Source: Thermoprotei archaeon (GTDB lineage Archaea; Thermoproteota; Thermoprotei; Gearchaeales; WAQG01). From it: DNA of 64,000 bases. The notes below the pieces were generated by a model that was given only the letters and a program-made list of their open reading frames with translations, made no database searches and was not told the origin of the DNA. Within the stretch, counting starts at the first letter, position 1. Each line of letters starts with the position of its first letter. The stretch is from positions 5,115-69,114 of the forward strand of contig JBMFIF010000002.1 of NCBI GenBank assembly GCA_049976445.1. The letters are read 5' to 3'. This document shows, in pieces, positions 1 through 64,000 of the stretch. The translations under genes were made by a program, and so were the position numbers.

Positions 1-46
1 TGAGAAGTGATCCATTATTTAAAGGATAATAAAAGTGTAGGGTTTT

Positions 47-322
47 TTATTTTGTTTTTTGTGTTTTTTGTGCTGTGAGTGTTTTGTGTTTTGTGAGGTA
101 CCAGTATCTTAGGGCTATTGTTTTTCTGTTGTTTGTTGTTTTTGTTGGTTCTATGATTACTTTTCTTGGTATTTCTGTCGAGAGTCTTGTCCTGCATCTT
201 GGGCATCGACCGTTAATACTGTACCTCTTAATCACATCAACGGGACTGATAGCCTCCTCAGTATCATAATACAAAAGATAACCACAAGCCCTACACACAA
301 CACTCATCGGCATCCAACACAC
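47..322 (-). CDS. small C4 zinc-ribbon protein (hypothetical)
   Basis: 91-aa ORF with CRACG...CPRC pairs (CxxC-x25-CxxC). The C-terminal tail is encoded by a low-complexity GT-rich tract. No recognised family. Confidence 0.3.
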   Translation of the reverse strand: MCWMPMSVVCRACGYLLYYDTEEAISPVDVIKRYSINGRCPRCRTRLSTEIPRKVIIEPTKTTNNRKTIALRYWYLTKHKTLTAQKTQKTK

Positions 323-496
323 CTTGAGGTATTATAAAAATTTCCAAAAAACTACTTATACTTAATCGCATGAAATAATATGATTTTTGATGATAGAAGT
401 TTTGCAGATTCGGTCTACTCTAATAAAATTTTGATGTGAATTAAGTTGAATTTATTCAAATAATATTTAGTTATTTGCTAAATTTTTTTGTAGTAA

Positions 497-1420
497 TTAT
501 ACTAGTCTAGGGCAAACGATGTATAATGGGCATGAAGAACAATATTTAACTTTATCACGGCACCAATATTTTCCAACAAGTTCTAATGCGGAGAGTATTT
601 TTGGGTTTTCAGGGAAAAGTTTGTCGCTTATTTTTTTAACTATTGTTGATATTTTCTCTTTATCCTGTATTTTTGCGTCTTCTTGTGTTATGAAGCCAAG
701 TTCTGTTAATGGTCTTAGTAGGGAATTGGTGATTGGTATTCTGATTTCATTGTGAACGTTCTCCCATAGCCCGTAGACCATTGTTATCTGCCAGATTGTC
801 ATGTCTGCAAATTCTGAATCGCAACTGGGTAGTGTGCTTAATGCTTGGCGAAGTATGTTGAGTGCATCTTTTTGATTTTTGGGTTTTCCATTTGAAATGA
901 TATTATTTATTATTTGCTTTTTTTCATTATATTCTAGATCTGTGTATTGGTTGATATCATCTTTTATTGTATTTACGAGATTCCATGAAAAGTCTATTAA
1001 ATCTTCGACATTACTATTTATTATCCATTTGGCAATTATGCTTAGTGTTTTGGATACTTTTTTAATCTGAGTTTCGTTCATGTTTTTTGCTTGTTTAATT
1101 GTTGAGAATGCTAAAAATACGTGTTCCTCATCTGTATATGATTCGATTGATGATGCAATATCGCCTATCTTATTCATTAATTTCCATGCAATGTGAAGTG
1201 TTTTATTTTTCATGATGTTATTTTGATGGTCTAGAAGGTTCACGAGCATTATTCCGAAGATTAAAGATTCTTTTGATAAGGAAATTTTATTAATACCTAT
1301 TTTACTCATTCGTTTCTCTATTCTATCGTTATTCTTCTCGTTCAACTCATATAATCTTTCTCTGAGATAACTGATGGTTCCATTTTTGATGTTAATCATT
1401 CCTTTGTCTGTTAGAAACAT
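497..1420 (-). CDS. hypothetical protein with C-terminal C-x6-C-x2-C-x5-C cysteine cluster
   Basis: 307-aa ORF immediately downstream of vps4 on the same strand. The C-terminus WCRDKVKYCSSCPLYIVCP matches the spacing of the EndoIII/MutY-type [4Fe-4S] loop. No HhH-GPD motif is seen. Confidence 0.4.
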   Translation of the reverse strand: MFLTDKGMINIKNGTISYLRERLYELNEKNNDRIEKRMSKIGINKISLSKESLIFGIMLVNLLDHQNNIMKNKTLHIAWKLMNKIGDIASSIESYTDEEHVFLAFSTIKQAKNMNETQIKKVSKTLSIIAKWIINSNVEDLIDFSWNLVNTIKDDINQYTDLEYNEKKQIINNIISNGKPKNQKDALNILRQALSTLPSCDSEFADMTIWQITMVYGLWENVHNEIRIPITNSLLRPLTELGFITQEDAKIQDKEKISTIVKKISDKLFPENPKILSALELVGKYWCRDKVKYCSSCPLYIVCPRLV

Positions 1421-1495
1421 AATTAAATCTAAATATAAACCTTCCTGATAATCTAGGATTTTAATCTCAGATTTTGGAAAGTATGAAAGTATAAT

Positions 1496-2638
1496 TTAGA
1501 GTGCTTTATGTTGTTCAAACCATTTTTGATAGCGCTCTATCATATCTTTAGTTATGCTTGGCTTTCTGTTTTTGATCACAATTTTAAAATCTTCCATCGT
1601 AATGCTTCTAGGCTCATTTCTGTTATTATGTTCAAAGAATTCTTCGATAACCTTTATGTGAGCATCTCTACACACATCTAGAATATCGCTAGCTGAGTAA
1701 CCCTCAGTCATTTTAGCTAACTCCTCAAGATCTATGGAAGGGTCTAGTTTAAGTTTTGATGTATAGAATTTAAATAACTCAATCCTAGACTTAAAATCTG
1801 GAGGAGGTACTAGTATTCTTTTTTGGAATCGTCTTATAAAAGCTTCATCTAACATCCAAGGTTTATTAGTAGTTCCGATAACAAATATGAGCCGATCTCT
1901 ATCTTTTTCCATTAATCCATCCATTTCTTTGAGTAGTTGTGTGCGCATTCTAGTCTCACCACCAACTTCCTGAAAATGTATTGATGCTAACGCGTCGACC
2001 TCATCTATAAGAATTATTACTGGCTTGTTCTGTGATTCTAGTCTCCTTGCTTCTTTGAATACTCTAGCAATATTTTTTTCTGATTCGCCAAGCCATTTTG
2101 ACATAACATTAGAACTATCAATAAGCATTACTATAGCGTTAATTTCATTTGCAACAGCTGCCATTAACATAGTCTTACCACAACCAGGTGGACCAAAGAG
2201 AAGAATACCCCTTGGCCAACCCAACGGAAAAAGATCACGTCTCTTTATTGGATACACTATTGAATGAATTATTGCTCTCTTTGCATCTTCAAGACCGATT
2301 ATATCCTCCCATCTAATATTCGGCCTGCTCCCCAAGATATACTCTGCATCAATGTTAGATCTTTCCTTTTCACTACTATAATAATAGTTACCAATTTCTT
2401 CTGGTTGATCTTCTAATAATTTTTCAAGCTCTTCGACTTTATTTCTATACATCATTATGTAACGTGCATAGTTCCTATTCATTATGCTATCTGGATATAA
2501 CTCAATTAATTTCGATAGTGCATCTATAGCTCTTCTATAATATCTAATTGCTTCACTATATTGTTTGTTATTTTCATATTGGATAGCTTTAGTGGCATTT
2601 TCCCGTGCATAATCTAACAGTTCTTTACTCGCATACAT
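1496..2638 (-). CDS. cdvC: Vps4-like AAA+ ATPase (CdvC) with N-terminal MIT domain
   Basis: 380 aa. The N-terminal helical MIT-like region (YYRRAIDALSKLIELY) precedes a single AAA domain. Walker A is GPPGCGKT, Walker B is ILIDEVD, and the second region of homology is present. Confidence 0.85.
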   Translation of the reverse strand: MYASKELLDYARENATKAIQYENNKQYSEAIRYYRRAIDALSKLIELYPDSIMNRNYARYIMMYRNKVEELEKLLEDQPEEIGNYYYSSEKERSNIDAEYILGSRPNIRWEDIIGLEDAKRAIIHSIVYPIKRRDLFPLGWPRGILLFGPPGCGKTMLMAAVANEINAIVMLIDSSNVMSKWLGESEKNIARVFKEARRLESQNKPVIILIDEVDALASIHFQEVGGETRMRTQLLKEMDGLMEKDRDRLIFVIGTTNKPWMLDEAFIRRFQKRILVPPPDFKSRIELFKFYTSKLKLDPSIDLEELAKMTEGYSASDILDVCRDAHIKVIEEFFEHNNRNEPRSITMEDFKIVIKNRKPSITKDMIERYQKWFEQHKAL

Positions 2639-2662
2639 TTGCTATCTACTCCTTCAGGTGAT

Positions 2663-3511
2663 TTACTCAGGTTTCAACTTACCGGCACGACTTAAACTGT
2701 CTATTGCCCTCCTTACATCATCAGGAGAAACGCCTAAATATCTAGCACAGTCCATTACATTAAGCTCACCATTATGTTCTAAAACCCACAAATAAACTTT
2801 ATCTTCCAGAGAGAGAAGTTTCTCAGTTCTCACGTTTATAACTTTATTTTGGGTACTTGAACTTTTATCAGACCTTGAAAGCGGGCCCTCTCCTATACTA
2901 ATAGACTCAGCAACCTTTTGAACTTTATCGGTAATCTTCTCTTTAGAAGCTGTAGGAGGTTCAGGTAATAAAGACCTTTCTTTTATCATAGTACCTGCAA
3001 CTGCAGCGGCTTCTTTCAGGATCTTATTCAGATCTGCATCACTTGTATCTAAGGGTAATGTTTCAAATGTATCTGGATATTTTGCACCTAACTGTTCAAG
3101 TACAGCGTTTGATAAGACATTAAGATCGTTTTCAAGTTCTGGTGCGATTTGTGGTATTACAGTACGAACATCGCTTATAAGACCTTGTAATGAGGAAAGT
3201 AGACTAGCAGCATCACCTAACTCAATAATTGTCTCAAGTCGTAACAGTAGTTGCTCTAATGAAATACTTGCACTTTCAACAGATTTAACTAGCTTCCTTA
3301 ATTCAGCTACCTCATTAGCATATATTGTAGCATATTGAGCATTTCCTGATGCTTGAGCTGTTACAACCTTGTCAAACATCTCTTTCTCTTTTTTCCTCAA
3401 CCTGTATTTGGCTAATTCTAAACGTGAAACATAACTTCTAAGTTTTATTATAGTATCATTAATTATATCTTTAAGATCACGCCTTCTTTTTAAAAAATTT
3501 ATTCTAACCAT
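2663..3511 (-). CDS. cdvB: ESCRT-III (Snf7-like) CdvB with C-terminal winged-helix domain
   Basis: 282 aa. A Snf7-type coiled-coil core is followed by a C-terminal wH-like segment (MDCARYLGVSPDDVRRAIDSLSRAGKL). It lies 24 nt upstream of vps4 on the same strand. Confidence 0.75.
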   Translation of the reverse strand: MVRINFLKRRRDLKDIINDTIIKLRSYVSRLELAKYRLRKKEKEMFDKVVTAQASGNAQYATIYANEVAELRKLVKSVESASISLEQLLLRLETIIELGDAASLLSSLQGLISDVRTVIPQIAPELENDLNVLSNAVLEQLGAKYPDTFETLPLDTSDADLNKILKEAAAVAGTMIKERSLLPEPPTASKEKITDKVQKVAESISIGEGPLSRSDKSSSTQNKVINVRTEKLLSLEDKVYLWVLEHNGELNVMDCARYLGVSPDDVRRAIDSLSRAGKLKPE

Positions 3512-3635
3512 GATGAATCAGCTCCTTCCCCATAATTAGGGGAAATAAACGAAGAAAAAGTGAGAAAAAATGATTGTTAATAAAAAAGAAAAAATGATAT
3601 GAAAATAAAAAATTATTTAGGCTATTTATATCATC

Positions 3636-3666
3636 CGCCGCTGAGGCATGTTCATAGCCTGCGGCG
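3636..3666 (-). terminator. GC-rich hairpin between the tandem ESCRT-III genes
   Basis: cgccgc/gcggcg and aggc/gcct stems in an otherwise AT-rich spacer. On the minus strand it is followed by a T-rich run. Confidence 0.3.
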
Positions 3667-3686
3667 TCCATATTATGCACCTAGTT

Positions 3687-4325
3687 TTATGTAGTTGAGG
3701 GGCCTTTCTCTTTTTCTGGACTTGGAAGCTCTGAAAACTCTTTGCTTCTACTTTCAGCAACAGCCTGTGCTTCTTTGAGTATTTTTTCAGCTTCTTCACT
3801 CTGTGGACCGAAGGCTCCAAAGTGAACGCCTGAGATCTCTCCAGCTTCAGTGAGTACAGATGTTAGTGCTTCGCCTATGTCGCCTAGTTCTCTCTCAGCT
3901 TCAGGTAATATGCCTATTAATTGTCTCTTAACAGCGTTCACAACACCTATTGCAGGTTCGATTGCAGCAACAACATCACCTATCTCTTTAATCGTACCAA
4001 GTCTTAATATTACGGATTCTAGTGCTATCTTACTCTGAAGTACTACTTTGGCAACTTTTCTTACTCCAGCTACTTCGTTAGCATACATGTATGCACGATC
4101 AGAATCATTCTTTATGTACGCGTTAACCAATTGCTCGAAAAGTCTGCGATCTCGCTCTTGTAAACGGTGATAAAGTTGGTCGAGTTTCATAGTTTGAGTT
4201 TCAAGTTTTCTTGTAACTTGGTCGATTTTATTCTTTAACGGTGGTGATGGATATACTGCATCCCTTATTCTTCCCGAAAGGGGCTCTTTCGGCTCCCTTT
4301 CCCATCTTCTTGCGAAGTTTGCCAT
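3687..4325 (-). CDS. ESCRT-III (Snf7-like) paralog, no winged helix
   Basis: 212 aa. Its core aligns with the downstream CdvB (YMYANEVAGVRKVAKVV.. versus TIYANEVAELRKLVKSV..), and it has an acidic C-terminus. Confidence 0.65.
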   Translation of the reverse strand: MANFARRWEREPKEPLSGRIRDAVYPSPPLKNKIDQVTRKLETQTMKLDQLYHRLQERDRRLFEQLVNAYIKNDSDRAYMYANEVAGVRKVAKVVLQSKIALESVILRLGTIKEIGDVVAAIEPAIGVVNAVKRQLIGILPEAERELGDIGEALTSVLTEAGEISGVHFGAFGPQSEEAEKILKEAQAVAESRSKEFSELPSPEKEKGPSTT

Positions 4326-4565
4326 TTATTTATCACCAAATCTATGATAACAAAATACTAAAATAAAAGAGAAGTATTTTGCATACCTCAAAGCATAAAT
4401 GAAAATATGCTATAAAATGTTCATTAAATAACAGCAAAACATTTCATGTATGGGTTATAAAATGGGAATGAAGCATTATGATAAGCAATAAATTAGTTTA
4501 GAATTATTCGTACGTTAAACACTACAAAATCTCGTGTACTTTAAAAAGACACTCATTAGCTTATT

Positions 4566-5957
4566 TTATCCTAACATAAGTTTAATGCTTCTGAGGAAAT
4601 CTGAAAAGCATTCGCGAGCAATGTTTGTTATTGATAAATCTTTTTTACTGATGTTTTTGGATAATCGTTCTATTCTATATGATACAGGTGGATGTGCATC
4701 AAACCATTTTAACCACGAATAGGCTCTAGTAGAGTAATCTTGTTCATACTTGAGTCTTCTATATCCTATCCTCTTTAATGCCTCTATGAGGGAATCAGCG
4801 CTATTTGTATAAAATGCTCCTACTAGGTCAGCTCTTTCCTCAAAAAATTTTGCGATGAAAAATACTGTTGTGAAGGAGAGCATTAGGTATAAGTAAGCTA
4901 ATATGATTGGTATGTTTAATGTTATGAGAATTCTTATGATGTATTCAATAGAGAATAATGTTGATACTATTATAGGATCGTAATTGACTATGTGACTAAA
5001 TTCGTGAGCAATGACAGCCTTGATCTCATTTTCTTTTAATGTCATCAGTAGACCAATCGTTATTGCTATGGTAGCATATCTTTTTGAGATACCTGTTGCT
5101 GCAGCGTTTGATATTGTTGTATTTATTAGAGTGATTTTAGGCATGTTGATACGAAAGTTTTTTCTTACTTCATCAACTAGTCCGTATACATCTATACTAG
5201 TTATCTTAACATTCAGAACGTTTATGCCATATTTGTTTAGTATGTTTGTTACTGTCAGGTTGTCTATGGAGTTGTTTATTTTTATTGTTTGTTCGTAGAT
5301 TTCTTTTTTAATTTGTGCTTTATTTTTAGATATTATGTTAATGCTTTTTATGTATTCATTTTCTGGTATCCAGCATTCGACTATGTATGCGTGTCGATTA
5401 TCTTGAGTGATTTTGTAGTCACTAATTTTTAGCATTATCTTATCTGAGAATAGCAAGATTACATATTGACTTAGAACTAATAATATTGGTAAATAATATC
5501 CTAAAAAGTAAAAGCCGATTGTAGCTATTAGAATTAATATACCAATCATAGCGATTGGGTTTCCTAAAAGAAGTTTTAGTATAATATTTTCTGTTCTCGA
5601 TTTTTCTGTTAAGTAATACTTATCTGTGAAAAGGAAAGCGACGGATTTTGCAGGTTGTTGTAATGTGAGAGCTGGATAGAGTAAGCCTTTTATTATCTCA
5701 TACGCCTTGTTAGCAATTTTAATATCCCCGTTTGACCAGATTACTACCATTGGTTCTTCTTCAGGGACTATTATTGCTCGTGCATTTATTTGTTGTAAGG
5801 ATATCTCTATTGCACTGTAATTCTGGAAAGTTGTTTCTGTAAAAGGTATGTTTTTTTCTTCAATTTTTTTCTTTACATCATTTTTGTTTAAGGATTCTGG
5901 TAATCGATATATGAATGGTATGTTGCTATCTTCTGGACTAGCCAGCATCAAAGTCAC
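4566..5957 (-). CDS. membrane Zn-metalloprotease, M48 (HtpX-like) family
   Basis: 463 aa with several TM helices. The HEFSHIVNYD HExxH motif sits in the C-terminal half. Confidence 0.7.
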   Translation of the reverse strand: MTLMLASPEDSNIPFIYRLPESLNKNDVKKKIEEKNIPFTETTFQNYSAIEISLQQINARAIIVPEEEPMVVIWSNGDIKIANKAYEIIKGLLYPALTLQQPAKSVAFLFTDKYYLTEKSRTENIILKLLLGNPIAMIGILILIATIGFYFLGYYLPILLVLSQYVILLFSDKIMLKISDYKITQDNRHAYIVECWIPENEYIKSINIISKNKAQIKKEIYEQTIKINNSIDNLTVTNILNKYGINVLNVKITSIDVYGLVDEVRKNFRINMPKITLINTTISNAAATGISKRYATIAITIGLLMTLKENEIKAVIAHEFSHIVNYDPIIVSTLFSIEYIIRILITLNIPIILAYLYLMLSFTTVFFIAKFFEERADLVGAFYTNSADSLIEALKRIGYRRLKYEQDYSTRAYSWLKWFDAHPPVSYRIERLSKNISKKDLSITNIARECFSDFLRSIKLMLG

Positions 5958-6228
5958 CTAAGTAGTTTAGGCTTCTTGAAATGCTAAATTGACCATAAAT
6001 TGTTAATAATTGTGATTGTATGTATGAGATTAGTTCATTAAAGTTTTCTATGAGTTGTTTCTCTGCATTATCAGCTGAGGTTTCACTCCGAACTATATGA
6101 TAATACGCTTTCAAACTTAAGTATCGTGCTGATCTGCTGTTTATTTTTAATCCCATCATGCGTGCCTCGTGTCTTATGAGCTTCTCAATATCTTTAATAA
6201 AATAATGCCAAAATGTCATTTTTCCCAC
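5938..6228 (-). CDS. small hypothetical protein, co-oriented with and overlapping the M48 protease start
   Basis: 96-aa ORF with a 20-nt overlap on the downstream gene, which suggests an operon. No family recognised. Confidence 0.3.
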   Translation of the reverse strand: MGKMTFWHYFIKDIEKLIRHEARMMGLKINSRSARYLSLKAYYHIVRSETSADNAEKQLIENFNELISYIQSQLLTIYGQFSISRSLNYLGDFDAG

Positions 6229-6231
6229 TCT

Positions 6232-7563
6232 TCAGGGGTATATTCGTGTCGGTGTTCTTGGGAACATAATAGCATCTCTAACATGTGGAAGACCAGCTAT
6301 CCATTTTATAAATCTTTCTATTCCAAGGCCAAATCCAGCATGTGGAACAGATCCATACCTGCGAAGATCAATGTACCACTCATAATCTTCTGGTTTAAGA
6401 TCAAAATCCTTAATTCTCCTAAGGAGTAGATCTAGGTCATGTATTCTTTGACCACCACTAGTTATTTCTCCTAATCCAGGGGCGTAGAAATCTGATGAAA
6501 GAGTAACATCTGGCCTTTGAGGATCAGGCATATGATAAAATGACCTAGTAGAGACTGGGAATTTCGTTACAAAAAACGGTGTATCAAAACTGTTTGCTAA
6601 AACTTTTTCAGCTTCAGCACCAAAATCTTCACCCCACTTCATAGAAATCCCTTTAGAAGAAAGTAGGTCCAAGGCTTCATCGTAAGTAATTCTTGGATAT
6701 GGTGGTTCAGAAATCTTTATGCTATCTCTTCCTAAAACTGTTAGCTCACGCTTTCTCTCTTCAATAACCTTCTTCGCAGCATGATATACAAGCTCCTCCT
6801 CTACACGCATTATATCATCATGATCAGCAAAAGCTACCTCAGCCTCTAAATGCCAAAATTCAGTAAGATGTTTAGGTGTTCTGGATTTCTCGGCTCTGAA
6901 TGACGGTTCTAACGAATAAACTTTTTCGAACGCAAAAATAGCAGCTTCTAGATAAAACTGCGAACTCTGTGTTAGATAAGCTGTTTTACCAAAATATCTC
7001 ACAGGAAATAACGTTGCACCACCTTCAACAGCTGCAGTAATAAATATAGGAGCCTGTACTTCTACAAATCCATTTGCATCAAGCCACTCTCTAAAACCCT
7101 TTATAGCCGTTTCTCGTATTCTTAAAACAGCAATGATCTTAGGTCTCCGAAGCTGTAAATGCCTATGATCAAGCAAAAACTTCTTACCAACACCCTTCCT
7201 TATAGGAAAATCATGAGAAACACCAATAATCTCAACAGACTTAGCACTAATCTCAACACCACCAGGAGCCCTAGGATCTTTCCTTAACGTACCAATAACT
7301 TTCAAAGATGCCTCCCTATCCAATTGCGCAATCATATTATAAACATCTTCGCCTACAATATTCTTTCTAACAGCAACCTGTATAGACCCAGTACTATCCC
7401 TTAAATTAATAAAAGTTAGACCACCATGAACCCTTAAATTTTCAGCCCAACCTAATAACTCAACCTCTGAACCTTCATCCTTAGAAACGATATCCGATAC
7501 AAACATCCTCTTACCTAATGCAATCCTTCTTACATTATTTGCCACACTTAACCACTCCACCAC
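6232..7563 (-). CDS. aspS: aspartate--tRNA ligase (archaeal class IIb Asp/AsnRS type)
   Basis: 443 aa. It has an N-terminal OB anticodon-binding domain and class II motifs (FRAEKSRTPKHLTEFWHLEAE, GSGLGIERF-like GFGLGIERF). The true start may be the internal Met (MFVSDIVS). Confidence 0.8.
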   Translation of the reverse strand: MVEWLSVANNVRRIALGKRMFVSDIVSKDEGSEVELLGWAENLRVHGGLTFINLRDSTGSIQVAVRKNIVGEDVYNMIAQLDREASLKVIGTLRKDPRAPGGVEISAKSVEIIGVSHDFPIRKGVGKKFLLDHRHLQLRRPKIIAVLRIRETAIKGFREWLDANGFVEVQAPIFITAAVEGGATLFPVRYFGKTAYLTQSSQFYLEAAIFAFEKVYSLEPSFRAEKSRTPKHLTEFWHLEAEVAFADHDDIMRVEEELVYHAAKKVIEERKRELTVLGRDSIKISEPPYPRITYDEALDLLSSKGISMKWGEDFGAEAEKVLANSFDTPFFVTKFPVSTRSFYHMPDPQRPDVTLSSDFYAPGLGEITSGGQRIHDLDLLLRRIKDFDLKPEDYEWYIDLRRYGSVPHAGFGLGIERFIKWIAGLPHVRDAIMFPRTPTRIYP

Positions 7564-7756
7564 TTCAGCTCATTCCTATCTGATACAAACAAAAATATTT
7601 ATCGCTTTCAAAACATCTTCACAAAAAATAAAATAGTAAGTCATTCATAAAAATTTGTACGCTTTGCTAAATAATTCGGAATTACTTCTTAAAGTTATTA
7701 TATCATTCAAGAATAGTAAAGTATTTATAAATGTTGTGCTATGAAAATGTTGCATT

Positions 7757-8431
7757 ATGATGAAAAGTATTAAAAGTCTGTTACATAGTAGAGAGCATGA
7801 TATTTTACGAATGGTAGTGGAACAAACTACGATTGTGCGTGATTCTATCTTTTTACTTGAGGATTTATTTCAGAAATTAAAGAATGGAGATTGGGGATAT
7901 GCGATAGAAAAAAGTTTAGAAATTGCTAGGGAAGAGCATAAGACTGATGTCAAGCGGGAAGAGATAGCTACTAAAATCTTTAAAGAAGCCTATATGCCAG
8001 ATTTCAGAGAAGCAATATTAATGCTAATTGAGAAAATAGATGAAGTAATAGATTCAATAAAGGATACTTCCAGAATTATAACGCAGAGAAAATTTGATGA
8101 AAAAATATTGAATGTTTTAGAGCCGGAGTTCACTGCTTATGTTAAATTATGCGTGAAAGCTGTTGAAACGATGTATTTTTCAATAAGCAAGCTTATTATT
8201 AACATTGATGAATCTATAAAACTTATAAATGAGATTAAATCGTTAGAGGTTCAAGTTGATGAGATGAAAATGTTATTGATAAAGCGCATATATAACATAG
8301 ATGAGAAAACAATCAGCATATTAACACTACTTCAAATTAAGGATGTTATTCTCTTTATGGATAATATTGTTGATAATGCTGAGGATGTCGGTGATGTTCT
8401 TCAACTCTTATACTTTACTATAAAAAGTTAA
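7757..8431 (+). CDS. DUF47 / PhoU-like phosphate-transport regulator-related protein
   Basis: 224-aa helical protein. Its size and N-terminus are typical of the DUF47 family that pairs with PiT transporters. It is convergent with the PiT-like gene. Confidence 0.5.
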   Translation: MMKSIKSLLHSREHDILRMVVEQTTIVRDSIFLLEDLFQKLKNGDWGYAIEKSLEIAREEHKTDVKREEIATKIFKEAYMPDFREAILMLIEKIDEVIDSIKDTSRIITQRKFDEKILNVLEPEFTAYVKLCVKAVETMYFSISKLIINIDESIKLINEIKSLEVQVDEMKMLLIKRIYNIDEKTISILTLLQIKDVILFMDNIVDNAEDVGDVLQLLYFTIKS

Positions 8432-9266
8432 GTATCAAATACACGAATAAGGAAATAGTTGTTCCAATAATTGGTGCTATGATCCAGTTCTTAAACATTT
8501 TCATAGAGCTGCCAACACGTAGGCTTCCCTTGGCAAGGTTTATACCGATTAGACTTCCTGTTATTGTTTGAGTTACTGATATTGGTATACCTATTGCTGT
8601 GAAAAATTGTATTATGATATTGGACGAAAGGAGAGCTGAGACAGTTGCTATACGACCTAATCTGCTGAGACGAAAACCAACTTCAATAAATATTCTTTTG
8701 CTCATTATAAGTAATCCTAGTGCACCAGCGATACCATTGATTAATAAAAGTTCAGTATAACCAATCTGTATTGAAGAAACCCTAATAATAGATATAATAA
8801 AACCAATCACATTCGCACCAACCAAATACGAATTATATAAACTCATAAACACGATTAGAAATTTTATCTTAAAACTTAAACCTACATCAGGCTTTAAAAA
8901 TGAATACCTATAAAAGATATTATAAAAAAACGCTGACAAAAATACTGATACTACAACACTAACTATCCATGATATAACAGTAAACAAAAAATAATTCCAA
9001 TTGATCATAAATATTCCTGCTGCTGCAAACCCCGCTATAGAAACTATCACCAATTGAGATACTGAAGTAGGAACACCAATTGCACTCAATAATATAAGAG
9101 TGACTATTGATGAAATCATTATGGATAAGAGCTCATCAGGTTTGCCATTAACTATCAACGTACTACCATAATTAATCATTAACGTTGCGTTTATTATAAC
9201 ACCAGCAAGAATCCCTAAAGCACAAAAAAACACAGCAGTCTTTCTCTTTAAAATGCCTGAACCCAT
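8418..9266 (-). CDS. inorganic phosphate transporter, PiT family (short archaeal form)
   Basis: 282-aa membrane protein with two PiT signature repeats: GVPTSVSQLVIVSIAGFAAAG and GIPISVTQTITGSLIGINLAKG (G-x-P-x-S-x-T/S-Q/H ... G). Confidence 0.55.
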   Translation of the reverse strand: MGSGILKRKTAVFFCALGILAGVIINATLMINYGSTLIVNGKPDELLSIMISSIVTLILLSAIGVPTSVSQLVIVSIAGFAAAGIFMINWNYFLFTVISWIVSVVVSVFLSAFFYNIFYRYSFLKPDVGLSFKIKFLIVFMSLYNSYLVGANVIGFIISIIRVSSIQIGYTELLLINGIAGALGLLIMSKRIFIEVGFRLSRLGRIATVSALLSSNIIIQFFTAIGIPISVTQTITGSLIGINLAKGSLRVGSSMKMFKNWIIAPIIGTTISLFVYLILNFL

Positions 9267-9367
9267 AAGAACAGCCGGATTAATAGCAGAATTGTTTCCA
9301 CCACTTGTTAAGCTTAAAATAATACCCGCAGATAAAATTATAATCTCTTTAATAATTCCTATTCACC

Positions 9368-10051
9368 TCAAATAAAAGGAACTCCATACAATATTGACAT
9401 CAACGCCCTAACTATTATAATCCTCACACCAATCCATGCTGAAATTAACATAAATGTGGCAGCCAGTCTATTAGCACTTAAAATCTCACTTGCAGCATAA
9501 GATTGAAGAACAATACACCAAGTTATCGGTACAACATCAGCAATAAAAACATCTAATATATAATAAACACTATTAGACTGTGCCCATTTAATTAATGCCT
9601 CTTGAAATTGAATAGATAATGGAATACCAGCCTCATAATTGTACTGTATCCTTGGGAGAAAAAGTATTATAATTCCAGAAATTAACCGTCCAAGACCAAG
9701 TAATAACAGCAAATAAAACGAGAACAGCACGAATATCTTATAATACTCGTGCTTTACAGAAACAAGAACAAGAAGCATAGTCGAGAACAATATTAATCCA
9801 GACCCCTCAATAAGATATATAATAAATTCAGAAGAATAATACTGAAAAGTATTACCAAAAATCCCATTAATTTCTATGATCTTCGACGCAGAAGCATACG
9901 ACTTAAACATGGAAAAGAATAGAAATATCATGAAAGCCATCATCGGGCTTAGTAGATCCGGTGCTACTCGTTCTTCCTCCATTAATGCGCGTGGATTATA
10001 AACAATCCTCGCCAACCGCCTTATCATTCGTTTAACGATAATTAATGACAT
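9368..10051 (-). CDS. hypothetical polytopic membrane protein
   Basis: 227 aa with about 5 TM helices. No family recognised with confidence. Confidence 0.35.
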   Translation of the reverse strand: MSLIIVKRMIRRLARIVYNPRALMEEERVAPDLLSPMMAFMIFLFFSMFKSYASASKIIEINGIFGNTFQYYSSEFIIYLIEGSGLILFSTMLLVLVSVKHEYYKIFVLFSFYLLLLLGLGRLISGIIILFLPRIQYNYEAGIPLSIQFQEALIKWAQSNSVYYILDVFIADVVPITWCIVLQSYAASEILSANRLAATFMLISAWIGVRIIIVRALMSILYGVPFI

Positions 10052-10226
10052 ACATTCTCTTTAATTGTAATTATCGAAGTATAAATAAATTTATTCAACA
10101 AAAATAATACTCCTTTGGTAGCGTTAAGAAAGTAAGCTTAAACATCAAGAATAAATATGTCATTCTCTTTCTTCTTCTAAGGTAAACTTTATTTTGCAGA
10201 GTAAGATAAAAATAAGTGGTTAGTGA

Positions 10227-12443
<2,217 letters not shown>

Positions 12444-12476
12444 AAGTATTCTATTTCATTTTATTTAGAAATTATG

Positions 12477-12680
12477 TGCTTTGTTGCATAATTCGTGCAT
12501 GATTTTGTGGAGCGTTTCACACATTCCCCCAAATTTCATGATACTTACTGATGTGGTTTTATGTATGCTAGTTAGGAGTACTCATTAAAATTGTGAGAAA
12601 ACATCATCAAACTCTCAACACACAAGAATCCTATACATAAAAAACACATCAAAAACACATCAGAATTATGCAACAAAGCA
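12477..12680. repeat. 18-nt perfect inverted repeat pair (tgctttgttgcataattc / gaattatgcaacaaagca) about 170 nt apart in a 375-nt intergenic region
   Basis: The two arms lie at 12477-12494 and 12663-12680. The first arm is also part of a local hairpin (aattatg..cataatt). Confidence 0.5.
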
Positions 12681-12818
12681 AAATTATAAAAAGAATTTCG
12701 TAGAACTTAGTTTGTGAAAATATTCTTAGATAGCAAAATTTTAATATGCTTATCCTGACCTTATTATCATTTTATTATATCTTAAAAATATTTAAGTAGC
12801 GCACCATATTAGTTATCG

Positions 12819-14201
12819 TTGGTGAGGATATTGGATGTTTATGGTAAGAAGCGAAAACGGGTTGTGATAATGGGTGCTGCAGGTCGAGATTTTCATAATT
12901 ATAATATTCTTTATCGTAATAATACAGATTACGAAGTTGTTGCGTTTACTGCAACACAGATACCGGGCATTGCTGGTCGTAAATATCCACCTGAATTAGC
13001 TGGCCCACTTTATCCTCAAGGAATACCTATTATGAGCGAAAATGAATTATCTCAAATAATAAAAAAGTATAATGTTGACGAAGCTGTATTTTCGTACAGT
13101 GATGTGCTTTATAATGACATAATGCATAAATCTTCAATAGTGTTGAGTTCCGGAGCGAACTTTAAGCTGATAGCTCCAGAAAAAACCATGATAAAGTCGA
13201 ATAAACCTGTTATAGCAGTTACTGCTTCGCGTACTGGTGCTGGAAAAAGTACAGTGTCTCGTAAGCTTGTCTCGCTGTTTAAGGAAGAAGGAATACGTAT
13301 TGTAGTTGTGAGACATCCTATGCCTTATGGAGACCTTTTAAATAGTGTTGTTATAAGACTTGAAAAGCTTGAAGATTTAGATAGATTAAATCTAACAATA
13401 GAAGAGAGGGAGGAGTTTGAACATTACATGAAAATGGGTATTGTAGCATATGAAGGTGTTGATTATGAAAAAATACTTAAGAACGCTGAAAGCGAGGCTG
13501 ACATAATTATTTGGGATGGAGGAAATAATGATACACCATTTTATAAGCCAGATCTTTACATAACAGTGGTCGACCCTACCAGACCAGGGCATGAAACGGG
13601 CTCGTATCCTGGAGAAATAAATGTTATGATGGCTGATTTAATAGTAATCAGTAAGATTAATACTGCAAAACCTGATGATGTAGATACTGTAGAGAAAAAT
13701 GTGCGTAAGCTTAATCCTAAGGCTACTATAGTTAAAGCAAAATTTGAAATTTCGGTTGACAACCCTCAAATGATAAAAGGTAAGAAAGTTGTAGTTGTTG
13801 AGGATGGGCCTTCTGTAACGCATGGTCACATGCCCTTTGGAGCTGGTTACATTGCTGCAAAACAATATGGGGCTTCAGAAATTGTTGATCCTAAACCATA
13901 TGCACAAGGCATATTTAAAGAAATCTATGAAATGTATAAACATACAGCCAATGTAGTACCAACAATAGGTTATGGTGCAGAACAAATGAAACAGTTACAA
14001 GAATTCATTAATAAAATACCTGGGGATACAGTAATATTGGGGTCGCCATCAGATATAAGCCGATATCTCAAGTTAAATAAGCCTGTTGTTCATGTAAAAT
14101 ATGAGATGGTTGATGTAGGAGAACCAAACTTCAGCTCTATAATAAAACAATGGATAGCTAAAAAAATTAAGAAAGCAAAATTGATAGCTTCTCAGTCATG
14201 A
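12819..14201 (+). CDS. P-loop protein, cyclic 2,3-diphosphoglycerate synthetase-like family (tentative)
   Basis: 460 aa with an internal Walker A (TASRTGAGKST). The size and layout resemble archaeal cDPGS homologs. Low certainty. Confidence 0.35.
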   Translation: MVRILDVYGKKRKRVVIMGAAGRDFHNYNILYRNNTDYEVVAFTATQIPGIAGRKYPPELAGPLYPQGIPIMSENELSQIIKKYNVDEAVFSYSDVLYNDIMHKSSIVLSSGANFKLIAPEKTMIKSNKPVIAVTASRTGAGKSTVSRKLVSLFKEEGIRIVVVRHPMPYGDLLNSVVIRLEKLEDLDRLNLTIEEREEFEHYMKMGIVAYEGVDYEKILKNAESEADIIIWDGGNNDTPFYKPDLYITVVDPTRPGHETGSYPGEINVMMADLIVISKINTAKPDDVDTVEKNVRKLNPKATIVKAKFEISVDNPQMIKGKKVVVVEDGPSVTHGHMPFGAGYIAAKQYGASEIVDPKPYAQGIFKEIYEMYKHTANVVPTIGYGAEQMKQLQEFINKIPGDTVILGSPSDISRYLKLNKPVVHVKYEMVDVGEPNFSSIIKQWIAKKIKKAKLIASQS

Positions 14202-14240
14202 AAATCTCTTTTCGATTGTAATAATTTTTAGTAATTGCTC

Positions 14241-14564
14241 TTAAATTTTTGGTTTGTAAATAGGATTCCTATCATCATGTGCTATAAGCTCTACAGCACC
14301 CTCACTTTCGAGTCTTTTAAGTAACCTTTTTGCCTCCCCCATTTTCACACTAAATTGGCTGGAGATCACCCATGGAGACAAATATTTAAAATTCTTTAAC
14401 TCCGCTTTTACCCTGCCCATCAATGATGTGTCAACGATTGCTGTAGTAGTTTTGCTCTCTTTCTTTGTTTCTTTGACTTCTTTAGCTTTTTTCTCCTTCT
14501 TCATCTGTTCTTTTAGCTGTTCTTTCTCAAGTTGTTTTATACTTTTCTTTCCTTTACCTCCCAT
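14241..14564 (-). CDS. rps25e: ribosomal protein S25e
   Basis: 107 aa. A Lys/Glu-rich N-terminus (MGGKGKK...KEKKAKE) is followed by a small winged-helix-like C-terminus, as in archaeal S25e. Confidence 0.55.
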   Translation of the reverse strand: MGGKGKKSIKQLEKEQLKEQMKKEKKAKEVKETKKESKTTTAIVDTSLMGRVKAELKNFKYLSPWVISSQFSVKMGEAKRLLKRLESEGAVELIAHDDRNPIYKPKI

Positions 14565-14589
14565 ATTACTCCCTTAATTATTTAGACGA

Positions 14590-14994
14590 TCACGTAAATA
14601 AGCTTATTTCTTCATCAGAAAGAGGCGACCATGTACTCTTCATCTCTGAATTTATTACATAATCTCGTATCTCGTTCATTTTAATAAAAACCCACTTGCG
14701 TGCTTTAGTAAACCGTACAGCACCTACAGCTTCTCTTATAGGATAGTAAGAAAAATATTCTAACCAATCATAAAGCCTCTTAACCTGTTCTCTAGGTATT
14801 TTAACGTTATTGTTTTTGGTGGTCTTAACCTCAAAGAATACTATTCTGTTATTTTTTGTGGCGAAACCATCAACGATGGAAGCTGGTATTCTACGTCCTT
14901 TCCAACCAAATTTTGAAAGATATAAAAACAGATCGCGTTCTCCACGCTTACCCTTATATTTTCCGCTTACTTTCTTTAGGCTCCGTTTTTTCAT
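14590..14994 (-). CDS. hjc: Holliday junction resolvase Hjc/Hje (archaeal PD-(D/E)xK)
   Basis: 134 aa. KGKRGERDL...D...FFEVKTTK matches the Hjc catalytic E...D...E-x-K layout and size. Confidence 0.6.
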   Translation of the reverse strand: MKKRSLKKVSGKYKGKRGERDLFLYLSKFGWKGRRIPASIVDGFATKNNRIVFFEVKTTKNNNVKIPREQVKRLYDWLEYFSYYPIREAVGAVRFTKARKWVFIKMNEIRDYVINSEMKSTWSPLSDEEISLFT

Positions 14995-15075
14995 GTCAGC
15001 ACTATGTTTAAATAATGCTTAAACTTAAATATTCTTTGTCTTTCAAAGATAAACTAGGTTTAGGTTGGATGCTCT

Positions 15076-18000
15076 ATGGGCAGGATAAATCAACTACCCC
15101 AAAAATATACGCCAGTTAATTATGAGCTAGAGATCTTTGACTTTTGGGATAAAAATAACGTCTATCACAAAGTTGTGGAATCAAGAAAAAATAGACCGAA
15201 ATTTTACTTTCTTGATGGTCCTCCATATGTAACAAACCCTATACATGTGGGAACTGCATGGAACAAAATAATTAAAGATGCATTCCTCAGGTTTTACAGA
15301 ATGAGAGGCTACATGGTTTGGGATAGACCTGGTTATGATATGCACGGATTACCAATAGAAGTTCAAGTCGAAAAAAACCTAGGATTAAAAACTAAGCGCG
15401 ATATTTTAAAACTCGGCGTAGAAAAGTTCGTTAACGAATGCAGGGAATGGGCTTTAAAAAATCTGAAAATACAAGAAAGACAGTTCAAGGAACTGGGAGT
15501 TTGGATGGACTGGGAACACCCTTACAGAACAATAGAAAATGAGTACATAGAAGCAGCATGGCTTTTTATAAAACGAAGTTCAGAAAAAGGATTACTTGAA
15601 CATGGTGAAAAAGTTGTCTTCTGGTGTCCAAGATGCCAAACAGTACTTTCTGGATATGAAGTAACAGAAGAATATAGAGAGGTGAAAGATCCATCAATTT
15701 ACGTAAAATTTAAAGCAAAAGAAATAAACGCAAATCTTCTCATATGGACAACTACGCCGTGGACATTACCTGGTAACGTAGCAGTAATGGTTCACCCAAA
15801 AGAAACTTATGTGAAAGCAAAAGATAAAAAAACTGGAGAAATCCTAATCGTCGCAAAGAAAAGACTTGAACCCATCGAAAAAGAAACTGGGGTAACTTTA
15901 GAAATAATTGATGAATTCCCAGGTTCAAGACTCGAAGGCATTACATATGAACACCCACTTAGAGATCTTATTCCAATACAATCAGACCTAATCCATAAAG
16001 TTGTATTAAGTGAAGAATATGTAAGTATGGAGGAAGGAACTGGCTTAGTTCACTCTGCACCTGGTCATGGTAGAGAAGACTTTGAGGTCGGTATGAGATA
16101 TAAACTCCCCGCACTAAGTCCTGTTGACGATGCTGGAATATTCACACTCGATGCTGGACGTTATTCTGGAATGTACGTTAAAGACGCTGACAAAATAATA
16201 ATCGAGGATTTAAAAAATAAAGGAGCATTATTATATGCTGGCGAAATAATCCACAGGTATCCGCATTGTTGGCGATGTAAAACACCATTGATACAAAGAT
16301 TATCTAAACAGTGGTTTATTACTGTGAGCAAAATTAAGGATGAATTGGTCAAGTTATCAGATCAACCAATATGGGTACCACAATGGGCCCTTGAAACTAG
16401 GTTTAAACCATGGTTACGGAATGCACATGATTGGGCCATATCAAGACAAAGATATTGGGGAATCCCGTTACCAATATGGAAATGTGAATCGTGCGAACAT
16501 AACATAGTAATAGGTTCGCTCGATGAACTAAAGAATTTAGCTATGTCAATACCGAATGAACCAATGGACTTACATAGACCATGGGTTGATAAGGTTACAC
16601 TAAGATGTCCAAAATGCGGTGGTCCAGCAAGAAGAGTACCTGATGTTATCGACGTATGGATAGATTCGGGAGTAGCTCCATGGGCTAGTTTAAAGTATCC
16701 ATCAAAAAAGGAGGATTGGGAATACTTAAAACCAGTCGATTTAGTAATAGAAGGACAAGATCAAATTAGAGGATGGTTTTATTCTCTCTTCACATCTGGA
16801 TATATTACGTGGAACATACCAATCTATCGTAAAGTAATAATGCACGGTTTTGGTCTTGATGAGACAGGTAGAGCAATGCACAAAAGCTTAGGTAATGTAA
16901 TCAATCCTGATGACGTGATTCCAAAGTATGGCCGCGATGCATTAAGATTATTCGAATTATCAAACGTGATATGGGAGGACCTAAGGTTTTCAATGAATGG
17001 TGTAAAAGAAGCATTCAGAACATTAGGCATAATATGGAACACATTCTATTTTGCATCATTATATATGAATCTTGATAAATTTGACCCCATAACGAACAAT
17101 ATAGATCGTTTAGGAAAATATCTACGTAATGAAGATAAATGGTTATTATCAAGATATCAGAAAATCATAAAATATATGACAGAAAGCATGGAAGAAGGTA
17201 GAATACATGACGCTGTCAGGACGATAATAAACTTTCTAGTGGAAGATGTCAGCCGATGGTATGTGAAATTAATAAGAAGAAGAGTTTGGATAGAACCTAA
17301 TGATCCTGATAAACTTGCTGCTTATACAACACTATACACAGTATTGGAAGGATCATTAAGATTACTCGCACCTTATGTGCCGTTTATAACGGAGAAGATT
17401 TATCAATCGATGTTCCGTAATGCACAATCACCACTTAGCGTCCATATGCTAGACTGGCCCTCTCCTCGTGAAGACTTAATAAACGAGAAACTTGAAAGGT
17501 TGATGGATATAGCAAAACAAATCGTAACAGCATCAAGCATGGCAAGACAAACAAAGGGTATGAAATTAAGAAAACCAGTTCAAAGAGTTATAATAGTTTC
17601 TAAACAGAGTGAAGTCTTAGACACCATAGAAACTTATGAGAATATGTTAAAAACACAGATGAATACCAAAAACATCCTCCTGGCACAGAGTGAAGAAGTT
17701 GAGAAAAAATTAAAGACAATAGAAGTCAAACTTAATCTTTCAAAAGCTGGGCCTATACTTAGAGAAAATGTAAATTCAGTAATCGAAGCATTAAAGAATA
17801 TGAACGGGTGGGAAGTATTAGATGTTATAAACAAAAACGGATTCATAGAACTTAGTACTAAAAAAGGTGTAATTAAGCTTGACAAAGAAATGCTCATCTT
17901 TGAGGAAAAAGTTTCTGGTGACTTTGCAGTAGGACAATTCGATGGAGGATGGGTATATGTTGATTTAAGAATACCAAAAGAGCTTGAAGCGGAAGCTTTA

Positions 18001-18294
18001 GCAAGAGAGATAGTAAGGAGAGTACAAACAATGCGAAAACAGCTCAATCTACCAGTAGACGCTTTCATTAAGGTTCACATAGCAGTTCCAAGCCAAGATG
18101 AAACAGAATTACTTCGTAAAACAAGAAAATACATAGCAAGTGAAGTTCGAGCACGAAACCTCAGAATCTCCTTAAGAAAGCCAAGTAAAAAAATGAATCT
18201 AGTACAAGAATGGGAAATAGAAAACGATACGTATATCATTGGAATTTCACTTATAATAGAAAATCCTGCACTCCAAAACAAAGTTGAAGGATAA
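15076..18294 (+). CDS. ileS: isoleucine--tRNA ligase
   Basis: 1072 aa. It has a HIGH-type motif (PIHVGTAWNK), a KMSKS-type motif (AMHKSLGN), Zn-binding CxxC pairs and editing-domain insertions. Confidence 0.9.
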   Translation: MGRINQLPQKYTPVNYELEIFDFWDKNNVYHKVVESRKNRPKFYFLDGPPYVTNPIHVGTAWNKIIKDAFLRFYRMRGYMVWDRPGYDMHGLPIEVQVEKNLGLKTKRDILKLGVEKFVNECREWALKNLKIQERQFKELGVWMDWEHPYRTIENEYIEAAWLFIKRSSEKGLLEHGEKVVFWCPRCQTVLSGYEVTEEYREVKDPSIYVKFKAKEINANLLIWTTTPWTLPGNVAVMVHPKETYVKAKDKKTGEILIVAKKRLEPIEKETGVTLEIIDEFPGSRLEGITYEHPLRDLIPIQSDLIHKVVLSEEYVSMEEGTGLVHSAPGHGREDFEVGMRYKLPALSPVDDAGIFTLDAGRYSGMYVKDADKIIIEDLKNKGALLYAGEIIHRYPHCWRCKTPLIQRLSKQWFITVSKIKDELVKLSDQPIWVPQWALETRFKPWLRNAHDWAISRQRYWGIPLPIWKCESCEHNIVIGSLDELKNLAMSIPNEPMDLHRPWVDKVTLRCPKCGGPARRVPDVIDVWIDSGVAPWASLKYPSKKEDWEYLKPVDLVIEGQDQIRGWFYSLFTSGYITWNIPIYRKVIMHGFGLDETGRAMHKSLGNVINPDDVIPKYGRDALRLFELSNVIWEDLRFSMNGVKEAFRTLGIIWNTFYFASLYMNLDKFDPITNNIDRLGKYLRNEDKWLLSRYQKIIKYMTESMEEGRIHDAVRTIINFLVEDVSRWYVKLIRRRVWIEPNDPDKLAAYTTLYTVLEGSLRLLAPYVPFITEKIYQSMFRNAQSPLSVHMLDWPSPREDLINEKLERLMDIAKQIVTASSMARQTKGMKLRKPVQRVIIVSKQSEVLDTIETYENMLKTQMNTKNILLAQSEEVEKKLKTIEVKLNLSKAGPILRENVNSVIEALKNMNGWEVLDVINKNGFIELSTKKGVIKLDKEMLIFEEKVSGDFAVGQFDGGWVYVDLRIPKELEAEALAREIVRRVQTMRKQLNLPVDAFIKVHIAVPSQDETELLRKTRKYIASEVRARNLRISLRKPSKKMNLVQEWEIENDTYIIGISLIIENPALQNKVEG

Positions 18295-18327
18295 TTTTTT
18301 ATTTTTATAAAAACATATTCAAGACAA

Positions 18328-18951
18328 ATGCTAAATGATTTAATAAGAAAAATACTTTGGGACCTAGCGCTAAAAAGAACTTTAAACAAAAATGACCTAG
18401 AAACATTAGGAATAACTGATGAAAACAACCCGGCATTAATAATAAGCACAGCATTAAGAAACGGATTCCAACTTAACGAAATATTAGAAATATTAACATG
18501 GCAAAATTTTGAACTTATAGTAGCTGGAGTTTATGAACTAAATAATTTCACTACAATAAGAAACTTTCACTTCATGTCGCAAAATAAAAGAAATGAAATT
18601 GATATTATAGCAATCAGAGACAAATATGTTCACGTGATAGAGTGCAAGCATTGGATAAGAACTAGAATATCAAGCAATATATCACGTATTGTGAATAACC
18701 ATTTATCAAAAACACTACTCTTCAAAAACATTGCAGAAAAAATTTTAGCGCCATTAACCATAAACAAATCAATGATGATATTAATACCAGTAATAGTCAT
18801 ACCACCAAAAAGTGTGCCAGAAAACGTTTCAGGTATTCCAATTGTAACATTGTACCAATTACAAGATTTCATAAACAAATTTGAGGATTATATAGATGAA
18901 ATCGAACATATACCAATAAAAATTACAAAAGATGAGAGCCTTGTCCTTTAG
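18328..18951 (+). CDS. hypothetical protein, possible PD-(D/E)xK nuclease-like fold
   Basis: 207 aa. IDIIAIRDKYVHVIECKHW resembles a D...E-x-K restriction-endonuclease-like core. Weak. Confidence 0.3.
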   Translation: MLNDLIRKILWDLALKRTLNKNDLETLGITDENNPALIISTALRNGFQLNEILEILTWQNFELIVAGVYELNNFTTIRNFHFMSQNKRNEIDIIAIRDKYVHVIECKHWIRTRISSNISRIVNNHLSKTLLFKNIAEKILAPLTINKSMMILIPVIVIPPKSVPENVSGIPIVTLYQLQDFINKFEDYIDEIEHIPIKITKDESLVL

Positions 18952-18985
18952 GGCAATGAAGTATTGTAAAAATGAACGAATAACT

Positions 18986-19738
18986 TTATTCACGTTTTGA
19001 CCATTGCAATAGCAAATTCTGTATAAAAACTTGAGAATCCTTTTTAGTGAAGTCTATACTATACCTTGCTAACTTAATTCTAACAGCATGCACGATACTT
19101 CCTGTTAACTGATTTACTCCTTCTTTAACATACTGCTCTCTAATTACAACAGTTCCAAATTTTTCCCAACTATCGATCGAATTAATGTCAATACCTAAAG
19201 TATATAATTTAGAAACGATTTCTGGTCCCTTAACATTAGTTAAATCTTCATGGATGTATGCTTGTGCATATGAGTTCAAAAAATTTCTATATGAATGTGC
19301 TGATCTCCATATTAAATAATTTATTATATCGTTTATACCATCAACCTTAACAATACGTCCATCAAAACCGATAGATCTTTTAGTAAGATCTTCTATTTTG
19401 TTAGCAAAGATTGATGCTGTATACGATGCTGTTATGGTAAGCAATTTCTCAACTCTACCATTAAAAGGAACATTGCCCAAGTATAAGTAATTTATTTCGT
19501 CAGAGAATGTATAAGCAAGAACTACATTAAAACCAATATTTCTCATGAAATCCTCAACCACTTGTATCATCAGTTCGTGAAAGCGTTTATCGAATGGTTT
19601 TTTAAGATTAAGATCTTTAGCCAATTTATGAAAATTATTACCATCAACTCTTATTATAAATGGTGCATCTACACGTAATCCACTAAATATTTCTTTAGAC
19701 CTAAAATATTGTTCTAAATAATTAAAATCAATTGTCAC
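18986..19738 (-). CDS. thg1: tRNA(His) guanylyltransferase Thg1
   Basis: 250 aa. The N-terminus FIIRVDGNNFHKL... and overall size match the Thg1 family. Confidence 0.7.
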   Translation of the reverse strand: MTIDFNYLEQYFRSKEIFSGLRVDAPFIIRVDGNNFHKLAKDLNLKKPFDKRFHELMIQVVEDFMRNIGFNVVLAYTFSDEINYLYLGNVPFNGRVEKLLTITASYTASIFANKIEDLTKRSIGFDGRIVKVDGINDIINYLIWRSAHSYRNFLNSYAQAYIHEDLTNVKGPEIVSKLYTLGIDINSIDSWEKFGTVVIREQYVKEGVNQLTGSIVHAVRIKLARYSIDFTKKDSQVFIQNLLLQWSKRE

Positions 19739-19806
19739 AAAAATATTTACTCACTTCATCGATATTAATTTATTATAGTAGGTAGTAATATTGTTGTGAT
19801 TAGCTA

Positions 19807-20748
19807 ATGTATCAGGTGAAAATAATTAGTATCAATGAAAAGGATGAGATGGTCCAGAATTATCCGTCCAGAATACTTTATGAAGAAAAAGCTGATATAT
19901 ATGGTGTAGCTGTAAAACTTCTTACTGATTTAGATTGGGTTGACGAAAATTGGAGACGCAACTTCTATGCAATGTCAGATAGAATACGAAGTCATGCAAG
20001 ACTTTATGTCACGTTTAACAAGGAATATCCAGAGAATAGTGTATATTATGACCCTTTCACAAAGACAGCTTTCCTTTTTAACTTTGACTATTATGGTTGG
20101 ATTAAATCAATAGCATTAAGTTTAGCAGGTGATGTGTTGGAAGATGAACATGGAATATATTCAATACATGGCGCGTGTGTTGATGTAGATGGTTTAGGAG
20201 TAGTAATACTTGGGGCTTCTGGTGCAGGTAAGACAACACACACTTATGGTTTAATGAGAAGGGAAAAAGTTAGAGTAATAGCCGACGATTGGTTCTTCGT
20301 AAGAGGTGAAGAAAACCTTTTAGCATTCAGTAGTGAGAAGAATTTCTATATAAGAGCTGATATTGCCTCAATATGGCCTGAATATAAAATGCTAGTTGAA
20401 AAAGCTCAATTTGATAATAAAGGAAGAGCAATAGTGGATCTTCGATGGGTTGTCGGTAAGTATCGAATCCTACCTTTCACAACACTTAAGAAAACAATCA
20501 TCCTAATTAGAGATCAAAATGAACCAAGAATAATCATAAGGCCTTCATCAGATGATGCATTACAGCTATTAAAAGCTCAAGGATACGGTAATCCTCATTT
20601 CTTAGTTAACGATGAGAGAAAACAACGTATAAGAGAAGCATTTTTCAGAAAATTACTCAACATGACTGACGTATACATAGTCAATACAAGAAAAACTCCA
20701 GAGGAAACACAATCAGAGATAGCTAAAATTCTCAATTTAACCATCTAA
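19807..20748 (+). CDS. HPr kinase/phosphorylase C-terminal-domain-like P-loop protein
   Basis: 313 aa. GVVILGASGAGKTTHTYGLM followed by RVIADDWFFV resembles the HprK P-loop plus LVDDD region. Confidence 0.4.
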   Translation: MYQVKIISINEKDEMVQNYPSRILYEEKADIYGVAVKLLTDLDWVDENWRRNFYAMSDRIRSHARLYVTFNKEYPENSVYYDPFTKTAFLFNFDYYGWIKSIALSLAGDVLEDEHGIYSIHGACVDVDGLGVVILGASGAGKTTHTYGLMRREKVRVIADDWFFVRGEENLLAFSSEKNFYIRADIASIWPEYKMLVEKAQFDNKGRAIVDLRWVVGKYRILPFTTLKKTIILIRDQNEPRIIIRPSSDDALQLLKAQGYGNPHFLVNDERKQRIREAFFRKLLNMTDVYIVNTRKTPEETQSEIAKILNLTI

Positions 20749-21738
20749 AGGACTCGCTTTTATATTAAGCTTCCTATTAATGTATCCTGCTAACTCAGAA
20801 GAGAAACCATATAATGTATAAACCATCTTTGGCCTAGACTCCTCAACATACTTCAGCAATCCCTTAAAATCAGAATGAGAACTTAACGGAAAATACTGTA
20901 AACCATTGTTAGAATTATGATAGTTCAAAGACCAACCAGTACATACTGACCCAACTGCCTTACCAATACTTTTTGAATTTATCATACTAACAATTTTAGA
21001 CACTTCTGATGTCGCAGCAATGATGAGCTCGCCACCATCAAAGACAGACTTTATTTTGTGTTCAATCAGCTCATAATCAAGTTTAAACTTATGTTTATCG
21101 AACACTTTATTAATATTATAAATTCTTTCGGTAACAACCACTCTGCCAAATTCTTTATTAAAAAGATATGTAAGTTCCTGAGCTTTACCTAATGGATACA
21201 CACCAATAACAACTGTACGTCCATCCTTAATATTAGCAGCAACCCATGATAATATTTTTTCATAAATAAAAGAACGTGGAGGAAAAATATAATCCGGACG
21301 ACCATATGTACTCTCAATTATTAATACATCAAGATCTTTCATTATGTATGCAGGATCATCAACGATAGAACCGTAAATATTAAAATCACCAGTATAACCG
21401 ATTCTTAAATTATAAAACTCCAATAAAAATTCTAACGAACCTAAAACATGACCAGCATTATAAGCCTCTACGATAATATCATCATAACTCTTAAAATCGT
21501 TTGGCCGAATAGTACTAACACCTCGGCGCATCTTCCTAACCCTTTGGAAGACTATATCCATAGTAGGAGGAGATAACAATAATACAGAATTGTCATTACC
21601 GTTAACACCTTTAACATGGTCAGAATGAGCATGTGAGATTAAAATCAAGTCACCACTAAACCCTTGCATCGAATCAAAAACAATCCGTTTGCCGCTTAAC
21701 TCCAATAACAACTTTCCATTGTACTCAAGCCTATACAC
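20737..21738 (-). CDS. metallo-beta-lactamase / beta-CASP family hydrolase (short form)
   Basis: 333 aa. It has ISHAHSDH (HxHxDH), IIESTYG (beta-CASP motif A) and LSSHSD (motif B). Confidence 0.5.
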   Translation of the reverse strand: MYRLEYNGKLLLELSGKRIVFDSMQGFSGDLILISHAHSDHVKGVNGNDNSVLLLSPPTMDIVFQRVRKMRRGVSTIRPNDFKSYDDIIVEAYNAGHVLGSLEFLLEFYNLRIGYTGDFNIYGSIVDDPAYIMKDLDVLIIESTYGRPDYIFPPRSFIYEKILSWVAANIKDGRTVVIGVYPLGKAQELTYLFNKEFGRVVVTERIYNINKVFDKHKFKLDYELIEHKIKSVFDGGELIIAATSEVSKIVSMINSKSIGKAVGSVCTGWSLNYHNSNNGLQYFPLSSHSDFKGLLKYVEESRPKMVYTLYGFSSELAGYINRKLNIKASPLDG

Positions 21739-21937
21739 GCGTTATATCCTCCCTTAACAAATATTTAGCATAATAATCTAAAAAACTTATCGAAGAATTA
21801 ACTTTCATTATAGACTCTAGAAATGAAAAATGAGAGAACAATAAACATTTAAAGATTAGATCATCGCACATTTTTGCTAATTATTAAATACACTAGAATA
21901 TATAACCTCATCAGACGAATAAAACTTGGTGTAAAAA

Positions 21938-22240
21938 ATGATAGATACATATCTGATAAACATGGTGTTTTGGATAACAGTATTCGCTGTAGCAGGAGCA
22001 ATCCTACAGATGAAAACAAAGGCATTCGGAATAACAATAGGCTTAGGTGGTGTAATGTACACACTCTTATCAGCAGTACAAGACGCAGTAAACGCAGGCC
22101 CAACAATACTCGACTACTTCCCATTCCCAGCAGCCGAAGCATTAATAATACCCTCATGGTTCATCTCAATATTACTATTCGTAGTCTCAATGGTAGTAAG
22201 CTTTACAGTAGAACGATCAGTACACCAACCAACATTCTAA
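21938..22240 (+). CDS. small hydrophobic membrane protein (hypothetical)
   Basis: 100 aa with 3 predicted TM segments, upstream of the por operon. Overlapping alternative ORFs make the call uncertain. Confidence 0.25.
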   Translation: MIDTYLINMVFWITVFAVAGAILQMKTKAFGITIGLGGVMYTLLSAVQDAVNAGPTILDYFPFPAAEALIIPSWFISILLFVVSMVVSFTVERSVHQPTF

Positions 22241-22371
22241 CAGCGTACTAAAATTTTTTGTAAAAACTTTTTGTTTTCTAATATCAGGTATTTAAAATTA
22301 ATTTTACTAATATTGTATCACATTTTAATAACAATTTAAATATACTGCTACGTTAAATATTTATTTCACCA

Positions 22372-22385
22372 TTTTTTTATATACC
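22372..22385 (+). promoter_or_regulatory. putative TATA/BRE promoter element for the por operon
   Basis: tttttttatatacc is centred about 22 nt upstream of the porG ATG, consistent with a short-leader archaeal promoter. Confidence 0.3.
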
Positions 22386-22399
22386 TTGAGGGTAATGTA

Positions 22400-22957
22400 A
22401 TGCTAGTTGAGTTTAAGTTTCATGGAAGAGGCGGTCAAGGTGCCGTGACCGCCGCAGATCTTCTCGTAAAAGCTGCTTATTTGGAAGGCAAATGGGGGCA
22501 ATCATACCCATTCTTTGGTGCTGAACGCAGAGGCGCACCCGTAACCGCATATGCAAGAATTTCAGATAAACCATTAAAAGTTCATTACCAAATTTATGAA
22601 CCTGACGTAGTAGTTGTCTTAGACCCTTCAATACCCAAACTAGTAAACGTAACAAGTGGACTCAAGCAAAACGGCATCATAATAATAAACACTGGAGGAA
22701 GAGAAATAGAATCATTAAAAATAGAACGTGGAACAGTATATACCGTGAACGCAACGGCTATAGCAATAAAACTAAACTTAGTCGTTGCCGGATGGCCAAT
22801 AGTAAATACAGGAATATTAGGCGCCGTAGCAAAAGCAACCAACATAATAAAAATTGAATCACTAGTGAAAGCAATTAAAGACACCTGGAAAGGAAACGCA
22901 GGAGAATCAAACGCTAAAGCAGCACTAATAGCATATGAGGAGGTAACAAAACTATGA
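22400..22957 (+). CDS. porG: pyruvate/2-oxoacid:ferredoxin oxidoreductase gamma subunit
   Basis: 185 aa, HGRGGQGAVTAADLL N-terminus typical of POR gamma. First gene of the four-gene operon. Confidence 0.8.
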   Translation: MLVEFKFHGRGGQGAVTAADLLVKAAYLEGKWGQSYPFFGAERRGAPVTAYARISDKPLKVHYQIYEPDVVVVLDPSIPKLVNVTSGLKQNGIIIINTGGREIESLKIERGTVYTVNATAIAIKLNLVVAGWPIVNTGILGAVAKATNIIKIESLVKAIKDTWKGNAGESNAKAALIAYEEVTKL

Positions 22958-23217
22958 GCATTAAAATACCATTGACACCAATCTCACACCCCACTGTAGG
23001 TGCATCAGGTAAGACTGGCTCATGGAGAACAACAAAACCCATCATTAATTATGATAAATGTAAAGATTGTCTTATATGCTGGATGTACTGCCCCGAAAGC
23101 TCCATAATAAGAACTGAGAAAGATAAAGTATTGATAGAATATGAATACTGTAAAGGTTGTGGAATATGTGCTAATGTCTGTCCATTTAAAGCTATTGATA
23201 TGGTTGAGGAGGAGTGA
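22954..23217 (+). CDS. porD: pyruvate/2-oxoacid:ferredoxin oxidoreductase delta subunit (2x[4Fe-4S] ferredoxin)
   Basis: 87 aa with two CxxCxxCxxxCP motifs (CKDCLICWMYCP, CKGCGICANVCP). A 4-nt overlap with porG. Confidence 0.8.
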   Translation: MSIKIPLTPISHPTVGASGKTGSWRTTKPIINYDKCKDCLICWMYCPESSIIRTEKDKVLIEYEYCKGCGICANVCPFKAIDMVEEE

Positions 23218-23220
23218 AAG

Positions 23221-24408
23221 ATGGCACAAACATTAGTCATAAATGGTAATCATGCAGCAGCCTATGGTGCAAAAGTTTCAAAAGTTCAGTTCATATCAGC
23301 ATACCCTATAACACCACAAACTGTTATAGTAGAACGATTAGCGCAAATGGTAGAAAGTGGTGAATTAAACGCAAAATTTATCAGAGTTGAGTCAGAACAC
23401 AGCGCACTCGCAGCATGCATAGGTGCCGCCTCAGCAGGACTTAGAACATTCACAGCAACATCCTCACATGGATTAGCATACATGCATGAAATGATCATTT
23501 GGGCTGCTGGTGCACGATTACCAATAGTAATGCCAGTAGTAACACGAGCTTTCGCACCACCATGGAGTATCTGGGATGAACACACAGACATACTATTAGA
23601 AAGAGATACCGGATGGATAGTATTTATGGCTGAAAACAATCAAGAAGTCTTCGATACAATAATACAAGCTTACAAGATTGCAGAAAACGAAAACGTTCTC
23701 TTACCAGTTATGATAGGAATGGATGCATTCATACTCTCACACACAACAACACCAGTCGAGATACCAGACCAAGAACTTATAGATAACTTCCTCACGCAAG
23801 AGAGCAAAAGACCATTTATCCTAGACCCAAACAACCCGATAACACATGGAAGCCTTACATACCCAGAATGGTATATGGAATTCAGATACCTTCTTTATAA
23901 AGCAATGATAAATGCAAAATCAGTAATAAAAGATACTTCAAACCAATGGGCAAAACTTACCGGAAAATACCATGGAGATCTGATAGATTGTTACAAGTGC
24001 GCAGATGCCGATGTAAACATAATAACAATAGGAGCACCATCCGGTGATGCAAAAGAGGCTGCTGACATACTTAGATCAGAAGGATATAGAACAGGTGTGA
24101 TAAGATTACGCGTGATAAGACCATTTCCATCAGAAGAACTTAGGCAAGCAGCACATAATTCAAAAGTTCTCATAGTAGTAGATAGAAACTTATCACCAGG
24201 AATAGGCGGAATACTATTAAACGAAGTAAAAGCAGCACTACAAACGATGAAAAAACAACCCTTAGTACATGGGTTCATAGCAGGATTAGGAGGACGCGAT
24301 ATAACACTCCAAAACTTTATATCAATGTTCAAGAGAGGTTACGAAATACTAGAAAAAGGTGAAGAGCCAGGTACAGAATGGATCAACCTTAGAAAGGAGG
24401 TGCTCTAA
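23221..24408 (+). CDS. porA: pyruvate/2-oxoacid:ferredoxin oxidoreductase alpha subunit
   Basis: 395 aa with a conserved N-terminal region (GNHAAAYGAKVSKVQFISAYPITPQT) and transketolase-like domains. Confidence 0.85.
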   Translation: MAQTLVINGNHAAAYGAKVSKVQFISAYPITPQTVIVERLAQMVESGELNAKFIRVESEHSALAACIGAASAGLRTFTATSSHGLAYMHEMIIWAAGARLPIVMPVVTRAFAPPWSIWDEHTDILLERDTGWIVFMAENNQEVFDTIIQAYKIAENENVLLPVMIGMDAFILSHTTTPVEIPDQELIDNFLTQESKRPFILDPNNPITHGSLTYPEWYMEFRYLLYKAMINAKSVIKDTSNQWAKLTGKYHGDLIDCYKCADADVNIITIGAPSGDAKEAADILRSEGYRTGVIRLRVIRPFPSEELRQAAHNSKVLIVVDRNLSPGIGGILLNEVKAALQTMKKQPLVHGFIAGLGGRDITLQNFISMFKRGYEILEKGEEPGTEWINLRKEVL

Positions 24409-25308
24409 ATTACATCAATAAGAGAAATTCCTAGAGAAGAATACCTATTACCAGGCACAGCAGCATGCCCAGGATGTGGTTTTACAATAGGATTAAGAAT
24501 GGCACTAAAAGCATTAGGACCAAAAGTAATAATGGTTGTACCAGCAGGATGCACCTCAATAATACAAAGCCCATATCCATACGTTTCTATAGGAGTACCA
24601 CTATTAAACATCGCATTTGCTGCAGCAGCATCAACAGCATCAGGAATAGCAGCAGCACTAGAATACAAAGGGGATAAGGAAACCACAGTCCTAGTATGGG
24701 CAGGAGATGGAGGAACAGCAGACATAGGAATACAAGCGCTCAGCGGAGCAGCAGAAAGGGGCGATAATTTCATTTACATATGCTATGACAATGAAGCATA
24801 CATGAATACTGGAATACAAAGAAGCGGAGCAACACCATTCGGAGCATGGACAACAACCACATGGACTGGCAAAAAAGAATTCAAAAAAGACATCCCCATG
24901 ATTATGGCAGCACATAAAATACCTTACATTGCAACAGCATCAATAGCATACCCAATAGACTTCTACGATAAACTAAAGAAAGCCAAAACATACAAAGGAT
25001 TAAAATACTTACACATACACGCACCATGTCCACCAGGCTGGAAAATCCCAACAGACAAAACAGTAGAAATAGCAAAACTCGCAGTAGAAACAGGATTATG
25101 GGTACTCTACGAAATAGAAAACGGAGAGTTTAGACTCACAGGCCCTAGCAAAATACTCATAGACAAAAACAGAAGAAAATCAATAGAACAATACATCAAA
25201 ATACAAGGAAGATTCTCACACATGACAGACGAAGATATAAAAACACTCCAAGAATGGATAGATAAACAATGGGAACAATATACAGAAATGCTTAAACAAC
25301 GAAAATAA
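24409..25308 (+). CDS. porB: pyruvate/2-oxoacid:ferredoxin oxidoreductase beta subunit (TPP/Fe-S); non-ATG start
   Basis: The conserved N-terminus IPREEYLLPGTAACPGCG lies upstream of the first ATG (24499). It is in frame with, and immediately after, the porA TAA stop. The only candidate starts are ATT (24409) and ATA (24418). The GDGG TPP motif is present. Confidence 0.75.
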   Translation: MTSIREIPREEYLLPGTAACPGCGFTIGLRMALKALGPKVIMVVPAGCTSIIQSPYPYVSIGVPLLNIAFAAAASTASGIAAALEYKGDKETTVLVWAGDGGTADIGIQALSGAAERGDNFIYICYDNEAYMNTGIQRSGATPFGAWTTTTWTGKKEFKKDIPMIMAAHKIPYIATASIAYPIDFYDKLKKAKTYKGLKYLHIHAPCPPGWKIPTDKTVEIAKLAVETGLWVLYEIENGEFRLTGPSKILIDKNRRKSIEQYIKIQGRFSHMTDEDIKTLQEWIDKQWEQYTEMLKQRK

Positions 25309-25571
25309 ACAAATAACTGACAAAACAATACAGAAACATCACAATGAGTTATCTAAATATATAGCCCATGCATTAACGAGCTGGCTTCATCTGCTGGTTC
25401 AGGGAGTGTCACGATTTCCTCGTCACATAGAGAATGCAACACTGAAAAACATGCTAAACGTTGGAACCTTGAACCGTAAGGTGTGCTTTCAACAAACGGA
25501 TTGGAGAACGACCAATGAAGCCTAACCGAAGAAAAAGCTGGAAGCTCTCAACTTAAGTCGAGGAGAGGACG

Positions 25572-25952
25572 TTACATACTAAGACTTAATAATGTTAATT
25601 CATCAATTGTTTGATTAAACAATGCCTCATAAAGACCAGCGACCCTCTCTAAAATAATAATACCTTTAGTTAACACGTTATACCTAAACTTTACTTGCAA
25701 CTCATCTATTGGAACAACATCAAAAGGAATTCTTAAAAACTCTTCTAATCTAGCAGAAAGTAATGCATAATATTTAAACTCCTTATTCATAGAATAAATG
25801 GCAATATCAACATCCCTAAAACTTTTTAACTCCACAAAACTACCAAATATGATTGCTAGAAGCACATCTTTTTCACTCTCAAAAAACTCTCTAATGGAAT
25901 TCATGACAGTTTTCTTATCAATCCTATAATACTTAAATCTTGAAAGCATCAC
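25572..25952 (-). CDS. minimal nucleotidyltransferase (MNT/MntA-like antitoxin)
   Basis: 126 aa with GSFVELKSFRDVDIAIY, matching GSx9-10(D/E)xD. Confidence 0.7.
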   Translation of the reverse strand: MMLSRFKYYRIDKKTVMNSIREFFESEKDVLLAIIFGSFVELKSFRDVDIAIYSMNKEFKYYALLSARLEEFLRIPFDVVPIDELQVKFRYNVLTKGIIILERVAGLYEALFNQTIDELTLLSLSM

Positions 25953-26355
25953 TAATCCTCCTAATAAAATTCATAACATTAACAAAATCACTTCTAATAT
26001 TCTCATATATCTTCTCGTCAATAATAATCCAATATCTATGAACAAGTAAATTTCGCAACTTAAACATGCTCACAAAATCCTTATACTCTTCATCAATCAA
26101 AAGACCCTTATCTCTTAAAATATTTAAGGCATGAATTGAAGATTCAGGTTCAACATTATAAAATCTCCTAACAATGTGAAGAGCTAAAGCACTCAAAGCT
26201 TCAGCAATCACAATGATATGATATCTAACTGCATACCTCTCAGTAAGACTTATTTCTTCAAACGACTTACTAACATAATCACTAATAATATTTATAGATT
26301 CCATAATATCTTTAATAAGTTTCTTAATAAAATCTCTATTAACATCCACTCTCAA
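25933..26355 (-). CDS. HEPN domain protein (DUF86/HepT-like toxin)
   Basis: 140 aa with the RNLLVHRY R-x4-H-x-Y HEPN motif. A 20-nt overlap with the downstream MNT gene. Confidence 0.7.
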   Translation of the reverse strand: MRVDVNRDFIKKLIKDIMESINIISDYVSKSFEEISLTERYAVRYHIIVIAEALSALALHIVRRFYNVEPESSIHALNILRDKGLLIDEEYKDFVSMFKLRNLLVHRYWIIIDEKIYENIRSDFVNVMNFIRRISDAFKI

Positions 26356-26430
26356 TTCACTCCAAGAAAACTAAGAAACCACAATTTAAAAAGATATTCA
26401 ACAAACTCTCATAAAAACCAAAATAAATAA

Positions 26431-26601
26431 AAATTAACGGGAATAAGCAAGACGCTCATACAAAAAAGAAGAAAACCAACAGAGCAATACATAAAGATAC
26501 AAGGCGTGTTCTCAAGCATGACTAATGATAAAAGAAGGACAAACTTCACCCTTCAGGGTGGAGTAAATTTAAATACTCAGACACACTATACTCTACAGTA
26601 G
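26431..26601 (+). pseudogene. remnant of a second porB 3' end fused to a repeat element
   Basis: Translation LTGISKTLIQKRRKPTEQYIKIQGVFSSMT.. aligns with the intact porB C-terminus LTGPSKILIDKNRRKSIEQYIKIQGRFSHMT... There is no start, and a stop lies immediately upstream. Confidence 0.5.
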
Positions 26602-26645
26602 CACCCATAAAGGGGTGTAACCCTCAAGACCTCGGGGAACCCTCG

Positions 26646-26672
26646 CACCTTCAGGGCGGGGAAGAGGTCAGA
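26646..26672 (+). repeat. partial copy of a ~49-nt repeat element (caccttcagggcggggaagaggtcaga)
   Basis: It matches the 3' half of the full copy at 35194-35242 (inverted). The 5' half occurs at 26523-26563. Confidence 0.5.
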
Positions 26673-26983
26673 CAAAAATTTAACTATCAATAAAATAATT
26701 AACAATTTTTGAAATATAATATTATTTTGTTATCCTGAATATCCTGCTGTGAGTATAAATAAGTATGTGCTGTTTGTATTAGTTATTATGACTAATGTAT
26801 GATTGCTATTGACCTGTTGTGGTCCTACATCGGCATAAAGTGTTATTAATGTTTTTGGTGTTACGGATTGGGAGTCTTGTCGAATATTATAATATCTGTA
26901 CGGTGGAAATATTATATCGTTTGTGGGTATGTTTGGTATATTTTGGGATGCGTTAGAAGTGTAAATTCTAGTTCTCATGATAA

Positions 26984-28093
26984 CTAAATGAGTTCGTTAA
27001 TTTTAGTAGTAAGTCTTTTATATTCATCTTCAATTTTAAGTGCTAGTTCATCTGGGTTTAATTTCATCTTTATTTGTGCTATTAATGCTGTTCCGCCTGC
27101 TCCTACTCCTTCCTTCACATAACCATTTTCGTACGCTTTAAGTCCATAAAATTTTGATTTCGAAAAATTTAGTGTTGTGGCAATTATTGGTATTTTTTCG
27201 ATTTGGCTTACTAAACCTATAATATCGGAACTCCTGTCTTCTATAATCCATTTAGTGGTTCCAATTGCTACCTTGTCTAAATTAATATTCTTATGTTTCA
27301 ATAGTGCTAGCACTGAAGACATTTGAGTTCCACCGGCTAATAATACATGAGAGTTTATTTTTACTATGCCCTCAGTTAATCCTGCCATAGCTATCATCAC
27401 AGGATCACCAACTTTGCTCGCAGCAAGTAAAGGATTTTCTTTAGCTTGCTTGATACTTAGGTTAGCATTTTTTAAGCTCTCCTCAGCTATCCTTATTTTT
27501 AGATCATGCGGGTTATTAGCATCTGCACTACTTATTTTGTATCTAGCGTCATAACCAAGGGCTAAGAGAAAAGTTAGAGTGGTTGTAGTGCCACCTGGTA
27601 TACTTTCACCGATGAGAACAGTATCAGCTAATAATCCCAACTCTTTACCAAAAAGTTTAGCATTTTCATATATTGTGATCGCATCATCATATTTCATGGC
27701 GTTTCCAGTCCTTATATCATTACCGACAACACCACCTACATCTATGAAAGGAACTTTAGGTTTTACATAACAACCAGCGTTTACTACAAAGAAGGGTATG
27801 TTGAGTAGTTGTAATACTGTCCTAGTTATTATTGCGGGTGTTGGAATACCATCAGGCGTTGTTGGTATTACGTTGAAACTGATAACCTTACCATAAAAAA
27901 GATACTCTATATCACCAGTCGGAGTATATAGTGTTGCTTCGGGGTTAGCCCCAGCTATACTAAGACCAGGAATTTTTGATGTTAATGTTGATCCTATTAC
28001 ATAGACAGCTAGCAGGTTAGATTTTTCTATACGTTTAGTGAATTGTTCTCCTTTTTCAGGCATGTACGCATACATAATACTCATACAAACCAC
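26984..28093 (-). CDS. cobT: CobT-like protein (archaeal nicotinate-nucleotide--dimethylbenzimidazole phosphoribosyltransferase family, UPF0284-type)
   Basis: 369 aa. GESIPGGTTT parallels the bacterial CobT GEMGIGNTT motif. It sits within the cobalamin salvage/transport locus. Confidence 0.45.
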   Translation of the reverse strand: MVCMSIMYAYMPEKGEQFTKRIEKSNLLAVYVIGSTLTSKIPGLSIAGANPEATLYTPTGDIEYLFYGKVISFNVIPTTPDGIPTPAIITRTVLQLLNIPFFVVNAGCYVKPKVPFIDVGGVVGNDIRTGNAMKYDDAITIYENAKLFGKELGLLADTVLIGESIPGGTTTTLTFLLALGYDARYKISSADANNPHDLKIRIAEESLKNANLSIKQAKENPLLAASKVGDPVMIAMAGLTEGIVKINSHVLLAGGTQMSSVLALLKHKNINLDKVAIGTTKWIIEDRSSDIIGLVSQIEKIPIIATTLNFSKSKFYGLKAYENGYVKEGVGAGGTALIAQIKMKLNPDELALKIEDEYKRLTTKINELI

Positions 28094-29035
28094 CTAAACA
28101 GGATATGCTCCACATGTTCTACAATATTTTGAATCCGCTGGCACTCCAGCACCACAAAATGAGCATCTTTTTTCATTAGATTTGGGTTTAGGTATATTAC
28201 CGATAATCTCTTTGAACAATTTATAATAATATGCCTGTTCATAATCTCTTAGAATTATTTCTTTGCCCAATTTTTCGAACTCTTCTTTATTAATCATTTT
28301 ACTAATTATCTGTGTGAGGGTTGTGGAACCACTGCCAATTTCGATGGGATCTTTAGTTCTCCATACAATTTCGTCAGGTAGTAATCCTTCTATTGCTTTT
28401 CTGACAATCCATTTTCCATAAATACTGTTTCTTTCTTCATGAACCTTAAATTCAGGAGGAATGCTCAATGCAAAATCCACGAATTCACGATCAATATAAG
28501 GTTGTTCAATCTTTAACCCTAGGCTTTCACCTAGAGGAACAGCTGAAAAGAACCAACGTTCTGATAATTCTTTAATATATTTTTCAAGTTCTTGTGGTTT
28601 CATTTTATACATGTATGAGTAGCCGGCAAACAATTCATCACCACCATCACCTGTTACTATTGATTTGAGACCTAGCTGTTTCGCATAGGATAGTGCTATA
28701 TAAATTGTAATACTATTACGTATTTCCATCGGATCAAAAGTCCTAAGCACGTGAATGACATTTCTAACAGCCTCAAGGGCTTCATCCAATTTGAATATTT
28801 TTATCTTATGATCAAACCCTAAAAATTCTGTTACACGCTTAGAATAATAAAGATCAGGCCCAGGATTTTGTTCAAAAATTGCAGTAATAGCAACCGGTTT
28901 TAGGTTTTTCATTAAAAAGGCTAAAACACTGGTGTCAAGACCCCCAGAAAGAAGTATTGCTTCTCCTTGATGTCTTTTGACTGAAGCTTCCAGCTTATTA
29001 AGAAGTTCTTTTGTTAAAATATTCACTGTAATCAT
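28094..29035 (-). CDS. PP-loop ATPase, asparagine synthase C-terminal-domain-like, with C-terminal zinc ribbon
   Basis: 313 aa with a SGGLDTS PP-loop and a C-terminal CSFCG...CRTCG. Confidence 0.5.
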   Translation of the reverse strand: MITVNILTKELLNKLEASVKRHQGEAILLSGGLDTSVLAFLMKNLKPVAITAIFEQNPGPDLYYSKRVTEFLGFDHKIKIFKLDEALEAVRNVIHVLRTFDPMEIRNSITIYIALSYAKQLGLKSIVTGDGGDELFAGYSYMYKMKPQELEKYIKELSERWFFSAVPLGESLGLKIEQPYIDREFVDFALSIPPEFKVHEERNSIYGKWIVRKAIEGLLPDEIVWRTKDPIEIGSGSTTLTQIISKMINKEEFEKLGKEIILRDYEQAYYYKLFKEIIGNIPKPKSNEKRCSFCGAGVPADSKYCRTCGAYPV

Positions 29036-29036
29036 A

Positions 29037-29139
29037 TGGTTGGATTATCCAATCAAGTATTTAAACTTTTTGTATCCTCATGAAGATTAAACAATATGTC
29101 AGAAACGTTAGCTTTAAATTCTTTGGTTGGATTATCCAG
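29037..29139. promoter_or_regulatory. direct repeat of the palindromic motif tGGTTGGATTATCCA in a divergent promoter
   Basis: Copies at 29037-29052 and 29124-29139, 15/16 identical, with core TGGAT-T-ATCCA palindromic. One copy abuts the start of the minus-strand gene. The other overlaps the TTG start of the binding-protein gene. Confidence 0.4.
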
Positions 29140-30383
29140 ACTTGGTGAATAACTTGAGTGATAGGAATACTCGTTACTTATTAAGTCTAATAATTATAAT
29201 AGTGATAGTACTGGGAGTTACTATACCTCTTTATATGGAAATTAATTCTTTAAGAGATGAAATTTCTAGATTACGTAATGATATATCAGCACTTAGTTTA
29301 AGTTCTAAGCAACTTACCTCACAGTTTAATAGTAGTCTCACACAATTAAATGCAGCTTATAAGAGCCTTGAAGATAGGTATAATAAATTATTTCAACAGT
29401 ATTCATCATTGTCTGAAAGTATTAAGTATCCTTTTACAATTACTGATGCTCTTGGAAGAACTGTAACGATAGTTTCAAGGCCAGTTCGAGTTATAAGTAC
29501 GGCACCTAGTGTGACAGAAATGCTTTTTGCTATAAATGCAGAAAAACTTATTGTAGGTGTTGATAAGTATTCAGATTATCCGCCTACAGTAAAAGATTTA
29601 GTTAAAAATAGTACAATTAAGCTGGTTGGTGGTTTTTCGACTGTTGATGTGGAGGCTATTGTAGCACTAAAGCCTGATATTGTATTTATGACACCGGGCG
29701 TGCAAACACCTTTCGTATATAGGTTAGCAGAACTTGGACTAACCGTCGTCGCTTTAAAGGAAGATAGTATATCGGATGTGTTTGATTCGATAATGCTCGT
29801 AGGGAGAATTCTTGATAAGATTGATGGGGCATTAAACGTTGTCGCATCTATGAAGTCTAAAATCACTTATGCGTTCTCAAAGGTTGAGAATTATATTAAA
29901 TCTGTTAATATTACAAGGGTTAAAGTGTATTGGGAAGTATGGCCTGAACCAATATATACCGTTGGTTCACAAAATTTTATAAATGATATAATTACACTAG
30001 CAGGAGGGGTTAATATTTTTGGTGATATAAAATCAGGCTATCCAGTCGTAAGTTCTGAGGAAGTTATAAACAAAACTCCTGATGTTATAATAACAACTGA
30101 TCATGGTGGGGTTTATGGATCGCCACAGGATGTATTAAATATGATCAGGAATAGAACTGGATGGAATGTAATACCAGCTATAAAAAGTAATAGAGTTTAT
30201 GTGTTAACGGGCCAGTTTGGGTCTATGTTTATAAGGCCTGGTCCAAGAGTTGCAGATGCAATTCTTCAACTTGCCGTAATATTATATCCTGAGGCATTTG
30301 GTATGAGTAAAATCATGATACCGAACATAATAAGCACATCGTTTAACGTTACAACATATATTAGTTTGTTAATTGTTTCATAA
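29127..30383 (+). CDS. ABC transporter substrate-binding protein, class III (BtuF/FecB-like), membrane anchored
   Basis: 418 aa with a TTG start. An N-terminal TM helix and coiled-coil linker precede a periplasmic-binding-protein fold (TAPSVTEMLFAI...IVGVD), and the C-terminus is hydrophobic. Confidence 0.6.
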   Translation: MDYPDLVNNLSDRNTRYLLSLIIIIVIVLGVTIPLYMEINSLRDEISRLRNDISALSLSSKQLTSQFNSSLTQLNAAYKSLEDRYNKLFQQYSSLSESIKYPFTITDALGRTVTIVSRPVRVISTAPSVTEMLFAINAEKLIVGVDKYSDYPPTVKDLVKNSTIKLVGGFSTVDVEAIVALKPDIVFMTPGVQTPFVYRLAELGLTVVALKEDSISDVFDSIMLVGRILDKIDGALNVVASMKSKITYAFSKVENYIKSVNITRVKVYWEVWPEPIYTVGSQNFINDIITLAGGVNIFGDIKSGYPVVSSEEVINKTPDVIITTDHGGVYGSPQDVLNMIRNRTGWNVIPAIKSNRVYVLTGQFGSMFIRPGPRVADAILQLAVILYPEAFGMSKIMIPNIISTSFNVTTYISLLIVS

Positions 30384-31410
30384 TACAATGAGCAGTAATT
30401 ATATACAAAGGAGATATTCCCGCCTTATTTTTTCTGTTATTGTTCTAATCATGTTAGTAGGAGTTTTAAGTATATTATCCATTAGTGTTGGTTCTGCGTT
30501 TATAAATCTGCCGGAATCTTTAAAAGCTTTGGTTGATTCTGATAACGTTGATGTATATACAAGAATTATAATATGGGAGATTAGAGTTCCTAGGACATTA
30601 AGCGCTATTTTTATAGGAATGTTGATGGCTTTAGCTGGGCTTTTTATGCAGACTGTTACTCTGAATCCTCTTGCTGATCCTTATTTAACAGGTATGGCTT
30701 CTGGTGCACTGTTAGGTGTTAGTATAACTATTGTGCTTTCACCTTTAATCGTTAGTCCTTATGTTATAGTTATCTCAGCGTTCTTTGGAGCCTTGTGCGC
30801 CATGATATTAACACTTCTAATTGCAAGTAAATTTCGCTTAGATCCAATAGGACTCATACTGGGAGGTGTTGCAGTCTCTATGATTTTTTACTCATTTTCT
30901 GCGATACTTCAGTTTATTGGAGGTGAAAAGATGGTTATGATAATTATATGGAGTCTTGGAAGCTTGAGTACTGCATCATGGTCAAGAACATGGTTTACTG
31001 GCATTACTGCAATAATTCTTATACCCCTTTCTATAATTATGTACAAATCGTTGAATGCTTTATTACTTGGTGATGAGAATGCACAAAGTATTGGTGTAAG
31101 TCCGAAGTTAACACGATCATTTTCCTTGCTAATATCCTCAATTGCCACGGCAATCTCAGTGTCAATGTTTGGTGTGATAGGCTTTGTTGGATTAGTAGCA
31201 CCTCATTTAGCACGTCTCGCATTAAGGAGCGGTGATCATTTAATAGTCATACCAGTCACATGTCTTGTTGGATCCGCTATCATGCTTTTAAGTGATGTGA
31301 TAGCTAGAATAATAGGTTCTCCTGGAGAATTTCCGTTAACTCCTATAATGAGTTTAATTGGTGCTCCGCTACTTATTTATTTAATGAGTAGGAGGTTTAA
31401 AAATGGTTAA
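30373..31410 (+). CDS. ABC transporter permease, FecCD/BtuC family
   Basis: 345 aa and polytopic with FecCD-type conserved regions. An 11-nt overlap with the upstream gene. Confidence 0.75.
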   Translation: MFHNTMSSNYIQRRYSRLIFSVIVLIMLVGVLSILSISVGSAFINLPESLKALVDSDNVDVYTRIIIWEIRVPRTLSAIFIGMLMALAGLFMQTVTLNPLADPYLTGMASGALLGVSITIVLSPLIVSPYVIVISAFFGALCAMILTLLIASKFRLDPIGLILGGVAVSMIFYSFSAILQFIGGEKMVMIIIWSLGSLSTASWSRTWFTGITAIILIPLSIIMYKSLNALLLGDENAQSIGVSPKLTRSFSLLISSIATAISVSMFGVIGFVGLVAPHLARLALRSGDHLIVIPVTCLVGSAIMLLSDVIARIIGSPGEFPLTPIMSLIGAPLLIYLMSRRFKNG

Positions 31411-32179
31411 ACTAATCATAGATAATCTTTCTGTTAATTATGGTTCAATAAAAGCATTAGAAGATATTAGTATAAAACTTGACAAAGGCATGATGGTATC
31501 AATAATAGGACCTAACGGTTCTGGAAAGACAACACTTCTCAGATCTATAGCAAGAATAGTAAAACCAGTAAAAGGTGTAATCTATATTGATGGAAAAAAT
31601 ACTAACGAACTATCATTAAAAGATCTAGCTCATCATGTATCATACACATCTACATTGAAAGTAAAAGAGGGTTTTGAACTCACAGTGGGCGATATAGTTT
31701 TTATGGGTAGATATCCAAGAACTGGATTTATGATGAGTCATACTGATGAAAGAATTGTGAACGATGTATTAAATAAGTTTCGCATTACTCATTTAATGAA
31801 TAGAAAAATAGATGAGCTTAGCGATGGTGAACGGCAAAAAACCTTTTTAGCAAGAGCCTTAGCTCAAGAATCAGAAATAATACTTGTAGATGAACCATTA
31901 GCGCATCTTGATCTAAAAGCACAACTTGAAGTCTTAAAAATACTTAAAAATGAAGCAAACGATGGAAAGCTTGTAATAATGACCTCACACGAGATAGACT
32001 TACCGATTAAATACAGTGATGTATTAATAGTAATGAAAAAAGGAGAAATATTAGCAGCAGGAAAACCTAATGAAATACTAACAGAAAAAATAATAGAAAA
32101 TGCTTATGGTGTTAAATGTCGTATAATCAAAGATAAAGAATATTCACTTATAGTACTTCTTGACACACTCAGTGATTAG
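31403..32179 (+). CDS. ABC transporter ATP-binding protein (BtuD/FepC-like)
   Basis: 258 aa with Walker A GPNGSGKTT, signature LSDGERQ and Walker B ILVDEP. Confidence 0.75.
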   Translation: MVKLIIDNLSVNYGSIKALEDISIKLDKGMMVSIIGPNGSGKTTLLRSIARIVKPVKGVIYIDGKNTNELSLKDLAHHVSYTSTLKVKEGFELTVGDIVFMGRYPRTGFMMSHTDERIVNDVLNKFRITHLMNRKIDELSDGERQKTFLARALAQESEIILVDEPLAHLDLKAQLEVLKILKNEANDGKLVIMTSHEIDLPIKYSDVLIVMKKGEILAAGKPNEILTEKIIENAYGVKCRIIKDKEYSLIVLLDTLSD

Positions 32180-32181
32180 TA

Positions 32182-33282
32182 ATGAAGGAATTAAAACAAC
32201 CAGTACACGGTGGTAGAGTATGGGATGCAGCAGAAAAACTCAACATAAACGTTGAAAAGATTATAGATTTTAGTACAAATACAAATCCATTAGGACCTCC
32301 AAAACAATTAATAACAACATTAATAAAAAATATTAACACTGTTGCTTATTATCCAGATCCTGACTATAGAACATTAAGGATGGAATTGGCAAGGTTTTAT
32401 AACATTAATGAAGAGAATATTATAGTTGGTAATGGTGCAACTGAACTTATACATCTATTTGCACAAACATTCATCTCAGAAAATGACAGAGTAATAATAC
32501 CAATACCCACGTTTGAAGAATACCAATATGCATCACAGAAAGTTAGCGCAAGAATTATTTATATAAAGTCAAAAAACAATATGCACATAAACATAGACAA
32601 AATAATATCAAAAATGAACAATACAAAGGTCATATTTGTATGTAATCCAAATAACCCAACAGGAATATTAGAAAAACAAGAAGATATACTCAATCTAATA
32701 AAAGAGGCTAATAAGAGAAACGTACTAGTTTTTCTTGATGAAAGCTTTATGGATCTAGTAGTTACAAAAAAGCCGTACACGTTAATAAGATCAGTAAACA
32801 TGTTTGATAATCTTTTTATAATAAGATCACTAACAAAAATCTTCAGCATACCCGGATTAAGGATAGGTTTTGGTGTATCTTCAAAGTACTTAATAAAAGA
32901 ACTTAATAAACATAAAATACCATGGAATGTCTCAACACTTATTGAAAAAACTATTCCAGAAGCACTAAAATATGCAAGACAATATCTAAAAACATCAAGA
33001 AAAATAATCAAACAAGAAAGAAACTATATGATAAGTGAACTATCGAAAATTGATGGTATTAAAGTAATAAGCGGTGATGCTAATTTTCTCTTCATAGATA
33101 TAAGTGAAACTGGACTCACATCATCAGAATTAGCAGATCAATTAATAAAACATCGTATACTAATACGAGATTGTAGCACTTTTACAGGACTGAACAACTC
33201 GTACATAAGAATAGCAATAAAGAAACACCGAGAAAACATACTACTAATAAATGCTCTGAAAACAATAGTGATAAGAAAATGA
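32182..33282 (+). CDS. cobD: class I/II aminotransferase-fold enzyme, probable L-threonine-O-3-phosphate decarboxylase (CobD/CobC-type)
   Basis: 366 aa with the HisC-like PLP lysine region SLTKIFSIPGLRIG. Its position between btuD-like and cbiB favours the cobalamin aminopropanol-arm enzyme. Confidence 0.55.
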   Translation: MKELKQPVHGGRVWDAAEKLNINVEKIIDFSTNTNPLGPPKQLITTLIKNINTVAYYPDPDYRTLRMELARFYNINEENIIVGNGATELIHLFAQTFISENDRVIIPIPTFEEYQYASQKVSARIIYIKSKNNMHINIDKIISKMNNTKVIFVCNPNNPTGILEKQEDILNLIKEANKRNVLVFLDESFMDLVVTKKPYTLIRSVNMFDNLFIIRSLTKIFSIPGLRIGFGVSSKYLIKELNKHKIPWNVSTLIEKTIPEALKYARQYLKTSRKIIKQERNYMISELSKIDGIKVISGDANFLFIDISETGLTSSELADQLIKHRILIRDCSTFTGLNNSYIRIAIKKHRENILLINALKTIVIRK

Positions 33283-34235
33283 ACTCCTTCCACACAAGTA
33301 TAATAATTTTAGTATTAGCAGTACTCATAGATATATTATTTGGAGAACCTCCACTCAAAGTTCATCCAGTAGTTTGGGTTGGTAGATTAATTAAATATTT
33401 GGAACGTTACTGTCATGGAGGAAGCACTCAACTAGAGAAAATTAAAGGTACGATGATGGCTATATCAGTAATTATAATATCCATCACAATAACATACATC
33501 GCTTTAAAAATAGTACAGTCTTATCTCGGTTTATATGGATACATAATAATAGCATCTATAATATTCAAAACAACTTTTTCAATACGATCCATGAAAGATC
33601 ACATAAAACCAATAGCTATCTCGTACGAGAAAAATAATAAAGAAAAGGCCAAAGTATTATTGTCACGAGTCGTAAGAAGAAATCCCTGGCAACTCACTGA
33701 TGAACAAATAATCTCAGCTGCAATAGAGACGACAGCAGAAGGCATAGTAGATGGTATAACATCAGCATTGTTCTATTACAGTATACTTGGAATACCAGGT
33801 GCAATAATGCAACGAGTTATAAACACATTGGACTCAATGGTTGGGTATAAAGATGAATATTATAAGAATGTAGGATGGTTCTCAGCAAAATTAGATACAA
33901 TAATAAACTTTATACCAGCTCGTCTCACAGCAATTACTATAGTACTGGCATCATTAATTTTAAAAAAAGATTATAAATTAAGCTTTAAAATAGCATTAAC
34001 AGACCATAAAAATACTGAAAGTCTTAATGCGGGATGGCCAATGTCAGCAATGGCAGGCGCTCTAAGAATACAACTAGAAAAACCCGGACATTACAAACTT
34101 GGGATTCCAATGCAAAAACTAAAGCCAGAACTCATATACGATGCATTAAACATAATGTATACATCAACAACACTTTTCATAATAACAATAATAATTCCTA
34201 TACTTATTCTCTTTAATATCTACCTATTTTTATAA
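33279..34235 (+). CDS. cbiB: adenosylcobinamide-phosphate synthase CbiB
   Basis: 318-aa membrane protein whose N-terminus, with VHPVVWVGRLI, is typical of the CbiB/CobD family. Confidence 0.7.
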   Translation: MNSFHTSIIILVLAVLIDILFGEPPLKVHPVVWVGRLIKYLERYCHGGSTQLEKIKGTMMAISVIIISITITYIALKIVQSYLGLYGYIIIASIIFKTTFSIRSMKDHIKPIAISYEKNNKEKAKVLLSRVVRRNPWQLTDEQIISAAIETTAEGIVDGITSALFYYSILGIPGAIMQRVINTLDSMVGYKDEYYKNVGWFSAKLDTIINFIPARLTAITIVLASLILKKDYKLSFKIALTDHKNTESLNAGWPMSAMAGALRIQLEKPGHYKLGIPMQKLKPELIYDALNIMYTSTTLFIITIIIPILILFNIYLFL

Positions 34236-34342
34236 TTAAAAAACTTACCAGAAAGCACGTGTTCACAAAATGAAATGATCTGATTTTTCGTTATCATTTA
34301 GTTATTTGCGTTAATTTTAAAATATAAGTTTTATAAATTATT

Positions 34343-35158
34343 TTGATAAAAATGTGGTATTTAGATACTCTAGACCGTAAACCTTTAGGTAGAACAAGAG
34401 AAACTGTACCTGCGATCGGTATTGGAACATGGGCTGTAAGGGACTTTAATAAAGCCGAAACAGCTTTAGTTAAAGCAGTAGAGCTTGGGCTTAATATGAT
34501 AGATACTGCAGAAATGTACCACACAGAAGAACTTGTAGGTAAAGTTATCAAAAAGGTTGGTAAAGAGAACGTTTTCATAACAACTAAACTTTTACCTGAA
34601 CACTTTTCAGATGTTGACAATGCATTAAATGCAGCTAAATTAAGCCTTTCAAGATTAGGAATTAATATTGTCGATTTAATTCTAATACACTGGCCTAGAA
34701 CCTTCACACCCATCGAAAAACAAGTCAGAATACTAGAGGCAATAGCCAACGCAGGGTATTCCAGATACATAGGTGTGAGTAATTTTAATGTTAACCAGCT
34801 TTCAAAAGCAACACAATCAACCAAAAAACATGAAATAGTAGTAAACCAAGTAAAATATAGCGTGTTAGATCGAACAATAGAGGATAACTTATTATTATAT
34901 GCTATAGAGCATGGTATAACAATACAAGCATACACACCATTAGAGAAAGGTAAGGTTTCAAACAATAAAATTTTATCTGAAATAGGTAAAAAATACAATA
35001 AGACACCAACACAAGTAGCATTAAATTATCTTATCTCTAACCCCATGGTGACTGCAATACCAAAAACAGAAAAAATCGAAAGAGTATTAGAATTTAAAGG
35101 ATCATTAGGATGGAGACTTATGAAAGAGGACATAGAATTCATTAAGAGCAAAATTTAA
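34343..35158 (+). CDS. aldo/keto reductase
   Basis: 271 aa. IDTAEMY, LIHWP and GVSNF are AKR family signatures. Confidence 0.75.
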   Translation: MIKMWYLDTLDRKPLGRTRETVPAIGIGTWAVRDFNKAETALVKAVELGLNMIDTAEMYHTEELVGKVIKKVGKENVFITTKLLPEHFSDVDNALNAAKLSLSRLGINIVDLILIHWPRTFTPIEKQVRILEAIANAGYSRYIGVSNFNVNQLSKATQSTKKHEIVVNQVKYSVLDRTIEDNLLLYAIEHGITIQAYTPLEKGKVSNNKILSEIGKKYNKTPTQVALNYLISNPMVTAIPKTEKIERVLEFKGSLGWRLMKEDIEFIKSKI

Positions 35159-35193
35159 CCCTAAAAACCTTTAGCTTATCCAGCTATCCTTTC

Positions 35194-35242
35194 TCTGACC
35201 TCTTCCCCACCCTGAAGGGCGAAGTTTGTCCTTCTTTTATCA
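35194..35242 (-). repeat. full copy of the ~49-nt repeat element (inverted relative to the copies at 26523-26672)
   Basis: Its reverse complement is tgataaaagaaggacaaacttcgcccttcagggtggggaagaggtcaga. The 5' part matches 26523-26563 and the 3' part matches 26646-26672. It lies about 60 nt upstream of cbiZ. Confidence 0.5.
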
Positions 35243-35298
35243 ACGAAGAGTGAAGCTTAAATAAATTTTTCAAATAGAAGAATCGTAAGTGAACAAAA

Positions 35299-36411
35299 AT
35301 GAATAACACTCAAAACGTAAAAATCTATTTTAAAGATAATACACTCATCATCGAATCAGCATCAGAAATGGAAGTACTGAGTAGTGCTGTATTCAATGGT
35401 GGAAGACAAAAAGCACAATATATAATAAACTATAAGGTTTCTAAAACCTTTGATGATCCAAAACCAGCACTATACCTAAAAAATGTAATAGAAAAACTAG
35501 GATTACCTCACGATTCAACAATAGGATTAATGACAGCTGCTGATGTTCACAATGCTTCAATAATTAATGAAGGACCAGTTACAGCAATAATTACTGCAGG
35601 CCTTTCAAATACAGCAACCGCCGGTGATGATATAGCAGTACAAAACATCGGAACGATTAATATGATTATTATAGTAAATGGATTACTAAACGAAAACGCT
35701 TTTGTAGATGCAATAATAACTGCCACAGAAGCAAAAACAGTAGCACTTGATCAATTAGATATTATAAGTAGAGTATCAAGAAAAAGAGCAACAGGAACAA
35801 CAACTGATTCTATAGTAATAGCATGCACACAACAAGGTGAAAGATATGAATATGCAGGCACAGCGACAAAAATAGGTAATATGATAGCTAAAAGTGTCAT
35901 AAAAGGTGTTTTAGAAGCCATAAAACTCCAGGAAAATATAACATCATCTAGACCAATATTAAAAAGATTAGAAGAAAGAGGAATTACACTAAAGGATCTC
36001 GTAGAAACGGGTATGGAACTTTATATACATCACCCAAGCATGGGAACAATAGAGAACGCAAGAAAAACATTAGAAGAAATATTGATAGAATCAATGAATG
36101 ATATAAATGTTGCATCATTAATTATTGCCGGAATAAGGATAGAGGAGGAAGGAAGAAAGGGTTTAATACCTGGTCTTACAAGAGAAGAATTTGAAAAAGA
36201 TCCTGTAAATCTAGTGGCTGATGAGTTAATAGGAATGGCTATAGCTGATTACATAGCAGGTTCAAGAGGTATTTTTGAATATGTCAGGTTTGATAGAATA
36301 AAACCAGGCATTATCAGAAATCTAGGGCCCTTCATGGATGACATAATCGGAGCATTAATAGGTGGAGCGTCATCACTCATGTATACAAAATTACTTAAAA
36401 AACAGAAGTGA
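35299..36411 (+). CDS. cbiZ: CbiZ adenosylcobinamide amidohydrolase fused to a CobZ/PgpA-like alpha-ribazole phosphatase domain
   Basis: 370 aa. The N-terminal ~220 aa is CbiZ-like (ASEMEVLSSAVFNGG). The C-terminal ~140 aa has a PgpA-like GPFMDDIIGALIGG pattern. Confidence 0.55.
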   Translation: MNNTQNVKIYFKDNTLIIESASEMEVLSSAVFNGGRQKAQYIINYKVSKTFDDPKPALYLKNVIEKLGLPHDSTIGLMTAADVHNASIINEGPVTAIITAGLSNTATAGDDIAVQNIGTINMIIIVNGLLNENAFVDAIITATEAKTVALDQLDIISRVSRKRATGTTTDSIVIACTQQGERYEYAGTATKIGNMIAKSVIKGVLEAIKLQENITSSRPILKRLEERGITLKDLVETGMELYIHHPSMGTIENARKTLEEILIESMNDINVASLIIAGIRIEEEGRKGLIPGLTREEFEKDPVNLVADELIGMAIADYIAGSRGIFEYVRFDRIKPGIIRNLGPFMDDIIGALIGGASSLMYTKLLKKQK

Positions 36412-37151
36412 TCAAGTTGATAAAACAATTAAAAGCCCTCTTATCATTTCTTACAATAATACCAGTAAAAGAGGAACACGATCTAAAAACAATTGCAGAA
36501 GGTATACACCTCTTTCCATTGATAGGATTTTTCACCGGAATCCTAACAGGATTTATAGCATACCTTATCTCAAGAGTATACCTAAGTCTTTTAACGGGAA
36601 TAATAGCAGTATCATTCCTGGAATTTATAACAGGACTTCACCATTTTGACGCATTGTTAGATTTTGGTGATGGTATTATGGCTAAAACAACACCAGAAAA
36701 GAAAATAGAAATTATGCATGATAAACAAACAGGAAGCGGCGGATTCTGGTTAGGTATTACAATAATTGGAATAAAAATATTTTCAATATCACAATTACAT
36801 GGATTACAACTCTTTACAGCAATAATTCTTTCAGAAATCTCCGCAAAACTTTCAATGGTAATAGGAATGTGGCTAGGCAACCCAGCTTACCCCTCTAGTA
36901 CAGCAGTACCGTTCATAGAAGAAGCACATAAAAACCCTAAAAAACCATTAATAGCTCTTATATTCTCATTATTCATAGCATTACTCTTCATGACAGAAGG
37001 AATATTAATGATAATTACAAGCATAATAGTGGCAGTAATCATTGAACATCTATCACAAAAACATTTTAAAGGTATAACTGGCGATGTATTGGGATCCATG
37101 GATGAAATAACATCAGCTCTCTCATTATTAGTATTAGTGAGCATAATATGA
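36408..37151 (+). CDS. cobS: cobalamin 5'-phosphate synthase CobS
   Basis: 247-aa membrane protein with an LSFLTIIPV N-terminus typical of CobS. A 4-nt overlap with the upstream gene. Confidence 0.75.
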   Translation: MIKLIKQLKALLSFLTIIPVKEEHDLKTIAEGIHLFPLIGFFTGILTGFIAYLISRVYLSLLTGIIAVSFLEFITGLHHFDALLDFGDGIMAKTTPEKKIEIMHDKQTGSGGFWLGITIIGIKIFSISQLHGLQLFTAIILSEISAKLSMVIGMWLGNPAYPSSTAVPFIEEAHKNPKKPLIALIFSLFIALLFMTEGILMIITSIIVAVIIEHLSQKHFKGITGDVLGSMDEITSALSLLVLVSII

Positions 37152-37768
37152 TAAAAATTAAAGCTCTAATCATGGCAGGAGGAAAAGCAACCAGAATGAA
37201 TAACATAGAAAAACCCCTCATAAAAATATGCGGAACCACAATGATAGAAAGAATACTCAATGCACTAAAGAACACTAAGTGCATAGAAGATGTATATATA
37301 ACAACAAGTAAAAATACGAAAAACACAGAAATCCTACTTAAAACCTTAGGATATAAAACAATAACAACTTCAGGAGAAGATTATGTAGAAGACTTAAAAA
37401 ACACAATTATAAAACTAAACATAAAAGATCCCATATTAGTATTACCATCCGATCTACCATTAATAACACCAAATACAATAGAACAATTAATCAATATTTA
37501 CATACAAAACAACTCTCCACCAACAACGACGTTTTACATACCATTGCAACTACTAAAAACAAAAATACGAACAAACTACATAGAACAAATAAATAATATA
37601 AAAGTAATACCATCTGGCATTAGTATAATAAAAGGATCATACATTACGCAAAATGTAATACCGCAAATAAACATAATAGTCGAAAACACAGAATTAAGCG
37701 TTAACGTGAATACGTTATTAGATATAAAAATTGCACAATCAATTTTATGCAAAAGAAATAATAAGTAG
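37148..37768 (+). CDS. cobY: adenosylcobinamide-phosphate guanylyltransferase CobY (archaeal NTP-transferase type)
   Basis: 206 aa with an MAGGKATRM nucleotidyltransferase G-loop. Last gene of the cbiZ-cobS-cobY operon. Confidence 0.6.
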   Translation: MIKIKALIMAGGKATRMNNIEKPLIKICGTTMIERILNALKNTKCIEDVYITTSKNTKNTEILLKTLGYKTITTSGEDYVEDLKNTIIKLNIKDPILVLPSDLPLITPNTIEQLINIYIQNNSPPTTTFYIPLQLLKTKIRTNYIEQINNIKVIPSGISIIKGSYITQNVIPQINIIVENTELSVNVNTLLDIKIAQSILCKRNNK

Positions 37769-37789
37769 TTAAATCAAAGATAAATTTGA

Positions 37790-37960
37790 CATATTATTTA
37801 TTTTATACTCAAGAAGATACTAATGAAATTAAAGAAACATTACTAAAAATTAATACCATGGTCAATGAACCGAAAAATAGCTCGATGATACTTAAAACAA
37901 TATTCTAGGATGTTCATTGCAGAAACAGTGTACCACTATTCGTTATCCCTACCCCTCCAT
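37790..37960 (+). pseudogene. degenerate duplicate of the promoter and 5' end of the gene at 40543
   Basis: About 170 nt are alignable with 40476-40650. The section includes MVNEPKNSSMILKTIF followed by a stop, versus MIVNELANSSMILKTIEENYDSF in the intact copy. Confidence 0.45.
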
Positions 37961-38278
37961 GAGGGATTACGGTTCCATCCTTCAGTACTATGTTTAAGAC
38001 TCCAACGATATCTGAATTCATTACTTAATTACAGTTTGGACAATAAATAATCCTTTATGCAATGCTCTTTAGTCCAAAAATTTCAATCGGTTTTGATTAT
38101 TTTCTCAGTAAATTATAAAATAAGTTCAATTTCAAGATAACTCATATATAGGTCAGTAATTATAGTAAAAATTTAAACACTAAACTTTTCACTAATAAAC
38201 AACTAGATAATTATTGTCTTGAAAAACATTTAGAAAACATTTAAATGCAGTTTCTTACACAATACTACGGGAAAGTTC

Positions 38279-38530
38279 GTGGAGAAATCAATTGAAGAGT
38301 TTGAGAAAGAAATCGAGAAAGTAAGTAGATACAAGATTAAAGCCATGATTGCATTACTTAAGCTCAGAGAAGAATATGGTGCGGAATATTTAAAAAAGAA
38401 ACGTGGAGCTATACGAAATAAGGATGAACTTCGTAAACTTGCTGAAGCCTGTAAATTAAACTGGAAATTTATGGAAGAGGTGGGAATAATACGACGCATC
38501 AACAACAAGGAAATAATAATAGCAATATGA
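38279..38530 (+). CDS. small hypothetical protein
   Basis: 83-aa charged helical ORF with a 4-nt overlap on the next gene. Possibly a small DNA-binding or antitoxin-like protein. Confidence 0.3.
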   Translation: MEKSIEEFEKEIEKVSRYKIKAMIALLKLREEYGAEYLKKKRGAIRNKDELRKLAEACKLNWKFMEEVGIIRRINNKEIIIAI

Positions 38531-39120
38531 TCTCAGAATTTAGAAATCAATTTAAATTGTTTAGTGAAAAACTATTATTCATCAAAGATACTACTATGAG
38601 ATTTCTTATGTTATTGGCATTCATTAATACTTTTTTAGAAAAACATGCCTTAGGCAAAATAATAATCTCTAGAGGTTTTGCTGCTGAATTTTATAGCGGG
38701 GGTGGGTACAAAACTTTAGATGTTGATGTGATAGTTGAAGGAAAAACTGAAACCGTAAACCTGTTAAAAGAACTTTTAAAATCAATTGGCTATATTGAAT
38801 CTGGCAGATTTTATGTAGCAACACTATCAAGTTTAGTTGATAAAGCGCTCGACATAGTCGGAGTAGTTTATGACAAACCTAAACCACCCATAAAAATAAA
38901 AACAAACGAATACCATGTTTACATGATACCACCTGAAGAAGCAATAATTTATGCTTTAGCAGCAGCTAAATACTGGCTCTCAGTTTCAGATTTTGAAAGA
39001 GCTGTCTTAGTTTATGTAGTACAAAAAGAAAACCTTGATATCGAATACCTTAAAAAACGAGCTAGAGAAGAAAATGTTACAGAGTATCTAACCAAAATTA
39101 TAGAAATCGCAGAAAAATAA
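38527..39120 (+). CDS. hypothetical protein, weak nucleotidyltransferase-like motif
   Basis: 197 aa. YSGGGYKTLDVDVIV loosely resembles an NTase G-S...D-x-D core. Confidence 0.3.
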   Translation: MISEFRNQFKLFSEKLLFIKDTTMRFLMLLAFINTFLEKHALGKIIISRGFAAEFYSGGGYKTLDVDVIVEGKTETVNLLKELLKSIGYIESGRFYVATLSSLVDKALDIVGVVYDKPKPPIKIKTNEYHVYMIPPEEAIIYALAAAKYWLSVSDFERAVLVYVVQKENLDIEYLKKRAREENVTEYLTKIIEIAEK

Positions 39121-39206
39121 TCCTATCTATATCACCTGTGGGTCTTATAATTGTGTAATTTCTTATAAAAATTAACAAAAAAGAGAAGATCGAAAAACTA
39201 TGAAAA

Positions 39207-39527
39207 GTGAAGAATAAAGAATATAATGACCTATCTCCTAAAGATCGGAATATAGCTATGGTTTTTCAAAATTATGCTCTCTATCCTCATATGAGTGTTT
39301 ATGATAATATTGCATTTCCTTTAAAAATGAAAAATTTTCTAAACTTGAAATTGATAAGAAGGTTAAGTATGTTGCTGAACTATTCAGGGCGGAGAGCTCT
39401 CCGACGAGTTTCGTGCTCATGGAGGTCAACGGCCTACACCCCAGTCAGTTCTGTAAACACAGAACTGACTAATATGTTATATAAGGAGGTCAGAATTCAT
39501 TATTACCAGCTATTTTATTTTTTATAG
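39207..39527 (+). pseudogene. fragment of a sugar ABC transporter ATPase (MalK-like), frameshifted
   Basis: [30 protein letters not shown] matches the MalK Q-loop region, and a +1 frame continues [15 protein letters not shown]. Walker A and the C-terminal domains are absent. Confidence 0.6.
39443..39470 (+). terminator. perfect 12-bp stem hairpin (agtcagttctgt-aaac-acagaactgact)
   Basis: An inverted repeat at the end of the malK fragment. It may be a terminator or a protein-binding site. Confidence 0.35.
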
Positions 39528-39559
39528 AAAAAAGCAAGGAATGTTTATTCTTAATGAGA

Positions 39560-40354
39560 TTATTTCCTAGTTACATAGAAGCTGGTTCCATCTGTAGTTA
39601 ATGGTGATGGTTGGGCTAACACTTTTCCATTGTTACTTACCATTATTACATATTCGTGTGGTAGGTCTCCTATTCGAGCAGTTATGCCACCGATGGTAGC
39701 ATAGTTTGTGTTCTGAATGTTTGTATAATCATAACCGTAATATGCTGTTCCAAAATTAGCGAGTATAGTTAAGCTTCCAGCTATTGCTGGCCTTTCTTCT
39801 ATCCATTCTGCAGATAGCATGGATGAAGTGTAGTTAACAAGTATTGAAAAGTGTTCGTTTTGTGTTAAATCATTTAGTGTTATGTTCCATTCTTGTGTTG
39901 TAGTATTTATTATTCTTACCATGAATATCATGGCAAACATATAGTCTCCTGGTTTCACAACATAACCTGATATTCTGGTTTCCGAAGCTGGCAGTAATTC
40001 ATACCATGCATAATAGAAAGTTTGGCTTTGCCATGAATCGGATTCGGTACCTGTTTGGATTAAAGAATTATCTCCTGAAAAGAAACCACCTATACCAATC
40101 CACTGAGATGAGTAAACAGGCTTTTTGCTTGGTTGGACTGTTTGAACTATCCATGAACCATTAACTGCAGTAACGGAGGGTGTGGGATTAGTAAAGCTTG
40201 ATGCTACAACATATCCTGCCCAATTTAAAGAATATACTTGATTTTTCGGAACATTATGCGATGCTGTTACATCTGTAGTTGGTGAGAAGCTCGGTATTAA
40301 AAGTAGTAATATTACTATGCTTATTATGTTCACGTAACGATTTTTATAGCTCAT
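39560..40354 (-). CDS. secreted peptidase G1 (eqolisin / glutamic peptidase) family
   Basis: 264 aa with an N-terminal signal/TM. SLNWAGYVV, QWIGIGG (catalytic Gln region) and SAEWIEERP (catalytic Glu region) match scytalidoglutamic-peptidase motifs. Confidence 0.65.
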   Translation of the reverse strand: MSYKNRYVNIISIVILLLLIPSFSPTTDVTASHNVPKNQVYSLNWAGYVVASSFTNPTPSVTAVNGSWIVQTVQPSKKPVYSSQWIGIGGFFSGDNSLIQTGTESDSWQSQTFYYAWYELLPASETRISGYVVKPGDYMFAMIFMVRIINTTTQEWNITLNDLTQNEHFSILVNYTSSMLSAEWIEERPAIAGSLTILANFGTAYYGYDYTNIQNTNYATIGGITARIGDLPHEYVIMVSNNGKVLAQPSPLTTDGTSFYVTRK

Positions 40355-40542
40355 GATTTATTTTAGTTTTACAAGTTAATAAGCTTACTTGTTAATTGGT
40401 TAATAGTGAAGTTACAAAAGAATGAAGTCCTAAGCTTTAAAGGGCGAGAAGATCATATATTAAACTCTGGAAATTTGTAATTTGATATTATACTCAGGAA
40501 GATATTAATAAAATTAAAGATAACTCACTATCAAAAATTGGT

Positions 40543-41436
40543 ATGATAGTTAATGAGCTGGCGAATAGTTCGATGATACTTAAAACAATAGAGGAGAATT
40601 ATGATAGTTTCATAGAAACTGTTCTGAGCGATGTGAGCAGTGAGATTAGTAGGTTGTCTATTCATTTCGTTGGATTACAAAATTTTGCAACACTCTTTAC
40701 TGATTCTAGATTTCCATATTCAATTTTTAAAACAATTCTCTTCGTGTTAACCAGCGTACCTTTAAAGGTTATTTTTGGAATTATAATAGCATTTCTTTTT
40801 TCAAGTCCACTAATTTACGGTAGAAAAATTATGCGAGCAATGTTATTAATTCCATGGGCTCTACCAGTACTCCTCTCAGTAACAACATGGAGAATGCTAT
40901 TTGCCCCCGATGGCCCATTAGCCTTGATTCTCAGTCAGATGTTAAATTATAAATTCAGCATCTATACTCATGAATGGGATGCATTTTTTGTGTATAATAT
41001 TGTAGAGATGTGGTTAGCATACCCATTCATAATGACTATAACAATGGGTGCAATAGCAAGTGTACCTAAAGAATTTATAGAGGCATCATATATGGATGGG
41101 ATAAGCGTTTTCTCTCGGTTTAGAAAAATCATGTTACCTTTAACAATTAAACCTATACTCTTTGCAACAATACTTACTAGTGGCGCATCGTTACAGGCGT
41201 TTATGGTACCGTTACTTATAAACGATGGTGGACCAACAACTATGATAAAGTTACCAGGATTTACTTCAACCCTTGGAAATGCAAACGAATTAATGATCCT
41301 TTATGGATACAATAGAGCCTGGCTAGATCAACAATATGGTCTTTCGACAGCTACATTTCTCGTAGTCGTCGCTATTCTATTCATATATGCATTAATATGG
41401 TTTTACTTCATCTATAGAAGAGGTACCACAAAATGA
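40543..41436 (+). CDS. sugar ABC transporter permease (MalF/UgpA-like), apparently lacking TM1
   Basis: 297 aa with EAA-like EASYMDGIS. The first ~40 aa are hydrophilic and unrelated to a permease N-terminus. Only 5 TM segments follow the FVGLQNF region. Confidence 0.65.
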   Translation: MIVNELANSSMILKTIEENYDSFIETVLSDVSSEISRLSIHFVGLQNFATLFTDSRFPYSIFKTILFVLTSVPLKVIFGIIIAFLFSSPLIYGRKIMRAMLLIPWALPVLLSVTTWRMLFAPDGPLALILSQMLNYKFSIYTHEWDAFFVYNIVEMWLAYPFIMTITMGAIASVPKEFIEASYMDGISVFSRFRKIMLPLTIKPILFATILTSGASLQAFMVPLLINDGGPTTMIKLPGFTSTLGNANELMILYGYNRAWLDQQYGLSTATFLVVVAILFIYALIWFYFIYRRGTTK

Positions 41437-42287
41437 AAGTATTCAAATTTAGGTATTATATTATCAAACTGACATTAACATTAGTTGCAATACTAATAGT
41501 CTTTATGATTCTTTATCCATTGATGTATGATATCATGACTTCAATAGTAAGTGGACAAACATTAGTGACAAGCATTAATGATATGACAAAACGTGGTCTA
41601 TCAGTATCGCATTATTTATCAGCCATAACTGATCCACATTTCATTAACGCAACAATAATAAGTATTATGGTAGCATTAGTGAATATCATATTATCACTAC
41701 TAATAATAACACCAGCAGCCTATGCATTTTCAAGGTTTGAGTTTTTCGGAAAGAACACATTACTAATACTTTATCTAATACTTAGTCAAATAGGTGGAGG
41801 GTTTGGAATTGCAAGCGTAATAGCATTGTACGTATTTTTATTAAAACTTAATGCATTAGGGTTACCTGTAATAGGTAATCCATTAGTCTTACCAATCATA
41901 TACACATCCACAGCAGTGCCATTCCAGACGTGGTTAATCAAAAACTATTTTGACTCATTACCTAAAAGTTTAGATGAAGCTGCATTTATAGATGGTGTTA
42001 GATGGAATGATATAATATTCAGAGTGATCTTGCCAGCATCAAAACCAGCTATTATAATCATAGCATTATTTGCATTCATGGGGGCATGGGGAGAATTCAT
42101 AATAGCCAATTTTCTAAGAATTGAGACATTAGCGGCATACATTTATGAAACAGCCACAGGACAAACAATATATTGGAGTGACTTCGCTGCAAGAACACTA
42201 CTTTTCGCAATACCAATAATCATAATGTACGTGTTGACACAAAAATACATAGGAGAAGCAATGAAGTACGGAGCTGGAAAACTCTAA
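41433..42287 (+). CDS. sugar ABC transporter permease (MalG/UgpE-like)
   Basis: 284 aa with 6 TM segments and an EAA loop LDEAAFIDGVRWNDIIFRVILP. A 4-nt overlap with the upstream permease. Confidence 0.75.
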   Translation: MKVFKFRYYIIKLTLTLVAILIVFMILYPLMYDIMTSIVSGQTLVTSINDMTKRGLSVSHYLSAITDPHFINATIISIMVALVNIILSLLIITPAAYAFSRFEFFGKNTLLILYLILSQIGGGFGIASVIALYVFLLKLNALGLPVIGNPLVLPIIYTSTAVPFQTWLIKNYFDSLPKSLDEAAFIDGVRWNDIIFRVILPASKPAIIIIALFAFMGAWGEFIIANFLRIETLAAYIYETATGQTIYWSDFAARTLLFAIPIIIMYVLTQKYIGEAMKYGAGKL

Positions 42288-42389
42288 ATACTTATAACTA
42301 AAATTAAAATCTTATTCTTTATACTAAGTAAGAGTTACCTGTGTTTATGTTTATATTTATTTGTGTTTTTGTGTTATGTGGTGCTAGAA

Positions 42390-43319
42390 ATGGTTAGAAT
42401 TTTGGTTACTGATCAAGTTCATGAAAGTGGTTTAAAATTGCTCAAAGAAAATAATTTTGATGTCGATGTTTTACTGGGAATTGATGAGGGTAATCTTGCG
42501 AGAATTGTTGGTAATTATGATGGATTGATCGTAAGAGGGAGGACTAAAGTTACTGAAAGAGTTTTAGAAAATTCTGGTAAACTTAAAATCATAGTACGAG
42601 CAGGTGTAGGACTTGATAATATAGATTTAAATGTTGCAAAGAAAAAGGGTATTTTTGTATATAATACACCTGGTGCGCCTTCTGTCGCTGTCGCGGAATT
42701 AACTGTTGGTTTAATTGTATGTGTTTTGAGAGGTATTGGTAAGGGTTATTATGATCTCAGGCATGGTAAATGGAGTAAAAATGAACTCATGGGTCGTGAG
42801 ATTCGTGGTAAGGTTGTGAGTATTATAGGGTTTGGGAGGATCGGTTATGAAGTTGCTAAACGTCTTAAAGCGTTTGATGCAAAAATTGTAGTCTATGATG
42901 TAGATAGGAATAGAGAAATTCTTGCAAGAAGTCTTGGTGTTGATTTTGCTAATAGTTTAGAAGAAGCTCTTTCAGTTGGTGATATAGTTACACTTCATGT
43001 GCCTTTATTGCCTGAGACTAGACATTTAATTAATGCTGAGAAAATAAAAATTATGAAACGCGGGGCTTATTTAATCAACGTAGCACGTGGTGAAGTTATT
43101 GATGAAAAAGCTCTACTTGATGCACTAAAGAACGGTCAGTTATCTGGCGTAGCATTGGATGTTTTTTCAGTTGAGCCTCCTAAAGAACCTTGGGAGCTTG
43201 AATTACTTTCTCTTCCAAACGTGATCGCAACGCCACACATAGGAGCTCAAACAATTGAAACTCAAGAGGCTGAATCATTAGAAGCTGCAAAAATCATTAT
43301 AGATTTCTTTAAAAAATAA
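42390..43319 (+). CDS. D-isomer-specific 2-hydroxyacid dehydrogenase (D-3-phosphoglycerate dehydrogenase-like)
   Basis: The NAD-binding GFGRIGYEVAKRL motif and the catalytic His region are present. ATG 42390 (MVRILVTD) is preferred over the GTG at 42363, which lies in a GT-rich tract. Confidence 0.75.
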   Translation: MVRILVTDQVHESGLKLLKENNFDVDVLLGIDEGNLARIVGNYDGLIVRGRTKVTERVLENSGKLKIIVRAGVGLDNIDLNVAKKKGIFVYNTPGAPSVAVAELTVGLIVCVLRGIGKGYYDLRHGKWSKNELMGREIRGKVVSIIGFGRIGYEVAKRLKAFDAKIVVYDVDRNREILARSLGVDFANSLEEALSVGDIVTLHVPLLPETRHLINAEKIKIMKRGAYLINVARGEVIDEKALLDALKNGQLSGVALDVFSVEPPKEPWELELLSLPNVIATPHIGAQTIETQEAESLEAAKIIIDFFKK

Positions 43320-43432
43320 TTTTTTATTAAATTTTGCAAAATTAAAGTGGTTATTGGTTTGCATATACATGATTGTTATTTTATCGTTTGTAAAAATATA
43401 TTAATCAATTAATTTATTTTCAGTATGCTGAA

Positions 43433-44152
43433 ATGAGTGTTGTAGAGCTAAAGAATGTGACAAAGGTTTATAGGTTGCCTGGCGCACCAGAGGTTTGGGC
43501 ATTAAGGAATATAAACTTGAAAGTAAGGAGAGGGGAATTTCTATCTATAATGGGACCTTCAGGTCATGGGAAAACTACATTGCTTCAGATTATAGGTCTG
43601 CTTGATAAACCAACATCTGGAACTGTTATTATAAATGGTGTTGAAGTTAATGGTCTTAGTGATAATGAGCTTGCAAGGTTTAGAAATAAAGTATTAGGAT
43701 TTGTTTTTCAACAGTATAATTTGATTAATAGAATGAGTGTCCTAGAAAATATAGAGATACCATTAATAATAAGAGGGATTCCTAGGAGTAAAAGAATTGA
43801 GATTGTGAAAGAAGCATTAATGATGGTTGGCGGGGATCTTACATGGCTTACTAAAAAGCCTTCTCAATTATCAGGTGGTCAACAACAGAGAGTAGCAATA
43901 GCAAGAGCTATCGTGGGTAATCCAGAAATAATATTAGCGGATGAACCGACTGGTAATCTCGATTCAGAATCTTCTAAGATAATAATGGAAACATTTGTGA
44001 AACTTAATAAAACTGGTAAAACAATAATCATGGTCACGCATAATCCTGAAATTGCCATGTGTAGCGAAAGGATAGTATTAATTAGAGATGGTATCATAGT
44101 TGGTGAAGAAAGATCAGACCCTAGTAAAAGCATTCTTTATGTTAAACGTTAA
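43433..44152 (+). CDS. ABC transporter ATP-binding protein (LolD/MacB/FtsE-like)
   Basis: 239 aa with Walker A GPSGHGKTT, signature LSGGQQQR and Walker B ILADEP. Confidence 0.8.
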   Translation: MSVVELKNVTKVYRLPGAPEVWALRNINLKVRRGEFLSIMGPSGHGKTTLLQIIGLLDKPTSGTVIINGVEVNGLSDNELARFRNKVLGFVFQQYNLINRMSVLENIEIPLIIRGIPRSKRIEIVKEALMMVGGDLTWLTKKPSQLSGGQQQRVAIARAIVGNPEIILADEPTGNLDSESSKIIMETFVKLNKTGKTIIMVTHNPEIAMCSERIVLIRDGIIVGEERSDPSKSILYVKR

Positions 44153-44220
44153 CCTCCTATATTTTGTGAAGATAAACTAAAAACTTAAATTTATCTGAGA
44201 ATTATTAATTTGAGTAAAAA

Positions 44221-47200
44221 ATGAAAAATCGATTTATTGCTGCATTTTTGATGATTTTTATTTTATTGGAGATTCCGCTGTATCTTCAATCTGTGTTTGC
44301 TTCAGGTAATTTTACGTTAGTATCTACATTATGGGGTTCTCAATCTAACCCTCAAAAGGTTTATCCTGGAAGTAGTAATGTAAGATTTATTGTTCTAATT
44401 AGGAATGATTATTCAAATTTAGTCAGTGTTGTTGGGTATCTCAGCTTACCTTATGGATTTTCTGGTACGAATGGTGGAAATGTTTTAAGTGCTGTCGGTT
44501 ACATATCAACAAATAACACTATAAGATATAATATAAATAAGGGGGAAATCTTTGAACTTGATTATTTCTTAAATATAGCTGGCTTTTTAGCTCCGGGCAC
44601 TTATTACGGTAATTTGACCTTGAATTTTACTAACTCTACATTTTCAAACGGTAATTTTACTATGAATGTGCCAATGACAGTTAGTAGTTTTCCAACATTT
44701 AATTTTCAAATTATTAGTGTATACTGGTCAACAACTGGAGGTACTATAGTTAACGCTGTACCTGGCACAAGAAACGTTGAACTTAACGTTATTCTTAAAA
44801 ATATTGGCACTGACAATATCAATAGTATATCGGCTCAACTAATTCTAAACAAGCCATTTAATCCTAATAAAGTTATGAGTAGTGCACAGCAAGTAAATAA
44901 AGGCAGCACGTTTACGCTAACGTTTACAGGTATTTCAATTGATTTTGCCAGCGCACCTGGTAACTATATGGAACAGTTAATGATTAACTCTACTTTTATT
45001 GGATACGGAGGAGCTACTAGCACATACACAAATATGATTAATTTATCATTAGTAATAGGGAACTATTCAAATGCAGGAATACAAATTGTTAGTGTTCAGT
45101 GGAATGGTGGTGAAAAGGTTTATTCCGGATCTAGGAAAGTTTCATTAGATGTAGTAATACAAAACATGGGAAGCTACACAATAAGTAATATGTTATCACG
45201 TATAATTCTTCCTAGTGGTTTCACCAATGCATATGGTTCAAACATAATTAATACAACATCTACTGCTGTCCTAAATTACGGAAATAGTATTACATTAAAC
45301 TTTAGTCCAATATACATAGGTGACTCTACAAAACCTGGTATTTATTATGTTAGACTTGTTATTATGTCAGTTGTTTCAATAGATAACACAAATCTGATAG
45401 CAAAGGATAATTTTACCATACCGATTTATGTTAATGATTTAATAACACCAATTGATCTGGTAAGTGTAGATTGGTCTTATAATGGAAATCCAGCACCTGC
45501 TTTACCAGGATCGCAATATGTAATACTGTCAATCACTTTTGTAAATAGAGGAGAAGATACATATTCAGGTTTTCAACCGAGGTTAATACTACCCCGAGGT
45601 TTTACGGTCTTTGGAACTAGTGCAGATCCTGGTCCTATTACGCCAGGTTCAATATTTACGGTTAGATCTTATGTGAATGTTAGTGATACCGTATTACCAG
45701 GGAATTATATTGCGAATTTAACTTTAAGGTTTAGTGTAAATCCATCAGGTATAAATACTGTTGGATCGATGAACTTCTCAATACCACTTTACATAATGGA
45801 TCCTAAAGGTTTTGATACCAAAATATCCATAGTAAATGCTTATTGGGGCACTGGTACCCCTAATCCAGTTTATCCAGGATCTAAAAATGTACCTTTAACT
45901 GTTGAGATTGTTAATGTTGGACTTTATACAGCACAAGCTGTTCAAATAGGTATTTCTGCTCCTGAAACTTTCACACCAATAATTAATTCAACTAGCGTCA
46001 CATCTACATTACCTTCAGGTTCCTTTGCCTCTGCTGTCTTGTATTTTGATATATCACCACATACTACTCCAGGATCTTATGTGTTCTTAGTGAACGTGAA
46101 ATATTTTATAAGTGTTTATGGTGCAACAATATATAGATATGTTAAATTTGTTTTTGTATTGTATGTATCTCAACCAACTTCAGGGCCTCCATATATTAAT
46201 GTAGTTAATTCGGGTTGGCTTAATAATTATCCTGTATATCCTGGGACTCAGAATGCTACATTCAGTTTAACTATAAACAATGAGGCGCCATTTCCGATTG
46301 CTGGGATTCATTTAAAACTTGTTTTACCTAGAGGATTTACACCTGGAGTCAATGGAGTAGAATCATACATAGGAGGCCCAATACAGCAATGGCAAACAGC
46401 GTCTGCAAGTTTTAGTATAAATGTTAATGCGAGCACATTACCTGGATTATATACTGCATCCTTAAAAATTGATTATATTTTATTGAGTGGAGGAAATAAC
46501 TTAAAGAATAGCGAAGAGAAAGAGATAGTACTACGTGTAAACTCGTTAAAAGGTTTTGAATATATTACATATAATTGGGTCGGATATGCTCCGAACCCGG
46601 GTAATGTAGGAGCTACTTTGATTGTTCTTGTCAGAAATACAGAGGTGCCAACTATGAAGGGAATCGTTGCAGAGATTCAGTTACCAAAAGGTTTTAACTC
46701 TACAATAACTGGGACAAGAGTTTTTAATGTAACACCTTATATATTTACTTCTATAAATCAGGTTCAGAATTTATTACAACGCACACCTGTTTCTAGCTTA
46801 CAATTTATGGTTCCTCAACAAGCAACACAAGCAAATCTCGGAGATTTCCTGGCAATACCTATATCAGTATCTATTAACAAAAATGTAACCCCAGGCTATT
46901 ATCCGATAATAATAAAGCTTAATTTTTTAGATCAATGGAATGTTGTTAGGAACGTTATAGTTAATGGAGACTTCTGGCTACCAGGTTCATCAAACATTAT
47001 TCAAGTTGTAGAAGGAAAATCTAAGTTATTAGTTGGTAATAGGACTGCAGAAATCAATATATATCTTAGGAATAATGGTTCATCGTCAGTTTACAACGTG
47101 TATGTTGCAATAACTAACATGGAAGCACCAATCTCGATATCGTCAACTGTGAAATATATACCTATAATTGGGCCCAATTCTGAAGTGCCCGTATCATGGG

Positions 47201-47799
47201 TTGTATCCGTAAGCCCTTCAATCAGTTATTTGGGGTCAGTACCGATAGTACTTTCAATTACTTTTGTAGATCCTGCAGGCTTCAGGCATAATATTACTCA
47301 GACAGCAATTCTTTTCATAGAAGGTCTTGCTGAAATAAAGTTCGTTGATGTAACCGTGGAGCCAAAACCTATCTATTTAGGTTCCACAATAACAATATCG
47401 GCAACATTAATCAACTTAGGAACTTATAAGGCCGGAAACGTTGAGGCATGGTTAGAGGGTAATGACATAATTACACTTTCTAATTCATATACGTTTGTGG
47501 GTGATATAGATGTTGGTTCGCAAATACCGATAAGTTTATCAGCTAATATAAGCAACAAAGCTGTAAATAAAACAATCGTGTATATAGTAATTAAATTTAA
47601 GAATGTTTTTAATGAAATAACGACTGAACGGTATCCGATAGTTCTGAACATTACATATAAACCTCCACAGACGCAAACACAAGCGCAGAGTCTTATTTTA
47701 CCAAATGTATACGAACTTTTAATAATTGTAGCTACTGTTATATTCCTATCAGTAAGTGGATATATGATCTATCTCTTGTATAAGAAAACAAAGCATTAA
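44221..47799 (+). CDS. giant cell-surface protein with about 9-10 tandem CARDB/COG1361-like beta-sandwich repeats and a C-terminal membrane anchor
   Basis: 1192 aa with a signal peptide. It has recurring ~110-aa units, each carrying V/YPGS.NV...L.V.I.N.G (for example VYPGSSNVRFIVLIRN and VYPGSKNVPLTVEIVNVG). A C-terminal TM helix is followed by a KKTKH tail. Confidence 0.6.
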   Translation: MKNRFIAAFLMIFILLEIPLYLQSVFASGNFTLVSTLWGSQSNPQKVYPGSSNVRFIVLIRNDYSNLVSVVGYLSLPYGFSGTNGGNVLSAVGYISTNNTIRYNINKGEIFELDYFLNIAGFLAPGTYYGNLTLNFTNSTFSNGNFTMNVPMTVSSFPTFNFQIISVYWSTTGGTIVNAVPGTRNVELNVILKNIGTDNINSISAQLILNKPFNPNKVMSSAQQVNKGSTFTLTFTGISIDFASAPGNYMEQLMINSTFIGYGGATSTYTNMINLSLVIGNYSNAGIQIVSVQWNGGEKVYSGSRKVSLDVVIQNMGSYTISNMLSRIILPSGFTNAYGSNIINTTSTAVLNYGNSITLNFSPIYIGDSTKPGIYYVRLVIMSVVSIDNTNLIAKDNFTIPIYVNDLITPIDLVSVDWSYNGNPAPALPGSQYVILSITFVNRGEDTYSGFQPRLILPRGFTVFGTSADPGPITPGSIFTVRSYVNVSDTVLPGNYIANLTLRFSVNPSGINTVGSMNFSIPLYIMDPKGFDTKISIVNAYWGTGTPNPVYPGSKNVPLTVEIVNVGLYTAQAVQIGISAPETFTPIINSTSVTSTLPSGSFASAVLYFDISPHTTPGSYVFLVNVKYFISVYGATIYRYVKFVFVLYVSQPTSGPPYINVVNSGWLNNYPVYPGTQNATFSLTINNEAPFPIAGIHLKLVLPRGFTPGVNGVESYIGGPIQQWQTASASFSINVNASTLPGLYTASLKIDYILLSGGNNLKNSEEKEIVLRVNSLKGFEYITYNWVGYAPNPGNVGATLIVLVRNTEVPTMKGIVAEIQLPKGFNSTITGTRVFNVTPYIFTSINQVQNLLQRTPVSSLQFMVPQQATQANLGDFLAIPISVSINKNVTPGYYPIIIKLNFLDQWNVVRNVIVNGDFWLPGSSNIIQVVEGKSKLLVGNRTAEINIYLRNNGSSSVYNVYVAITNMEAPISISSTVKYIPIIGPNSEVPVSWVVSVSPSISYLGSVPIVLSITFVDPAGFRHNITQTAILFIEGLAEIKFVDVTVEPKPIYLGSTITISATLINLGTYKAGNVEAWLEGNDIITLSNSYTFVGDIDVGSQIPISLSANISNKAVNKTIVYIVIKFKNVFNEITTERYPIVLNITYKPPQTQTQAQSLILPNVYELLIIVATVIFLSVSGYMIYLLYKKTKH

Positions 47800-47809
47800 G
47801 TGATTATTT

Positions 47810-49027
47810 ATGATAAGGGTTAGTGATATTTTTAGATTCGCTTTCTCGATACTAACTGAAAAGAAATTAAGAGCTATTTTAACTATTATAGGAATAGCAA
47901 TAGGCCCTGCTGCTATGGTCACGATAATAGGTACAACCCAAGGATACTCGTTAACTATAGTAAATAGTCTCACTTCATTAGGCCAGAACATTATTGTAGC
48001 TTTTCCTGAGAAAGGTTATAGTTTTACTGATAATACAGTTAACACTCTTAAATCATTAAGCTATGTGAAAACAGCAATACCATTTTATACTTCACAAGGT
48101 ATAATAAAAAGATCTGACGGATCACAACTTACTGTTTCAATTTATGCCACTAACCTAGATGAATTGTTTAAAGCCGTTTCTAGTTTAGAACTTGAAAGTG
48201 GTATTATTCCTAATCCTACATCATACACATCAGGCATATTAGGTCATGATATAGTATATAAGGATAATAATAAGTTGATCAATGTGGGCGATTCCGTAGG
48301 AATAAAGATTGTCATTGCAAAAGGTAATAATTTAGAAGTAAAAAATATCAATGTAAGGATTTCTGGTATATTAAGTAAATACGGCAGTGCATTAGTCCTT
48401 AACCCTGATTCAACACTATTTTTGCCTCTTCAAGCCGGTCGCTCATTACTATCGATGAACAACTACAGTGGAATATTGGTCGTTGCAGTAGATAGTTCGC
48501 ATGTGGTGAATATAGTCGATGAAATCAAAAATAAATATCAAGATTTAGTAACCACATTTGCATTCCAACAGATTGCTAATATAATTAGTTCAGTCGTAGA
48601 TACATTAAACTTTCTGCTTTTTGCTTTATCTTCATCAGCATTTAGTGTAGCAGTTACTGGAACAATGGCTACCATGTTCACATCTGTGATAGAAAGAAGC
48701 AAAGAGATAGGCGTGCTTAAAGCAATGGGATATTCGAATGCGCTTGTTCTATTGTTAATCACAACTGAGGCACTTTTAATGAGTTTATTAGGGGGCATAA
48801 TGGGAGTAATAATTGGAGCTATTGGAGCTAACATCCTTTCTTCGGCAGGTTCGTTTGTAATTAGGGGAGTAAGCGAATCAATAACAATAAAAGCAGGGCC
48901 TTTAATAACTATTGATCTAATATTAAGGTCTATAGGTATGGCTATAGTTGTTGGTATAATAGGGGGTTTCATACCAGCTTATAGAGCATCTAAGATACAA
49001 CCAGCTATTGCACTTAGATACGAGTAA
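47810..49027 (+). CDS. ABC transporter permease, FtsX/MacB-like
   Basis: 405 aa. An N-terminal TM helix and a large extracytoplasmic domain are followed by a C-terminal 3-TM FtsX-type domain. Confidence 0.7.
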   Translation: MIRVSDIFRFAFSILTEKKLRAILTIIGIAIGPAAMVTIIGTTQGYSLTIVNSLTSLGQNIIVAFPEKGYSFTDNTVNTLKSLSYVKTAIPFYTSQGIIKRSDGSQLTVSIYATNLDELFKAVSSLELESGIIPNPTSYTSGILGHDIVYKDNNKLINVGDSVGIKIVIAKGNNLEVKNINVRISGILSKYGSALVLNPDSTLFLPLQAGRSLLSMNNYSGILVVAVDSSHVVNIVDEIKNKYQDLVTTFAFQQIANIISSVVDTLNFLLFALSSSAFSVAVTGTMATMFTSVIERSKEIGVLKAMGYSNALVLLLITTEALLMSLLGGIMGVIIGAIGANILSSAGSFVIRGVSESITIKAGPLITIDLILRSIGMAIVVGIIGGFIPAYRASKIQPAIALRYE

Positions 49028-49038
49028 TAGTTTAATTT

Positions 49039-50127
49039 TTAAGTATCTTTCTCCATGCTTTTTATTTTCTTTAATATGTAACGGTCTATTATTGCTGTTA
49101 GACCGTATTTACTGAATGCTTCAAGTTCAGCTTTTAGGCCTATCTTCTTAAATGCTCTAAGTTGTTCTGCCCATATGCCATCGCTATATCTAGGGTCTCT
49201 TTCTAATGTTATTAAACGTTGTACATCGATAGTGTTTAGTTTAAGTGCAGGTAAGTCGTATTTTTTAATATCTGTTGCCCATATGCCCACCCACTTGGCA
49301 TTAGGTGTTGCTAGAAATGGTATATGAGCTGCTTGTGCTGATCCTGATGTGATGACCCTTGCGATGTGCATTCCCCATGGATCCGCATCGGTAAGAATGT
49401 ATACCGGTAGTCCTAATTCTTCATGTAATCTTCTTATGACAATTCTGGTAAATCTTGGTGCTTGGCCTCCGGTATCTATAAGGATTGCATTTAGTTTGTT
49501 GTAAAGCCCTTCTTCTATGAATCTTCTAAACATTGCTCCTTTTTCTACAGCTATAACCATTCTTGCGTTTGTTTCGATGAATTTTGCTGTTGCAATAGAA
49601 AGTCCTATGTTTTTGCCATCAGGATCTGACATTAAGTTTACCTTTAATCCTGCGTGGCTTTCAGGTGTTGTATATTCAATGGTCAAATCACCAAATATCG
49701 AGCTTTTCTCTTCAGGTAGAATGTTAAATGTTTCGCGTGGTACACCTAGTATGCTTTCTAGCTCAACAACTACATTATCTGATTCATCTTGTTCATCAAA
49801 CTTGATTGCTTCGTCGTTGAATGAATGATAGTATAGATCTCTGAGACTGCACGATTTGCCCTTATCTACTAGATTTGTTTTTGCAAAAGCTGCAACCCAC
49901 ATTAATCTTGCGAATGCCTTTGATTGTTTTATGTTTGAACTGCTCCTTATTGACATTTTTTCTCCTAATTTTACTACTCCTTTTTCTGGGTCATATATGA
50001 TGTTTGAAACGCTTCTTACAGGCAGTTTTATTTTTGGATATAAACCAGATTCTAACTGTTTATATACTTCAAGACCAAGAAGTCTTAATCGTTCCGATAT
50101 ATTCATTCTATCGTTATTCATACTCAT
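49039..50127 (-). CDS. top6A: DNA topoisomerase VI subunit A (Spo11-like)
   Basis: 362 aa with a CAP/5Y region (SLRDLYY) and a Toprim domain with acidic residues (ILTDADPWG). Confidence 0.8.
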   Translation of the reverse strand: MSMNNDRMNISERLRLLGLEVYKQLESGLYPKIKLPVRSVSNIIYDPEKGVVKLGEKMSIRSSSNIKQSKAFARLMWVAAFAKTNLVDKGKSCSLRDLYYHSFNDEAIKFDEQDESDNVVVELESILGVPRETFNILPEEKSSIFGDLTIEYTTPESHAGLKVNLMSDPDGKNIGLSIATAKFIETNARMVIAVEKGAMFRRFIEEGLYNKLNAILIDTGGQAPRFTRIVIRRLHEELGLPVYILTDADPWGMHIARVITSGSAQAAHIPFLATPNAKWVGIWATDIKKYDLPALKLNTIDVQRLITLERDPRYSDGIWAEQLRAFKKIGLKAELEAFSKYGLTAIIDRYILKKIKSMEKDT

Positions 50128-51683
50128 TGTTTTGCTACCTCCTCTATTTGAGTTTCAGTAAGTACTGGTTCAGGTAATCCTGTAAGTTCAGAAGAATACT
50201 TGGCAATGAGCTTTAAATATTTACTTAAAACATTGAGTCGTGTACGATTTATCTCTTCAAAGCGTTTCTTATTTAGATATGCAGATAAGTGTCTTGCATT
50301 TTCTCTTAATCCAAGCTCTATTTCTCTTGCTACCTCAGGCTGTTCTGCGATGTACTCTTTTCCTACAGTCTTATAAGGTATTTTTGTGGAACAAATGTGG
50401 ACAAAGAATGCGATGGGTTCATTGTAGATTTTAATCTTGTAATTGTTCCAGTCAATCCTTTTAATAACTTTCATTGAGACATCACTGTATACATCATAAA
50501 GGAGTGGAATTTTATTAGCAAACCTGTAAAGATTTACCTCACCTTCGCCTGCAGGTTGTATTTTTCCTCCATAAGCAATTGCAGTTTCAACAATAAATGG
50601 ATGACCTTCATAAGATGATGGAGGTCTTTGAACAGCATGCACAAATTCTGCACCTGTAGATTCTTTAATGCCAATTTTTAATAGGTCTTCACCTATGGGT
50701 GAAAGACCAGATGCATCAGGAGGTAAAAATTCGCTAAAGTTTTTCATTGCCGCAGAAAGCTTTACTATCATATCCTGGTTTAATTTTTCAACACGCAGAT
50801 CTGGCTGAAAACCTACATACTCTAGGAATTTTTCTGCTTTCTTAGGACCCACACGCTGAAAATTCTCTATTAAAAATTCTTTTAGAGTCATACCTTTAGA
50901 TTTCGTTATCAACCTTTTTAATAACTCTACATCTACACCATGCGGATGTGGTAAGATTTCATGTGGTTTCTTTGGCATATTTTCTGTCTTTCTTTCAAAC
51001 GTATACATCACACCATCTGGATCAATAAACCTGATCGATGCGTAAGGTAGTATCATAGATGTTTGCCACAAATACTCTATTATACGATTTTTTGCTTTAT
51101 AATAATCTCCTATAAAAGAAAAGCTTATCATTGTTCCATGCCAATCATCCGTGTTCTCAAGTATTTTTCTTTTAAGTTGTAAAGGTTTATTTCTGGTTAT
51201 GTCTATCATTAATTCATAGTAATAAATAAACCGAGATCCTAATGTTGCGGATGCGACTTCAACTGTAGTATTAGTGGTAATTTGCCCATAAAGTATAGCC
51301 ATTTTGCCGCCTAGGCCAAATAATCCTCTGGCTTGTCTTAACCTGTATTTAGAACCATAAAAAACTTGCCCAAACGCTGAAGGAATATGCTCTTGAGGAA
51401 CTCCACCACCATTATCTATAACACGTATTTTAAGTAATTCTCCATTCTCCGTCATTTTGCTAGTAAGCACTCCGTTAGTGTCATCAACTTTTATCATGCG
51501 TATTTCAACATCAGGAGGTATTCCATTATTCTCACATGAATCTAAAGAATTCTCGACAAGTTCCCTGAGTATTGTATATGTAGCTCTGGCAGAATTGTCA
51601 AAGCCCGCTATTTCCTTGTTTCTATAGAAAAAATCAGCAGGAGAAATGGATTCATACTTTTCTTCTATCAAATCAAGCTTCAC
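50124..51683 (-). CDS. top6B: DNA topoisomerase VI subunit B (GHKL ATPase)
   Basis: 519 aa with Bergerat-fold motifs (ELVENSLDS, IDNGGGVP, GLFGLGGK). A 4-nt overlap with top6A. Confidence 0.85.
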   Translation of the reverse strand: MKLDLIEEKYESISPADFFYRNKEIAGFDNSARATYTILRELVENSLDSCENNGIPPDVEIRMIKVDDTNGVLTSKMTENGELLKIRVIDNGGGVPQEHIPSAFGQVFYGSKYRLRQARGLFGLGGKMAILYGQITTNTTVEVASATLGSRFIYYYELMIDITRNKPLQLKRKILENTDDWHGTMISFSFIGDYYKAKNRIIEYLWQTSMILPYASIRFIDPDGVMYTFERKTENMPKKPHEILPHPHGVDVELLKRLITKSKGMTLKEFLIENFQRVGPKKAEKFLEYVGFQPDLRVEKLNQDMIVKLSAAMKNFSEFLPPDASGLSPIGEDLLKIGIKESTGAEFVHAVQRPPSSYEGHPFIVETAIAYGGKIQPAGEGEVNLYRFANKIPLLYDVYSDVSMKVIKRIDWNNYKIKIYNEPIAFFVHICSTKIPYKTVGKEYIAEQPEVAREIELGLRENARHLSAYLNKKRFEEINRTRLNVLSKYLKLIAKYSSELTGLPEPVLTETQIEEVAKQ

Positions 51684-52317
51684 CTCCTAAACTTTTTAAT
51701 GATCTTATTTTCTGAGCTGACTTAAAGCGTTCTAAGAATCTATAAACTGCAGTATGCGGCGAACCATCAATCAACATTTCTATAGCCCTTTTAGCTGCTT
51801 GAAGTTGCTCAAAATTACCTATTATGACTACCTCATTATTGCTAATACTAATACTTGCACCAGTAAACTCGATTATTGTGGATTTAGTCTTACCACCAGC
51901 TCCGATAATTCTCCCCTTCACTCTAGTAATGTCATTAGACGATGATAAATAGTCCTTAAGATTTATTATTTCCATAAAAGTATCAGGGTCTCGTAACCTT
52001 AATGTATCGTTTGGATCAAATCCGTATCCGTAGGCTTGGATCATTTCTCTTGCTCTTATTATATCGCTCTGTCTAGAATCTTTATCAACATCAATAGTAA
52101 TTTCACCAGTCTCTCTCTTTACAGTAATTTTGGTTCCAGTAACTTTTTCTACCTCACGAATAAACCAAGAATCTTTACCTAGTATAGATTTAAGACGAGT
52201 CTCAGGAATACTAATAACAATCCTTGAAGGATACATACTGCTCACTGCCAATCCAAAATAAATTATACTTAATCTTATTTTTATCTTGTTACCACAACTG
52301 TTTAAAGGTACAGTCAA
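51673..52317 (-). CDS. KH-domain RNA-binding protein (Dim2/Krr1-like, two KH modules)
   Basis: 214 aa. RIIGAGGKTKSTI carries the GxxG loop of a KH type I domain, and a second KH-like segment lies N-terminal to it. Confidence 0.5.
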   Translation of the reverse strand: MTVPLNSCGNKIKIRLSIIYFGLAVSSMYPSRIVISIPETRLKSILGKDSWFIREVEKVTGTKITVKRETGEITIDVDKDSRQSDIIRAREMIQAYGYGFDPNDTLRLRDPDTFMEIINLKDYLSSSNDITRVKGRIIGAGGKTKSTIIEFTGASISISNNEVVIIGNFEQLQAAKRAIEMLIDGSPHTAVYRFLERFKSAQKIRSLKSLGGEA

Positions 52318-52336
52318 TGAATATAAATGAAATATT

Positions 52337-52906
52337 TTATCTTGAATCGCTTAATAATTCTTCTATTAAATGTTTTAATACGCTTAATTCTCCTTTTTCA
52401 ACAAGCTTTAAAGCTTCGGATGTACTATTATTTACAATATCGTTCACATTGTAACCAGACGACAAATATCTTCTACCTTGCAATACCGTGGATACATGAT
52501 CGGCCAGTTTTACTAATTGTGCCTCAATACTCTTTCTTTCTAAATATTCTGCAAAAAATTTCTTTATAATATCCATTTCATCCTTAAACATATCAGAGAG
52601 AATCATCATTTCTATGTTTTCCTTCATGCTCATTGGAAAGTACTTACCTAATGATTTAGGAATGTCTCCAGTGATTGCCTCAGCCCAATCATGAATTATA
52701 CTCATAGAAAGCGCCTTTGATAAATCAACTTGAACACCAGAATATATAACTCTTTGAGAAAACATGAGTACAAGACTTGAAACCTCAAAAATGTGTTCTG
52801 CAACAGTTTCACATAATTGCAATGGAACACCACGTTGAATCCATCCAATCCTAGGAATATTCTTCAAAACACCTATGAACTCAACAAAATCATGAAACTT
52901 TGACAT
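52337..52906 (-). CDS. HD-domain phosphohydrolase
   Basis: 189 aa. H...HDWAEAITGD gives the H...HD...D metal-binding pattern. Confidence 0.6.
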   Translation of the reverse strand: MSKFHDFVEFIGVLKNIPRIGWIQRGVPLQLCETVAEHIFEVSSLVLMFSQRVIYSGVQVDLSKALSMSIIHDWAEAITGDIPKSLGKYFPMSMKENIEMMILSDMFKDEMDIIKKFFAEYLERKSIEAQLVKLADHVSTVLQGRRYLSSGYNVNDIVNNSTSEALKLVEKGELSVLKHLIEELLSDSR

Positions 52907-53083
52907 ATGAATACCTATTTAATCTTCGCATAAATATTTTACCATCAAATATGCAAAGCTAATCTCGTTATACGCTATGGGCATGATGGGGTTGTGAAGC
53001 ATGAAGCTCCCCAATTTTAGTTGGGAGTAGTTCACTTTAGAGTTAAGTTTATTTTTAATGGAGGTTTTAGTAAATAGATTAGA

Positions 53084-54721
53084 ATGATTGATGTAAGATA
53101 TTTAATTAATCAAATGAGCCTTGAAGAAAAAATTGGTAACCTGTTTATGTTTGGTTTTGACAGTACTGATGACAGTAGAGCTGTTACAGAAAGATTAAAA
53201 ATTATTATCGACCAGTATCATGTTGGAGGAATAATTTATTTTTCTAGAAATTTAAAGAGTGCTAAACAAGCTGCTGAACTTTCTAAATCAATACAATCGT
53301 TATCAAGGCGTAACAATTATGTGTTGCCCGTTATCATAGCAACGGATCAAGAAGGTGGTAATGTAGTCAGACTAAGAGATGGCACAATATTTCCTGGTAA
53401 TATGAGTCTTGGTGCTATAGGTTCTAAAAAGATTACTTATGAGGTAGGTCGTATTATTGGTAAGGAATTGATCTCAGTAGGAATAAACATGAACTTGGCA
53501 CCAGTTTTAGATGTGAACACAAATCCTGTAAATCCTGTGATAGGTATTAGATCGTTTGGTGGTGATCCTGAGATGGTCGCATCGTTAGGTGGAGCATACA
53601 TTGAAGGTCTTCATTCTGAAGGTGTACTAGCCGTAGCAAAACATTTTCCAGGACATGGTGACTCATCGTTGGATTCTCATTTGGATCTTCCAATAATAAA
53701 TAAAGATCTTGACGAATTAATGAAGATTCATATAAAACCATTCATGGATGCAATTAGTATGTTTAATGTTGATGCAATAATGACTGCACATGTAGTATAT
53801 CCAGCTCTCGACAAAGAAAATCCTGCAACGCTTTCTAGAAAAATATTAAGAGAATTTTTGCGCGAAAAATTAGGATTCAATGGGGTTATAATGACAGATG
53901 ATATGGAGATGAGAGCAATAAGTGATAGATATGCACCTGGTGATGCTTCTATTAAGGCATTAAAGGCTGGTGCAGACCTCATACTTTTCTCTCATACATA
54001 TTCTAAACAAATTGAGGCTTATAATACTGTTCTTAAGGCAGTAGAAAATGAGTATATTACAAATGATGAGTTAGATGAGAAGGTTAGAAGGATTCTTCAG
54101 CTTAAACTTCGCGTTATAGATCATATGAGTAAAATAGATCCATCGATTGTCGGTAAGAAGGAACATCGTGACTTTGAATTAGAAGTCGCTAGAAAGGCTG
54201 TAACATTGTTAAAAAATAATAATAGAGTATTACCAATTAAAGGTGAACGAGAGGTTATAATTGTTGAACCAAAAATAGGTATTTCATCACAAGTTGAAGA
54301 AAAATATCAACCATTATATTTATCTGAAATACTTAAGAATTATCTTAAAATAAAGAGTGTAGTAGTTAATAAGGATTTAAACGATGATTATTACAGTAAG
54401 TTTTCCAAACTCTTAGAAAGTAATAGTGCTGCTGTATTTTTAATCGTAATTTCGTCTAAAGATGGTGTTGAATTCTTTAATAAAATAGTGCAGAATAATA
54501 ACTATAATAATGATACTGTAGTGGTTCTTTTTAAGAATCCTTTTCTCATAAATTATTTAAATACTAATCGCAGTGATTCAATAATAATAGGATACGCTTA
54601 TACACAGTGTATGATTATTGCAATTAGTGAGCTTATCATAGGAAAAATTAAGCCTAATGGTAAATTGCCAGTTAACTTAAATGAAGAGTATAAAATTGGT
54701 TATGGTATGAGAGATTTTTAG
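53084..54721 (+). CDS. nagZ: GH3 beta-N-acetylglucosaminidase, NagZ-type (two-domain)
   Basis: 545 aa. KHFPGHGDSSLDSH exactly fits the NagZ-specific KH(F/I)PG(H/L)G-x4-D(S/T)H signature with the Asp-His dyad. Confidence 0.75.
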   Translation: MIDVRYLINQMSLEEKIGNLFMFGFDSTDDSRAVTERLKIIIDQYHVGGIIYFSRNLKSAKQAAELSKSIQSLSRRNNYVLPVIIATDQEGGNVVRLRDGTIFPGNMSLGAIGSKKITYEVGRIIGKELISVGINMNLAPVLDVNTNPVNPVIGIRSFGGDPEMVASLGGAYIEGLHSEGVLAVAKHFPGHGDSSLDSHLDLPIINKDLDELMKIHIKPFMDAISMFNVDAIMTAHVVYPALDKENPATLSRKILREFLREKLGFNGVIMTDDMEMRAISDRYAPGDASIKALKAGADLILFSHTYSKQIEAYNTVLKAVENEYITNDELDEKVRRILQLKLRVIDHMSKIDPSIVGKKEHRDFELEVARKAVTLLKNNNRVLPIKGEREVIIVEPKIGISSQVEEKYQPLYLSEILKNYLKIKSVVVNKDLNDDYYSKFSKLLESNSAAVFLIVISSKDGVEFFNKIVQNNNYNNDTVVVLFKNPFLINYLNTNRSDSIIIGYAYTQCMIIAISELIIGKIKPNGKLPVNLNEEYKIGYGMRDF

Positions 54722-54729
54722 GTGATCTA

Positions 54730-55842
54730 ATGGAGTTGTATTATGGAACACCTGAAGAAGCCGGATTAAATAAGGTACGATTAGATAAGATTCATGAGTT
54801 TATGAAAAAATACGTTAATGATGCCTTTCCAGGTGCTGTAATACTTATTGCGCGTAAAAGTGTAATTGCATTTCATGAAGCATATGGCAGCTCACAGATT
54901 ATACCAGTAAAAAGAGAAATGACAAGGGAGACAATATTTGATCTAGCATCTCTTACTAAACCTCTAGCAACATCAATAATAACTATGAGACTAGTTGAAG
55001 ATGGTCTTATAAATCTAAGACAAAAAATTTCAACAATATTTGATGAAATAGGGAAAGATGAAATAAAGCGCGAAATTACATTATGGCATTTGCTCACTCA
55101 CACATCTGGGTTACCTGCATGGGAACCTTTTTACAAAGGCTTTAAAGACAAAAAAGAAATAATTAAAGCTGCACTTAGCGCATTTCCTTCAAGCAAACCC
55201 GGTGAGAAATATACATATAGTGATCTAGGCTATATTATTTTAACTGGTATTGCAGAAGAAGTTTCTGGTAAAACATTTGACAAATTATTCGAAGAATATG
55301 TAGCATCACCATTAAGCCTTAAAGATACAATGTTTAATCCACCGGATTATTTAAAATCCCGCATAGCAGCTACAGAATTATGCGAATGGAGAGGAGAAGT
55401 TTTAGTTGGTTCTGTTCATGATGAGAATGCATATGCAATGGGTGGTGTAAGCGGTCATGCTGGACTTTTCTCAACAGCATTGGATATCGCTAAGATAGCA
55501 CAAATGATGCTTAACGGTGGAATCTATGGATCAAAAGAAATCTTATCTAGATCTTCCGTTCAGATTATGATAAAAAATCATGTTAAAAATTTAGGTGCTG
55601 GTTATGGTTTAGGGTGGATGATAAATAATGCCCCCAATGGAACATCAGCTGGAGATCTGTTTTCTAAAGAATCTTTTGGACATACTGGCTTTACAGGAAC
55701 ATCTCTTTGGGTTGATCCGGAAAAGGAGTTAATAGCAGTTTTACTTACTAATAGAATACATCCCTCAAGACAAAATACAAAACTTATAGAACTAAGACCA
55801 AAAATACATAACCTGATAGCATCAACTTTAACAAGATATTAA
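54730..55842 (+). CDS. beta-lactamase-fold serine hydrolase (class C beta-lactamase / DD-peptidase / esterase family)
   Basis: 370 aa with SLTK (SxxK), YSD (YxN-position) and HTG (KTG-position) motifs. No signal peptide is obvious, so it is probably cytoplasmic. Confidence 0.7.
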   Translation: MELYYGTPEEAGLNKVRLDKIHEFMKKYVNDAFPGAVILIARKSVIAFHEAYGSSQIIPVKREMTRETIFDLASLTKPLATSIITMRLVEDGLINLRQKISTIFDEIGKDEIKREITLWHLLTHTSGLPAWEPFYKGFKDKKEIIKAALSAFPSSKPGEKYTYSDLGYIILTGIAEEVSGKTFDKLFEEYVASPLSLKDTMFNPPDYLKSRIAATELCEWRGEVLVGSVHDENAYAMGGVSGHAGLFSTALDIAKIAQMMLNGGIYGSKEILSRSSVQIMIKNHVKNLGAGYGLGWMINNAPNGTSAGDLFSKESFGHTGFTGTSLWVDPEKELIAVLLTNRIHPSRQNTKLIELRPKIHNLIASTLTRY

Positions 55843-55868
55843 TTTCTGAAATTCACATACTTTCTGTT

Positions 55869-55955
55869 GGTAGTTGAATCATTTTAGGATAAATTTTATA
55901 CTGTTTTAAGAAATGATGGGTATGAATTGGTTCATACTAATCTGGTTCCACTACC
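55869..55955 (+). repeat. copy 1 of an ~85-nt intergenic repeat
   Basis: About 85% identical to 60520-60605. It has an internal hairpin (gtatgaa-ttgg-ttcatac) and a ggtagt...actacc closing stem. Confidence 0.55.
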
Positions 55956-56204
55956 GTTCTAGAGGGAAAAGAAATCAAATGCATAAGAGGACCCTACAAT
56001 CATATCAGGAGGAAGCTCCAGAAGAAGGGACTCCTAAAAAAGGATAGAGGAGGCATGAGCCCTCTTGAACTGGCAAATGAGGTTGGAGGATAAAGCCCCC
56101 AGCTGAACATCAGAAGCTCAGCCTTTTAGGAGTAGCTCATATAATCGACATTATTGTGTATAATGAATCTCAGTACTTAAGCTCACCAATTTTTCTATAA
56201 TTAT

Positions 56205-56576
56205 TTAATGTTGTTCATTATTGAGAAGGAATTCAATGTATTCTTTTATTACTGTAGCATTATTTCTTTCTTTGTCTTTGGTTGCATAAAGTAATGTTAT
56301 GCTATTTTTTTGTTTTATTATCTCGATTAATTTTTGTAATGAAGGATTATTTTCTAATTCTTTAATATACCTTTTTTTAAATTCATTCCATTTAGCGGGA
56401 TCATGAGAAAACCATTTCCTTAAATCATTTGAAGGTGCAATATCTCTAAGCCATAAATCTATTTTTGATTTCTTTTTGCTTAATCCTCTAGGCCATAGTC
56501 TATCTACTAAAATTCTGTAACCATCATCTTCAGATGGTTCTTCGTAAATTCTTTTTATTTTAATCATTTTTCTCAT
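56205..56576 (-). CDS. DUF488 family protein
   Basis: 123 aa. IKRIYEEPSEDDGYRILVDRLWPRGL is the characteristic DUF488 N-terminus. Confidence 0.5.
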   Translation of the reverse strand: MRKMIKIKRIYEEPSEDDGYRILVDRLWPRGLSKKKSKIDLWLRDIAPSNDLRKWFSHDPAKWNEFKKRYIKELENNPSLQKLIEIIKQKNSITLLYATKDKERNNATVIKEYIEFLLNNEQH

Positions 56577-56711
56577 TAAAAAAGTGAATTCTCATCTAAA
56601 TATTTTTGACGGGCATTAAATAAAAATCATCATTAACCATTATTTGAGTGTTAAATCAGATAATATTAAAATTGATTAGTTAGATAAGTGAGTTTTGAGA
56701 TTTTTATTAGA

Positions 56712-57284
56712 TTATTGTACTTTAAATAAAACATCTATGATCTTTTGTATATATTCATAAGGTTGCTCTACGCGTTCAGCAAAATCCATAGAAATAACAT
56801 AATAAAATAAATTTCCAAGGAATATTTTTAAATAAAACTCATCGATCATTTTTCCAGTTAGGTTCTGTATTTTTTCTTTTAATTTGGTATAGTTTGAGTG
56901 ATGAATTTTTTTGAAGGTTTCTTTAATTTCACTGTATCTATTTGCTATTCCTATGGAATAAAGGAAAAGTTTTCTTTCAATGGGGTCATTGTATTTTAGA
57001 ATATATTTTAATGCTAGATCATTAAGCATTTCTTTAACATCATTATAATGTTTTTCTATTACATTGTTTAATACTTCAACTGGTGAAACACTGATAGCAA
57101 TCTCTTTGATTAATTGCTCTTTGCTTGTAAAATATGTATAAAATGTGCCTTTGGAGAGTTTAACTTTTTCCATTATTTCATCTACTGTAGTCAAGTCAAA
57201 ACCTTTTTCAGCGAATATTTGACGTGCAGCCATGATGATTAATTTCTTTTTTTCGTTATTGCTATTCCTCATAATCCTACACAT
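56712..57284 (-). CDS. TetR/AcrR family transcriptional regulator
   Basis: 190 aa. The N-terminal HTH region is ARQIFAEKGFDLTTVDEIMEKVKLSKGTFYTYF. It is divergent from the radical SAM genes. Confidence 0.75.
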   Translation of the reverse strand: MCRIMRNSNNEKKKLIIMAARQIFAEKGFDLTTVDEIMEKVKLSKGTFYTYFTSKEQLIKEIAISVSPVEVLNNVIEKHYNDVKEMLNDLALKYILKYNDPIERKLFLYSIGIANRYSEIKETFKKIHHSNYTKLKEKIQNLTGKMIDEFYLKIFLGNLFYYVISMDFAERVEQPYEYIQKIIDVLFKVQ

Positions 57285-57372
57285 AATTTAGTTCTGCATA
57301 GTTATATACTTTTTGGCTAACTAGTCAGTCAAAAATATAAGTATCTTTAAAGAAATATATAAGTGAGAAATT

Positions 57373-58896
57373 ATGGGTAATACTAATGGTTCGAATTCAA
57401 TGGTTAATGCTATAGAATCATTTAAGGGTATTGTAGATAATCCATTGAGTAAGTATTTATTAAGATATTTAACTGGTTATTGTGAGAAGGATCATGAGAA
57501 TCGGTTAGAGGTTGCTCTTGAACTTTACTTAGGAATTAGGAAAGATGCTTGTTTTTCTTGTCGATCAGCTTCTAAGGTTGTTAGTTACATTGTTAAAAAA
57601 GGTGCAAAGAGTTTTGGAGTTAGTGAGGATCAATTAAAAAGTACTATGAAAGATTCGTATTGGAGAAGAGGTCTTATTAGTGTACTTAAAGGTATAGCAT
57701 TTTTTGGTGTTCGCAAGCCGTTTGTACCAGGGGCTCCGTTTCAAGTCGTATGGAATATAACCAAAGCGTGTAATATGAACTGTTTGCATTGTTATGAAAG
57801 CGCTGGCATAAAGGGTAATGATGAACTCACTTCTGAACAAATTCATCAGGGAATAGATATACTTGCTGATGCTGGCGTAACTATCTTAGCGTTTTCTGGA
57901 GGTGAGCCAACAATACATCCTAATATAGTAGAATTCATTAGTCATGCTCACAATAGGGGAATGTACGTAGCTATTGCTACTAATGGTTATGTTTTAGCCA
58001 ATAAGTATGTTATAAGAAAATTAAAGAGTGCAGGTTTAGGATATGTACAGATTAGTCTAGATGGTCTGAATCCAAACACTCATGACTCATTTAGAAGGGT
58101 GAAGGGTGCTTGGGAACATGCTGTTCGTGCAATAAAAAATAGTATTGAGGAAGGATTATTTGTTGAAGTAGCTACTACTGTTACAAAATACAATATTAAT
58201 GAAATACCTGAAATGATTAAGTTTGTCAGAAATCTTAAAGCTAATTGGTTTATGTTATATAATTTTGTCCCTACAGGGCGTGGGAAAGAGATTATAGAAA
58301 GTGATCTTTCACCGAGAGAACGTTTTGATCTTTTAAAATTAGCCTATTCAGAAACAGGTGATGGTGGTTTGCAAGTGCTTTCCACAGCTCCTCAGTATGC
58401 TGCTGTTGCGCAAATGTTTAATAAGAATGGTAAGAATATAATACCAACTCATTTCTATAATCCTGAATATAATGATCCAAAAATACGTCAGTTAGCAGAA
58501 TTTATTGGTGGTTGTGGTGCTGGGAGGTTTTATATATCGATCGAGCCAAATGGAGACATATATCCATGCGTATTCTTTCCACATGTAGATGAAGTAAAAA
58601 TCGGTAATTTGTTAAAAGATGATTTCGAAAAACTTTGGAGGGAACATGAGTTATTATGGAAATTACGAAATAAGGATATTTTAGAAGGATTCTGTGGTAA
58701 ATGTGCGTTTAGATATACATGTGGGGGGTGTCGAGCTCGTGCATATAATTATTTTGGCAACGTATTAGCACCTGACCCAGGATGCATTTTTAATTCTAAA
58801 GAATGGAATAAATTAAGGTCTGAATTGCTTATTAAATATCATGCAGAGGAAACACCAGCAGGTAATATTCTCATAAGAATAAATGATACACCATGA
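57373..58896 (+). CDS. radical SAM enzyme with C-terminal SPASM domain and ~120-aa N-terminal extension
   Basis: 507 aa with CNMNCLHCY (CxxxCxxC), a SPASM-type [21 protein letters not shown] region and a Cys-rich tail. N-terminal CFSC. Confidence 0.75.
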
Positions 58897-60341
58897 CGCG
58901 CATTATTCTCATAAATCCTATAGATAGAACTCAGATCACTAATAGGCTTGGACTAAAAGCACCACCACTAAATTTAATGTACCTTGCGTCTGCGCTTGAA
59001 AAAGCTGGATTCTATGTTAAAATTATAGATGCTAATCTTTATAATATACTACCGCATCAAATAGCAAGAGTAATAAAAGGGTTTAGACCTGATATTATTG
59101 GTTTAACAGCTGCAACCGCTACCATAAAAACTGCTTTACATTATGTATCAGAAATCAAAAAGGCTATATCAAACGTATTTACCATAATAGGTGGACCTCA
59201 TGTTACTTTTCTTCCAACAGAAACATTGAATATGTCAAAAGATTTAGATGCGGTAGTTATAGGTGAAGGTGAAGAAACCATCGTCAAGATAGCAGAATCT
59301 TATGAAAAAAGTAATCCGGAATGGCTTTCTAACATAAGAGGAGTGGCTTATAGGATAAAAAATCATGATTCAAGTAAAATAAAAATCACACCCCCAAGGC
59401 CTTTTATTAAAAACTTAGATTTAATACCATTCCCGGCTCGTCATTTAGTACCGTTTAACGAATATAAGCTGTACAACAAGGATACACCCATAGGTAGTAT
59501 GATTACAAGTAGGGGTTGCGTTTTTGCATGTAATTATTGTTCATCCTCGCACCTGATGGGAAGAATGTTTCGAGCACGCAGTTCAAAAAATGTAGTTGAT
59601 GAAATCGAAGAATTAGTATACAAATACAATGTTGATACAATCGAATTTATTGATGATATTTTCACTCTAAACAAAAAACGTGCATTAGAGATTGCTAAGG
59701 AAATACGCTCTAGAAAAATTGATATAAACTTTGTTGCATCATCTAGAGTTGATACTATAAACCGTGAATTATTAACAGAATTAAAAAAAGCTGGGCTTTC
59801 AACAATGTATTATGGTGTAGAATCAGGTTCAGAACGCGTTTTAAAATTAATGAATAAAAGAATCACGTTATCACAAGCGGAAAAAGCCATAAATGAAACT
59901 AAAAACATTGGTGTTAGTACACTAGCATCATTCATACTAGGTTATCCAGGTGAAACTCTTAATGAGATGTGGGCCACTATAAAATTCTCTATAAAACTTA
60001 ACCCAGATTATGCACAATTCTCCATACTCACACCATATCCTGGGACACCAATATACTATGAACTTAAACAAAAAGGATTAATCGCTACAGAAGATTGGGA
60101 TAAATACACAGTATTAGACCCAGTTATAGAATATGAAAAATTAGGATTAAGCAAACACATAGTCTCAAAAATGCTCAGAGAAGCATATTTAAGATTTTAT
60201 CTAAGACCAAGATACTTATTAAAACGAATAACAATGTTAAAGGCTCTAATATATACAATGATCAATACTTATATCTTACCTATTTTTCAACACAAAGACT
60301 CATTAGGTTGGTATAAGGACCTAAGCACTCATCACGATTGA
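58893..60341 (+). CDS. B12-binding (class B) radical SAM enzyme
   Basis: 482 aa. An N-terminal cobalamin-binding Rossmann-like domain is followed by the [10 protein letters not shown] radical SAM motif. A 4-nt overlap with the upstream radical SAM gene. Confidence 0.8.
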
Positions 60342-60519
60342 AGACAGAAGATTTTCACTCCTAAAATGCTCACCAATCTGTTGTCACTCCTTTAAACCTT
60401 CATTATAGAAAACTGTTCAAAAATATTACTGATAGAAATTTAATGCTTTTTTACATAATTTTTGTCCCTTAATCTTCATAAAGTGATGATGAATCTTTCA
60501 TCGTTGAGCTTATTTATTG

Positions 60520-60605
60520 GGTAGTCGAATCATTTTAGGATAAATTTTATACTATCTTAAGAAAAGATGAGTATGGATTGGTTCATACTAACCTGACTCC
60601 ACCAC
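60520..60605 (+). repeat. copy 2 of the ~85-nt intergenic repeat
   Basis: Same orientation as copy 1. It starts about 180 nt after the B12-rSAM stop. Confidence 0.55.
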
Positions 60606-60738
60606 ATATTTATCAAGTAGCATTTTTCAAACTACAACACACACAATTATGTAGCAAAGCAAAACTTAATTAATCTTTATAAATTGTTTACGATATCTAT
60701 TTATTCATAAAATGATAAATTCTCTTGAGGTGTTTTAA

Positions 60739-62775
60739 TTGAAAATATTACCGTGGATCATTATAGTGATGATCTTAAACTTAATGTTCGTAATGCAAGC
60801 ACCTATTCACGCACAAACGTTACCTCCAAACAGAGCAATAATATTCCCAACACCATTATCACCTGCGGTTGTTTTAGTTGGATCAACATTTAATGTTACA
60901 ATAAATGCGCCTCAAAGTGCATTAAATTGGACAGCCCAAGGATATGGTATTAAACTAGTAAATAATACATTAATATCTTTAAACACGACATTTTACATTA
61001 CCAACACTTATTATAATTCATCAAATAGCCTGTGGATCTTAAGTTTAAACGTACCTGATACTACGATACCCGGACTTTATACGCTTCAGGTTATCTTTCG
61101 TCTCGGTAATTCGATTTTAAAATATGTTCAGGAAAAAAGTGTATGGATTCTTGATAAATGGCCTGATAGGTTACGTATTGCTCAATTTACCGATGTTCAT
61201 ATAGGTGTTCCTGAGGCGATAAGTCTCTTTACTACTGGGATTATTAGTGCTCAACTATTTAATTCAACTGTAGTATTCATAACTGGAGATGATGGTGATA
61301 CTGCGGCTGAATGGCAAGAACTAACTTTTAGGCAGCTTTCATTACTTGCACCCACACTACCAACTTTTGCCATACCTGGAAATCACGATGCTAGAACAAC
61401 AGCCTATGATGATTATGTAGGGCCTCGTCAATACTTCACAAACTTAGGAAAATTCCTTGTAATAGGAATAGATACAGGTGAAAATGGAGCTATATCTTAT
61501 AACACACTACGATGGATGCAACAAGTACTAATGTTATATGGCGATAATAAAGTCAAAATACTCCTTATGCATCATCCCTTATTCAGTACCAAAGTACAAG
61601 GTTATCTCAGCACATCATTATCAAACGTTTCAACATCAATGCTATATTATAGCTGGGCTGCTAACCCTGACATCGCCAAGGCTCTTCTCAAGACTATAGA
61701 AGACTTTAACATCACATTAATCTTAGCTGGCCATGTGCACACAGACAGAATTGTTGTAGTAAATTCAACAGTAACAAAATCACTACACTGGTTTATAACC
61801 ACTACAACAACAGGAGAAGGAAGGCCTGAATATAATGGTTTTAGAATAATTGACATAGATAAAGAAGGCCATGTTAACATACCTTTCATGCCTCCATGGG
61901 GAAAAATCGAACAATATCCGAATAGTATTCCTATAGATAAAACATGGTCACAAGGATACTTAGATGCAAGACTCATATATAATAATAAAAAAATAGTAGT
62001 AACAGTTAACATTACTAATGCTCTAACTTACGTTAATTTAAATTCTGTAATAATACTTAACTCAAACAGTAGTGTTACGTTATCAAACTATAAAACATAT
62101 ACTAACTCTTATGGATCAAGCGCTTCAGCAACATTATTAAGCAGTACAAGTATTGCAGGATTAAACTATTATGCAGTAAAAATAAACGTTCCATCAAGAA
62201 GTGGTATAAGAATAACATTAGCACCATATGATGATACTGATGTACCAACAGGAAAAATAGTATACACATTACCACTTCAACCAGAACCTAATGCCCCAAT
62301 ATCGGTATACATACAAGCATCCGATACAGGCTGGGGTATCTTGAGAGTATATGCAGAATATTTATATCAAAATAAAGAAACTGTTATCGAATCAACATAT
62401 GAACAACCATACTATAAGATAACATTACCAGGATTTCCACCTGGAACAGTTATTAATATTACAATAAAAATTACTGATGTTGCAGGTCATGCTACAACAT
62501 TGACCCTGCCCATAAACTTCGGCATCATATCTACTACATCTACTACGACGTTAACCCTAACTACTACGACCACAACATCAACTACATCAAAAACCACTAC
62601 AACAATCACAACGACCACTACAACTATAACCACCACGAGTACACCATTATTAACAACCACTACAGAGACCTTAATAACGACCAGCCCAGTTAGTATTATT
62701 AATCCATTAACCGTTATAATAATAGCCATAGTAATAGGAGTGATACTATTTGTTATAATTGTCAGACGTAAATAA
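60739..62775 (+). CDS. surface-anchored calcineurin-like metallophosphoesterase with Thr-rich stalk
   Basis: 678 aa. It has a TTG/ATG-proximal signal peptide, GNHD and GHVHTD phosphoesterase motifs, a ~60-aa Thr/Ser-rich linker and a C-terminal TM helix followed by RRK. Confidence 0.65.
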   Translation: MKILPWIIIVMILNLMFVMQAPIHAQTLPPNRAIIFPTPLSPAVVLVGSTFNVTINAPQSALNWTAQGYGIKLVNNTLISLNTTFYITNTYYNSSNSLWILSLNVPDTTIPGLYTLQVIFRLGNSILKYVQEKSVWILDKWPDRLRIAQFTDVHIGVPEAISLFTTGIISAQLFNSTVVFITGDDGDTAAEWQELTFRQLSLLAPTLPTFAIPGNHDARTTAYDDYVGPRQYFTNLGKFLVIGIDTGENGAISYNTLRWMQQVLMLYGDNKVKILLMHHPLFSTKVQGYLSTSLSNVSTSMLYYSWAANPDIAKALLKTIEDFNITLILAGHVHTDRIVVVNSTVTKSLHWFITTTTTGEGRPEYNGFRIIDIDKEGHVNIPFMPPWGKIEQYPNSIPIDKTWSQGYLDARLIYNNKKIVVTVNITNALTYVNLNSVIILNSNSSVTLSNYKTYTNSYGSSASATLLSSTSIAGLNYYAVKINVPSRSGIRITLAPYDDTDVPTGKIVYTLPLQPEPNAPISVYIQASDTGWGILRVYAEYLYQNKETVIESTYEQPYYKITLPGFPPGTVINITIKITDVAGHATTLTLPINFGIISTTSTTTLTLTTTTTTSTTSKTTTTITTTTTTITTTSTPLLTTTTETLITTSPVSIINPLTVIIIAIVIGVILFVIIVRRK

Positions 62776-62804
62776 TTATTCTAATTTTTATTTGAAGCGT
62801 TTAC

Positions 62805-63758
62805 TTAAATTATTTTACTAAGAATCATTCCAATAATATAAAAAATACCGAAGAGTAAAGTAAATTTAGATGTTTGTGGTGCAGCAGTATTTGGAATTTG
62901 TTTTGAAAAGCGTTTTATAAGGCTTATTAATTTTGGAAGTGTTAAGAAGATTATAAGTGATGGAATTCCCAAAATGTTAATGATAATGAACAATATAACT
63001 AAAATGAGCGGTGATGTTACTAATATATAGTATAATTTTAATGCATTTTGTTTTCCAATAAGGATTGGTAGTGTCTTTATATTTGAAGATTTATCATATT
63101 CATAATCTCTTATTCCATCAATTAATAATACAGCTGCTACGAGTAATCCTATTGGGAATGAGATTAAAATTGGTTTGAAGGAGATTATTCCGGTTTGTGC
63201 ATAATAAGAACCTAAGAATATTAATGGTCCCCATACTATAAACACGGCTAGCTCTCCTAATCCTTTATACTTGTATTTTAATGGTGGACCAGTGTATTCT
63301 AACGATATTAATGCACCGATCAAGCCTAAAAATAAGATTAAAGGTCTTCTTAAGAGGTATAAAGAAAATCCTGCTAAGACTGCTACAAAAAAGTATCCTA
63401 TTGATATTTTAAGCGTGTGGTGCGGTTTAAAGATGCCTGATATTATAGGATGTGGTCTGTATCTTGTGGTTGGGGCATCGGGCTTATCTACCCCATAAAG
63501 AGTATCAAAATAGTCGTTTATTACATTCGTATAAGCGTGCAGTGAAATAGCACCTATTAAAGTAATTAGATAAATAATTGGATTAAAGATGTTAAGTTCA
63601 TAATAAGCATAAGCAATTCCTGATGTTACGGATGCGATTGTCATAAGGAAACTCCAAGGCCTAGTTATATACACTACATTTATAATAAATTTCCAAAGAT
63701 TATTAAAAGAACTTGGCATTATCATCACTTCTTTACAACAATATAGGAAAAATGACAA
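62805..63758 (-). CDS. UbiA-family aromatic/isoprenoid prenyltransferase
   Basis: A polytopic protein with the first Asp-rich motif NVINDYFDTLYGVDKPD. The start is probably at the internal MIMPSS. Confidence 0.7.
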   Translation of the reverse strand: MSFFLYCCKEVMIMPSSFNNLWKFIINVVYITRPWSFLMTIASVTSGIAYAYYELNIFNPIIYLITLIGAISLHAYTNVINDYFDTLYGVDKPDAPTTRYRPHPIISGIFKPHHTLKISIGYFFVAVLAGFSLYLLRRPLILFLGLIGALISLEYTGPPLKYKYKGLGELAVFIVWGPLIFLGSYYAQTGIISFKPILISFPIGLLVAAVLLIDGIRDYEYDKSSNIKTLPILIGKQNALKLYYILVTSPLILVILFIIINILGIPSLIIFLTLPKLISLIKRFSKQIPNTAAPQTSKFTLLFGIFYIIGMILSKII

Positions 63759-64000
63759 TAACTAACTCTAGCCAAATGATATGCGTAATCATTGATGGTA
63801 TAATACCAAATTGATAAGCTACGTATCCTGTGACTAATCCTACTATTAACGCTGCTATTACTAATATATAATTAAAAGTGGCTATGTGAACCATCGAATA
63901 GTAAATCGATGATAAAATCCATGGATATTGTACATTATTAATGAATATGCCTTGGATAAATCCTCTCCAATAGATTTCTTCCATTATGCCTATTATTATT
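63733..64000 (-). CDS. CPBP (CAAX protease) family intramembrane metalloprotease, 3' part; gene runs off the window
   Basis: EEIYWRG (EExxxR motif 1) and HIATF/HIIW His motifs. The M-start ORF is only 83 aa, but the family needs sequence upstream beyond 64000. Confidence 0.45.
   Translation of the reverse strand, partial: IIIGIMEEIYWRGFIQGIFINNVQYPWILSSIYYSMVHIATFNYILVIAALIVGLVTGYVAYQFGIIPSMITHIIWLELVIVIFPILL

Follow-up and report, generated by a model that had tools for sequence, protein, structure and literature searches.

A conserved archaeal gene trio encodes a MacB-type ATPase and permease together with a giant protein of Ig-like repeats

Mechanotransmission is established within the MacB family of ABC systems, as is dependence on extracytoplasmic partners such as MacA, Spr0693, YknX, and the partners of FtsEX (PMC8277102). 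Among these systems, the Gram-positive MacAB-like pumps, which include Spr0693-0694-0695 of S. pneumoniae (PDB 5XU1/5XU0) and YknWXYZ of B. subtilis, combine a separate ATPase with a four-TM permease containing MacB_PCD, and their three-gene operons also encode a single-pass extracytoplasmic partner in cells with no outer membrane to cross. This adaptor is anchored at its N-terminus and contains alpha-hairpin, lipoyl, and beta-barrel domains. The adaptor is a periplasmic protein that forms hexamers (PMC8277102). In the Gram-negative MacAB-TolC system, MacB fuses the ATPase to the permease, and the partners are MacA and TolC. FtsEX, a non-transporting type VII ABC system that drives an extracytoplasmic partner (EnvC, PcsB, CwlO, or RipC), offers the closest analogy for an actuated partner. 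FtsX has a smaller extracytoplasmic domain that lacks the Sabre subdomain, and the FtsEX partners are soluble coiled-coil proteins that regulate peptidoglycan hydrolases. The task of LolCDE is to pull membrane-anchored proteins out of the outer leaflet (PMC8277102), and its substrates carry a lipobox. Within archaea, the LolD/MacB-like protein MJ0796 of M. jannaschii (PDB 1F3O/1L2T) serves as a structural model ABC ATPase without a known physiological function (PMC8277102).

Proteins with CARDB, NPCBM_assoc (NEW3), or DUF11 repeats, including the archaeal "COG1361 S-layer domain" proteins, are secreted, repetitive, and C-terminally anchored. These names designate domains and imply no known mechanism, and none of the papers found in our literature searches ties such proteins to a MacB-type transporter. 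Whereas MacB-type (type VII) ABC systems are known, the locus described here appears to represent a new archaeal variant with a giant Ig-array protein as its putative partner. Our search of the accessible literature returned no description of this trio.

A MacB-type ATPase and permease

All coordinates refer to a 64,000-nt window of contig JBMFIF010000002.1 from a heat-loving Thermoprotei archaeon (GCA_049976445.1), which is the whole stretch of DNA that was analyzed. A preliminary description of this window had placed a three-gene module at 43433-49027, and we confirmed all three open reading frames there, on the + strand and in the order ATPase, giant, permease. Read directly from the sequence, the upstream intergenic region (43320..43432, +) begins with a T6 run (43320-43325) directly after the stop codon of a 2-hydroxyacid dehydrogenase gene and contains an A/T-rich, TATA-like stretch (~43392-43403) that precedes the start codon of the ATPase gene by 30-40 nt; in this AT-rich genome, the two are a putative terminator and a putative promoter, respectively.

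The first gene (43433..44152, +) encodes a 239-aa ABC ATPase of the MacB/LolD/FtsE-like nucleotide-binding type. The protein matches Pfam ABC_tran (6.5e-34), and its top NCBIfam models are DarD, MacB, LolD, and FtsE, each of which scores under its equivalog cut-off. It retains Walker A, Q-loop, signature, Walker B with its catalytic Glu, and H-loop, with GPSGHGKT, LSGGQ, IILADEP, and VTHN intact. A sequence search of the PDB returned S. pneumoniae Spr0694 (5xu1_A, 1.7e-69) as the best and MJ0796 (5e-67) as the second-best solved relative, along with MacB and LolD. Taken together, the models, solved relatives, and motifs identify a cognate ATPase of the MacB/LolD/FtsE clade, as the preliminary description had proposed.

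The third gene (47810..49027, +) encodes a 405-aa permease in which an N-terminal helix and TM1 (~aa 19-57) precede an extracytoplasmic MacB_PCD domain (~58-250) and TM2-TM4 (~252-394). Pfam matches to MacB_PCD (61.8 bits, 1.4e-16, aa 23-241) and FtsX (62.4 bits, 5.5e-17, aa 274-398) both lie above their cut-offs. PDB sequence matches, some of them full-length, include MacB, LolE, and Spr0695, which is the best solved relative of the permease as Spr0694 is of the ATPase. An AF2 model (pLDDT 79.7) contains helices at 19-57, 252-295, 310-346, and 368-394 and a mixed alpha/beta domain at 61-251, which is the type VII layout of four TM helices with MacB_PCD between TM1 and TM2 and a C-terminal FtsX domain. 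Using Foldseek, we found that the model best matches MacB of MacAB-TolC (5gko, TM-score 0.73), followed by LolE and Spr0695 (0.61 each), whereas FtsX chains match more weakly (0.40-0.43). The Pfam domains and the MacB fold support the assignment to a MacB/FtsX (type VII) transporter, and MacAB-TolC and the trio presumably share the mechanism of mechanotransmission.

Comparison with specific models separated the pair from several described systems. For MacB, NCBIfam scores of 221 and 58 bits were obtained against a cut-off of 966, and the locus differs from MacAB-TolC in that ATPase and permease are separate genes and that MacA, TolC, and the outer membrane are absent. FtsEX was rejected based on its FtsE score (208 bits against 264.85), the lack of an FtsX equivalog match, the full MacB_PCD of the permease, and the all-beta giant; lineages that carry the trio are not known to have peptidoglycan. 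LolCDE has the same fold as the permease (TM ~0.6) and a LolD that the ATPase resembles, but it was rejected on scores of 68.8 bits against 362 for lolCE and 212.9 against 307.75 for LolD. Neither a LolA-like acceptor nor an outer membrane is expected in archaea. Known anti-phage defense was also rejected, as PADLOC returned only generic ABC/AAA and LolE-TM similarities and none for the giant.

Architecture of the giant protein

The middle gene (44221-47799, +) encodes a 1192-aa type I membrane protein whose all-beta body lies between a hydrophobic, signal-like helix at the N-terminus and one TM helix at the C-terminus. The signal peptide (aa 1-27, MKNR...SVFA/SG; 44221..44301, +) contains a hydrophobic segment at aa 5-23 and, in an AF2 model, a helix at 2-21 that leads into a stretch of low confidence, and it is probably cleaved after SVFA. 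Nine beta-sandwich repeats tile the protein end to end, with a mean of about 122-124 aa (range 110-137). Based on HHalign, a repeat HMM that tiles the giant, AF2, and Pfam, the first seven are A-type (NEW3/NPCBM_assoc-like) repeats (44302..46953, +), namely D1 (aa 28-159), D2 (160-281), D3 (282-407), D4 (408-530), D5 (531-653), D6 (654-774), and D7 (775-911), which is longer and has, besides a helix (845-853), a disordered insert (855-864). HHalign and Pfam distinguish two B-type (CARDB-like) membrane-proximal repeats, D8 (912-1035) and D9 (1036-1145), at 46954..47655 (+). The gene ends (47656..47799, +) with a Thr/Gln/Pro-rich linker (aa 1146-1162), the TM helix (~1163-1185), a basic KKTKH tail, and the stop codon. 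A hydropathy peak at 1158-1176 and an AF2 helix at 1162-1191, next to a low-confidence linker at 1149-1167, bear out the earlier proposal of a secreted protein with a single C-terminal TM anchor. Linker, TM helix, and basic tail are kept in 21/21 aligned homologs, with an invariant F1175 and an I1183 conserved to at least 90 %.

We evaluated repeat homology by profile-profile HHalign of the nine segments cut from the 21-sequence family alignment. D1-D7 are mutually homologous (probability 95-99.7 %, E 1e-8 to 1e-26, over ~80-120 columns), and a second type is made up of D8 and D9, which match at 92.5 % to each other and at up to 96 % to D4/D5; column-shuffled controls reached a maximum of 8.6 % with a median of 0.2 %. 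That self-BLASTP of the giant gave no internal match and that a DNA-level tandem repeat search found none would fit repeats that are an alignment artifact within an open reading frame encoding no true modular protein. This reading, to which we assign a negligible probability, is refuted by the HHalign comparison, by an AF2 model with nine beta-sandwiches (mean pLDDT 82, per-domain ~80-93), and by conservation of the open reading frame at full length in dozens of lineages. We conclude that the repeat homology is real but ancient.

The motif that the preliminary description had reported is visible across the nine aligned repeats, with the full form W..(V/Y)PG(S/T)xNV.L.V.I.N.G, as are LP.GF and PG.Y motifs. 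Its repeat count of 9-10 units of ~110 aa holds as to the existence of the repeats and is revised to nine with a mean of ~124 aa. Its designation of the giant as a multi-CARDB protein applies to the last repeat only, where CARDB scores 22.8 bits against a cut-off of 22.7 (borderline; aa 1043-1121), whereas there are two repeat types and the best Pfam match is NPCBM_assoc (NEW3) at 62.1 bits (cut-off 24.4). DUF11 scored 17.3 bits, under its cut-off. By gathering score, the giant thus belongs to the NPCBM_assoc (NEW3)/CARDB Ig-like repeat proteins, and Pfam and NCBIfam returned no family beyond these three.

The giant has 27 N-x-S/T sequons and contains neither a cysteine nor a lipobox. NCBIfam includes S-layer and PGF-CTERM models. 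Because no NCBIfam family matched the giant at E<=0.01, we rejected an annotated archaeal S-layer protein or archaeosortase substrate; the sequence preceding the TM helix shows no PGF-type motif. A structural role of the giant in the S-layer is still compatible with its sequence. Foldseek matched it to generic Ig-array proteins only (TM below 0.2) and revealed no fold in common with any known MacB partner. Within the close family, conservation is nearly even across the nine domains, with no membrane-proximal peak.

The giant also differs from the adaptors of Gram-positive MacAB-like pumps, as it consists of nine Ig-like sandwiches in a chain with a C-terminal anchor and belongs to an archaeal host. 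It has no Pfam match to adaptor families, and Pfam scans detected no MacA/HlyD-family adaptor in the giant, in the neighboring genes at 40543-43319 and 49039-52317, or in ten larger open reading frames elsewhere in the window. The gene order differs as well, since the partner gene lies between those for ATPase and permease. A MacAB-type tripartite or MacAB-like pump with an adaptor was rejected, as the third component is the Ig-array protein.

A giant repeat protein encoded beside ABC components bears a superficial likeness to type 1 secretion adhesin operons, such as LapA/LapBCE and SiiE, in which the giant would be exported by its own ABC transporter. However, the giant carries a Sec-type signal at its N-terminus and, at its C-terminus, a TM anchor rather than a secretion signal, the transporter is of the four-TM MacB type with a separate ATPase rather than a fused six-TM exporter, and Pfam scans of the module, the neighboring genes, and the ten larger open reading frames found no membrane-fusion protein. 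This domain evidence effectively refutes the type 1 reading, which we regard as extremely improbable. The Sec-type signal peptide gives the giant a route across the membrane that is independent of the ABC system.

Linkage of the three genes across archaea

In 20/20 non-redundant loci that offered enough sequence, the permease gene immediately follows that of the giant, and in 19/20 the ATPase gene immediately precedes that of the giant. The ATPase-giant-permease order occurs in nearly all related loci that were compared, in Thermoprotei, Bathyarchaeia, Nitrososphaeria, and the cultured Pyrodictium abyssi, and it was recovered when starting from giants of 44, 33, and 30 % identity or from permeases of a Sulfolobales MAG, Ignisphaera, and Desulfurococcaceae. 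Four far more distant and shorter relatives retain the giant-permease pair (4/4), and three of them also retain the ATPase, which is not adjacent in the distant locus L020; the distant giants that keep the linkage measure 650-1100 aa. Flanking genes vary from locus to locus. The giant-permease junction ranges from -38 to +12 nt in 10/10 loci with gene calls, with 4-nt ATGA-type overlaps in several, which is a pattern typical of translationally coupled subunits. These results clearly contradict the possibility that the genes are unlinked in relatives, and they indicate that the giant, which had been proposed as an operon-encoded partner, is a dedicated, co-inherited gene rather than a chance neighbor. 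The three proteins diverge in step, with correlated pairwise identities (r = 0.91-0.96), as is expected for any co-inherited genes.

Repeat number varies across the family from about 4 to 15, with totals of 8, 9, 10, 12, or 15 in close relatives, while two B-type repeats followed by the TM helix (B-B-TM) form the commonest ending as the number of A-type repeats changes. This end is also the best-matching stretch in distant relatives (profile positions ~940-1196). Within the nine-repeat subfamily, the giant remains 1185-1214 aa long down to 28-30 % identity.

Co-inheritance could also reflect independent functions, with a SalXY/MacB-like efflux or peptide-resistance pump sharing a transcription unit with an ordinary adhesin or S-layer-associated glycoprotein. 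PadR-type regulators often control efflux or detoxification genes in bacteria, and in two loci genes for such regulators are found upstream in divergent orientation. The highest-scoring models for the ATPase and permease are of antimicrobial and efflux type (DarD, MacB, bacteriocin exporters), the giant is built of generic Ig-like domains only, and its sequons suit a glycosylated surface protein. However, the linkage survives from Thermoprotei to Bathyarchaeia, Nitrososphaeria, and beyond at 25-44 % giant identity, and the same order and overlapping junctions despite changed flanks are unexpected for a merely regulatory association. Furthermore, the nine-repeat subfamily lacks the repeat turnover of typical adhesins. 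We consider independent functions unlikely.

A proposed envelope machine

Conservation of the trio across many archaeal lineages points to an undescribed envelope machine. We tentatively favor, at slightly less than even probability, a model in which the three proteins form one type VII ABC machine and the giant is its dedicated extracytoplasmic partner, docked through the B-B-TM end. As in MacB, the ATPase would work as a dimer and power a permease dimer, whose PCD would open and close with ATP binding and hydrolysis. ATP-driven mechanotransmission of this kind, in which nothing is carried across the membrane, is predicted from conservation of the fold (PMC8277102). Exported by Sec and held by its C-terminal helix, the giant would place its two B-type sandwiches, linker, and TM helix beside the permease, and by analogy with known partners the two proteins would make physical contact. 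The variable A-type stack would project outwards, toward or through the S-layer, and could reach several tens of nanometres if fully extended; this extended stalk is an assumption, since the arrangement of the nine domains in the AF2 model is uncertain (pTM 0.37). Movements of the PCD would then act on or along the stalk. The output could be the outward expulsion of a pseudo-periplasmic substrate, with the giant adaptor-like as in MacAB-like pumps, or a conformational change in the stalk and in any envelope component that it holds. We infer the docking role of the B-B-TM end, the stoichiometry, and the output function. The model is favored by the MacB identity of the pair, the linkage and tight junctions, the co-divergence, the recurrent B-B-TM ending with its conserved TM positions, and the Sec-type signal of the giant. 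Counting against it are the even spread of conservation over the nine domains, the absence of a fold in common with known MacB partners, and the locus L020 with no adjacent ATPase. By analogy with bacterial MacB-family systems, the trio may assemble or remodel a surface structure (PMC8277102).

The strict linkage, the conserved TM helix and linker of the giant, and the permease model, which is as LolE-like as it is Spr0695-like, would also be consistent with the giant being cargo. Following the logic of Lol with a helix-anchored protein, the transporter would act on the giant after Sec export, whether to extract or release it from the membrane, hand it over to the S-layer, or aid its folding or assembly; LolCDE provides the precedent of extraction from the outer leaflet (PMC8277102). 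However, an anchor that comprises a full TM helix and, on the cytoplasmic side, a Lys/Arg tail would be far harder to pull out than acyl chains, the giant has neither a lipobox nor any cysteine, and lolCE scores only 69 bits. Tight translational coupling furthermore suggests equal stoichiometry, which is unusual between an enzyme and its substrate. We therefore judge the cargo reading improbable, on a par with independent functions.

Under the partner model, a broader proposal can be formulated, which we regard as possible but doubtful: the trio would be a widespread envelope-spanning machine of archaea, in which a MacB-type motor, powered by cytoplasmic ATP hydrolysis, mechanically drives an Ig-domain stalk that bridges the membrane to the S-layer, with a stalk length tuned to the lineage and a parts list without a bacterial counterpart. 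If this proposal is true, the trio would represent an archaeal functional analog of MacA-TolC conduits or of FtsEX-driven wall remodeling, and it may be needed for S-layer growth, division, or export across the pseudo-periplasm.

The giant gene and its transporter neighbours

Three open reading frames (ORFs) on the forward strand occupy positions 43433 to 49027 of the window and encode an ABC ATPase of 239 aa (43433-44152), a giant protein of 1192 aa (44221-47799) and a permease of 405 aa (47810-49027), which confirms, with small corrections, the three-gene module proposed in the preliminary description. The ATPase and giant genes are separated by 68 A/T-rich nt (44153-44220), and the giant and permease genes by 10 nt. 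The giant is 100 % identical to ACP5GU_00880, which is annotated as a hypothetical protein in a metagenome-assembled genome (MAG) of a Thermoprotei archaeon.

With a Pfam match at 6.5e-34 and all catalytic motifs intact, the 239-aa protein is an ABC ATPase. Among curated models it scores best with DarD, MacB, LolD and FtsE, each time under the equivalog cut-off, and the nearest solved structures belong to S. pneumoniae Spr0694 (5XU1, 1.7e-69) and M. jannaschii MJ0796 (5e-67). The permease contains MacB_PCD and FtsX domains (Pfam) and aligns full-length with MacB and LolE chains in a PDB sequence search. An AlphaFold2 model of the permease built from 24 homologues (pLDDT 79.7, pTM 0.56) gave a TM-score of 0.73 against A. 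baumannii MacB and 0.61 against each of LolE and Spr0695, but only 0.40-0.43 against FtsX chains. Based on the domains, the nearest solved relatives and the TM-scores, we conclude that the ATPase and permease are a bona fide type VII (MacB-superfamily) ABC system. Assignment to an FtsEX, LolCDE or MacAB equivalog was rejected, given the sub-cut-off ATPase scores and the low similarity of the permease to FtsX.

The module lies in AT-rich DNA (GC about 0.30-0.39 across the window). Its 5' neighbour is a 2-hydroxyacid dehydrogenase gene with a T6 run after the stop codon, and its 3' neighbours are convergent genes for topoisomerase VI A and B. The rest of the window is housekeeping in character, with isoleucyl-tRNA-synthetase-like, CDC48 and GH3 glycosidase genes and an ordinary-looking Peripla_BP_2/FecCD/ABC_tran importer operon followed by a class I/II aminotransferase gene (29127-33282, +); we take these importer families to be typical for iron-chelate or cobalamin uptake. 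Within the window there was no second copy of the module, a tRNA scan and an Rfam search returned no matches, and a PADLOC search for anti-phage defence yielded nothing relevant. A 264-aa ORF (39560-40354, -) matches Pfam Peptidase_A4 (2e-22), presumably the eqolisin/G1 acid peptidase family best known from fungi, and its presence in a Thermoprotei MAG is possibly noteworthy. A 460-aa ORF (12819-14201, +) gave only weak partial P-loop matches (cobW 9.5e-07, thymidylate kinase 1.4e-05) and is essentially unannotated.

Repeat structure of the giant protein

The giant comprises a predicted Sec-type signal peptide, an all-beta body, a low-confidence Thr/Gln/Pro linker, one transmembrane (TM) helix and a KKTKH tail, and it has no cysteines. 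A T1SS-like adhesin operon, contradicted by this signal peptide and by the type of transporter, is a reading that we consider extremely improbable. The protein carries 27 N-x-S/T sequons versus 19 expected from composition, a modest excess that we set aside as evidence for a glycoprotein.

Neither self-BLASTP of the giant nor Tandem Repeats Finder on the DNA detected repeats. The age of the repeats puts them beyond the reach of these tools, and we therefore used profile-profile comparison, in which a 21-sequence family alignment was split into nine segments (D1-D9) at the recurring W..(V/Y)PG(S/T) motif. Segments D1 to D7, termed A-type, are mutually homologous (probability 95-99.7 %, E 1e-8 to 1e-26), whereas 72 control comparisons with column-shuffled segments reached a maximum of 8.6 %. 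The membrane-proximal D8 and D9 form a second repeat type, termed B-type, and match each other at 92.5 % and D4 and D5 at up to 96 %. An AlphaFold2 model of the giant resolves nine beta-sandwiches (pLDDT 82), with a pTM of 0.37 that leaves their mutual arrangement unfixed. The repeats that had been noticed by eye are thus real, and the motifs reported with them are visible in a direct alignment of all nine. Their labelling as CARDB repeats fails for the A type, which Pfam assigns to NPCBM_assoc/NEW3 (62 bits), and holds solely on D9, where the CARDB model just reaches its cut-off.

Comparison of the whole giant with the PDB by Foldseek gave only generic Ig-array matches (hydin-like, mastigoneme and alpha-2-macroglobulin MG domains) with TM-scores below 0.2, and a PDB sequence search found no relative. 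An alpha-2-macroglobulin-like reading was rejected because the Foldseek search revealed neither a thioester nor another functional domain.

When 1.84 billion cluster representatives (clusters at 50 % identity) were searched exhaustively by profile, 4251 relatives of the giant scored E<=1e-3, of which 1791 reached E<=1e-10 and 340 reached E<=1e-30; the family spans several archaeal classes and includes the cultured species Pyrodictium abyssi. The repeat HMMs tile every family member. Close relatives consist of a variable number of A-type repeats, the last of them longer, followed by two B-type repeats and the TM helix, for totals of 8, 9, 10, 12 or 15 repeats. Among the top 150 representatives, the commonest architectures are A7BB (30), A10BB (23), A5BB (10) and A8BB (7), and nearly all end in a C-terminal hydrophobic helix and basic tail; more distant members match best over this B-B-TM end (D8, D9, linker and TM helix in the giant). 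Members of the nine-repeat subfamily remain 1185-1214 aa long down to 28-30 % identity and are evenly conserved over all domains, which suggests that the array of repeats is an old structure that stays fixed within a lineage rather than a fast-evolving adhesin.

A family-wide insertion in D7 (46756-46812; giant aa 846-864) is predicted to form a short helix (845-853) and a disordered loop (855-864, pLDDT < 50). No other part of the ectodomain departs from beta structure, and every architecture retains the long last A repeat; the insertion could be a hinge or contact site.

Linkage of the three genes across archaea

Linkage in relatives, which the preliminary description had named as the decisive check, was approached by three routes: from giants, from conserved peptides and from permeases. 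Contigs encoding giants at 44, 33 and 30 % identity have the order ATPase-giant-permease with unrelated flanks. A conserved-peptide search with a 9-sequence alignment subset yielded 12 genome loci, all with this gene order where the contig is long enough. Starting from permeases of a Sulfolobales MAG, Ignisphaera and a Desulfurococcaceae MAG, we found a giant directly upstream in each case (1192, 1571 and at least 1064 aa, respectively). An alignment-profile protein search again returned 32 proteins, none new, and missed the Sulfolobales giant of locus L017 through its word index. Distant, shorter relatives taken from the exhaustive profile search (650, 979, 1013 and 1098 aa) have an FtsX/MacB_PCD permease directly downstream in all four cases and an ATPase directly upstream in three, and the complete genome of cultured P. 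abyssi carries the trio around PABY_04100. Over all non-redundant assessable loci, the permease adjoins the giant in 20 of 20 and the ATPase in 19 of 20.

In each of the ten loci for which genes were called, the giant and permease genes are -38 to +12 nt apart, and an overlap of 4 nt is frequent. The three proteins diverge in step, their pairwise identities correlating at r 0.91-0.96; relative to the window proteins, the ATPase is the most conserved (59-69 %), followed by the permease (42-57 %) and the giant (28-44 %). Taken together, the analyses establish the MacB fold, the anatomy of the giant and a strict, ancient linkage of the three genes with tight junctions. Alongside such linkage, we regard it as unlikely that the giant and the ABC pair, although encoded together, are functionally independent.

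Individual loci show further features. A divergent PadR-family regulator gene lies just upstream of the ATPase gene in two unrelated versions of the module, those of Ignisphaera (L018, 1721-2215, -) and L023 (3753-4220, -), and AsnC/Lrp-type regulators lie 3' of the module in L002, L017 and L020; these neighbours might point to regulation of a stress or efflux type, but the pattern is inconsistent. The permease of the distant L023 module is called as two ORFs (8299-9524; MacB_PCD 213 aa and FtsX 193 aa), and the explanation is a genuine split of the permease or else a frameshift or an error in the assembly. The Nitrososphaerales-type locus L020 (2782-7141) encodes a 1013-aa giant in which A and B repeats are mixed and a pre-peptidase C-terminal (PPC) domain is present, adjoined by an FtsX permease; it has no ATPase gene in 2.7 kb upstream, and that gene may lie at another site. 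In L009 of Nitrososphaeria (3247-3904), the spacing between the ATPase and giant genes is about 660 nt, versus 0-150 nt elsewhere, and the gap may hold an extra small gene or insertion.

A proposed partner of an archaeal MacB-type transporter

The use of cytoplasmic ATP for mechanical work outside the membrane is best exemplified by ABC systems of the MacB family, and MJ0796 has been a structural model ABC ATPase for decades. To our knowledge, all characterised MacB-family examples are bacterial, and we found no physiological role in the literature for any archaeal member. Of the earlier interpretation, the transporter type and strict linkage hold, and from these we infer that the giant may serve the transporter as a subunit or partner and dock through its B-B-TM end. 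By analogy with the mechanotransmission mechanism of MacB-family systems (reviewed in PMC8277102), ATP-driven movements of the extracytoplasmic MacB_PCD domain would act on or along the giant. The nearest operon logic is that of the Gram-positive MacAB-like pump (Spr0693-0695, YknXYZ), in which a single-pass adaptor accompanies the pump. However, the fold of the giant is entirely different from that of this adaptor and its anchoring is opposite, and Pfam revealed no adaptor-family protein in the trio or the other scanned window genes. Alternatively, the giant could be cargo that the transporter extracts or assembles in a Lol-like manner, a reading that we consider unlikely.

Domain databases presumably already list the trio genes side by side under generic names. 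We found no description of the module in the open-access literature, and a review of archaeal dark matter (PMC6393860) does not mention it. Should the giant prove to be just cargo or a bystander, what remains is a helpful annotation of a conserved operon. We rate the module as a MacB-type ABC system whose dedicated partner belongs to a new class; it gives an archaeal MacB-type transporter a concrete, genetically linked partner. If that partner is mechanically driven, the module would represent a new way to build an envelope-spanning device from Ig-like beads and would offer a handle on how material or force is moved across the pseudo-periplasm in S-layered archaea.

Follow-up and report, generated by a model that had tools for sequence, protein, structure and literature searches.

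The stretch of DNA that was analysed, a 64-kb window, carries a gene for a two-domain GH3 enzyme, predicted to be a β-N-acetylglucosaminidase of the NagZ type (53084..54721, + strand, 545 aa; assigned from Pfam, NCBIfam and PDB matches), followed after 8 nt by a gene for a β-lactamase-fold serine hydrolase of the PBP4B(YfeW)/AmiE subfamily (54730..55842, + strand, 370 aa), a predicted MurNAc-L-Ala amidase. Both ORFs and their spacing had been reported in an earlier note on this DNA, the coordinates of which proved to be exact. Upstream extension of either ORF is prevented by in-frame stops, situated 2 and 12 codons 5' of the respective start codons. No signal peptide or N-terminal hydrophobic segment was found on inspection of the two protein sequences; the cytoplasmic location previously assigned to the hydrolase agrees with this, and the GH3 enzyme is predicted to be cytoplasmic as well. 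An A/T-rich TATA-box-like element, TTTATTTTTAAT, was read from the sequence about 30 nt 5' of the GH3 start codon (53048..53059, + strand). By analogy with known archaeal promoters the element presumably has promoter function, and its position implies a putatively leaderless or near-leaderless first gene. A Shine-Dalgarno-like GGTGAT (54721..54726, + strand), read in the same way, is separated from the hydrolase ATG by 3 nt and overlaps the GH3 stop codon, a position that supports a putative translational coupling within one transcript.

The same contig bears Topo VI A/B, a CdvC/Vps4-like ATPase, Cdc48 and Thg1, and the host is therefore archaeal. The source is an uncultured hot-spring archaeon of a deep-branching Thermoproteota lineage, and such a host has no bacterial-type cell wall (murein). 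The GC3 values of the pair, 0.20-0.21, were close to those of the neighbouring genes (0.22-0.26) and the GC content was likewise the same as in the neighbours; the pair is fully ameliorated in composition. When signatures of cassette insertion were sought, the sole bracketing feature was a 15-nt direct repeat with a 14/15 match, which could be due to chance. The Rfam search of the spacers resulted in one sub-threshold C/D-box match only.

The GH3 protein was matched by Pfam Glyco_hydro_3 (PF00933) at 2e-98 over residues 13-340 and, in its C-terminal domain, by GH3_C (PF01915) at 1.4e-08. The window protein differs from the deposited one in 2 residues (99.6% identity). The NagZ-specific KHFPGHG-x4-DSH signature claimed for this protein was recovered by a regex match as KHFPGHGDSSLDSH at residues 186-199 (53639..53680, + strand), where it represents the Asp-His acid/base dyad motif. 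It agrees with the consensus tested for the GH3 dyad motif, KH(F/I)PG(H/L)G-x4-D(S/T)H, aligns with GKHFPGHGAVTADSH of E. coli NagZ and is kept in all members of the archaeal clade described below. The predicted catalytic nucleophile, Asp272, was placed by alignment within VIMTDDMEM (codon at 53897..53899, + strand), and its column is invariant in alignment A3, among whose sequences are E. coli NagZ and the Halanaerobiales GH3. With the NCBIfam equivalog model of β-N-acetylhexosaminidases (NF003740), the protein scored 232.1 bits and so passed the cut-off of 207, whereas the xylosidase and glucosidase models gave 59-132 bits against cut-offs of 666-1350. On these scores the protein does not group with β-glucosidases or xylosidases, the outcome named in the earlier note as evidence against its proposal. 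The top PDB match was 6k5j (1e-98), and B. subtilis YbbD/NagZ was matched at 9e-83. For His-dyad GH3s the question of hydrolase versus phosphorylase has been raised (PMC6987092).

The hydrolase was matched by Pfam Beta-lactamase (PF00144) at 8e-62. Its SxxK nucleophile/base motif, S74-L-T-K77 (54949..54960, + strand), is invariant in alignments A1 and A2, while the second active-site motif, Y163-S-D165 (55216..55224, + strand), and the KTG-box equivalent, H318-T-G320 (55681..55689, + strand), were located by motif search and alignment; the protein is thus an SxxK hydrolase of the β-lactamase fold, as had been proposed. D165, replaced by N in AmpC and AmpH, and H318 are subfamily-specific. The best NCBIfam model was that of PBP4B (NF002968), with 218 bits (E 1.6e-64), below its cut-off of 385, and the runner-up, AmpH, reached 78 bits. 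Of the positions conserved in at least 95% of 27 subfamily members, 42/42 are present in the window hydrolase. Thirteen of these 42 differ in both AmpC and AmpH and are thus subfamily-specific: D71, D165, T215, V229, H230, D231, H243, F247, G264, H318, T322, S325 and H344. All thirteen are common to the window hydrolase, YfeW and the Bacillaceae genes in the amiE position, which served as stand-ins for B. subtilis AmiE in the alignments. The identity was 33-45% to PBP4B/AmiE-type genes versus at most 25% to esterase structures, and the AlphaFold model (pLDDT 96) resembled the β-lactamase/S12 fold with a TM of 0.85. As judged from sequence, the hydrolase is a member of the PBP4B(YfeW)/AmiE subfamily and not a generic esterase. 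The possibility that it is a carboxylesterase, which the earlier note had set against its own proposal, was rejected for family VIII (EstB/EstU1 type), since in the HMMER alignment H-T-G is kept where EstU1 (4ivi) has W-G-G, instead of the W-x-G of such enzymes. A self-compartmentalising S12 peptidase of the CubicO/Pab87 kind was also rejected: the C-terminal lipocalin domain is absent, the protein ends with the S12 domain, and of the 447 residues of the Pab87 chain (structure 2qmi) the match covered 5-327 only.

The genomic surroundings of the subfamily were determined from a profile search of genome contigs, taken as an unselected sample of it and resulting in 160 hydrolase-subfamily loci which, among the matches listed, were almost only bacterial. 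Again among the matches listed, the hydrolase was fused to GH3 in 53/160 loci, always with GH3 at the N-terminus as in the archaeal gene order, and a separate GH3 was detected in 29/160 (15 adjacent and 14 nearby), usually with NamZ or MurQ. GH3 was therefore fused or nearby in 82/160 of the listed loci; of the 160, 63 had NamZ and 41 had MurQ. In the well-flanked subset of the listed matches, those with 2.5 kb or more of sequence to either side (102 loci), GH3 was fused or nearby in 64 and at least one murein/MurNAc gene was present in 74. The two modules of one fusion protein were confirmed with Pfam. The GH3 and hydrolase families are tightly coupled across bacteria, natural fusions included.

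Embedding among the MurNAc catabolic genes murQ, murP, namZ and anmK was not seen at the archaeal loci. MurQ, MurP, NamZ, AnmK, MupG, NagA, NagB and a BadF-type kinase were searched with tblastn in the window and the archaeal pair loci, and none was detected; nor did the 64-kb window or any of the archaeal pair loci yield a muropeptide importer, AnmK/MurK or a GlcNAc kinase. There was no chitinase, GH18/GH20 or deacetylase near the pair in the window or at the relatives' loci, and no murein-like biosynthetic genes were seen in the window.

The archaeal pair forms a nine-member clade with bootstrap 100 and identical internal branching in both the GH3 and the hydrolase tree, and the catalytic motifs are kept in 9/9 members. 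A metagenome scan added a single further close relative (L096). The flanks vary among the clade members, and in the relatives with 81% and 63% GH3 identity the pair is kept although the flanks are entirely different. Because of this conservation and of the GH3 linkage in well-flanked subfamily loci, the adjacency of the two genes is not due to chance. Within the archaeal clade, omega was 0.15-0.21 for GH3 and 0.10-0.12 for the hydrolase, a joint range of 0.10-0.21 over dS 0.6-1.2, and the pair is under purifying selection. In the 81% relative, a TnpB gene adjoins the pair, and an M24 peptidase and a dipeptide-epimerase-like gene lie about 6.5 kb from it; the closest matches of the latter are dipeptide epimerases, those for L-Ala-D/L-Glu among them (PDB 3jva, 1e-77; YkfB, 2e-76).

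A horizontally acquired bacterial module had been suggested, with nesting of both proteins in bacterial clades as the check. The nearest named relatives of GH3 are Bacillota (Halanaerobiales, 39-41% identity), its distribution in archaea is patchy and restricted to one small clade, and it looks bacterial in origin by its best matches. Both trees were NJ trees with unresolved backbones (bootstrap <25), so that the nesting of GH3 within Bacillota is a matter of best-hit similarity and not of a supported node. P0009, which branches as sister to the archaeal GH3 clade, is a solo gene from a contig of 6.5 kb and is uninformative. The nearest relatives of the hydrolase, on the other hand, are solo archaeal genes of Brockarchaeota/Thermoproteota (bootstrap 100), and the archaeal gene order is opposite to that in Bacillota; en-bloc transfer is for these reasons not demonstrated. 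A second archaeal lineage (L016, L110 and L111) might suggest that the pair was put together twice independently, a reading that was downgraded because the GH3-like partner in that lineage lacks the Asp-His dyad.

Both enzymes are identified and intact, co-inherited and selected, and the reading that we slightly favour is that two cytoplasmic, exo-acting enzymes from one operon jointly dismantle imported bacterial muropeptides. Muropeptides from bacterial walls would be taken up into the archaeal cell, where GH3, with Asp272 as the nucleophile and Asp197/His199 as the dyad, would remove the non-reducing GlcNAc from GlcNAc-MurNAc-peptide or GlcNAc-anhydroMurNAc-peptide. The hydrolase (Ser74 nucleophile, Lys77, Tyr163, His318-Thr-Gly) would then cut the amide that joins the lactyl group to L-Ala in the exposed MurNAc-peptide, so freeing the stem peptide, provided that this subfamily member has amidase chemistry. 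GlcNAc and the stem peptide could serve as carbon and nitrogen sources, and the archaeon probably feeds on bacterial wall debris, as far as gene content indicates. The epimerase-like and M24 peptidase genes of the 81% relative count for the muropeptide reading, as do the enzyme identities, the sequential action of B. subtilis NagZ and AmiE, the Halanaerobiales operon, the links of the subfamily to GH3 and MurNAc genes, the co-inheritance and selection of the archaeal pair and the precedent of Pab87. Counted against it are the missing importer and MurNAc/GlcNAc catabolic genes near the pair, the hydrolase score below the PBP4B equivalog cut-off, and the presence of sister archaeal hydrolases without any GH3. 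There is about an even chance that a dedicated archaeal muropeptide-feeding pathway operates in the cytoplasm, its importer and MurNAc route still to be discovered.

GH3 enzymes of the NagZ type also cleave chitooligosaccharides, examples being RmNag3 and 6k5j, and this too counts against muropeptides as the substrate. The pair could accordingly salvage GlcNAc from chitooligosaccharides or from the cell's own N-glycans/S-layer glycoproteins, GH3 trimming terminal β-GlcNAc; this is possible though unlikely, and the same holds for the accompanying view that the hydrolase has an unrelated or accessory job, e.g. as an esterase or a peptidase on glycopeptide remnants. Such salvage would fit the origin of the best PDB match, 6k5j, a chitin-associated Paenibacillus GH3 GlcNAcase, the action of fused RmNag3 on chitobiose and chitopentaose, the absence of MurNAc-specific genes near the archaeal pair and the fact that the nearest solved folds to the hydrolase model are esterases, a further point against muropeptides. 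However, about half of the sampled subfamily loci among the matches listed are linked to MurNAc-specific genes, the neighbourhood of the pair offers no chitin-degrading or deacetylase gene, and the fused or adjacent PBP4B/AmiE-type partner would be left unexplained. It is rather doubtful that the hydrolase is instead a DD-carboxypeptidase or D-aminopeptidase on imported wall peptides and GH3 acts independently on glycan. The literature presents E. coli PBP4B as a low-affinity PBP/DD-carboxypeptidase, not an amidase, which favours D-peptide processing and counts against muropeptide cleavage; Pab87 acts on a muropeptide as a D-stereospecific exopeptidase (PMC2651629), and solo archaeal sister genes are found next to an ABC importer and a NagA equivalog. 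Yet the one activity assigned to a member of this gene pairing, that of B. subtilis AmiE, is exo-MurNAc-L-Ala amidase and depends on NagZ acting first (PMC8054146), the GH3 fusions argue for consecutive action on one molecule, and the lipocalin domain of Pab87 is missing in the window hydrolase.

The recycling of the lineage's own, unrecognised GlcNAc-capped and peptide- or acyl-substituted glycoconjugate is very improbable. It would agree with two cytoplasmic, strictly co-inherited and compositionally ameliorated enzymes that have no importer nearby, but murein-like biosynthetic genes were not seen in the 64 kb, the confinement of GH3 to one small clade is unlike a core envelope pathway, and the literature gives no support. 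Were it true, Bacteria and the pseudomurein methanogens would not be alone in having a murein-like conjugate with a lactyl or amide link. A relic of horizontal transfer, decaying or without function, could be suspected from the very narrow archaeal distribution of GH3 and the TnpB gene beside the pair in the 81% relative; the intact ORFs, the motifs kept throughout the clade and the low omega values contradict it, and with the selection analysis it is effectively refuted.

Peptidoglycan is among the largest pools of microbial necromass, and its consumers in hot and anoxic habitats are poorly known. The enzymes are of known kinds in an unexpected host, a murein-free archaeon, and the conserved, selected NagZ + AmiE/PBP4B-type operon is a concrete marker by which the use of bacterial wall fragments as food by archaea can be tested. 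The proposal made for Pab87, which concerns the peptide part, would be extended to the junction of glycan and peptide. Attention is also drawn to an understudied, widespread β-lactamase-fold subfamily in which, among the matches listed, a third of the loci encode a GH3 fusion. To our knowledge, no structure has been solved for the PBP4B/AmiE subfamily and a biochemical assignment exists for one member; thermostable versions from archaea could suit structural and mechanistic work.

The homology of the pair to bacterial NagZ and AmiE/PBP4B, as had been claimed, was borne out by identities of about 40% (Bacillaceae), 35% (YfeW) and 42% (Halanaerobiales) and by the 13 shared residues. In B. subtilis, NagZ (YbbD) and AmiE (YbbE) belong to the same families, a two-domain Asp-His GH3 and a PF00144 hydrolase, and are encoded by adjacent genes of the operon murQ-murR-murP-amiE-nagZ-namZ (PMC8054146; PMC10653849 Table 1). 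AmiE requires the prior action of NagZ (PMC8054146), the two hydrolysing muropeptides sequentially (PMC8054146; PMC5061867; PMC10653849 Table 1). The Bacillaceae genes in the amiE position, compared in place of AmiE itself, show about 40% identity to the window hydrolase. The B. subtilis pair is secreted and the archaeal one cytoplasmic, the order is amiE-nagZ in the former and nagZ-hydrolase in the latter, and murQ, murP, murR and namZ do not accompany the archaeal pair. Closest to GH3 among named relatives are loci L011 and L012 of Halanaerobiales (diderm Bacillota), in which the signal-less hydrolase adjoining GH3 is 42% identical to the window hydrolase and both enzymes are cytoplasmic, as in the archaeon. 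There, however, hydrolase precedes GH3 in an operon BadF-kinase/hydrolase/GH3/MurQ/AnmK/NagB/NamZ/GntR, company which the archaeal pair is without.

E. coli PBP4B (YfeW) is 35% identical to the window hydrolase over the full length (E 3e-62) and shares its YSD, VHDE, GHAGLFS and GHTG motifs. Unlike the archaeal hydrolase, YfeW has a signal peptide and is encoded by the third gene of murQ-murP-yfeW, with nagZ not adjacent. The archaeal S12 enzyme Pab87 of Pyrococcus abyssi, a CubicO D-peptidase that trims a disaccharide-pentapeptide and for which a role in the processing of debris from bacterial walls was proposed (PMC2651629), is a structural neighbour of the hydrolase model, but with about 24% identity it belongs to a different subfamily. 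Pab87 is an octamer with a C-terminal lipocalin domain and no GH3 partner, whereas the window hydrolase has no lipocalin domain and is accompanied by GH3. In Rhodothermus marinus RmNag3 and other fusions, the GH3 part sits elsewhere in the GH3 tree than the archaeal GH3, and one secreted polypeptide of about 950-1100 aa takes the place of two genes with cytoplasmic products; the same two modules are joined in the same N-to-C order as in the archaeal genes.

Both ORFs were found where the earlier note had placed them, the GH3 gene at 53084..54721 (+ strand, 545 aa) and the beta-lactamase-fold hydrolase gene at 54730..55842 (+ strand, 370 aa), with the claimed spacer of 8 nt as read from the sequence; neither can be extended upstream. 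Neither ORF product contained a signal peptide or a transmembrane segment and, therefore, both are predicted to be cytoplasmic, as had been claimed for the hydrolase. A TATA-like TTTATTTTTAAT about 30 nt 5' of the GH3 ATG and a Shine-Dalgarno-like GGTGAT 3 nt 5' of the hydrolase ATG were read on the + strand, a layout that would fit a single transcript for both genes. The GC and GC3 of the pair were those of the neighbouring genes.

The GH3 protein matched Pfam Glyco_hydro_3 (2e-98) and the GH3 C-terminal domain. The NagZ motif, KHFPGHGDSSLDSH, was located at residues 186-199 and the nucleophile was predicted from the alignment as Asp272 within VIMTDDMEM. The score with the NCBI curated equivalog beta-N-acetylhexosaminidase was 232 bits, above the cut-off of 207, and those with all the curated glucosidase and xylosidase models were far under their cut-offs. 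The best solved relatives were two-domain GlcNAcases, Paenibacillus 6k5j (1e-98) and B. subtilis YbbD/NagZ (9e-83). The motif and the hexosaminidase equivalog agree with the previous reading of a NagZ-type enzyme instead of a generic glucosidase.

The hydrolase matched Beta-lactamase PF00144 (8e-62) with the motifs S74-L-T-K77, Y163-S-D165 and H318-T-G320. PBP4B/YfeW was the top curated model with 218 bits, which does not reach the equivalog cut-off of 385, followed by AmpH with 78 bits. E. coli YfeW was 35% identical over the full length (E 3e-62); its gene comes third in the E. coli MurNAc operon murQ-murP-yfeW. B. subtilis AmiE (YbbE) has been assigned to PF00144 (PMC10653849) and is an exo-MurNAc-L-Ala amidase working after NagZ, encoded in the operon murQ-murR-murP-amiE-nagZ-namZ (PMC8054146; PMC5061867). 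Bacillaceae genes in the amiE position of same-order operons, e.g. Planomicrobium (MurQ, MurP, MupG, hydrolase, GH3, NamZ; L069), served as stand-ins for the AmiE sequence and were 39-42% identical to the window hydrolase. The proposed likeness to the Bacillus pair is supported. All 42 positions conserved at 95% or more across 27 family members were present in the window hydrolase, and 13 of these differ in AmpC and AmpH alike. The AlphaFold model was confident (pLDDT 96, pTM 0.94). Its closest solved folds were EstG, family-VIII esterases and Pab87, each with at most 25% identity, and none of the solved structures belongs to the PBP4B(YfeW)/AmiE subfamily. The H-T-G box is kept in the window hydrolase, whereas esterase 4ivi has W-G-G at the same place.

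The same pair was detected in archaeal relatives whose GH3 proteins were 81% and 63%, and hydrolases 86% and 78%, identical to those of the window; the genes around the pair were wholly different. Neighbour-joining trees of the two proteins recovered the same nine-member clade (bootstrap 100) with matching internal branching, which indicates that the GH3 and the hydrolase were inherited together. Catalytic motifs were retained and signal peptides absent in every member. Purifying selection was indicated for both genes by omega values of 0.15-0.21 (GH3) and 0.10-0.12 (hydrolase), with dS between 0.6 and 1.2, which rules out a functionless remnant.

In bacteria, the closest named relatives of the window GH3 were those of Halanaerobiales (39-41% identity), where the gene adjoins a signal-less homologue 42% identical to the window hydrolase and the operon further encodes BadF-type kinase, MurQ, AnmK, NagB, NamZ and GntR. 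A census of the hydrolase subfamily covered, among the matches listed, 160 loci (80 each from species-representative genomes and from metagenomes) with 35-52% identity to the window hydrolase and one exception at 78%. GH3 and hydrolase formed a single fused ORF of about 920-1100 aa in 53 of the 160 listed loci, with GH3 N-terminal in every one; a separate GH3 gene was adjacent in 15 and within about 2 kb in 14. NamZ was present in 63 and MurQ in 41 of the same 160 loci. When only the 102 listed loci with at least 2.5 kb of flank on either side were counted, GH3 was found in 64 and at least one murein/MurNAc gene in 74. The fusions among the matches listed (L019, L024, L057, L072, L073, L107 and 47 others within L016-L175) often carried a signal peptide and came from Acidobacteriota, Gemmatimonadota, Bacteroidota, Ignavibacteria and Planctomycetota. 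One Pfam-checked fusion comprised GH3_N 48-364, GH3_C 403-567 and Beta-lactamase 603-933, with a signal peptide. The architecture was already described for Rhodothermus RmNag3, its lactamase domain uncharacterised (PMC6987092); RmNag3 is the sole characterised fusion, for the GH3 part alone. In two metagenome contigs that may be archaeal or bacterial (L097:324-4687 and L100:8583-16800; GC 0.40-0.43), hydrolases 48-51% identical to that of the window, among the most similar outside the archaeal pair clade, lie beside NamZ, MurQ and BadF-type kinase.

The earlier suggestion of a horizontally acquired bacterial module stood in part. The similarity search gave no archaeal GH3 relatives beyond the nine-member clade. 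After 63% identity, the next match was a solo gene (P0009) with 44%, followed by Halanaerobiales and other Bacillota with about 41%; a bacterial origin of the GH3 is, therefore, likely. Acquisition as one unit is not favoured since the sister clade of the hydrolase (bootstrap 100) consists of solo archaeal genes of Brockarchaeota and Thermoproteota with 58-62% identity; further archaeal hydrolase clades were present in the tree. Recruitment of the GH3 beside a hydrolase already resident in archaea would be at least as plausible as one-module acquisition. The deep nodes of both trees had bootstraps below 25, so that these statements on origin rest on similarity ranks. One solo sister hydrolase of Brockarchaeota (L008:8001-14329; 60% identity) is preceded by a Bmp-family ABC importer, and a TrmB regulator and a NagA equivalog (TIGR00221, 320 bits vs cut-off 226) lie 4 kb away, an amino-sugar setting without GH3.

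A hydrolase followed after 1 nt by a GH3-like gene was also found in a second, putatively archaeal lineage (L110:7321-9961, likewise L111 and L016, the latter labelled Nitrososphaerota), with a regulator and an ABC importer as neighbours. Identity of the GH3-like protein to the window GH3 was 26%, and the nucleophile Asp is kept. Its Asp-His dyad is lost (KPFPVRCGAEQEGE) and the protein was, therefore, rejected as NagZ; perhaps this partner is non-catalytic or has been re-purposed.

The best-supported model, which we consider moderately probable, is two consecutive cytoplasmic steps on imported muropeptide, the substrate we infer. The NagZ-type GH3 would take the terminal GlcNAc off imported GlcNAc-(anh)MurNAc-peptide and the AmiE/PBP4B-type hydrolase would then cut the MurNAc-L-Ala amide. 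NagZ-type GH3s also cleave chitooligosaccharides, and the pair might instead act in GlcNAc salvage from these or from the cell's own glycans, which appears unlikely. E. coli PBP4B has been described as a DD-carboxypeptidase; that the hydrolase is such an enzyme or a D-aminopeptidase on wall peptides, and not the MurNAc-L-Ala amidase, we regard as quite improbable. Neither the 64-kb window nor any of the archaeal loci with the pair yielded an importer, MurQ, AnmK or MurK, NamZ, NagA, NagB or a sugar kinase.

In the 81% relative (L004), a dipeptide-epimerase-like gene and an M24 (PepQ-like) peptidase gene lie about 6.5 kb 3' of the pair (L004:18339-20962). The former most resembled dipeptide epimerases, including those for L-Ala-D/L-Glu (3jva 1e-77, YkfB 2e-76), with 'L-Ala-D/L-Glu epimerase' as the top NCBIfam model, scoring under its cut-off. 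A DUF1028 protein with a putative peptidoglycan-binding PG_binding_2 domain is encoded 9 kb 5' (L004:1-673). These genes are circumstantial hints of muropeptide use. A TnpB (Cas12f1-like_TNB) gene is directly 3' of the pair.

In the window, a 15-nt direct repeat (AAGCTCCCCAATTTT / AAGCTCACCAATTTT, 14/15 identical) at 53004-53018 and 56179-56193 flanks the two-gene unit at distances of 66 nt on the 5' side and 337 nt on the 3' side and could be a chance match or an insertion relic. Two copies (88% identical) of an 86-nt intergenic element at 55869-55954 and 60520-60605 each lie 3' of a + strand operon, behind the hydrolase gene and a B12-radical-SAM gene, respectively. Their predicted + strand hairpin folds were similar (-21 and -19 kcal/mol), and candidate identities for the element are small RNA, terminator module and MITE-like repeat. 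The 362-nt spacer 3' of the pair (GC 37% vs 34% of the window) gave a sub-threshold Rfam match to the archaeal C/D-box sRNA sR46 at 56116-56158 (- strand; 20.9 bits vs gathering score 50; E 0.08). At 56712-60341, a TetR-family regulator gene is divergent from two genes, one encoding a 507-aa radical-SAM/SPASM protein and the other, overlapping it, a 482-aa B12-binding radical-SAM protein. The two proteins may function together in the maturation of a peptide or a cofactor; the block has the same position in deposited contigs. At 43433-49027, a large, uncharacterised protein of 1192 aa is flanked by a MacB-type ABC system, with the ATPase ahead of the FtsX/MacB_PCD permease. The sole match of this large protein, to NPCBM_assoc, was faint, and the protein is probably surface-associated.

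The contig is archaeal, carrying Topo VI A and B, CdvC/Vps4-like ATPase, Cdc48, Thg1, AspRS and IleRS, and a near-identical contig was deposited in the 'Thermoprotei archaeon' MAG GCA_049973215.1. In the IleRS search, the identity dropped from 85% to below 60% past the first two matches and the nearest named relatives (50-54%) were all uncultured Thermoproteota, which places the host in a deep, uncultured lineage.

The enzyme pair, the bacterial operons and the fused form were all previously known, and the action of an archaeal beta-lactamase-fold enzyme, Pab87, on bacterial wall debris was proposed in 2009 (PMC2651629). The search of open-access literature text found neither a NagZ-type GH3 nor a NagZ/AmiE-type pair reported for archaea, and the database records carry automatic names only. 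What is new is the known enzyme pair in an unexpected host, where it provides a clean, testable marker for cross-domain feeding on the putative muropeptide substrate. The two-step model is the same as that of B. subtilis; unlike the window pair, both B. subtilis enzymes are secreted. The cytoplasmic arrangement is shared with Halanaerobiales, and the gene order, GH3 then hydrolase, with its tiny spacer resembles the fusions.

Follow-up and report, generated by a model that had tools for sequence, protein, structure and literature searches.

The cassette described here, which lies in the window (the whole 64-kb stretch of DNA that was analysed), is probably a gms-gmm operon, predicted to modify membrane-spanning tetraether lipids and to be bound by a dedicated TetR-type repressor. 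It belongs to a known system, the pair of Gms and Gmm enzymes first described in 2024, and represents no new kind of pathway. New here are the divergent TetR gene with its conserved 26-bp palindrome and the N-terminal cysteine motif found in about half of the Gms family. The first-pass annotation had proposed a pair of tetraether-lipid radical SAM enzymes of the Tes/GDGT-MAS and GrsA/B types; the general idea holds, whereas the specific assignment has to be replaced, as the two enzymes match Gms and Gmm. The cassette comprises the following elements:

56712..57284, minus strand: gene for a TetR-family regulator (190 aa as called)
57310..57335, no strand assigned: 26-bp near-palindrome, TTTTTGGCTAACT followed directly by AGTCAGTCAAAAA, a candidate TetR operator
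57373..58896, plus strand: gms-like gene for a radical SAM/SPASM enzyme (507 aa)
57373..57738, plus strand: N-terminal helical (COG4001-type) domain, apparently Gms-specific (residues ~1-122)
57481..57561, plus strand: motif Cys37-x2-Asp40 ... Cys60-x2-Cys63 within the N-domain, which may form an extra metal site
58893..58896, plus strand: 4-nt ATGA shared by the stop codon of gms and the start codon of gmm, which couples the two genes in translation
58893..60341, plus strand: gmm-like gene for a B12-binding class B radical SAM enzyme (482 aa)
60228..60287, plus strand: amphipathic/hydrophobic helix at the C-terminus of the B12 enzyme (residues ~446-465), which may anchor it peripherally to the membrane

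The three open reading frames agree with what had been proposed for them, both in their coordinates and in their Pfam content (TetR_N; Radical_SAM plus SPASM; B12-binding plus Radical_SAM). The same is true of the ATGA overlap, which recurs in the relative L081 at 10001-10004, and of the ~120-aa N-terminal extension of the SPASM enzyme, in which the Pfam Radical_SAM domain begins at residue 128. The divergent TetR gene and the enzyme pair are preserved as a whole in three relatives (L081, L082 and L083; 84-91% identical) with different flanking genes, and among 80 sampled genomes, which belong to distant archaeal phyla, 13 have a B12-binding homologue adjoining the SPASM gene. For both of these reasons, the arrangement exceeds what would be due to chance. 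Two further loci to which the first-pass annotation had drawn attention are indeed present in the window:

29127-37768: cobinamide/cobalamin salvage locus (BtuF/C/D-like transporter, aminotransferase, CbiB, CbiZ, CobS and a CobY-like protein)
62805-63758, minus strand: UbiA/MenA-like prenyltransferase gene, 2.46 kb downstream

Neither of them is tied to the cassette, since L082 and L083 hold it in another neighbourhood. No tes or grs genes are located within the 64-kb window.

By sequence and architecture, the 507-aa enzyme can be assigned to the GMGT synthase (Gms) family, described in 2024 as AhbD-like SPASM enzymes with a ~100-aa N-terminal COG4001 domain, whose genes often cluster with that of a B12-radical SAM methylase (PMC11214058; PMC11186832). 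Pfam places its Radical_SAM domain at residues 128-285 and its SPASM domain at residues 381-444 (42 bits). The radical SAM CX3CX2C motif corresponds to C133/C137/C140 and, together with FSGGEPT at 174-180 (the GGE SAM-binding motif), is invariant across 24 homologues, while the seven SPASM cysteines (C381, C399, C441, C444, C450, C453 and C471) are kept in nearly all of 84. Two proteins represent the characterised types: a Methanococci protein (L058), which aligns full-length over residues 17-479 with 41% identity (352 bits, E 4e-121), and a Thermococcus sp. homologue (L036), with 44% identity (409 bits, E 1e-142); the identity between these two references is merely 47%. The Gms of M. okinawensis (MoGms) has been biochemically characterised (PMC11186832), and residues C123, C127, C130, F326, S334, N351, C370, C372 and C438 of L058 coincide exactly with the positions published for it. 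The cysteines of the 507-aa enzyme are offset by +10 to +12 relative to MoGms C123, C370 and C438.

The published criteria for Gms include a search threshold of E <= 1e-80 to Tg-Gms with a length of at least 400 aa, a distinctive ~100-aa N-terminal COG4001-type domain (criterion 3), and a tree position separated from the AhbD outgroup and inside the clade of all known GMGT producers. With L036 and L058 standing in for Tg-Gms, the window protein lies within the search threshold. In a neighbour-joining tree with 200 bootstraps, which included no AhbD sequences and was rooted on bacterial homologues, the clade of the window protein falls together with Nitrososphaerales (0.97) and Methanobacteriaceae (1.00) and joins the Methanococci type (0.74) and then Thermococcus (0.90), with the bacterial homologues outside. 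The NCBIfam models NirJ2 (248 bits) and AhbD (241 bits) score against curated cutoffs of 500-650, and the AhbD/NirJ models align to the enzyme from residue ~121 onward only. Top matches to AhbD/NirJ had been named beforehand as an argument against a lipid role; literally they are there, below the cutoff of 500, but they do not refute that role, because characterised-type Gms proteins give an identical sub-threshold profile.

The AF2 models of both enzymes are of moderate confidence (pLDDT 73 and 71), and the bridging-hairpin region of Gms is poorly predicted. In the N-domain, the model contains six helices (7-22, 24-33, 44-53, 61-80, 85-91 and 95-111), the number also published for MoGms (PMC11186832). 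Taken alone, this domain is homologous to the N-domains of L036 (E 3.5e-19) and L058 (E 1e-15); a search of 1.84 billion proteins yields just 91 representatives of it, nearly all with the domain at the N-terminus, and it appears to be essentially restricted to the Gms family. Its CxxD...CxxC motif is present without change in 24 homologues that share 55% identity or more. Of 81 members of the family, 27 present Cys3Asp, 11 Cys4 and 3 Cys3 plus another residue, and 40 have no motif; CxxD/C...CxxC is carried by about half of the Gms family, the window protein included. The window protein thus falls in a Cys-motif subclade, and the characterised-type Gms with which it was compared, L058 (M. okinawensis type) and L036 (Thermococcus type), lack the motif. 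In the AF2 model, C37 and D40 are on a short beta-hairpin and C60 and C63 at the start of helix 4, so that a hairpin knuckle and a helix N-terminus would make up a treble-clef-like geometry. A tentative and rather unlikely extension is that the motif binds a fourth metal centre, analogous in function to the rubredoxin-like iron of Tes, and that the pair constitutes an inducible, TetR-switched membrane-hardening module. If true, the fourth metal centre would define a mechanistically distinct Gms subclass, about half of the family, including Methanobacteriaceae and Archaeoglobi, and TetR would sense amphiphiles or lipid intermediates and switch on the enzyme pair. According to a 2026 review, Gms has no rubredoxin domain, and a cysteine motif in half of the family is relevant to how the mechanisms of Gms and Tes are currently compared.

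The 482-aa enzyme is most likely a putative GMGT alkyl-chain C-methylase (Gmm), with its methylase chemistry suggested by gene linkage. Pfam identifies a B12-binding domain at 16-133 (89 bits) and a Radical_SAM domain at 203-365 (94 bits), with CX3CX2C at C209/C213/C216, and the AF2 model presents a Rossmann-like N-domain and a barrel. Its best Foldseek matches are cobalamin-dependent radical SAM enzymes, mostly the methylases MgmA, TsrM, TokK and CysS, although the non-methylases AprD4 and OxsB are also among the top structural matches. Adjacent B12 partners are found in Nitrososphaerales, Methanobacteriaceae, Archaeoglobi, Thorarchaeota, Thermoproteus and Desulfurococcales, largely the lineages for which gms-gmm clusters have been reported (Nitrososphaerota, Thermoprotei, Thorarchaeota and Methanobacteria; PMC11214058). 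Across 17 loci, the identity of the partner to the window B12 protein tracks Gms identity (r = 0.98). The enzyme is 58-59% identical to B12-radical SAM proteins of M. subterraneum, an organism reported to have gmm; the published criterion for Gmm is E <= 1e-65 to Tg-Gmm, with placement in clades A-C (Gmm1), apart from MoeK5. At its C-terminus, the predicted helix 446-465 is present in the AF2 model, the peak hydropathy window is centred at residues 455-457, and 17 B12 partners share a (Y/F)YxRP motif and, after it, a basic/hydrophobic tail. C-terminal membrane binding has also been predicted for the Gmm homologue Saci_1785 (preprint).

From the perspective of regulation, the TetR protein matches Pfam TetR_N over residues 16-62 (59.8 bits), and its true start may be Met5 at 57272, since this fits both the relatives of 183-188 aa and the TATA position. 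No close characterised relative was found: the best PDB match reaches 40 bits, and S. acidocaldarius FadR (6el2) just 25 bits. The gene is divergent upstream of the enzyme pair in L081, L082 and L083 as well (65-85% identity), with differing flanks. The 26-bp palindrome has 13-nt arms that are 85% complementary, with no spacer, and TATA-like boxes are positioned around it, that of tetR at 57302-57308 (minus strand) and that of gms at 57331-57340. The window and the three relatives, which amount to two or three independent sequences, have an identical core, CTAACTAGTCAGTCAAAAATATA, amid intergenic DNA that has diverged; a scan of the 64-kb window for the 16-mer core, allowing up to 3 mismatches, gave a single occurrence. 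In Methanobrevibacter acididurans, an unrelated TetR gene lies divergently upstream of gms. TetR has been recruited there independently, which suggests that cross-linking is a regulated response, and this would parallel the GDGT methylation recently shown under amphiphile stress. The lipid-methylase genes cgm and pgm cluster with amphiphile-responsive MarR regulators, and amphiphiles induce methylation (preprint). No native transcription factor for gms was found reported in the gms literature examined, and the cassette supplies a candidate TetR/operator pair.

In the model that we infer, in which the enzymatic activities, methylation by the B12 partner, TetR binding and the TetR ligand are predictions, Gms would act first as a three-cluster radical SAM/SPASM enzyme that cross-links tetraether lipids, its extra N-terminal helical domain forming a lipid pocket. 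Gmm would methylate afterwards, working at the membrane surface via its C-terminal amphipathic helix and using methylcobalamin and a 5'-deoxyadenosyl radical to add one to three methyls to the cross-linked alkyl chain. TetR would bind the 26-bp palindrome between both TATA boxes, repressing its own gene and gms-gmm; its release by a hydrophobic or amphiphilic ligand would turn on cross-linking and methylation under membrane stress.

The assignment of the SPASM enzyme to Gms may be retained and a different chemistry considered for its partner, namely methylation of unbridged or cyclised GDGTs, as in Cgm and Pgm, Ted-type desaturation or Grs-type cyclisation. At 31-40% identity, homologues of Gmm have taken on the activities of Cgm, Pgm and Ted (preprint), one third of the gmm-bearing genomes lack gms (PMC11214058), and AprD4 and OxsB are counted among the structural neighbours. 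However, the partner is translationally coupled to gms through ATGA and co-diverges with Gms, Tg-Gmm, which is encoded in the same cluster as gms in T. guaymasensis, prefers GMGT (PMC11214058), and Ted is associated with grs and hgs rather than with gms. Moreover, published searches for Cgm homologues demanded more than 495 aa, against 482 aa for the window protein, and another chemistry is considered quite unlikely. A Tes (tetraether synthase) and Grs (ring synthase) pair, in turn, has next to no probability, even if Tes and Grs alike are radical SAM enzymes acting on lipids, the former with SPASM-like auxiliary clusters and the latter binding B12, as the first-pass annotation had correctly stated for GrsA/B (PMC11214058). 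GDGT-MAS (7tol) matches the radical SAM core only (53.6 bits, residues 128-327) and gives a Foldseek TMq of 0.36 over ~224 columns, and Gms-type proteins yield far stronger full-length matches. A Tes identity, which would call for homology with MJ0619/Saci_0703 along the full length, was rejected on the grounds that the match is confined to the generic radical SAM core. The B12 enzyme reaches 24 bits (E 0.012) against a 539-aa radical SAM gene product encoded beside Thermococcus gms, a product taken to be Grs because of how the cluster has been described in print and used as a proxy for Saci_1585/Saci_0240.

A role in tetrapyrrole metabolism, where AhbD/NirJ-like and BchE-like enzymes would modify haem, sirohaem or a related cofactor, is very improbable. 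The top NCBIfam matches (NirJ2, AhbD and, at 244 bits, BchE) and the cobalamin salvage locus in the window speak for it, but those scores are about half of the curated cutoffs and recur in characterised-type Gms, the AhbD models leave out the apparently Gms-specific N-domain, and the flanks of the cassette contain no further haem or sirohaem genes. Peptide maturation, in which a SPASM maturase and a B12 C-methyltransferase would act on an unrecognised RiPP precursor, is hardly credible. Radical SAM enzymes of the SPASM and class B types are frequent among RiPP maturases, there are sub-threshold matches to MftC, AlbA, ApyD and rSAM_ocin_1, and SkfB and SuiB are among the top Foldseek matches of the SPASM enzyme. 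All maturase models (MftC, AlbA, PqqE, ApyD and others) are nevertheless far under cutoff, the N-domain is of the type proposed to form the Gms lipid pocket, and the neighbours include no peptidase, transporter/exporter or leader-binding RRE domain. A short-ORF search bore out the earlier statement that no precursor peptide is evident in the flanks: it returned no conserved small ORF and just two TTG-start ORFs (20 and 31 aa), neither a plausible precursor, in the downstream gap. The maturase reading is thus unsupported.

The gms-gmm reading matters beyond this locus. GMGTs, with or without added methyl groups, serve as lipid markers in environmental and palaeotemperature work, for which the identity of the producers is relevant. 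With this cassette, the likely producers of methylated GMGTs come to include a low-GC TACK lineage of hot springs that has been poorly sampled.

Among the known systems, Gms (also Hbs) is represented by METOK_RS04425 of M. okinawensis, WP_062369926.1 of T. guaymasensis, A3L02_02305 of T. celer and PF0647 of P. furiosus. The window enzyme shares its four parts (six-helix N-domain, radical SAM core, bridging region and seven-cysteine SPASM domain for two auxiliary clusters), 41-44% full-length identity with the Methanococci and Thermococcus representatives, and the sub-threshold AhbD/NirJ resemblance. It differs from the Gms examined in belonging to a separate subclade (Nitrososphaerales, Methanobacteriaceae, Bathyarchaeia and Archaeoglobi) with the CxxD/C...CxxC motif, in having A383 at the position of MoGms C372, and in being under a TetR regulator. 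With Gmm of T. guaymasensis, compared by description, its partner has in common the class B architecture, a gene directly beside gms and largely the same lineages, whereas its translational coupling to gms by a 4-nt overlap sets it apart.

Cgm (Saci_1785), Pgm (T. aggregans) and Ted (Bathyarchaeota B1_G15) are, like the partner, B12-radical SAM Gmm homologues; they act on tetraether alkyl chains and are predicted to associate peripherally with the membrane through their C-terminus (preprint). Their genes are not linked to gms, adjoin a small-molecule-responsive MarR where the window has TetR, and respond to amphiphiles, and Ted desaturates and does not methylate. AhbD/NirJ are the closest curated families for the radical SAM and SPASM core (241-248 bits, about half of the equivalog cutoffs), and the published Gms shares 36% identity with AhbD of M. 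barkeri (PMC11214058), but AhbD lacks the ~120-aa N-terminal domain and acts on haem, whereas Gms acts on lipid. Finally, Tes/GDGT-MAS (MJ0619, PDB 7tol) is a radical SAM enzyme that uses auxiliary clusters to join isoprenoid chains through C(sp3)-C(sp3) bonds, and a similar mechanism has been proposed for Gms (PMC11186832). Its likeness to the window enzyme is at the level of the core only, in both sequence and fold. Tes has a rubredoxin-like iron site and Gms, according to the 2026 review, has none, although the subclade of the window protein has the N-terminal cysteine motif.

The two enzyme genes of the cassette most likely constitute a gms-gmm operon, encoding a GMGT synthase-type radical SAM/SPASM enzyme (Gms) and its B12-radical SAM partner, the putative GMGT methylase Gmm. 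The three open reading frames lie exactly where the first-pass annotation had placed them, their domains were confirmed by Pfam, and the two enzyme genes are joined by the 4-nt ATGA overlap described there. The extension of about 120 residues claimed at the N-terminus of the SPASM enzyme is also real, as its Pfam Radical_SAM domain starts only at residue 128. The elements of the cassette are the following:

56712-57284, minus strand: TetR gene (gene call, Pfam-confirmed domain)
57310-57335: 26-bp near-palindrome, TTTTTGGCTAACT followed by AGTCAGTCAAAAA, in the 88-bp divergent region; candidate TetR operator
57373-58896, plus strand: radical SAM/SPASM gene, gms-like, 507 aa (gene call, Pfam-confirmed domains)
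57481-57561, plus strand: C37-x2-D40 ... C60-x2-C63 motif of the Gms N-domain, residues 37-63 (alignment)
58893-60341, plus strand: B12-binding radical SAM gene, gmm-like, 482 aa (gene call, Pfam-confirmed domains)

Both enzymes are 55-69% identical over their full length, N-terminal extension included, to archaeal homologues from Methanobacteriaceae, Methanomicrobia, Thermoplasmata, Nitrososphaeria and Bathyarchaeia, and many homologues of the two appear to be located on shared contigs. Gms has been described as an AhbD-like SPASM enzyme whose N-terminal COG4001 domain, of about 100 residues, provides a lipid pocket (PMC11214058). In the Methanococcus okinawensis protein (MoGms), a six-helix N-domain comes first, then the radical SAM domain, which a bridging hairpin separates from the SPASM domain; the clusters are ligated by C123/C127, C370/C372 and C438 (PMC11186832). 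A Methanococci protein (L058) was taken as a stand-in for the characterised MoGms; numbered from its MKTDD start, it carries C123, C127, C130, F326, S334, N351, C370, C372 and C438 exactly at the MoGms positions. A Thermococcus homologue (L036) served as the second stand-in reference. The window Gms aligns end to end with L058 (41% identity, E 4e-121) and is 44% identical to the Thermococcus homologue (E 1e-142); the two references share just 47% identity with each other. Taken alone, its first 125 residues are homologous to the N-domains of L058 (E 1e-15) and Thermococcus (E 3.5e-19), and this region forms six helices in the AF2 model (pLDDT 73). Among 1.84 billion proteins, the Gms N-domain has only 91 representatives, in nearly all of which it is N-terminal.

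Scanning species-representative genomes with the family alignment yielded a sample of at least 80 gms-like loci, which cover every archaeal superphylum and several phyla of bacteria. In a bootstrapped neighbour-joining tree of the family (rooted on bacterial homologues), the window clade groups with Nitrososphaerales (bootstrap 0.97) and Methanobacteriaceae (1.00) and meets Methanococci-type Gms before Thermococcus, with the bacterial homologues outside; the separation of Gms from an AhbD outgroup is supported only indirectly. Two proteins found in the N-domain search have distinctive architectures. In P0399 (956 aa), a LAGLIDADG intein splits a Gms homologue inside the radical SAM domain. P0428 (583 aa) has, in this order, a UbiA prenyltransferase domain (35-235), an N-domain of the Gms type (302-406) and a radical SAM domain (411-561); this Rosetta-stone fusion connects membrane isoprenoid enzymes with the Gms family.

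Regarding the second enzyme, gms is often found in a cluster with a B12-radical SAM gene, the product of which has been demonstrated to be the GMGT methylase Gmm; such clusters have been reported in Nitrososphaerota, Thermoprotei, Thorarchaeota and thermophilic methanogens (PMC11214058). A homologue of the B12 partner directly adjoins gms in at least 13 of 80 sampled loci, a lower bound because several contigs stop just past gms; these loci come from Nitrososphaerales, Methanobacteriaceae, Archaeoglobi, Alkanophaga, Thorarchaeota, Thaumarchaeota, Thermoproteus, Desulfurococcales, Methanobacteriota and Methanomicrobia. The identity of the partners to the window protein follows that of Gms (r = 0.98), so that gms and its partner gene have diverged together. 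The AF2 model of the B12 enzyme combines a cobalamin domain of the Rossmann type with a radical SAM barrel and has a long amphipathic helix at the C-terminal end, and its nearest structures are cobalamin-dependent radical SAM enzymes, for the most part C-methylases. Its putative activity is most likely that of a GMGT methylase, an assignment rated as unproven because other tetraether chemistries, reached by divergence, are known among Gmm homologues (Cgm, Pgm and Ted).

The lipid reading of the first-pass annotation stands in kind, as these are most likely tetraether-lipid enzymes, and falls in name, since it had proposed a pair related to the tetraether synthase Tes (GDGT-MAS) and the GDGT ring synthases (Grs). 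Its statement that GrsA/B bind B12 is borne out by PMC11214058. The Tes/Grs assignment is rejected, as the match of the SPASM enzyme to GDGT-MAS (7tol) is confined to the radical SAM core and the B12 enzyme shows no similarity (24 bits) to the presumptive grs adjoining the Thermococcus gms. No solved structure is close to either cassette enzyme, and neither reaches the cutoff of any NCBIfam model, the best scores against cutoff being NirJ2 (248/500) and AhbD (241/500) for the SPASM enzyme and BchE (244/481), then HpnJ, for the B12 enzyme. The annotation had held that haem-pathway enzymes as top characterised matches would speak against a lipid role, and on its face AhbD/NirJ are indeed those matches. 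The haem-pathway reading is rejected all the same: the scores are below cutoff and characterised-type Gms give the same sub-threshold profile, so that the resemblance is a trait of the Gms family and no counter-argument to a lipid role. A pair of RiPP maturases was likewise rejected, as RiPP models score below cutoff and the flanks hold no plausible precursor ORF. The gms-gmm operon is the preferred reading.

The N-domain of the window Gms carries a Cys motif, C37-x2-D40 ... C60-x2-C63, shared by every homologue at least 48% identical and also by L011, L043, L010 and other sampled loci. Position 40 is Cys in Archaeoglobi and Methanobrevibacter (Cys4 form), and the window clade has the Cys3Asp form. 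Overall, the motif is present in 41 of 81 sampled family members and missing in 40, among them Thermococcus- and Methanococci-type Gms. In the AF2 model, a short beta-hairpin carries C37 and D40, and C60 and C63 are placed where helix 4 begins. Structural metal sites typically have such a geometry, and the motif may form an extra metal site. A 2026 review states that Gms, unlike Tes, lacks a rubredoxin domain, and no mention of the motif was found in the accessible Gms literature.

From the perspective of regulation, the TetR gene and gms-gmm remain together in three close relatives (L081, L082 and L083; 84-91% Gms identity) with differing neighbours: a PBP4-family peptidase and IS605 copies in L081, and a cation-efflux gene and another radical SAM gene in L082/L083. 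The core of the palindrome is invariant in all four sequences, the remaining spacer having diverged; it is flanked by two TATA-like boxes, one on each side (archaeal TATA boxes were identified by eye), and occurs once in the 64-kb window. A scan for bacterial-type promoters and terminators gave no useful information, with fewer matches than in shuffles and no terminators. Autoregulated TetR repressors are normally arranged in this way, with a palindrome between divergent promoters, and the cassette most likely contains such a repressor, judging from the sequence. No close characterised relative of this TetR was found. In Methanobrevibacter acididurans DSM 15163 (L010), an unrelated TetR-family gene (7158-7835, minus strand) is divergently oriented 165 bp upstream of gms, which has no adjacent gmm; the TetR-family protein aligns with the window TetR in the HTH alone (37% over 51 residues), and TetR control looks to have been recruited independently there. 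According to a 2025 preprint, the related methylase genes cgm/pgm adjoin amphiphile-responsive MarR regulators, and hexanoate and penicillin G (the latter in S. acidocaldarius) act as inducers of tetraether methylation; by analogy with these responsive regulators and this inducible methylation, a ligand-released switch at the TetR cassette is plausible.

Other features of the window lie outside the cassette:

497-3511: Cdv cell-division locus region, with Vps4/CdvC at 1496-2638
6232-7563: AsnRS gene
29127-37768: complete, archaeal-type cobinamide salvage cluster
60739-62775: calcineurin-like phosphoesterase, 678 aa, with a signal/TM segment at its N-terminus, a TM anchor at its C-terminus and a long Thr-rich stalk

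The UbiA/MenA-like gene 2.5 kb downstream of the cassette and the cobalamin salvage locus (29.1-37.8 kb) are present as first annotated; they are rejected as parts of the module because L082 and L083 carry the cassette without them. The salvage cluster encodes a BtuF/C/D-like ABC importer, a class I/II aminotransferase (CobD-type), CbiB, CbiZ, CobS and a CobY-like nucleotidyltransferase, and the product of its CbiZ gene (35299-36411) also carries, as a fusion, a PgpA/CobZ-like phosphatase domain. The phosphoesterase (Metallophos) gene, directly 3' of gmm in the window, is syntenic with the UbiA gene in L081, and its product is probably surface-anchored, given its signal/TM segment, stalk and C-terminal anchor. 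In L081, the closest relative, IS605/TnpB (OrfB) elements flank the cassette (1-396, 3065-3814 and 11669-12823), one of them as an insertion that separates gmm from the Metallophos gene. A third radical SAM gene (L082:8652-9584, 310 aa), without counterpart in the window, lies downstream of gmm in L082/L083. A GH3 glycosidase and a serine beta-lactamase-fold protein are encoded at 53084-55842, about 1.4 kb from the TetR gene, and in L081 a Peptidase_S13 (PBP4-family) gene (6187-7548) abuts TetR; such neighbours are curious given the penicillin G induction of tetraether methylation in S. acidocaldarius, and may be a coincidence, because L082 has others.

The Cdv locus marks the host as a TACK archaeon, and topoisomerase VI is also encoded in the window. 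The nearest named matches of AsnRS are non-ammonia-oxidising Nitrososphaerota/Aigarchaeota at 55-58%, with a single match at 88%, so the lineage is very poorly sampled. Horizontal transfer is a claim that was dropped, as the host taxonomy from AsnRS is ambiguous against the label 'Thermoprotei archaeon' that NCBI gives to a protein identical to the window Gms.

Finally, the spread of the sampled loci resembles the published distribution of Gms, and the Gms-Gmm system itself is already known, having been published in 2024 and reported in Thermoprotei and Nitrososphaerota. The dedicated TetR with its candidate operator and the N-terminal Cys motif add modestly to this known system.
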